Shown: positions 1 to 25,074 of the stretch, piece after piece
Position numbering within the stretch: position 1 is the stretch's first letter
How the letters are laid out: each line of letters starts with the position of its first letter
From: Ignavibacteriales bacterium
Lineage (GTDB): Bacteria > Bacteroidota > Ignavibacteria > UBA10030 > UBA6906
Assembly: GCA_037441705.1 (NCBI GenBank)
Contig: JBBIRR010000052.1
Coordinates: 1-25,074, forward strand
Reading direction: 5' to 3'
Length of the DNA: 25,074 nt
Translations under genes and position numbers: made by a program
Notes under the pieces: model-generated
What the model was told of the DNA's origin: nothing
What the model saw: the letters and a program-made list of their open reading frames with translations, nothing else
Database searches by the model: none

Positions 1-75
1 CCAGCGCGTGTATCGTGATAACAGCATCATCATTACTTACGGGAACCTCGTTGAGGACATTGTACAAAAGCTGAA

Positions 76-1098
76 TCACGAAACGGTCACCGAACCATCA
101 CGCCGCTCGGCGTGACGCGCCGGCTCCTTCACCATCGCACCCCCGCAACTGCTTCCCGCTCCGGCGGTGCAGCCGTAGCAATGCGACCCGAAGACAATGC
201 TGCGCCGAAGAAGCTTCTCAAAATCAAAATTCCAGATGGTGTCCGGCGCTCCGTGGTTGACACGCCATCGAAGCATCTGATTGAAGTCGCAATCGTACAA
301 CATCCCGTCATATCCCACACTGATCATACTTCGGCACATCACGCCCTCTGCCGCTGTCGGGTTGAAGGCGTTGATCAACTTGCTCATGTACAACTCGTAT
401 AGCTCTGCCCGTTCGAGAAAATGTTTGAAGCGATTGATCGGCATGTTGGTAATGACGTAGAGCCGGTTGAAGACGATGCCGTATCGTTTCCACAGCTCGG
501 CCCTGAATTGTTTCTCCATCGCACTCTGCTCCGGCGGAAGATACGCCCCGACAGGATTGTACACCAAGTCCAACAGCAGCCCACTTCCCTCTTTTCCGTA
601 TCCAAGGGCGTTCAGTCTTCGCAGCGACTCCAAGCTTTTCGCAAACACACCCTGACCACGCTGCGCATCCGTTTCGTGTTCCTGGAAATAGGGCAGCGAG
701 GAGATGACCTCACACTGATGCGCACGAAAGAACTCAGGAAGGTACTCCATGTTCTTCCCGCTGAGGGGATGCGGGTCCAACGTGACGGTGAGGTTATGTC
801 TGACCATCACGTGTGTGTTCAGTGACCTTGCTTGTCTCACGAAGTAATCGAAGTGCTCATTCAACTCAGGTGCGCCGCCCGTGATGTCGAGATTCTTGAT
901 TTGCGGGTGGCGGGCGAGGATTTCCAGACACCGTTCAACGGTATCACGCGTCATCATCTCGGTGCGCTTCGGTCCCGCATCCACATGGCAATGCTTGCAG
1001 GCCTGATTGCACAGCTTGCCAAGATTCACTTGCATCGTCTCGATGCCGACCGGGTTTATCTTGAGATTGTGGTGAGCAAGTGTCGCTTCGAAATCCAT
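76..1098 (-). CDS. arsS: Arsenosugar-biosynthesis radical SAM protein, ArsS family (DUF3641 C-terminus)
   Basis: CxxxCxxC motif (CNQACKHC), DITGGAPE, YDCDFNQML and the C-terminal HCYGCTAGAGSSCGG signature; lies directly downstream of an ArsM-like gene. Confidence 0.9.
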   Translation of the reverse strand: MDFEATLAHHNLKINPVGIETMQVNLGKLCNQACKHCHVDAGPKRTEMMTRDTVERCLEILARHPQIKNLDITGGAPELNEHFDYFVRQARSLNTHVMVRHNLTVTLDPHPLSGKNMEYLPEFFRAHQCEVISSLPYFQEHETDAQRGQGVFAKSLESLRRLNALGYGKEGSGLLLDLVYNPVGAYLPPEQSAMEKQFRAELWKRYGIVFNRLYVITNMPINRFKHFLERAELYELYMSKLINAFNPTAAEGVMCRSMISVGYDGMLYDCDFNQMLRWRVNHGAPDTIWNFDFEKLLRRSIVFGSHCYGCTAGAGSSCGGAMVKEPARHAERRDGSVTVS

Positions 1099-1168
1099 GA
1101 GCGTTGCCTTTCGTTGAACATTGTCAAATGAACATTGAGCATTGACACGTGATCATTACCTCTTCACC

Positions 1169-2353
1169 TCAGCAACATCCTTCCGGTCCGCAGACGTCAT
1201 GGTCGGCAAATTCCGTCTTGTTGTATTCCAGACCTTTGGTTTCTCGTGCATGGCGGACCGCGCTCTTCCTGCAATCGAACTCCGCAGCAGATTCAAGGGG
1301 TACAGGAATGTATGGTTCGATGCCGATGAGGTCTTGTGCGTAGGGGCCTGCCGGGTTTGTGTAGAGGTTGTAGGTCTTGTCGCACACGGCCATGCGAATG
1401 CCCCGATGCAATGTGTGCCCGTCGTCGTCGGTAACGGTTTTCCACGGACCTTTGTAGATGACCGCTTGCTTCCGCTCGATGCATTTCCCTTGCTTCCCTT
1501 TGTACGCAAGAACGGTCACCGAACGAAATTCTATCCCATTGACGGTCTGCCAGGGTTTGTCATCTCTCTTCACAATCTGCATTCCGTAGAAGCCGGCATC
1601 TTCGAACGCCTCGAGCAAGCCGGTTTCTGTGAATGCACCGGAAATGCAACCGCTCCAAAGTCCCGGGTCGTTCTTCATCTCGTCGGGCACTTCCTCATCG
1701 CTGACGATATCCGCAATGGCGGCGCGCCCACCGCGCTTGAGCACACGAAAGATTTCCTTGAAGAGCTGAGTCCTGTCTTCTTCCTTGACAAGGTTGAGGA
1801 CGCAATTGGAGACGACAACATCAATGGAGTCATCGGCAATCATCGGTTCGGTGCGCCGAAGAACATCAACAAACTCATTCAGCCTCTGAAGGTCGGCAAC
1901 CGTCGCAACAGGATTGCGCGTCAGATATTCTTCTACCCTGTCGAGGTCAACGGCAAGGTTCTGAATTTTTCCTTTGTGAAACTGGATACGGACTCCGCCA
2001 AACTTTTTCTGCATGGCGTCTTTGTACTTTCGGGCAAGAGCAAGCATCTCGTCGTTCATGTCAACACCGATCACAGCACCTCGTGGCCCGACGATCTGCG
2101 CGGCGATATAACAGATCTTGCCCCCTCCGCTCCCGAGATCGAGCACCACGTCTCCTTCCCGAACGAAGCGTGATGGATCGCCGCACCCATAATCCCGTTC
2201 AATAATTTCTTCGGGCAAGGCTTCAAGATACTTCCTATCGTATTCCACCGGACAACAGAGTGCCGGCTCTTTTCGTCGCGCTCCCTGCGAGTAGCGTTCT
2301 CGAACAGACTGCTCGACAGCCAACGGAAGGACGTCCCGGGTTCTTTGACCCAT
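1169..2353 (-). CDS. arsM: Arsenite S-adenosylmethionine methyltransferase-like protein (ArsM/AS3MT family, extended form)
   Basis: SAM motif VLDLGSGGG; ArsM-type cysteines in LCCP, YGCGDP, SNCV and SGCISGA; C-terminal CC; AGGAG RBS upstream of ATG 2353. Confidence 0.8.
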   Translation of the reverse strand: MGQRTRDVLPLAVEQSVRERYSQGARRKEPALCCPVEYDRKYLEALPEEIIERDYGCGDPSRFVREGDVVLDLGSGGGKICYIAAQIVGPRGAVIGVDMNDEMLALARKYKDAMQKKFGGVRIQFHKGKIQNLAVDLDRVEEYLTRNPVATVADLQRLNEFVDVLRRTEPMIADDSIDVVVSNCVLNLVKEEDRTQLFKEIFRVLKRGGRAAIADIVSDEEVPDEMKNDPGLWSGCISGAFTETGLLEAFEDAGFYGMQIVKRDDKPWQTVNGIEFRSVTVLAYKGKQGKCIERKQAVIYKGPWKTVTDDDGHTLHRGIRMAVCDKTYNLYTNPAGPYAQDLIGIEPYIPVPLESAAEFDCRKSAVRHARETKGLEYNKTEFADHDVCGPEGCC

Positions 2354-2421
2354 GCTTTTCTCCTATGAATTGATGCTGTTACACACTGTTCTGTTGTCAC
2401 TCGTGCTATGAGGCCAGGAAT

Positions 2422-2691
2422 TCAATCTTCAACGACCGCCTGATGGCGAAAGAGGTAATACCGGAACTCGGCAGGCGTGAATTCTCCATGGAACGCCGCC
2501 CGTCTGTTCACATAGGTCGCCGGAGTGCGTGTAACGTTCCGCGTCGCAAAGAGAGAGTCGTCTCTACCTTTCTGATAGATCCTCAGAACGATCAGTCCGT
2601 TCTCGGCAAACGGCTTCAGACTCCGTACAACAGCCTCACACGACGAACAATGATCCTCAACGAAGACTTCAATGAACGGTCTCTCCTTCAT
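2422..2691 (-). CDS. Small thioredoxin-fold protein (CxxC)
   Basis: IEVFVEDHCSSC and a cis-Pro-like TPATYVN motif; clear paralog of the N-terminal domain of 11229..12428. Confidence 0.7.
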   Translation of the reverse strand: MKERPFIEVFVEDHCSSCEAVVRSLKPFAENGLIVLRIYQKGRDDSLFATRNVTRTPATYVNRRAAFHGEFTPAEFRYYLFRHQAVVED

Positions 2692-2751
2692 GATACGAAT
2701 ATTCGAGAGATGTTTCGAGAGTCTTCTCTACGAGCTGACTTTCCCGAACCT

Positions 2752-2811
2752 TCCTGTCAATCCTGTTCATCCTGTCAAGAAAATAGACAGGATAAACTGG
2801 ATGAACAGGAT
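2752..2811. repeat. REP-like intergenic inverted repeat built from 9-bp tandem units
   Basis: TCCTGTCAA-TCCTGTTCA-TCCTGTC, a 9-nt spacer, then GACAGGATA-AACTGGATG-AACAGGAT. Confidence 0.75.
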
Positions 2812-2824
2812 GGAGAACTTAACC

Positions 2825-3268
2825 TCAGCGAACGGCAAGAGATTCCACACTACGGCGTCCGTACACTCCTCCGAGCACGGCACCGTACACGAGATGTCCG
2901 ATGAGACTTCCCATCACCATCGCTGCCGGCGCGGGGGTGTTCACAGCAAACACGCCGGCGCCCATCATGGGATTCACAACGACTTGTGCCATGAACCAGG
3001 GGATCAGACCGAAAAGCATACCTTTCATCAGGGCAGAACCCGGAAGCCGCGCCGCAAACACGGCGGCGTAGATGACAGCAAGCACCGTTCCGATCATAAA
3101 GTGCGCTGCCCAACCAATCGGCACCGGGATGCCCATGAATCCTGCCAGCATTCTGCCGATGTTCATCTCCGGCATCCCCATCAGCGGCCCCATCAACATC
3201 ATCACGGTCATGGCGGCCGTGCCTGCAAGTCCGGCGATAATGGCTTTTGTTAGATTGAAGTGTTGCAT
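2825..3268 (-). CDS. Four-helix Met-rich membrane protein (DUF6789/DUF2938-like)
   Basis: Four hydrophobic segments with conserved-looking GWAAHFMIG and GHLVYG histidines; AAGGAGG RBS. Confidence 0.75.
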   Translation of the reverse strand: MQHFNLTKAIIAGLAGTAAMTVMMLMGPLMGMPEMNIGRMLAGFMGIPVPIGWAAHFMIGTVLAVIYAAVFAARLPGSALMKGMLFGLIPWFMAQVVVNPMMGAGVFAVNTPAPAAMVMGSLIGHLVYGAVLGGVYGRRSVESLAVR

Positions 3269-3402
3269 GTGTACCTCCTTGTGAAATTGAAGTTGTGGTG
3301 ATCATTCGCTCGACTCTTCACGAGCGCATGTGCTTGCTCGCGTCTTCATCAAACTTTCCATGAACAGGAAGCGGTATCGAGTGATGTGGTTTCAGTCGGG
3401 AC

Positions 3403-3445
3403 AATCTACACACTGCCTTACTCTTCCGATGTCAGCGAGGTGACA
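3403..3445 (-). promoter_or_regulatory. Crp-family operator TGTCA-GCGAGG-TGACA (3430-3445) with -10 box TAGATT (3408-3403)
   Basis: Perfect TGTCA-N6-TGACA palindrome centred at 3437.5, 29.5 bp from the -12 base (-41.5 position); upstream of the 3268-2691-arsM-arsS gene run. Confidence 0.75.
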
Positions 3446-3452
3446 CCTGAAA

Positions 3453-3575
3453 ATGGACGGGGTGCTGCGACATCGGGTTCCCGTTTTGACTCAGCCTATA
3501 GTTTGCATCGCCGATCATCTCAGCGATGCAAGCATCAAGCGTGAAACGAGCGCAGCACCCCTTGATCAAGGCTCA
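3453..3575 (-). repeat. Structured non-coding element, copy 1 (candidate ncRNA or MITE-like)
   Basis: Differs from 12711-12819 at only 6 of 109 nt over 3453-3561, with looser similarity for about 14 more nt; 11-bp closing stem GGGGTGCTGCG (3459-3469)/CGCAGCACCCC (3551-3561); internal hairpin 3503-3531. Confidence 0.8.
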
Positions 3576-3605
3576 GGCACCCTTCCTATCGAATATGAGA
3601 TACTC

Positions 3606-3872
3606 TTAGTTGTTGTGAAATTTGTCAATCTCATGGATGAGTGCGTGCATAGACGGATTGTGAAGGATTACCCTTGAGCCGGTACTCGGTCTCTCAAGAA
3701 CGATTGTCGGGATAACTCTCCTGCCACCCGACGATTCGATAACCTGCCGGGCGGCTGCCTCGTTTCGATCGATATCAATCTCCTGATACGGAATGTTCCG
3801 TTCGCGCAGAACGCGTTTTGCATTTCTACAGTCGCCGCACCATTGTGTTGAGTAGATTGTAACTGTTTTCAA
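3606..3872 (-). CDS. Glutaredoxin/NrdH/mycoredoxin-like protein
   Basis: TIYSTQWCGDC active site, EIDID and VIPTI cis-Pro motif; TTG start with AAGGGA RBS. Confidence 0.85.
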   Translation of the reverse strand: MKTVTIYSTQWCGDCRNAKRVLRERNIPYQEIDIDRNEAAARQVIESSGGRRVIPTIVLERPSTGSRVILHNPSMHALIHEIDKFHNN

Positions 3873-3926
3873 TGTGTTCCCTTGGCTTTGTTGCCGTTTT
3901 CAAGGCTGTTCCTATGGAACGCAGGT

Positions 3927-3969
3927 AAGGTAATCGCATTGCCGTTGAAACGCTGTCCGCTGGCCGACA
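3927..3969 (-). promoter_or_regulatory. Crp-family operator TGTCC-GCTGGC-CGACA (3954-3969) with -10 box TACCTT (3932-3927)
   Basis: Same motif and same 29.5-bp spacing as the other four sites; upstream of the glutaredoxin gene. Confidence 0.7.
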
Positions 3970-4018
3970 TTTTGCTCATGGGCCGCCTTGACAGCAGAAG
4001 GCAATCAGGTGTGAGATC

Positions 4019-4750
4019 TCATGCGTGATGGAAAAGAGGAACACCGTAACGATTGTCGAACGGCGAGGTGTAGTGCACTCCGATTCTTTGATACACGATT
4101 TGAGGAATGCCGATGTCGGCAAGGAACAACTCGCCCGTCCTTTCCGGAAGCAACCCTGTTTTCGGCAATGCAAGAGTCAGCGTACGTTGCGCTTTCACAA
4201 ACAAACCGGGAGCATCACCGGAGGTGGAATCGATCCCGGAGGGCACATCCAATGCCAACACCGGTACGGCGGTCTCGTTCGTCCACTGAATCAGTTCCAA
4301 AGCATGCCCGCGGGGGGCCGATTGAAGCCTGTATCCGATAATCGCATCAATGATCAAGTCGGCGTGTTCATCGTCGAGGTTTCCCAACGCCACTTCTGAT
4401 CCTGACGTCGAGCGAAATATCTTACGTTGAAACGAAGCGACTTCACCCATACGATCGGGAGTCGCGATACAGAGCCTGACCTTGACGCCAAGATTCGCAA
4501 GATGACGAGCTGCACAAATGCCGCCGCCGCCGTTTCCTCCTGCTCCTGCCAGAACAATTATTTTCGACGTTCTCCATTCTCGCCCGAGCATGTCGATTGC
4601 ACAGAGAGCAAGATTGCGGCCCGCGTTCTCCATCATCTGGAAAAGGTTCGGACCGGTTTCTTCCATCGCAATGCGATCGACTTCACGCATTTGCGCTGCG
4701 GTGATCGCAGGGACTTCGGCCCCGGAGTCACTTGAGAAAACAGTTATCAT
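4019..4750 (-). CDS. nnrE: Stand-alone NAD(P)H-hydrate epimerase-like protein (YjeF N-terminal domain)
   Basis: QMREVDR...MMENAG, Gly-rich loop GAGGNGGGG, IIDAIIG, LDVPSG, TLALPKTGL and ADIGIP. Confidence 0.8.
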   Translation of the reverse strand: MITVFSSDSGAEVPAITAAQMREVDRIAMEETGPNLFQMMENAGRNLALCAIDMLGREWRTSKIIVLAGAGGNGGGGICAARHLANLGVKVRLCIATPDRMGEVASFQRKIFRSTSGSEVALGNLDDEHADLIIDAIIGYRLQSAPRGHALELIQWTNETAVPVLALDVPSGIDSTSGDAPGLFVKAQRTLTLALPKTGLLPERTGELFLADIGIPQIVYQRIGVHYTSPFDNRYGVPLFHHA

Positions 4751-4787
4751 AAGCGGTCACATGAACAAATTTGTCCGGTTGTTCCTC

Positions 4788-5207
4788 TTATTCGATGTTA
4801 GGCGAACCGCGAGACAAGCGCAAGCTTTTCACAAGAAGAAAAGCGACGATCGAAAGTCCGACAACTGTTGCATACTTCTTCCAATTGTGTCTCAACCCGG
4901 ACTGTTCTCTATCGTCCAATTCCGTCTTCCATGGCAGCTGCGTTCCTTTTGCATCCTGCTCACCACTTTCCTGCGGCAAGCAGGAGGGGAGCGTGTCATC
5001 TGTTCCGATGCGACACTCTTGTGCGGGTTCTTCAATCGTGAACCCTTCATGCGGCAAAGGGTTCTTAAAGAATTCGTCAAACTGCCATTCATGCAGCGTC
5101 ATGTCATCCTCCAGAAGCTGATTGATAGTGTCGCCTGTGCTGCAACAAGATATGGTGCGCCCGGGGGAAAACTCTGTCCGCTGAAGGACAAAAGGGAAGT
5201 CAATCAT
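4788..5207 (-). CDS. Hypothetical protein with a C-terminal membrane anchor
   Basis: Fills the gap between crp and nnrE on the same strand; C-terminal hydrophobic helix flanked by basic residues; no family recognised, start uncertain. Confidence 0.45.
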   Translation of the reverse strand: MIDFPFVLQRTEFSPGRTISCCSTGDTINQLLEDDMTLHEWQFDEFFKNPLPHEGFTIEEPAQECRIGTDDTLPSCLPQESGEQDAKGTQLPWKTELDDREQSGLRHNWKKYATVVGLSIVAFLLVKSLRLSRGSPNIE

Positions 5208-5295
5208 TCAAGAAAATTCTTTACGGGGAGACCTGGTGTTGTGAGAAGATGCCTGCCGAATACGAATTACGTGAAGCGGCGAGAAGGAGAGAATA

Positions 5296-5988
5296 CTACT
5301 TTGCGAGGCGCTGAAGCTGGTCAAACTGCTTGATGGTAATTCCCTGCCGCGAGAAATCAATCAGTCCCTGCGATCGGAACTCGTTGAGTGTTGTGGTGAT
5401 GGTTTGGCGGGCGGCACCGGTTAGCAACGCGATCTCTTGATGCGAGAGATGCATCTTGATGCTGACAACGCCCTGTTTCATTTTTCCGAAATCTTCCGCG
5501 TAGCGTACAAGAAAGCTGGCGATGCGTTTCCTCGCATCCTTGAACACCAGGTCTGTGACTCGCTCCTCAAACTTGCGTAAGCGCAGGCCAATGCGCTTCG
5601 TGATCTTCATATTGAGTTCGGGGTTCCCCTTCATGAGGGATTCGAAATCTTCAATCTTCATTGCGCAAATCAGCGCGTCATCAAGCGCTTGAGCCATTTC
5701 ATTGGATTGTTCGCCTTCTTCAATGAGAGCCAACTCGCCAAAGATTTCGCCGGGACCGACAACGTCGAGAATGACTTCTCTCCCGTCGCGATGAATGCGG
5801 GAGATCTTGACGTGCCCACGTTTCAGAAAGAATATCGAGCGCGAGGGTTGATCGGGAAAATAAATGGGATCATGCGGCTTCAAGGTGCTCATCGAGGTCA
5901 TCTTTTCCACGCGCTTCATCATAGCCTCATCCATCCCCTCGAGGATGTTGAAGTGTTTTAGATACCAGAGTTTCGATTGTTCTGCCAT
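5296..5988 (-). CDS. Crp/Fnr family transcriptional regulator (paralog 1)
   Basis: cNMP-binding fold (GHVKISR, GEIFGELAL) and C-terminal HTH LSHQEIALLTGAARQTITTTLNEF. Confidence 0.92.
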   Translation of the reverse strand: MAEQSKLWYLKHFNILEGMDEAMMKRVEKMTSMSTLKPHDPIYFPDQPSRSIFFLKRGHVKISRIHRDGREVILDVVGPGEIFGELALIEEGEQSNEMAQALDDALICAMKIEDFESLMKGNPELNMKITKRIGLRLRKFEERVTDLVFKDARKRIASFLVRYAEDFGKMKQGVVSIKMHLSHQEIALLTGAARQTITTTLNEFRSQGLIDFSRQGITIKQFDQLQRLAK

Positions 5989-5999
5989 AGGTCAGCATG

Positions 6000-6069
6000 A
6001 AGTTACTGAGATGGAACAACGAAAAATGTCTGCAGGACGACAGTTTTCTATTAAGAGTCTCCATAGCAT
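6000..6069. promoter_or_regulatory. Bidirectional promoter: operator TGTCT-GCAGGA-CGACA (6027-6042) flanked symmetrically by -10 boxes TAACTT (minus, 6005-6000) and TAGCAT (plus, 6064-6069)
   Basis: Site centre is 6034.5 and both -12 bases lie exactly 29.5 bp away; sits between the divergent crp1 and barrel genes. Confidence 0.7.
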
Positions 6070-6083
6070 TCTACCGAATAAAC

Positions 6084-7058
6084 ATGAAAAAAGGCAGAGC
6101 GGTTGTTCTGATTCTCCTCATGCAGATAGGAACACCTTACATAGGGTGGTCGCAGGCATGCTGCTCGGCGGGAACGCCGCTCCTCAGCTCATTGGAGCTT
6201 CCATCCACCTCGGCGGGTACGCTCCAATTGGCACTCACGTATGAATACAACACGCTGCACGATGTTCTCGCGGGATCGTCCACATTGAATGATGATTCGC
6301 GAAGGCGCACCACACACTCGTTGTTGCTTGAAACAAGCTACGGCTTCACTGCATCCTTCTCAGCAAGCATCTTGCTTGCAATGGTCCAGCAAGAACGAAG
6401 TATTCGCCCCTCCTTAGAGGGGACCGAGTCGTTCTTGAAAACTCGCGGCCTCGGTGATGCAATTGTTCTGCTGAAGTACAATCTCATTCAGGCAAACATT
6501 ATCAATCAGATTGACCTTTCCGTGGGGGCTGGCGTCAAGATTCCTCTCGGAAGATCCAATCTTACGGCCGACGGTATTCTGCTACCAGCAGATATGCAGC
6601 CCGGCACAGGAGCGTGGGATGGAATTCTCTGGGGATATGTCTCTCAGGGCTTCGTGCCCGCGCCTCCCCTCAATGTCTTTGCATCGGTATCGTATCGCTA
6701 TACCGGCAGCAATGCGCGCTTTGGAAACAATCAGGAAGGCTATACATTCGGTAACGAGCTCGTCGCTAATGTGGGCGCAGGTTTTCGAACGGATGCGAGC
6801 CTGGATTTTTCACTTGTCCTTCGGTTTCGACAAACGACCAGTGACCGATTCGCAGGTTCCGACATCCCGAACACGGGGGGACTGTGGCTCTCAGCAGTTC
6901 CCGGCGTGAATGTAAAGGTGTTGGACAATCTTGCCGTGCGCGTATCGGGACAGATTCCTTTGTATCGAAACTTGGACGGTACGCAGCTCACAACAAGCTA
7001 TACGGCGTCGGCCACGGTGTTCTACACCATGAACCTGTTCGAAGAGAAGATGCAATGA
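6084..7058 (+). CDS. Putative outer-membrane beta-barrel/transporter (phenol MetA-pathway-like) with N-terminal CC motif
   Basis: Signal peptide MKKGRAVVLILL followed by QACCSAG; amphipathic beta strands; GLGD, GVKIPLG and QPGTGAWD motifs; start moved to ATG 6084 because the longer ORF overlaps the promoter. Confidence 0.7.
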   Translation: MKKGRAVVLILLMQIGTPYIGWSQACCSAGTPLLSSLELPSTSAGTLQLALTYEYNTLHDVLAGSSTLNDDSRRRTTHSLLLETSYGFTASFSASILLAMVQQERSIRPSLEGTESFLKTRGLGDAIVLLKYNLIQANIINQIDLSVGAGVKIPLGRSNLTADGILLPADMQPGTGAWDGILWGYVSQGFVPAPPLNVFASVSYRYTGSNARFGNNQEGYTFGNELVANVGAGFRTDASLDFSLVLRFRQTTSDRFAGSDIPNTGGLWLSAVPGVNVKVLDNLAVRVSGQIPLYRNLDGTQLTTSYTASATVFYTMNLFEEKMQ

Positions 7059-7096
7059 ACTTCACCTTTATCCAACAACCAAAAGGAGGGCGAGCT

Positions 7097-8155
7097 ATGC
7101 AACGCGAACGGAGACTGTGGAAGGCGGTGTTCTTACTTCTACTCTTCTTCACCGCATGCGACAAGCCATCAAGCTCTGAGGCACTTGAAGGCGACTGGCT
7201 GATTCCCAAGGATCAGATCCTTGACGGCGGGCCCGGCAAAGACGGCATTCCTGCACTGAGCAATCCTGCATTCGTGAGCAGTTCTGACGCCACATATCTT
7301 CGCGATGAGGATCTCATCATCGGTGTACAATTTGGCGATGTAGTGCGCGCATACCCTCACCCGATTCTTGACTGGCATGAGATCATTAATGATGAGATTG
7401 GTTCTGCGCGATTTGCCATCACATACTGTCCCCTGACAGGTTCTGGCGTCTCATGGAACAGGGTGCTCAACGGCAATGCAACGACATTTGGTGTCTCGGG
7501 CTTGTTGTACAATACGAATCTTATTCCCTATGACCGCGCGACAAACAGCAACTGGTCACAAATGAAACTTCAGTGCGTGAACGGCCCGCTGATGGGAGCA
7601 GCCATTGCCATATACCCCATCGTCGAAACAACCTGGCGAACGTGGAAGCAGATGTATCCACAGACAGTAGTTGTCTCGCGCAACACAGGTTACTCGCGTT
7701 CGTACGGAACGTATCCGTACGGCGACTACCGGACCAGCAACACGACAATATTCCCGATCAGCAATCGCGACGACAGGTTGCCGATGAAAGAGCGCGTTCA
7801 CGGTGTGATCGTTGGAGACAAAGCGCGCGTGTACCGCATTGCGACGCTCACCGATAGTGTTCGAATCATCAATGACGTCTTGAACGGCACTTCGATTGTC
7901 GTGGCGGGAAGCCGCTCACAAAATTATGCTGTGGCATTTGAACGGCGGCTTACGGATGGAACCGAGCTATCGTTCTCTCCCGTTGCTGGTGCGCTGCCTG
8001 TTGTCATGCAGGATAACGAAGGAACGAAATGGGATATCTTTGGCAACGCTGTTCAAGGCCCACGCGCAGGAACAACCTTGAAGCAGGCACGCTCATATAC
8101 CGCGTACTGGTTTGCGTGGGGAACGTTTTTCCCGGGCGTGGAGATTTATCAGTAG
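7097..8155 (+). CDS. DUF3179 domain lipoprotein
   Basis: AGGAGG RBS before ATG 7097; lipobox-like LLFFTAC; GGPGKDGIPAL, WHEIIND, TYCPLTGS, FGVSGLLY and YWFAW motifs. Confidence 0.85.
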   Translation: MQRERRLWKAVFLLLLFFTACDKPSSSEALEGDWLIPKDQILDGGPGKDGIPALSNPAFVSSSDATYLRDEDLIIGVQFGDVVRAYPHPILDWHEIINDEIGSARFAITYCPLTGSGVSWNRVLNGNATTFGVSGLLYNTNLIPYDRATNSNWSQMKLQCVNGPLMGAAIAIYPIVETTWRTWKQMYPQTVVVSRNTGYSRSYGTYPYGDYRTSNTTIFPISNRDDRLPMKERVHGVIVGDKARVYRIATLTDSVRIINDVLNGTSIVVAGSRSQNYAVAFERRLTDGTELSFSPVAGALPVVMQDNEGTKWDIFGNAVQGPRAGTTLKQARSYTAYWFAWGTFFPGVEIYQ

Positions 8156-8198
8156 GCCAGTCGCTCCGAGCGCCAGATTTCGTCAACGGTGGTTCCGT

Positions 8199-8843
8199 TC
8201 ACTTGAGAGCAGCTCTGGCTGCCTCCAGCATGACATGAGGGTCAAGACGGACTTTATAGTTCGGATTCACGTACGAGAACTTGATGATGCCATCGGTTCC
8301 GACTATAAACACGGAAGGGACAGGCAGGAGATGATGTTTCTCGCCGGAGGCATCCTCCAAATCAATGTTGTAGTCCTTGTACTTGTGAACGAGTTGCTCT
8401 TCCACTTTGAATGCAATACCGAACGCAGAGCACCCGACCATTTTGCTGTCCGACAGAAGCGTGTAGTTGAGATTATCCTTCGTGAGGGTTTCCTGAAGTT
8501 TTTCAGGCTTGTCTGTACATATCGCAAGGAGTTGATAGCCGAGAGCGAGCAATTGTGGCTCAACCTCCACCAACTGCTTCAGTTGTGCGTTGCAATACGG
8601 ACACCATCCGCCGCGGTAGAAAACGAGTACCGTCGGCTTCTGTCGAATTGCTTCGCCGACATCAAACGGCCGTCCTTCCGACGTTGTGAGTATCAACGGC
8701 GGCACACGCATGCCCACTTTGATTGGACACACAGCTTCTGCCGAGGGTGCTGCATTGTCAACCAAACGTTGACTGAGAATCTTCTCAGGCATAAGAAGTC
8801 CGATCATGGCAAAAAGGGAAAGAACACGAGAGTGCATCGGCAT
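8199..8843 (-). CDS. Exported AhpC/TSA (peroxiredoxin-like/redoxin) family protein
   Basis: VLVFYRGGWCPYC, LLSD and LPVPSVFIV motifs; N-terminal signal-like helix. Confidence 0.85.
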   Translation of the reverse strand: MPMHSRVLSLFAMIGLLMPEKILSQRLVDNAAPSAEAVCPIKVGMRVPPLILTTSEGRPFDVGEAIRQKPTVLVFYRGGWCPYCNAQLKQLVEVEPQLLALGYQLLAICTDKPEKLQETLTKDNLNYTLLSDSKMVGCSAFGIAFKVEEQLVHKYKDYNIDLEDASGEKHHLLPVPSVFIVGTDGIIKFSYVNPNYKVRLDPHVMLEAARAALK

Positions 8844-8865
8844 GCAGTTGTACCTTTCGTTGAAT

Positions 8866-9396
8866 TCAATACCGATAATAACTCTCCGCGGAGTTCATAT
8901 GCTCAACCATTTCTTTCAGCGTCAGTGGATTCACGTATGATGGCAGCTTTGTCTTGCCCTTGAGTTCTTTCTCAACGCTGGTGAGCACATTCCATGTACC
9001 GTTGACGGTGATGTCCGCCCCTTTCTTCGAGAGGAGTTCCAAGAATCCCCCAAAGTCTTTTACAGCCTGCAGGTCTTTTTCCTTGAGCTGAGCAATGACC
9101 AGCTGTTTCAAGTCGGCGGGTACTTCATAGCGGTCGAAATCGTTCTTTCCATCCGCGTCAGTTCTTTTCAGGTTCCATGCTGCCTCAGAATCGAAGAGGA
9201 GCTCCACCCGATTTCCTGCTACGAGGTTCGCGTAAGCGATATCAAAGGCAACGCATGGCGGCCCGTCGTCTTTCTTGATGTTGCTGACCACATGGATGAG
9301 AACCTTGTGTCCTTTCGGATGTGACCGGGTGAGCTCGGCATGCCACACGATCCCGGTCAAGAGGAGAGCTACGATTGCGAGATACTGCTTTTTCAT
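8866..9396 (-). CDS. Exported DsrE/DsrF-like protein
   Basis: Signal peptide; KVLIHV, PCVAFDIA, VELLFDSEA and LTLKEMVEHM follow the DsrE-like pattern; AAAGGA RBS. Confidence 0.6.
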   Translation of the reverse strand: MKKQYLAIVALLLTGIVWHAELTRSHPKGHKVLIHVVSNIKKDDGPPCVAFDIAYANLVAGNRVELLFDSEAAWNLKRTDADGKNDFDRYEVPADLKQLVIAQLKEKDLQAVKDFGGFLELLSKKGADITVNGTWNVLTSVEKELKGKTKLPSYVNPLTLKEMVEHMNSAESYYRY

Positions 9397-9559
9397 TGTG
9401 ATTCCTTTGAGTGGTCATTGATGGGGTCGGTCAAGCACTTCCGGGAGTGCCTTCCCGTGTAATTATGAATATCTCACGTAATGATAATGATGAAGAGTCT
9501 CTTAGGCAACAGTAAGCCTACGCGAGTTTGTGATGTGTCACGGGTACAATCGTATAGAC

Positions 9560-10324
9560 TCATGCTTTCACACCATCACGTGCCCTTGCTCGCATTTCAA
9601 GTCCGAACCGATCAAGCACGGTGTGGTAGCGTAAGAGTATCTGCCAAACGAACTTATCAAGAGAGTGCGAAATAGATACGCGTCGGGCGTGCGTACCGTC
9701 CTCGCTTCTCTCAAGAGGAAGTTGATCCGGATAAAAGACAACAGTCTCAATTGTGCCAACACCTTCGAATGTTTCCTGTCGGTGTTCGGGCTGCAATCCA
9801 AAAAAATCCTTTATCGCATTCAACATCGGCTTCGTCATCAAGACATACTCTTTAGTCGGAATGGAGTTCTTCAGCAAACGATGAATAATGATAACATCAA
9901 GTCCAAAGAGTTGTTGGAACCGGCCAACCTGTTCGATGTCGGCCCGGCCAAGATGGATGACCTCCTTCAACTGAAGGTCGTGGATATGGTCGCAGGCATC
10001 ACATCCGCACGTCGTCAGCGCGTCGATTGCTTGAAGTTCCGCCTTGAACGCGGAAAACAGATCTACTAGTTGTTCCTTCACGCGGTCTGCAACCTCGGTG
10101 ATACTGTTATTTGAGGCACGGGCATAGAAGAACACAGCATCTCCTTCGAGTTCAGCCACCCTCAAAGGTGGTTTCGCACTCTTCATTAGCGCCTTCAGCA
10201 ATCGGACGATGATTTGCTTTCCATGACTGCCGGCAACCGTGTGTGCATGCTCTTTCGTGAAGCGCGTGTAGCCGCTGATATCGGCAATCAGGAGAATAGT
10301 GTTGCTGTCCTCTTGTTCTTCCAC
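9560..10324 (-). CDS. DUF2652 family protein with class III nucleotide-cyclase-like fold
   Basis: IADISGYT, ELEGDAVFF, CGCDAC, LKEVIHLG and LFGLDVIIIHRLLKN; GTG start. Confidence 0.8.
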   Translation of the reverse strand: MEEQEDSNTILLIADISGYTRFTKEHAHTVAGSHGKQIIVRLLKALMKSAKPPLRVAELEGDAVFFYARASNNSITEVADRVKEQLVDLFSAFKAELQAIDALTTCGCDACDHIHDLQLKEVIHLGRADIEQVGRFQQLFGLDVIIIHRLLKNSIPTKEYVLMTKPMLNAIKDFFGLQPEHRQETFEGVGTIETVVFYPDQLPLERSEDGTHARRVSISHSLDKFVWQILLRYHTVLDRFGLEMRARARDGVKA

Positions 10325-10389
10325 TTGCGCTAACCAAGAATGTCGAGAGATGCCGGAGATAACCCAGCGAGGAACGAAATCAAACCGGA

Positions 10390-10463
10390 GAGACCGCAGA
10401 GAAAGCCTGTGTTTCTTCCAAAGGGATTCTTGCTCATTACGCCGCCAGACCCTCGGCGGTCTC
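10390..10463. repeat. REP-like inverted repeat
   Basis: GAGACCGCAGAG (10390-10401) pairs with CTCGGCGGTCTC (10452-10463) with one mismatch; intergenic. Confidence 0.5.
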
Positions 10464-10489
10464 CGCGATGGAACATGTGCACTACGCTC

Positions 10490-11197
10490 TTAGCTTGTTT
10501 TATTCAATTCAAGATTGAGAACAATGTTCACAGTCTCGCCGGCAATCAACCCGCCCGACTCGATTGCCATATTCCACTTCAAACCGAAGTCGAACCGGTT
10601 AATGGCAGTGGTTGCTTTCCAGGCGTACAGCGTGCCCATCGGCGTTTTCATCGAGCCGTTCAATGTAGCATCGAATACCACCTTCCTGGTTATGCCACGA
10701 ATCGTGAGGTCGCCGATGATCTTGTATTGGTCCTTGCCAACCCTTTCAAATTTTGTGCTCTTGAAGGTAATTTCGGGATACTTCTCGGCATTGAAGAAGT
10801 CATCTGATTTCAGGTGCGTGTCGCGTTTCTCATTGTCGGTGCTGATACTCGACACCATGATCTTTGCCGAGACCATTGCATCGGAGAAATCGTCCTTCGT
10901 TGCTGAGAAGTCTATCGCGAAGTCCTTGAACTTCCCGGTCACGTCGGAGATGACAAGGTGTTTGACCGAAAACATTACTGCCGAATGCGCAGGGTCAATG
11001 CTCCATCCCTTCGACATCTTGCCGCAGGGATTGCAGGGGTTCTCGGCTTTCTTCCCGCAGGGATTGCAGGGGTTTTCTTTCGTCATCTCCTTTTTCTTCC
11101 CGCAGGGGTTGCACGGATTCTCCTTGTTCTGCGAGTACCCGGCTGCCGTAGTCAGCACTAACGCTGCGACGACGAACAACTTCTGGAACGTGTACAT
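10490..11197 (-). CDS. YceI family periplasmic protein with N-terminal (ENPCNPCGK)x3 repeats
   Basis: AAAGGAG RBS before ATG 11197; signal peptide; YceI motifs WSIDPAHS, VKHLVISDVTGKF, RDTHLKSDDFF, GDLTIRG and INRFDFGL. Confidence 0.88.
   Translation of the reverse strand: MYTFQKLFVVAALVLTTAAGYSQNKENPCNPCGKKKEMTKENPCNPCGKKAENPCNPCGKMSKGWSIDPAHSAVMFSVKHLVISDVTGKFKDFAIDFSATKDDFSDAMVSAKIMVSSISTDNEKRDTHLKSDDFFNAEKYPEITFKSTKFERVGKDQYKIIGDLTIRGITRKVVFDATLNGSMKTPMGTLYAWKATTAINRFDFGLKWNMAIESGGLIAGETVNIVLNLELNKTS
11018..11122 (-). repeat. Coding tandem repeat encoding ENPCNPCGK x3
   Basis: Three near-identical units (CCGCAGGG(A/G)TTGCA(G/C)GG) on the plus strand. Confidence 0.85.
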
Positions 11198-11228
11198 TGG
11201 TGTTGCTCCTTTTGTACTGTGATGAATA

Positions 11229-12428
11229 TTATGGATTGGTTGATGAAATGGACTTCGCGCATCGGAAGCCGACATTGTTGAAGCTGGACGCCTTCGGACT
11301 TCGTCCACGAAACGCATTGCGATAACCGCCGCAGTATGCCTCACTGCAAAACCATGAGCCGCCGCGGGCGACTTTGTATTTGCCGCTCGCTGCACCGACA
11401 GGATTCGCAATCGGTGAGACCTTGTAGTAGTTCTCGTCGTACCAGTCGGCACACCACTCCCACACGTTGCCGACTATATCGTACAGGCCGAAATCATTCG
11501 GCGGAAAACTTCCGACGGGCGACGTGTAGTAGTAGCCGTCATAGAGACGATTGGTGTCCGGCCAGGTGCCTTGCCAGAAATTGGCGTGTGGCTTACCATC
11601 GGGCATCAACTCGTTTCCCCAGGGGAAGGTTTGCTGTTTCCTCCCGCCGCGTGCCGCGTATTCCCATTCGGCTTCTGTCGGCAAACGTTTGCCTGCCCAC
11701 GAGGCAAACGCCCGTGCATCGTTCCAGGAGACCTGCACAACAGGATGATTCATTCTGTCTTTGATATCGGAATCCGGTCCTTCCGGATGCCGCCAATCTG
11801 CTCCCGCAATCCTTTCCCAATCGGTAGCGCCTTTTCGAAATACCCAGCCCCACCCCTTTCGCTCGGCATCGGTGACATAGTTAGTTGCACGAACAAAGTC
11901 GTCGAACTGCTCGTTTGTTACCAGGTACCGATCAATCTGAAAGGGGCGAAGCGATACATCATGTGTTGGTGTTTCATCAGTGTAGCGGGAGCCTGTTCCT
12001 CCCATCGTAAACATCCCTCCGGAGAGAGTGACCATGTCGCCGGATGGCGAGTGTGAACACTGAACGCCGGCAATCATCAACGATACGATTGCAACAAATC
12101 CAGAGAGAAGATTTCGAATGAATTGCAACCATGAAGCCTTGCGTGGCGATTTCGCTTTCAACACTGGAACGGCGCCCGCTACGGTCTCCTTTTTGGAGAC
12201 GTACTCTTGAAGTTCGTTCATCGAAAACTCTCCATAGAATGCCAGCGTGCCGTTGACGACCGTTGCCGGGCAGATAACCACGCTTCGTTCATAGAACATT
12301 TCAATATCGTTCGTTCTCTCATAGACGCGCACCATCGTCTCTCCATCGCTCGCAAAGCGCGTGACCAGAGCGACGACGCGTTCGCAGGACTCGCAGCCAT
12401 TTTCTACGAAAACCTCGATAAGGTGCAT
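11229..12428 (-). CDS. Formylglycine-generating enzyme (SUMF1/FGE-sulfatase) family protein fused to an N-terminal thioredoxin-like domain
   Basis: HPVVQVSWNDA, RLPTEAEWEYAARGG, GNVWEW, RGGSWFCSEAYC and GFRC; N-terminal IEVFVENGCESC domain then a hydrophobic helix; start set at ATG 12428 (AAGGA RBS, promoter upstream). Confidence 0.85.
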   Translation of the reverse strand: MHLIEVFVENGCESCERVVALVTRFASDGETMVRVYERTNDIEMFYERSVVICPATVVNGTLAFYGEFSMNELQEYVSKKETVAGAVPVLKAKSPRKASWLQFIRNLLSGFVAIVSLMIAGVQCSHSPSGDMVTLSGGMFTMGGTGSRYTDETPTHDVSLRPFQIDRYLVTNEQFDDFVRATNYVTDAERKGWGWVFRKGATDWERIAGADWRHPEGPDSDIKDRMNHPVVQVSWNDARAFASWAGKRLPTEAEWEYAARGGRKQQTFPWGNELMPDGKPHANFWQGTWPDTNRLYDGYYYTSPVGSFPPNDFGLYDIVGNVWEWCADWYDENYYKVSPIANPVGAASGKYKVARGGSWFCSEAYCGGYRNAFRGRSPKASSFNNVGFRCAKSISSTNP

Positions 12429-12456
12429 GATCCATCCTTGTGGCTTAACGGTAATG

Positions 12457-12499
12457 AAGATAGCTTGACGATCAGGAAATTGTTGTCCGCTGGCGGACA
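12457..12499 (-). promoter_or_regulatory. Crp-family operator TGTCC-GCTGGC-GGACA (12484-12499) with -10 box TATCTT (12462-12457)
   Basis: Perfect 5-bp arms, 29.5-bp spacing, 15/16 identical to the 3954 site. Confidence 0.75.
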
Positions 12500-12710
12500 A
12501 AGCCACGACTCTCGCGACCCATGTCGGGCAACGGAGCGCCGGTCATCGAGGAAGCGTTCTGTTCTCTCTTCACGCCGACACGCCGCCTCCATCGAATGTG
12601 TTTGAATTGCTAGAACCGTGTTTCCGTGATGGGCAACTCTGGGACGGCACATTCCTGTTGGCTTCGGTGAACGCCGATTCCTCCTGCGCTTTCATGCGTT
12701 CTTCACGCAC

Positions 12711-12833
12711 ATGGACGGGGTGCTGCGACATCGGGTTCCCGTATTGACTCAGCCTATAGTTCTCTTCGCCGATCATCTCAGCGATGCGAGCATCAAGCGT
12801 GAAGCGAGCGCAGCACCCCATGATCGAGGCCCA
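12711..12833 (-). repeat. Structured non-coding element, copy 2
   Basis: Copy of 3453-3575; closing stem 12717-12727/12809-12819; one compensatory T-A to C-G change in the inner hairpin. Confidence 0.8.
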
Positions 12834-12846
12834 ATCCGAGACGGAC

Positions 12847-13296
12847 TTAGTGCGTCTTGCCGAGCGCAGCAAACTGTTTGTCGGCCATTGCAATGGTCGC
12901 TTCGGGATTCTTGTCGAACTCCGCCTTCGCTTCCTTGCTTGAGAACAGATAGGTCGCACCCTCATGGATCGTGAAGATCGCCGGATCAGACTCGAGTTTC
13001 TGTCCCATTGCCACCCCCGTGGCACAATAGCCGTCATACTTGGGCAGATACTTTTCCGGGTCCGCGTCGAACATTTTCTTCGCGTCGGCATTGAGCAAGT
13101 AGTATTTCTTTCCCTTGAAGGTTGACACAAACTTTGCATTACCCTTCAGTGCCTTCCCCATCGCAATGTACGCAACGGGGCAATACTGCTTGAGCGCCAC
13201 GTTCTTCGCCGCTTTCGAAGTCTGGGCGTGCCCGAAGATGCTGAAGCTTACCATCAGGGCAAGCGCAAACGCAATGGGACGGATACGGTATCGCAT
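12847..13296 (-). CDS. Exported YHS domain-containing protein
   Basis: Signal peptide; YCPVAY, FDADPEKYLPKYDGYCA and DPAIFTIHEGATYLF; AAAGGAG RBS. Confidence 0.85.
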   Translation of the reverse strand: MRYRIRPIAFALALMVSFSIFGHAQTSKAAKNVALKQYCPVAYIAMGKALKGNAKFVSTFKGKKYYLLNADAKKMFDADPEKYLPKYDGYCATGVAMGQKLESDPAIFTIHEGATYLFSSKEAKAEFDKNPEATIAMADKQFAALGKTH

Positions 13297-13371
13297 AGGT
13301 GACTCCTTTGATTATTGTGCATGTGAGTAACGGTCCCGAGATCGAGAGTCTTCGGGACGTGAAGCTGATGT

Positions 13372-13414
13372 ATGATACGTCAGGCTGGGAAGGAATGATG
13401 TCAGGAAGGTGACA
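13372..13414 (-). promoter_or_regulatory. Crp-family operator TGTCA-GGAAGG-TGACA (13399-13414) with -10 box TATCAT (13377-13372)
   Basis: Perfect TGTCA-N6-TGACA with 29.5-bp spacing; between crp2 and the YHS gene. Confidence 0.75.
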
Positions 13415-13507
13415 AATGAAGCCGAAGAGCAGGAGAGCCGCGCGCAGCCTATGCCGGAGCAGCGGCTCGAGGCTCTCGCCGGGCAAGACGCCGATAGGCG
13501 AAAAGAG

Positions 13508-14200
13508 TTACTGCGAGATTTCTTTCAGCTTGTGGAACTGCTTGATGGTGATCCCTTCGCGAGAGAAGTCGATGAGTCCGGCACTACGGAATTCATTCAG
13601 TGTCGTCGTAACCGTTTGTCGTGACGAACCAGTGAGGAACGCAATCTCCTGATGGGACAGATGCATCTTGATGCTCACAACGCCATGTTTCATCTTTCCG
13701 AATTCTTCGGCATAGCCGACCAGAAAACTCGCAACGCGCTTCCGCACATCCTTGAAGACAAGGTCCGTCACCCGTTCTTCAAACTTTCGCATCCTCAGTC
13801 CGATGCGCTTCATCACCCTGAGGTTCAGCTCCGGGTTCATGGTGATCATCCGCTCGAAGTCCTGCTTCTTGACGGCACAGATGAGAACATCATCCAGCGC
13901 CTGCGCAATCTCGTTCCTTTGCGCGTCTTCGTCGAGCAGCGACAGCTCACCAAAAATTTCGCCCGGACCAATGATCTCGAGAATCACTTCTTTCCCGTCG
14001 GGATTGAGACGGGAGATTTTTACATGACCTTTCTTGAGCAGGAAAACCGATTGCGACGGTTCGTCCGGGAAATAGATGGGCTGGTGAGGCTTTACATGAC
14101 TCATGGAGGCAATGCGGTCAATTTCCGCCATGGACTTCTCATCCATCCCCTCAAACAAGTTGAAGTGGTTCAGATACCAGAATTTTGTTTGCTCAGCCAT
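13508..14200 (-). CDS. Crp/Fnr family transcriptional regulator (paralog 2)
   Basis: Same length (230 aa) as 5296..5988 with long identical stretches (KFEERVTDLVFKD, GVVSIKMHLSHQEIA); HTH GSSRQTVTTTLNEF. Confidence 0.92.
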   Translation of the reverse strand: MAEQTKFWYLNHFNLFEGMDEKSMAEIDRIASMSHVKPHQPIYFPDEPSQSVFLLKKGHVKISRLNPDGKEVILEIIGPGEIFGELSLLDEDAQRNEIAQALDDVLICAVKKQDFERMITMNPELNLRVMKRIGLRMRKFEERVTDLVFKDVRKRVASFLVGYAEEFGKMKHGVVSIKMHLSHQEIAFLTGSSRQTVTTTLNEFRSAGLIDFSREGITIKQFHKLKEISQ

Positions 14201-14272
14201 GACAGTCGAGAAACCAATCGGCAGTATGCCTGCACATGAACGTCAACTCTTGAAGCGCGGTTTGGGATGGCG

Positions 14273-14569
14273 TTATCCTCCTGCGATCGCTCCCAGGATG
14301 ATGAACGGTTCGGCACCTGAAACAACGGCGCTCGGAAGCGGAGTATCTCCCGGCTCAAGCGAGAGGTCTTGCTCGCACGCAAAGTAACGCAGAAACGGTC
14401 GGCGCTGCTTCGTGATGTGGTCGCGAATCGTTCCGCGCAGCACCGGATAGCGCGCTTCGAGCGCGTCGAGAATGGATGCAAGTGTTACGGGACCCTCCAC
14501 CTCAAGCTCCACCTCCGCACCGACACGCGCGAGATTCCGCAGATGATATGGCAGGACGACGCGAATCAT
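14273..14569 (-). CDS. MoaD/ThiS family ubiquitin-like protein
   Basis: Beta-grasp pattern IRVVLP..L, LEARYP and RRPFLRYF; C-terminal AIAGG. Confidence 0.85.
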
Positions 14570-14578
14570 CGTTCGACG

Positions 14579-15040
14579 TCAGCTCGTTGCTTGTTTCAAC
14601 AGCGCGCGTATCTTCTCTTCTTCAGTCGCTGTGAGTTTCTTCAGAGCGAAGGCGGTCGGCCACATGGCGCCGTCATCTAAGTTTGCCGCATCGGTGAAGC
14701 CAAAGGTGGCGTACCGTGTTTTGAACTTTCCGGCATTCTGGAAAAAACAAACCACCTTGCCGTCTGAGTTCGCATAGGCCGGCATCCCGTACCAGGTTTT
14801 CGGCACGAGCGTCGGTGCGCTGGCTTTGACGATGGTGTGGAGCCGCGTCGCCATGGAACGGTCGGGTTCGTTCATCGCGGCAATCGCTGCGAGCACAGCC
14901 TTTTCTCCTACTGCCTTATCTTTTGCGAAACGCGCTTCTGCCTTCAGTTCACGTGCGCGTTCTTTCATCGCCGCTCGTTCCTCTTCTGTGAACCCCCTGA
15001 CGGAGTTGGCGGAGCTTCTCTTGCGCTTGTTCACGCTCAT
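14579..15040 (-). CDS. DUF1801 (YdhG-like) protein
   Basis: [39 protein letters not shown] and MWPTAFAL; start uncertain (15040 or 15076). Confidence 0.8.
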
Positions 15041-15094
15041 CAGAATCTGCTCATTCGAACGTGGGTTGAACCTCATGCAGCAAGTCGTGGCGAA

Positions 15095-16360
<1,266 letters not shown>

Positions 16361-16630
16361 GGACGGGTCTCCTTATGAAGTTCGTGTCAATATACGAAGT
16401 CGTGAACCCGTTTGCCACTGCGTTTTTGTGCGGCGCGGGAATGCTGCTCGGAATGCTTGCCGCAATCAGAAGTTGATACACACCGAAGCGATGGGTATAT
16501 TTCTTCGGCCCGGATAACCTGCCAGAGAACAATCAATGCAGCCACAACACAGAGGCCCGTCATGCCGGACGATAGTCGAATAGCTGCCTCATCGGGGAAC
16601 GAAAGTACAAAGGCGTTCGGCAGCCAAGAA

Positions 16631-17122
16631 ATGAAACCGCGCTCGCTCGTTGCTGCTACGATATTTCTTCAGGCAGTGATTGTGCTCATGGGCATGGGGG
16701 CGCTTGCGTTCATGCTCTGGGAACCTCACCTCGAAGGCAGAAACGCTCACGCTACCCTGTTCGAGATCTATTTCAAGGATCCATTCTTAGCGTATGCATA
16801 CGTTGGGTCCATTCCATTCTTCGTGGCGCTCTATCAAGCATTCAAGGTCTTGCGCTCCATCAGACAGAAGAGAACATTCTCGAAGCCAACCCTGAAAGCC
16901 CTGCGAACGATCAAGCTCTGCGCGTTAGCGATCATCGGATTCGTTGCAGGCGGAGAAGTGTTCATCATGGTGAACGAGACTGATGATCGTGCGGGTGGGG
17001 TTTTCATGGGCATCCTCGTTGCGTTCTGCTCACTCGTCGCCGCCGCCGGGGCGGAGCTGTTCGAACGGATTGTTCAGAATGCCGCGGATACGCAAGCCGC
17101 GAAGGAGGGAAGCGGGGAATGA
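16631..17122 (+). CDS. DUF2975 family membrane protein
   Basis: Four TM segments; IPFFVALYQAFKVL..I...FS..TLKAL..IK.CA pattern; start set at ATG 16631. Confidence 0.78.
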   Translation: MKPRSLVAATIFLQAVIVLMGMGALAFMLWEPHLEGRNAHATLFEIYFKDPFLAYAYVGSIPFFVALYQAFKVLRSIRQKRTFSKPTLKALRTIKLCALAIIGFVAGGEVFIMVNETDDRAGGVFMGILVAFCSLVAAAGAELFERIVQNAADTQAAKEGSGE

Positions 17123-17753
17123 GAAAACAACGCTTGAAACTCTCATAAGCATTTACTATCCTTAAGCCGTACGCCGCTTCCCCAGCGGCACCGCGACACA
17201 GGCGGTTCTGGCCAGAGCTTACTGTGGTTCTCTCCACCCGCAACGACGAGGTCATCGTCGTGCGCCGCGGCATGTACGCAATCCCCAGGCACGTGTCTCC
17301 AGGGTACTCAGACATGTGTGTGCACAGACCACTTCGGGAGTTCGGAACCTCCAGCCGATGATGAATCGGCGGATCTTCGTTCAGACGAAAAAGGAAAGAG
17401 CCGTGCGCTTGCGTCTTGCCCTTCGGTCCGAAAGATCCCGCGGTAGCATCACGCTGATCTCCAGGTACCACCCCTCGTCAGCTCTGCACCGCTGGATAAG
17501 AGTGTCCTCTCCGCCGTACTCCGTTTTTCCTCATCGAAAAATTGTTGACGAAGAGAGAAGCAAAATCAGTCGCAGCCGCCGTCACGCAAGAATGCTGAGC
17601 GGCGTTTTGCCTTTGGGGTTAGTCCTGGAGCCGAGACAAAACAACGAGACTCCTCAGGGACGGCGAGCTGCTCAACCGGGACACGTCGCCGAGAAACCGG
17701 AGAAACAAGTTCATTTGTTGAATGCGATCACATAAACGGAAAGGAGGAAGAAG

Positions 17754-18503
17754 ATGAGACTGGCGATCGAGTATGAGGTGGGGAGAGGAATTTTCCCGAA
17801 GGATTATCGAAGTGGAATACTCTCTCTGATAAAGAAAGCGATAACGCACACTCGTCCCGAATTGTATGAAGTGTACTACTCACGATGGCGATTGAAGCCA
17901 TTCACGTTTGCGGTGTATTTTCCGGAAATGAAAGGTTCGCACAACGGCGGGTTCGATGTTGGATCAAAACTTCGTCTGACAATTTCGACGTCTTCATTGG
18001 AATTGGGAACACATCTCTACAACGGTTTTCTAAGCCCGGCGCTCAAGAACTATCAGCTCTTTCAGACGCAGTCTGAGTATGCAACAACCCTTGAAAGGAA
18101 ACGGATCTCGTTACTTCCAGCGACAAGAATACACTCGACGGACGTTGTCTTTAAGACGGCGTCGCCCGTGTTGGTGAACCAGAAGCGCGAGAACAAAACA
18201 GACTGGTATCTCCTTCCATGGGACGATGGATTCCTGGACTCACTTCGATTCATAGTGAATGAAACGGCAAAAGAGTTTCTCCGCGGCTATAACGATGTTT
18301 CCGTTGAGTTCGATCCGATGGGAGAAGAAGCCAAAAAGTCCATCAAGCGAAAAGTGATCACGCACTATAATCAGAGCATGTCCACAATGGTTGGCGTTTT
18401 CAAACTCAAGAGCGATCCCGAAGTGCTACAACTCATTTACGATGTCGGTCTTGGCGTGCGGCGGAGCCAAGGCTTCGGGATGCTGGAGGTGGTAAAACAA
18501 TGA
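17754..18503 (+). CDS. cas6: CRISPR-associated endoribonuclease Cas6
   Basis: KPFTFAVYF, TASPVLV and C-terminal G-rich loop GLGVRRSQGFGM; AGGAGG RBS. Confidence 0.93.
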   Translation: MRLAIEYEVGRGIFPKDYRSGILSLIKKAITHTRPELYEVYYSRWRLKPFTFAVYFPEMKGSHNGGFDVGSKLRLTISTSSLELGTHLYNGFLSPALKNYQLFQTQSEYATTLERKRISLLPATRIHSTDVVFKTASPVLVNQKRENKTDWYLLPWDDGFLDSLRFIVNETAKEFLRGYNDVSVEFDPMGEEAKKSIKRKVITHYNQSMSTMVGVFKLKSDPEVLQLIYDVGLGVRRSQGFGMLEVVKQ

Positions 18504-19618
18504 ATGCGATGATAACACTCTATCCCTCGAACTGGTTGTATAATGCTGGGGTGGTTGGATTTCTCCGCTCTCTTATAGAGGTGGAGGAGGTTGATATTAA
18601 AGACGGAATGCTGTCGCAAAGCGGCGAATTGCATATTCCAATGCCGTTCTTTTCGCAACTACAGGTTAAAGATCGTTACTTTGGTGAAAAGAAAATCGCT
18701 TCGATAGTGGGAAAGAGCACTTTGTATAGGAATTATCTTCAGGCCAACCAAAAAGAGTTCTTTGCTGACTTTGTTAAATCACTTGATTCTGTGGCTCCAT
18801 CTAATCAATGCAATATGTGCGGAATGGGGTGGTCGTTGGAAGCCCATGAGGTTGCGAAACTGAAGAAGGGAGATCCGGGTACTGCCAAGTTTCTTGACAG
18901 GATCAAGAACTTTAACATAGTTCATAACTCTTTGATTGGTCCATCAATAAACGAGTTCCCAAATGCCTTTTGGAGTTTGAGGCAGAGTGCAGCAGTATGC
19001 TATCTATGTAGCTTTCTGATCATCCACCACCATCTCGCCCTCACTCGTCTTTCCGACAATTCTGAAATCTTCATCAATGCTCCATCCTTCAAGGTTATGT
19101 ATCATCTCAACGAATTCGCGAAAGAAACTTTTGGCGCAACGTCCTCGCAAGAGGCACGCGGGAAGAGAGAGATTCTGGCTATGTCGGTAATCGAGTATGC
19201 CACAAAGCTCCAAACGAGTCTAGGCGTTTGGACAGGAATGAATATCGAGGTCGTAACCCGGCGCGGCGGAGAGATCGAATTCTTCAGCCTGCCTTATGAG
19301 GTCATTGAGCTTCTTGCGGACCGGCGACTCGCTTCGCTCCTCAGCCAGATCGGGGAGTTCGCCATCTTGAATTTTGTCCTCAATCAGGATTTCTCGCGCC
19401 TTGTTGAGTTGGGCTATCGCCTCCTGCGCATTGGACTTAAAACGTACGGGGAGTGGGGAAAGGCAGAGAGAGACTTCGTCAACCAGGAACTGAGACTGGG
19501 CAAAAACAGGCAAAACCCAGCACGGGTGGCAGAGCAGATCTTTCAGCTCTCCGCCCTCATCGAAGAACAACGTAAAAGGAGGGAAACCCATGAACGCATT
19601 GGCCTCATCCGAAGTTAA
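18500..19618 (+). CDS. cas8b1: Type I-B large subunit Cas8b1/Cst1 (CXXC-CXXC type), lacking the usual C-terminal small-subunit domain
   Basis: N-terminal YPSNWLYNAGVVGF; CNMC and CYLC pairs; FPNAFW and IFINAPSF; ATGA overlap with cas6. Confidence 0.8.
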   Translation: MNAMITLYPSNWLYNAGVVGFLRSLIEVEEVDIKDGMLSQSGELHIPMPFFSQLQVKDRYFGEKKIASIVGKSTLYRNYLQANQKEFFADFVKSLDSVAPSNQCNMCGMGWSLEAHEVAKLKKGDPGTAKFLDRIKNFNIVHNSLIGPSINEFPNAFWSLRQSAAVCYLCSFLIIHHHLALTRLSDNSEIFINAPSFKVMYHLNEFAKETFGATSSQEARGKREILAMSVIEYATKLQTSLGVWTGMNIEVVTRRGGEIEFFSLPYEVIELLADRRLASLLSQIGEFAILNFVLNQDFSRLVELGYRLLRIGLKTYGEWGKAERDFVNQELRLGKNRQNPARVAEQIFQLSALIEEQRKRRETHERIGLIRS

Positions 19619-20111
19619 TCTGGAGCAGAGACTCCAAGAACTGGAAGAGCAATTAAAAGCGGGCATTGTTAATGCCGAGCAATTTCGCCAAGCTCACCAG
19701 AAGCTGAGGGAGTCGAGTCGCAGGCTTCAAGAACTGCTGCAGTGGGCTGCGGAACAGCATAGAGACGATAATGAGCTTAAGAGTTTGTATCGCCAGGTAG
19801 CCGGCTGGAACGCTTCCGATCTCATTGAGAGTTTGAAGAGAACTGGGTTCGCCCTCAAGCAAGATCGAGACTTCATAGATGATAAAGATGCTTTTGATCG
19901 TCAGGGATACCGGATATTGGAGCTTGTGCGGGCGGGAAAACGGGATGAAGCCTTTCACGCCATCCTGCGCATCTTCGTATCGGCAAAAAAGGAATTTCCG
20001 GTTCATCTCGTGGAGACCTTTAAGCCCATCTATTCCGATGAACTCTTCAAGGTTTTTCTGTTCTCGTTCCTCAGCGGCATTTTAGGAAAAGAGCAAGAGA
20101 GCGAGCAATAA
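19590..20111 (+). CDS. Putative Cas11-like small subunit with N-terminal coiled-coil extension
   Basis: All-helical; C-terminal GYRILELVRAGKRDEAFHAILRIF...FLFSFLSGILG resembles the C-terminus of Cst1/Cas8b; lies between cas8 and cas7; AGGAGGG RBS. Confidence 0.65.
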   Translation: MNALASSEVNLEQRLQELEEQLKAGIVNAEQFRQAHQKLRESSRRLQELLQWAAEQHRDDNELKSLYRQVAGWNASDLIESLKRTGFALKQDRDFIDDKDAFDRQGYRILELVRAGKRDEAFHAILRIFVSAKKEFPVHLVETFKPIYSDELFKVFLFSFLSGILGKEQESEQ

Positions 20112-21254
<1,143 letters not shown>

Positions 21255-21265
21255 GGAATAGTAAA

Positions 21266-22069
21266 ATGAACGCCCTTCGAATTCGCATCTACCAACCTCA
21301 AGCGCATTATCGGATTCCTTTCACCTATCAACGGCGGCACACGTATCCCATTCCGCCATACTCCACTGTGATCGGTTTTCTGTGCAATGTGCTTGGCATT
21401 GATGATCAATCAAAGCCCGAATACAAAAAGCTCAGAGGGATCAAAATCTCCATCGCCGGTCGCTTTGAAAGCAAGACCACCGAGTACATCTGGTTCCGAA
21501 ATCTTTCAAAGACCGCTCATGTAGGCCGTTTCGGATATGTTGAAAATCGGAGTGTGGGCGGGCATGTCGAGCACATCGGTGGACAAGTCCCCGTTCTCAT
21601 TGATGTCCTCGATAACGTACGGCTTATGATTCATCTGGCGCATGAAGATGAGACATTTTTGGGGTTCATGAAATCTTCGCTGGAAAATCCGGTTCGTAGG
21701 CTTGAGGTTCTCCATGTCGGTCGTGCCGAGGACTGGATCGTTATTGAGGAGCTGAGCGAAGTCTTTGATCTGAGAAAATTACAGCCTCGAAGGCGGGATG
21801 CCAATTATAGGCACTTTTTCTGGATACCGCAGAGAATGTTGCTCTCAAACGGCAATTCGAACGGTGTGAGCGGCTTCGACGAGCATGACGGGCTTCTCTA
21901 CAATCTGACCACGTTCTGGGAAGTGGCTGACTTCGCAACAACAAAAAATCGGCACGGGCAACGTCAGTTTGAATATCTGCGCACGAAACTCAATGATGGA
22001 CTCATCGCTGGGCAAACAATACTGTTTGATGAGGAAGTTCAACTACCTGTATTCTTGGCGGAATTATGA
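21266..22069 (+). CDS. cas5: Type I-B Cas5 protein
   Basis: IYQPQAHYRIP...TYPIPPYSTVIGFLCN and LHVGRAED; GAGGA RBS before ATG 21266 (GTG 21251 is an alternative). Confidence 0.92.
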   Translation: MNALRIRIYQPQAHYRIPFTYQRRHTYPIPPYSTVIGFLCNVLGIDDQSKPEYKKLRGIKISIAGRFESKTTEYIWFRNLSKTAHVGRFGYVENRSVGGHVEHIGGQVPVLIDVLDNVRLMIHLAHEDETFLGFMKSSLENPVRRLEVLHVGRAEDWIVIEELSEVFDLRKLQPRRRDANYRHFFWIPQRMLLSNGNSNGVSGFDEHDGLLYNLTTFWEVADFATTKNRHGQRQFEYLRTKLNDGLIAGQTILFDEEVQLPVFLAEL

Positions 22070-24867
22070 ACGCAAAAGAAACGACTATTCTGGCAAAGAG
22101 TGCCTCAAAGAGCAAAGGTGGCCCCGTCACGCTTTCAGAGCATACAAACCACTTGCTGGAGGCGTTCGAATATCTTCGAGCACAGTCGCTGAATGATAAA
22201 CTGCGGGCATATATTCGGCTGGCAATTCATTGTCACGACCTGGGCAAGGCGTTGCCTGCCTTTCAAATCCGAACGCTCGGCAACAAGCTCTATCTGCCAT
22301 TCGATGTCAGCCACAACATTCCTCATTCCCTCGTCTCTGTACTGCTTGTTAATCAGGATGCGCTTAAAAATAAGATCAAGGAAGTCAATGGTGACCATGA
22401 TGGCAGTGCGAAGCAGTTCATTCTTTCGGCAGTGGCATATCATCATTGGAGGGACAACTTCGCCGATTTGATTCAAGTCTACGATACCGAGTTTCGATTG
22501 CTGTGTGAGAAGATGCTAAACAACAAACACGATTTCACCGAAGCACTTGTTCGCAACTTGGCTCGGGAGTCGAAGAGCATCAACGGCTTCGATGAAGCTT
22601 TGCTCAGATTCAACGCTGAAATGGCTGAGGGAATACTCAACGGTGTTGCTTTTGCTAACTACGCCATTCCCCCATACCAATTGTACTGGTTGCCCAGGCG
22701 GGCCCAGATGCCTGAGCAGAGAACGAAAGAATGGATACTGATTTCCGGCTTCTTGATGCGCTGCGATCACTATGCCTCATTCTACGAAAAAGAAGGGGGA
22801 GAATTATCAGCGATCGACATGCCGATTGTGGAATTCAATTCTGTAAAGACAAATATCAAGAATAGGATCGAACAACAGGATGAACGAAAGGTATGGCAGC
22901 TTCAAGTCTGTACTGATAGGAAAAACAAGAACACAATCCTTATAGCACCAACTGGATTCGGCAAAACGGAGTTTGCATTCCTTTGGGGTTCCGACCAAAA
23001 GCTGTTCTACTCTCTACCCCTTTGCTCCGCTGTGAATCAGATATTCGATCGGGCGCGGAGTATCTTTTCCGCAAACTCTGTTGGCTTACTACACTCTGAC
23101 GCCGACGTTTACTTGCTCGGCGATGGTGGAGAGTCTGAACAACTCAAGCTGTATGATTTAGCCAGACAACTATCGAATCCAGTGATCGTCTCTACCGGAG
23201 ACCAGTTCTTCCCATATGCACTTCGCCCGCCTGGTTACGAGAAGATCTATGCAACATTTTCGTATTCAAAGTTGGTTATCGACGAAGTGCAAGCTTATGA
23301 TCCAAGGGCCGCAGCGATCATCATTAAGTTCATGAGAGATATTGATCGCATGGGTGGAAAGTTTCTTTTGATGACAGCTACACTCCCCAACTTCGTGCGC
23401 CAACAAATTCACGTTGATGTAGACGAGCTAAACATCTACAAAGAAAAAGAGACTCAACTGAGTGGCTTAGTCAAGAATAAGATAGAACTGAGACTTCTGG
23501 ACAAAAAGTCGGTGGAAAACAAACCATCGTTTGAACTTGGAGATGAAGAACTTACGCCTGTTATTAAGGAGGCAACGAAAAATGGGGGACAGCGCGTCCT
23601 CGTGATTCTCAACACTGTGAGGCAAGCGCAAAGCGTCTATTCCAAGTTGAAAAAGATGGTTGACGAATCTGACAACAAGTTGCTTTCAAACAACATTTGG
23701 TTGCTACATTCTCGCTTCACACTCAGCGACAGGCGTGACCGCGAAGTGAAGATGTGCGGAGATAGAAAAACCAGTACGAAAGGCGAATTTCAGAACCCGA
23801 AACCCCAGGATGAAAGGGTGCCCAAAATTCTTGTGGCAACTCAAGTGGTTGAAGCTTCATTGGATCTCGATGCGGATGTTCTTTTTACTGAACTAGCCCC
23901 AATGGATGCACTCGTGCAACGCATGGGAAGGGTGCTACGCCGGATTCGAATGACTGATGAAGGCGACATCATCGAGTCACGCGGGATCGGAAAAGAAGAA
24001 GAAAGCATATCACACGGCAAGAGCTATACTCACCCAGAACCGAATGTCTTTGTGTGGGTTTTCAAGGACGGATTCGAGTCTGGCAATTCACACGTGTATG
24101 AAAGAGAACTACTGGGCATTACACTGAAACTCCTCAGCATGACCAGTGAAGGAACGAACGAGGCAACCCCTGAAGATCTCTTATCGAAGTTACAAACATG
24201 GATTGGTGATACTGACTGGAAGGAGATCACAATTGGTGACAATGCTTTTGACATGGAAATTGAATCAAAGGGCAGGAAGGGTCGAAGCACCAAAATGCAG
24301 TCTAAGGAGAAAGCTACTGACAAGTCGCTTACGATTCCTGCCGGTTCTTTCCCGATATCAGAATTCGAGAAGTACAAACTCGTTGCTGTCCTCTATCAGG
24401 CTCTCAGCCCGAACGGCGAGTATCTCAAGAAGTTCTACGAGACACTTGACATCTTGGAAGCAGGTTATATGTCGGATAGGAGAGAGGACGCACATCGAAT
24501 CTTCAGGGAGATTTCAAGTCTCAGTGTGATTCCACTCGGAAAGGACGAGGATAGCACTAAGAAAGCGTTGAAAGAAGATATTCTGCAGTTCTTTTCGAAA
24601 AATAAAGATAAGGAACACCTGTACACGCGGTTCAAGAATCAAATCCTTGCGAAGTATGTCGTATGTATCCCAATGAATGCAAGGAAATTTCAACGCGTGA
24701 GTCGCTATCTTCCTGAACTCTGGGTGGAGGAGTTCGCTGATGAACAGCAGCGGGCTCAATTAGCGAGGTGGTTGCGGGGCATTTATTTCGTTGGGTATGA
24801 GTACAGACAAACGGAAGGAATCACGTGCGAGGGTACTTCTGACGCCAATGACCATGTGTTTCTATAA
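22066..24867 (+). CDS. cas3: CRISPR-associated helicase/nuclease Cas3 (HD plus SF2 helicase)
   Basis: TLSEHT, HCHDLGK, AYHH and RCDH (HD domain); APTGFGKT, IDEVQ, MTAT, LHSRF, ATQVVEASLDLD and QRMGR. Confidence 0.95.
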   Translation: MNAKETTILAKSASKSKGGPVTLSEHTNHLLEAFEYLRAQSLNDKLRAYIRLAIHCHDLGKALPAFQIRTLGNKLYLPFDVSHNIPHSLVSVLLVNQDALKNKIKEVNGDHDGSAKQFILSAVAYHHWRDNFADLIQVYDTEFRLLCEKMLNNKHDFTEALVRNLARESKSINGFDEALLRFNAEMAEGILNGVAFANYAIPPYQLYWLPRRAQMPEQRTKEWILISGFLMRCDHYASFYEKEGGELSAIDMPIVEFNSVKTNIKNRIEQQDERKVWQLQVCTDRKNKNTILIAPTGFGKTEFAFLWGSDQKLFYSLPLCSAVNQIFDRARSIFSANSVGLLHSDADVYLLGDGGESEQLKLYDLARQLSNPVIVSTGDQFFPYALRPPGYEKIYATFSYSKLVIDEVQAYDPRAAAIIIKFMRDIDRMGGKFLLMTATLPNFVRQQIHVDVDELNIYKEKETQLSGLVKNKIELRLLDKKSVENKPSFELGDEELTPVIKEATKNGGQRVLVILNTVRQAQSVYSKLKKMVDESDNKLLSNNIWLLHSRFTLSDRRDREVKMCGDRKTSTKGEFQNPKPQDERVPKILVATQVVEASLDLDADVLFTELAPMDALVQRMGRVLRRIRMTDEGDIIESRGIGKEEESISHGKSYTHPEPNVFVWVFKDGFESGNSHVYERELLGITLKLLSMTSEGTNEATPEDLLSKLQTWIGDTDWKEITIGDNAFDMEIESKGRKGRSTKMQSKEKATDKSLTIPAGSFPISEFEKYKLVAVLYQALSPNGEYLKKFYETLDILEAGYMSDRREDAHRIFREISSLSVIPLGKDEDSTKKALKEDILQFFSKNKDKEHLYTRFKNQILAKYVVCIPMNARKFQRVSRYLPELWVEEFADEQQRAQLARWLRGIYFVGYEYRQTEGITCEGTSDANDHVFL

Positions 24868-24942
24868 CTATGTAAGAAGAACGTCTGCCGCACCCATGCT
24901 CTACGTTGAATCCCAGGTAACCTTCATCCAATAATTTACAAG

Positions 24943-25038
24943 ACTGGTGTCGCGTCCTACATTAGCGCCAGTGCCTCTGAGGCAGGCGCGGCGGTTCAGA
25001 ATCAAACCGCCGGGTTGTAAATCGGAATGATATTCCGA
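24943..25038. repeat. Cluster of short palindromes downstream of cas3 (REP-like or terminator)
   Basis: ACTGGTG...CGCCAGT, TGCCTC-T-GAGGCA, CGGCGGTT...AACCGCCG and TCGGAAT-GAT-ATTCCGA; the units are unrelated to one another. Confidence 0.5.
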
Positions 25039-25074
25039 CCAGCCGGCTACGAAGTTGGATTGGCAATTATTGTC

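Follow-up and report, generated by a model that had tools for sequence, protein, structure and literature searches.

Two Crp-type paralogues, Crp1 and Crp2, appear to govern the genomic island that encodes them. Within the window (the whole stretch of 25,074 nt analysed here), the comparative data favour a model, to which we assign a probability of roughly 70%, in which both proteins bind six TGTC-N8-GACA boxes as class II-type activators of seven promoters. The putative regulon unites thiol-redox, metal-handling and arsenic-methylation functions, and a literature search found no published description of such a regulon, in line with the earlier sequence-only reading of this DNA, which had recognised none. 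That reading had proposed that the two paralogues act through five boxes on a list of operons; the operons stand, supported by recurrence, helix covariation and a CooA-like DNA-binding domain, and the extent grows to six boxes and seven promoters.

A cluster of boxes on one contig

A pattern scan of the window returned six perfect matches (Table 1). The sequence-only reading had placed five of them correctly and overlooked the sixth, box 6. Its estimate that the 8-base pattern should occur less than once per 25 kb by chance agrees with the shuffled window, which averages 0.49 matches with a maximum of 2. The boxes are also, as claimed, all intergenic once start codons are corrected to 6084, 12428 and 5102: the first yields a 324-aa length identical to that of the orthologue in metagenome locus L014, the second is preceded by the RBS AAGGATGG and coincides with the start of the Trx_3 domain, and the third has the RBS GGAGGA.

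The genome as a whole (3,834,317 bp) holds 34 matches, 28 of them outside the window, a total close to chance level given that other spacers from N4 to N12 give 26-59. Six of the 34 sit within a 10-kb stretch of the window's contig, and one-mismatch variants of the box show no excess (12 found, 11.75 expected). A genome-wide scan with a PWM, put forward as a check in the sequence-only reading, gave 23 hits of at least 12 bits with the window boxes at ranks 1-5 and 7, a ranking that is partly by construction because six of the 22 training sites come from the window. Beyond the window, the single hit with correct spacing is a 12.9-bit match on contig C26, and the genome offers no further convincing site. 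It encodes three Crp-family genes by tblastn, two with an RQT helix on the window's contig and one with RET on contig C5. A regulon confined to the island, as originally suggested, is thus upheld, with the limit that "self-contained" hinges on the binning and assembly of a metagenome-assembled, Bacteroidota-type genome rated 100% complete; GC content is 51-52% on this contig and 56% genome-wide.

Table 1 Boxes, candidate -10 hexamers and genes of the island (targets are predicted; hexamer distances run from the box centre to the first base)
Feature	Positions	Strand	Details
ArsS (radical SAM arsenosugar enzyme family)	76..1098	minus	TIGR04167 429.9 bits, cut-off 300; Radical_SAM + DUF3641
ArsM-like SAM methyltransferase	1169..2353	minus	394 aa; best NCBIfam matches are ArsM models
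Small Trx_3-type thioredoxin-like protein	2422..2691	minus	PF13192 8.7e-06
DUF6789 membrane protein	2825..3268	minus	Pfam 3.9e-18; first gene past box 1
Box 1 hexamer	3403-3408	minus	TAGATT; 29.5 bp
Box 1	3430..3445		TGTCAGCGAGGTGACA; target DUF6789 / Trx_3 / ArsM-like / ArsS, minus; shares bases with the stop codon of a putative 45-codon ORF, 3432-3569
Glutaredoxin (Grx)	3606..3872	minus	Pfam 4.1e-16
Box 2 hexamer	3927-3932	minus	TACCTT; 29.5 bp
Box 2	3954..3969		TGTCCGCTGGCCGACA; target Grx / small ORF, minus
YjeF_N (NAD(P)HX epimerase-like)	4019..4750	minus	Pfam 1.8e-39; TIGR00197 126.6 bits, cut-off 88.6
104-aa ORF	4788..5102	minus	first gene past box 6; no family match, no homologue in the fetched loci
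Box 6 hexamer	5147-5152	minus	TATCTT; 30.5 bp
Box 6	5175..5190		TGTCCGCTGAAGGACA; target 104-aa ORF / YjeF_N, minus
crp1	5296..5988	minus	230 aa; Pfam cNMP_binding 4.5e-20, HTH_Crp_2 2.2e-17
Box 3 hexamer	6000-6005	minus	TAACTT; 29.5 bp
Box 3	6027..6042		TGTCTGCAGGACGACA; bidirectional, targets crp1 alone (minus) and exported protein / DUF3179 / 283-aa ORF (plus)
Box 3 hexamer	6064-6069	plus	TAGCAT; 29.5 bp
324-aa exported protein (putative barrel)	6084..7058	plus	corrected start; no Pfam or NCBIfam match
DUF3179 protein	6884..8155	plus	Pfam 1.6e-95, domain from residue 119; true start probably near 7090
DUF2652, class III nucleotide-cyclase-like	9560..10324	minus	Pfam 3.9e-31
YceI-like protein	10490..11197	minus	Pfam 7.7e-47; signal peptide, three NPCNPCGK repeats
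Trx_3 fused to FGE-sulfatase-like domain	11229..12428	minus	Pfam 6.8e-85 and 1.3e-08
Box 4 hexamer	12457-12462	minus	TATCTT; 29.5 bp
Box 4	12484..12499		TGTCCGCTGGCGGACA; target Trx_3::FGE / YceI / DUF2652 / 176-aa ORF, minus
YHS-domain protein	12847..13296	minus	NF041384 101.9 bits, cut-off 70
Box 5 hexamer	13372-13377	minus	TATCAT; 29.5 bp
Box 5	13399..13414		TGTCAGGAAGGTGACA; target YHS / small ORF, minus
crp2	13508..14200	minus	230 aa; 70% identical to crp1

Promoter geometry

The boxes stand at a nearly invariant distance from a TAnnnT hexamer: measured from the box centre, it is exactly 29.5 bp in six of the seven gene-facing directions and 30.5 bp in the remaining one. The uniform 29.5-bp spacing claimed earlier therefore holds for the five boxes first listed, named hexamers included, and fails for box 6. 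Counted over all 12 window directions, the hexamer occurs at 29.5 in six and at 30.5 in one; the 28 other genomic matches (56 directions, offsets 27.5-32.5) have it in two, once at each of these offsets. Furthermore, 29.5 is the commonest offset in each of three separate sets: the window, the genomes of relatives (10 of 32 directions) and metagenome loci with an RQT helix (16 (+7) of 62 directions). Other offsets mostly hold counts of 0-2 and a few of 3-4; offset 14.5 alone stands apart, with 9.

The hexamers follow a TAnnTT-like pattern, 32 of 40 promoters having T as the fifth base. A sigma-70-type -35/-10 pair is found in none of the seven promoter regions, which fits dependence on an activator. 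Several AT-rich loci have an ATG 7-9 nt past the hexamer, as expected if it is the -10 element of a leaderless mRNA; on the two sides of box 3 the ATG lies 11 nt (5988) and 14 nt (6084) past its hexamer, implying very short leaders. Judged by their position, the hexamers, including the weak TACCTT and TAGATT, are the likely -10 elements.

Conservation and covariation with the recognition helix

Box and spacing recur near orthologues in other genera. Among 80 metagenome loci encoding regulator homologues, the 19 with an RQT helix (230 kb) contain 30 boxes, of which 22 have the spacing, and a box lies at most 150 bp from crp in 16 of the 19. The 54 loci with RET, RES, REA or REN (584 kb) contain four boxes, none with the spacing, and a box near crp in one locus. 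A genome-based replicate (21 family loci, 1.5 kb to either side of crp) speaks partly against the model: it found no perfect box in 12 loci, and in the other nine a box just 3' of crp, seven of them with the spacing. Occurrence at orthologous loci, a test proposed by the sequence-only reading, on balance came out in its favour, with boxes tracking the RQT helix. The order crp, box, next gene is conserved across the family's loci; box 6, 105 bp 3' of the crp1 stop codon, occupies the family's most conserved position, directly 3' of a crp gene, and box 5 lies 93 bp 3' of the crp2 stop codon.

The gene families past boxes elsewhere include Trx_3/Grx (Grx past the crp-adjacent box in L013 and L022), DUF6789 (L015, L029, L145), unfused FGE-like genes after DUF6789 (L012, L020), YjeF_N with a box of its own (L024, L145), DUF3179 (L014, L033, L143), YHS (L002, L145) and the exported 324-aa protein, whose orthologue in L014 is 59% identical. 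Judged from these loci, the conserved core of the predicted regulon is a thiol-redox/DUF set. In L021, a DUF2652 gene lies immediately 5' of crp.

The arsenic genes follow another pattern. arsM/arsS also lie 3' of boxes in two other genomes (G061, G094) and one metagenome locus (L025). When 40 ArsS loci were sampled across the phylum (9.5 kb to either side), two had correctly spaced boxes and 38 had none; a second ArsS gene of the same genome, on contig C58, has no box. By this distribution, arsM/arsS are recruited into the putative regulon in some lineages only. The proposal that a Crp activator controls them thus survives for the box 1 operon and its counterparts and does not extend to most ArsS loci. 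All scores of the ArsM-like protein against ArsM models are below cut-off (369.9 of 500; 189.7 of 263). The window's contig has no ArsR-type gene, all six HTH_5 matches being on other contigs, and Acr3 was not found.

The two regulators

The recognition helices of Crp1 and Crp2 are GAARQTITTTLNEF and GSSRQTVTTTLNEF, as earlier read (GAARQT, GSSRQT), and no NCBIfam model reaches its cut-off on Crp1. For the DNA-binding domain of Crp2 alone, the best PDB matches are CooA structures (2fmy, 8.5e-10; 1ft9, 5.2e-08), with RQT aligned. The full-length protein matches the cAMP-binding Mycobacterium Crp (4.4e-29) and NtcA (2.8e-24) ahead of CooA (2.4e-20), and the sensor domain, which keeps the FGE motif typical of cNMP-type domains, resembles cNMP-binding Crp proteins. 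The suggested GEL-type cNMP pocket fits Crp2, which retains the arginine of the phosphate-binding cassette (..AQRNEIAQA); Crp1 lacks it (..GEQSNEMAQA), and the family is variable. Crp1 has Cys108, which is invariant in the family.

Proposed mechanism and alternatives

Crp1 and Crp2 would bind as dimers, their CooA-type R-Q-T helix reading TGTC. The box centre would fall near -41.5 relative to the transcription start, in the place usually taken by a -35/-33 element, so the bound dimer could directly recruit RNA polymerase as class II activators do. Six boxes would give seven promoters because box 3 fires both ways, with predicted starts at 3396, 3920, 5140, 5993, 6076, 12450 and 13365, and these promoters would drive the seven transcription units that fill positions 76-13414, an island of about 13 kb. 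crp1 would be positively autoregulated from box 3, and crp2, which has no box upstream, is presumably the source of basal regulator. The leading guess for the signal is a cyclic nucleotide from the cyclase-like DUF2652 protein. In an alignment of four DUF2652 sequences, the window copy keeps the aspartate motifs IADIS.YT and EGDA and the CGCDAC motif is invariant, and a fold search with a low-confidence predicted model (pLDDT 57.8) retrieves class III cyclases. The cassette arginine, missing in Crp1 and variable in the family, makes this idea weak for Crp1; alternatively, Cys108 might be modified by a thiol-reactive metalloid or oxidant.

It is unlikely that the paralogues instead repress, binding over the -35/-33 region and keeping the seven promoters shut in the absence of a releasing signal. 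The box does cover the site at which polymerase contacts upstream promoter DNA, and Crp/Fnr proteins are capable of repression, some HcpR sites being predicted as repressive in excerpts of PMC545781; the predicted repressor sites described there, however, overlap the -10 box and are more loosely positioned. The island's box-hexamer distance is fixed within 1 bp across distant lineages, no -35-like element would permit transcription without an activator, and box 3 serves a promoter on each side, the two being divergent and equally distant from it. A fixed distance, a missing -35 element and a symmetric box 3 fit polymerase contact, and we infer activation.

There is little reason to suppose that a factor from elsewhere binds the boxes, or that they are structural or hairpin repeats with coincidental Crp neighbours. 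Hairpins of 6-7 bp could form in three boxes, TGTCCGCTGGCGGACA and those resembling it, but the interiors of boxes 1 and 5 are non-palindromic, the rest of the genome does not repeat the element, CooA with the same helix is known to use a TGTC half-site, and helix and box covary over the 80 loci. Even less probable are true CooA orthologues sensing carbon monoxide via haem: the RQT helix and the TGTC-N8-GACA target would suit them, but the full-length match and FGE motif point elsewhere, the regulon contains no coo genes, and no CO dehydrogenase or Hcp-family gene (PF03063) was found in the genome, rated 100% complete, whereas control genomes gave hits. Finally, a chance cluster, for which it speaks only that an 8-base pattern carries little information, is effectively ruled out by the shuffles (0 of 100 reach six) together with the spacing, the recurrence in other genomes and the helix covariation.

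Comparison with known systems

Among the closest comparisons for the activator model is CooA, the CO-sensing Crp/Fnr activator of Rhodospirillum rubrum, Desulfovibrio and Carboxydothermus (PDB 1ft9, 2fmy, 2hkx). Both have R-Q-T on the recognition helix and a 16-bp palindrome, TGTC-N8-GACA, as target; excerpts of two papers give the CooA consensus as TGTCGGCnnGCCGACA (PMC545781) and describe activation through polymerase contact (PMC6557876). The island differs in a genome without CO dehydrogenase, in a sensor domain closer to cNMP-binding Crp and NtcA, in inner box positions that favour C/A-G-C over G-G-C, and in a predicted regulon of thiol-redox, metal-handling and arsenic genes. The best full-length matches among solved structures, M. 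tuberculosis Crp (Rv3676; 3h3u, 3d0s, 3i54) and cyanobacterial NtcA, share the FGEL motif, and with Crp2 also the arginine aligned in the cassette, but they are global regulators rather than island-bound ones, with RET and R-V-T helices and other DNA motifs.

Class II CRP promoters of E. coli have their site centred at -41.5. The 29.5 bp between box centre and hexamer correspond to this value for a hexamer that occupies -12 to -7, and in both systems the box takes the place of the -35 element. The island differs in its helix (RQT versus RET), its half-site (TGTC versus TGTGA), the cassette arginine, a cAMP contact that is missing from Crp1, and its TAnnTT-like hexamer, which is nearer to the Bacteroidota -7 box, TAnnTTTG, than to TATAAT.

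arsM is usually controlled by ArsR. The island resembles ArsR-controlled ars operons in having an ArsM-like methyltransferase and ArsS among the putatively controlled genes, and differs in having a Crp-type box as its putative control element, on a contig without ArsR. The DUF2652 proteins of Ramakrishnan et al. 2016 (PMC4886424) are, in excerpts of that paper, class III nucleotide-cyclase-like and share the two aspartate motifs with the window copy; Crp is mentioned 0 times in its text, whereas here the gene lies within a predicted Crp-type regulon.

Results

Six TGTC-N8-GACA palindromes are found in the window by pattern search, starting at 3430, 3954, 6027, 12484, 13399 and 5175 (boxes 1 to 6 in that order). 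The sequence-only reading had described five of them, all of which are confirmed, and had overlooked the one at 5175-5190; the observation thus now extends to six boxes and seven promoters. Dinucleotide-preserving shuffles of the window yield a mean of 0.49 matches and a maximum of 2, with 0 of 100 reaching six. In the whole assembly (3.83 Mb, 92 contigs, of which the window is one complete contig, C52) there are 34 matches, six of them inside 10 kb on C52; other spacer lengths from N4 to N12 give 26-59 matches genome-wide, and the N8 count is not above these. One-mismatch variants occur at chance level (12 versus 11.75 expected), and such weaker sites were therefore discarded. With start codons corrected to 5102, 6084 and 12428, all six boxes are intergenic, as previously claimed for five of them; box 1 shares bases with the stop codon of a putative ORF of 45 codons. 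Dividing the boxes between two paralogous regulators (TGTCAG..GGTGACA versus TGTCCGCTG..GACA types) gave no consistent pattern at orthologous loci and was abandoned.

The flanks of every box were read both ways for a TAnnnT hexamer. Specifically, such a hexamer starts exactly 21 nt past the box, that is 29.5 bp from its centre, at 3430(-), 3954(-), 6027(-), 6027(+), 12484(-) and 13399(-) (TAGATT, TACCTT, TAACTT, TAGCAT, TATCTT and TATCAT), and 22 nt past it, at 30.5 bp, at 5175(-) (TATCTT). The spacing proposed earlier is hence exact at the six hexamers for which it was proposed and 1 bp longer at the additional box 6, the geometry being judged from the -10-like hexamer and predicted starts. 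The 28 matches elsewhere in the genome, read in 56 directions at offsets of 27.5-32.5, include two with TAnnnT, one of them at 29.5. A histogram of offsets peaks sharply, and only once, at 29.5 in each of the three sets analyzed (window, relatives' genomes and metagenome), and 30.5 forms a shoulder to this peak; other offsets mostly hold 0-2 counts and a few 3-4, apart from 14.5, which stands out in the metagenome set with 9. Over 40 promoters the hexamer consensus is TA-[T/C]-[C/T]-T-T (T at position 5 in 32 of 40), closer to the Bacteroidota -7 box TAnnTTTG than to TATAAT. An ATG follows the hexamer by 7-9 nt in several AT-rich loci, a distance that suggests leaderless mRNAs and thereby gives independent support for reading the hexamer as a -10 element. 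A scan for sigma-70 promoters and terminators returned nothing informative.

Features of the window, in map order
Feature	Position	Strand	Remarks
ArsS	76-1098	-	TIGR04167 429.9 bits, cut-off 300
ArsM-like	1169-2353	-	ArsM models, all under cut-off
Trx_3	2422-2691	-
DUF6789	2825-3268	-	box 1 next on map
Small ORF	3432-3569	-
123-nt repeat, copy 1	3453-3575
Grx	3606-3872	-	box 2 next on map
YjeF_N	4019-4750	-
104-aa ORF	4788-5102	-	box 6 next on map
crp1	5296-5988	-	box 3 next on map
324-aa exported protein	6084-7058	+
DUF3179	end 8155	+
283-aa ORF	end 8963	+
176-aa ORF	8866-9396	-
DUF2652	9560-10324	-
YceI	10490-11197	-
Tandem repeats in YceI	11008-11125	-
Trx_3::FGE-like	11229-12428	-	box 4 next on map
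Small ORF	12570-12821	-
123-nt repeat, copy 2	12711-12833
YHS	12847-13296	-	box 5 next on map
crp2	13508-14200	-
98-aa ORF	14273-14569	-	just upstream of crp2
Type I CRISPR-Cas operon	17754-24867		remainder of contig

It follows from the gene map that a box heads every transcription unit between 76 and 13414. At its far end, ArsS passes the equivalog cut-off, and the neighbouring methyltransferase matches ArsM models only below theirs. A module is a box with its promoter and genes, and in close relatives the modules stand in another order (four boxes in 6.5 kb in genome G002, three in 3.1 kb in G011). The contig has a GC content of 51-52%, versus 56% for the genome.

Several further features of the contig were recorded. 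The two copies of a 123-nt direct repeat are 93% identical, far more alike than the two crp genes, whose DNA identity is 76%. Read on the minus strand, each copy codes for the beginning of a small ORF (..GCCARFTLDA.IAEMIG..NYRLSQ.GNPMSQHPVH); the two ORFs close the Grx and YHS units at their 3' ends, and one terminates inside box 1. The repeat has just two copies in the genome, none in the fetched loci, and no Pfam, Rfam or family match; nor does the window as a whole match any Rfam family. Three tandem copies of a 33-45-nt unit in the YceI gene encode NPCNPCGK repeats between signal peptide and YceI domain, a stretch that may be a cysteine-rich metal-binding segment. The 98-aa ORF ends in Gly-Gly, matches ThiS (E 0.02) and PqqD (E 0.012) weakly and looks from its sequence like a putative sulfur-carrier protein of the ThiS/MoaD type; it is preceded by a DUF1801 gene, a family also found near crp in metagenome locus L012. 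The CRISPR-Cas operon comprises Cas6, a CXXC-type large subunit candidate, Cas7/DevR, Cas5 and Cas3 with an HD domain, and Tandem Repeats Finder detects no repeat array in the window.

Crp1 and Crp2, the two Crp-family paralogues encoded in the window, are 70% identical. Both combine an N-terminal beta-roll domain of the cNMP-binding type (PF00027, 4.5e-20 for Crp1 and 3.5e-22 for Crp2) with a C-terminal Crp-type helix-turn-helix (PF13545, 2.2e-17 and 1.3e-16; PF00325 also matches), and no NCBIfam model reaches its cut-off for either. Their recognition helices, GAARQTITTTLNEF and GSSRQTVTTTLNEF, both contain RQT. By tblastn the genome has only three Crp-family genes, two on C52 and one of the RET type on contig C5. 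When solved structures are searched with the full-length protein, M. tuberculosis Crp (4.4e-29) and NtcA rank highest and CooA comes lower (2.4e-20). A search with just the DNA-binding domain puts CooA first (2fmy 8.5e-10; 1ft9 5.2e-08), and its alignments have GTTRQTVSVLLNDF and GSSRQTTSTALNSL opposite the query helix.

The box travels with this helix. Among 80 metagenome loci, sorted by what each has opposite R194-Q195-T196 of Crp1 in the alignment, the 19 RQT loci (230 kb) contain 30 boxes; 16 of the 19 have one no more than 150 bp from the crp ORF, and the 29.5/30.5 hexamer goes with 22 of the 30; the 54 RET/RES/REA/REN loci (584 kb) contain four, near crp in one locus and with the spacing at none, and seven loci (RQM, RQK, RQS or truncated) were counted separately. 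The usual metagenome order is crp, a box 10-54 bp past its stop codon, then the next gene, with crp2/box 5/YHS and crp1/box 6/104-aa ORF as counterparts in the window. At E<=1e-30, nine genomes out of 41, the window's own among them, encode a Crp1 homologue, as do four of the 11 other genomes of the genus; ten of the 16 boxes near them have the hexamer at 29.5. Distribution among relatives is patchy; at phylum scale, profile A1 (E<=1e-45) detects the family in 24 genomes out of 301, from 21 of 143 genera. A phylum replicate of 21 usable loci, each covering only +-1.5 kb around crp, has RQT in 20 (RPT in one), Cys108 kept in 20, and a box just downstream of crp in nine, seven of them with the spacing; the other 12 hold no perfect box within this range. 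In the genome itself, a PWM places the window boxes at ranks 1-5 and 7 among 23 hits of at least 12 bits, a partly circular ranking with six of the 22 boxes behind the matrix coming from the window. The only hit outside the window with the spacing, a 12.9-bit intergenic match on C26 (TAGCGT at 29.5), is weak and probably due to chance; a hit on C15 was discarded, as it lies inside a coding region and has no spacing. Both the genome-wide and the orthologous-locus scans, suggested by the sequence-only reading as checks, thus came out in its favour.

Outside the window, the boxes precede a recurrent set of genes (see table).

Genes downstream of boxes at other loci (L, fetched loci; G, genomes)
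Genes	Loci
Grx and/or small Trx_3 directly after crp, box-headed	L013, L020-L022, L024, L028, L031, L033, L038
DUF6789	L015, L029, L145
FGE-like, following DUF6789	L012, L020
DoxX	L024, L027, L028
YjeF_N	L024, L145
324-aa exported protein with DUF3179	L014
DUF3179	L033, L143
YHS	L002, L145
MerT-HMA	L020
crp / box / Trx-like / VTT-fused flavoprotein disulfide reductase / ArsS (441 bits) / ArsM-like / glycosyltransferase	L025
box (TAAATC at 29.5) / small ORF / ArsM / GT / ... / ArsS	G061
box / YjeF_N / ArsM-like; ArsS close by	G094

Genes for MerT-HMA fusions, zf_CopZ and ArsR-family proteins also lie beside RQT crp genes (L012 5240-6775, L020 4731-6714, L029 10902-11498), and the box ahead of MerT-HMA in L020 is correctly spaced; the gene content points to soft-metal handling as a probable part of the regulon theme. 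Box-headed operons at AT-rich loci repeatedly include, along with DUF3047, DoxX and TPP enzymes, a 709-aa fusion of a VTT/DedA membrane domain with a MerA-like flavoprotein disulfide reductase (L025 11137-13266, L027 12245-14374, L028 16622-18751); these proteins score 375-393 bits with the MerA model, whose cut-off is 454.

arsS and arsM stand downstream of a box in four places, namely the window, L025, G061 and G094; in the latter two the contig also has an RQT crp with a box of its own, at a distance of 22-24 kb. ArsS is encoded in 110 of 301 phylum genomes, including same-genus genomes without the regulator, and a survey of 40 ArsS loci (+-9.5 kb, 751 kb) finds correctly spaced boxes at L143 and L145 and none at the other 38. 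As most ArsS loci are box-free and ArsS occurs without the regulator, the arsenic genes are an occasional recruit and not the core of the regulon. A second ArsS of the same genome (C58:7217-8128, L139, 428.6 bits) has no TGTC-N8-GACA box in the 17.7 kb fetched. Two loci from other lineages, L052 (crp 9980-10732, ArsS 11168-12103) and L058 (crp 9980-10690, ArsS from 10855), have no TGTC boxes and carry a more distant Crp homologue with an REA/RET helix directly upstream of arsS, which hints that this branch of Crp is tied to arsS more broadly, by way of other DNA motifs.

Discussion

The covariation of helix and box and the conservation across genomes make an island-bound regulon of CooA-helix Crp activators, with predicted class II geometry, well supported at the level of sequence, in line with the role the sequence-only reading gave to the two paralogues. 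Class II promoters have their activator site centred about 41.5 bp upstream of the transcription start, over the -35 region, and the distances to the -10-like hexamers agree with this exactly at six of the seven promoters and to within +1 bp at the seventh. The covariation leads us to predict that Crp1 and Crp2 bind the palindromic box as dimers.

Two candidates can be put forward for the signal they respond to. Invariant positions among 25 aligned RQT proteins include an N-terminal K-x-W-Y, GPGE-[IL]-FGE, one cysteine, which is Cys108 in Crp1, and the R-Q of the helix. In the phosphate-binding cassette, R-T of M. tuberculosis Crp aligns with S-N in Crp1 and R-N in Crp2; the position of the cyclic-phosphate arginine is R, H, S, A, T, G, Q or Y across the family, and several members of the same class have the canonical R-T. 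DUF2652 comes third in the box-4 operon; in L021 it immediately precedes crp, and in L022 and L019 it is close to that gene. The four aligned members keep IADIS.YT, EGDA and CGCDAC. This family was predicted to be cyclase-like, with Bacteroidetes members resembling guanylate cyclases (Ramakrishnan et al. 2016, PMC4886424), in a text that does not contain the word Crp. An AlphaFold model from the four sequences has low confidence (pLDDT 57.8), and with it Foldseek returns class III adenylyl/guanylyl cyclases as nearly all of the top ~48 matches, 12 of them at E<=1e-3, with TM 0.3-0.45; an hhalign comparison with the three class III cyclase domains encoded in this genome pairs up both Asp motifs, weakly (probability 2.4%, E 0.019). 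Given this modelled, cyclase-like character, a cyclic nucleotide made by DUF2652 is a reasonable candidate effector, at least for Crp2, and thiol modification of Cys108 is an alternative. In the DUF2652 proteins encoded next to RQT crp genes (window, L021:3465-4100, L022:8676-9344, L019:5-556), an invariant C-G-C-D-A-C is inserted in the cyclase-like fold.

A self-contained second-messenger circuit can be imagined on this basis, and we consider it unlikely. DUF2652, with its invariant CxCxxC insert, would detect a metalloid that reacts with thiols, such as arsenite, or else a shift in redox state, and make a cyclic nucleotide that activates the RQT-type Crp proteins, and these would in turn switch on the cyclase's own operon—a positive feedback—along with genes for thiol redox, metal handling and organo-arsenic biosynthesis. 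If true, it would constitute cNMP-based, ArsR-independent, metalloid-responsive gene control in Bacteroidota, and a rare cyclic-nucleotide circuit devoted to metalloid or thiol stress.

The findings tie a regulator subfamily to a DNA motif, a promoter geometry and recurrent targets in Bacteroidota, where little of the control of transcription has been mapped, and offer a first functional handle on the uncharacterised, co-travelling families DUF6789, DUF3179, FGE-like, YHS and the cyclase-like DUF2652. Like the sequence-only reading, which did not recognise the regulon as described, a literature search joining arsS, arsM or arsenosugar with Crp or cyclic nucleotides found no description of one. 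The predictions are cheap to test, because they comprise seven promoters, with starts precisely predicted at 3396, 3920, 5140, 5993, 6076, 12450 and 13365, and two small soluble regulators.

How the island relates to known systems differs from case to case. ArsR-regulated ars operons have the repressor gene in or beside the operon, whereas C52 has no ArsR-type gene or HTH_5 match (such matches lie on C9, C2 (two), C27, C64 and C32). The earlier proposal that a Crp activator and not ArsR controls arsM/arsS is supported by this and by the boxes ahead of the genes, although only as an occasional arrangement across lineages; arsenic-methylation/arsenosugar genes are thus predicted to come under a Crp-type activator rather than ArsR in at least four lineages. 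Cyclic AMP-CRP of the E. coli type reads TGTGA-N6-TCACA with an R-E-x-x-x-R helix; here helix (RQT) and box differ, and this class was rejected. HcpR controls hcp via GTAAC-N4-GTTAC or TTGTGA-type motifs (PMC1274295), unlike the boxes here, and the genome has no hcp: PF03063 (CO dehydrogenase/Hcp) has no match in it at a rated completeness of 100%, while control genomes responded. HcpR identity was rejected on both counts. CooA shares the R-Q-T recognition helix and the TGTC-N8-GACA target, its published consensus being TGTCGGCnnGCCGACA (PMC545781, text and Tables 10-11), but it controls CO dehydrogenase (coo) genes, and the window has no coo genes. Membership of CooA is therefore rejected for want of CO dehydrogenase in the genome, while the likeness in DNA reading is retained, and Crp1 and Crp2 are predicted to form a new subfamily of Crp/Fnr class II activators that has its own, novel set of targets.
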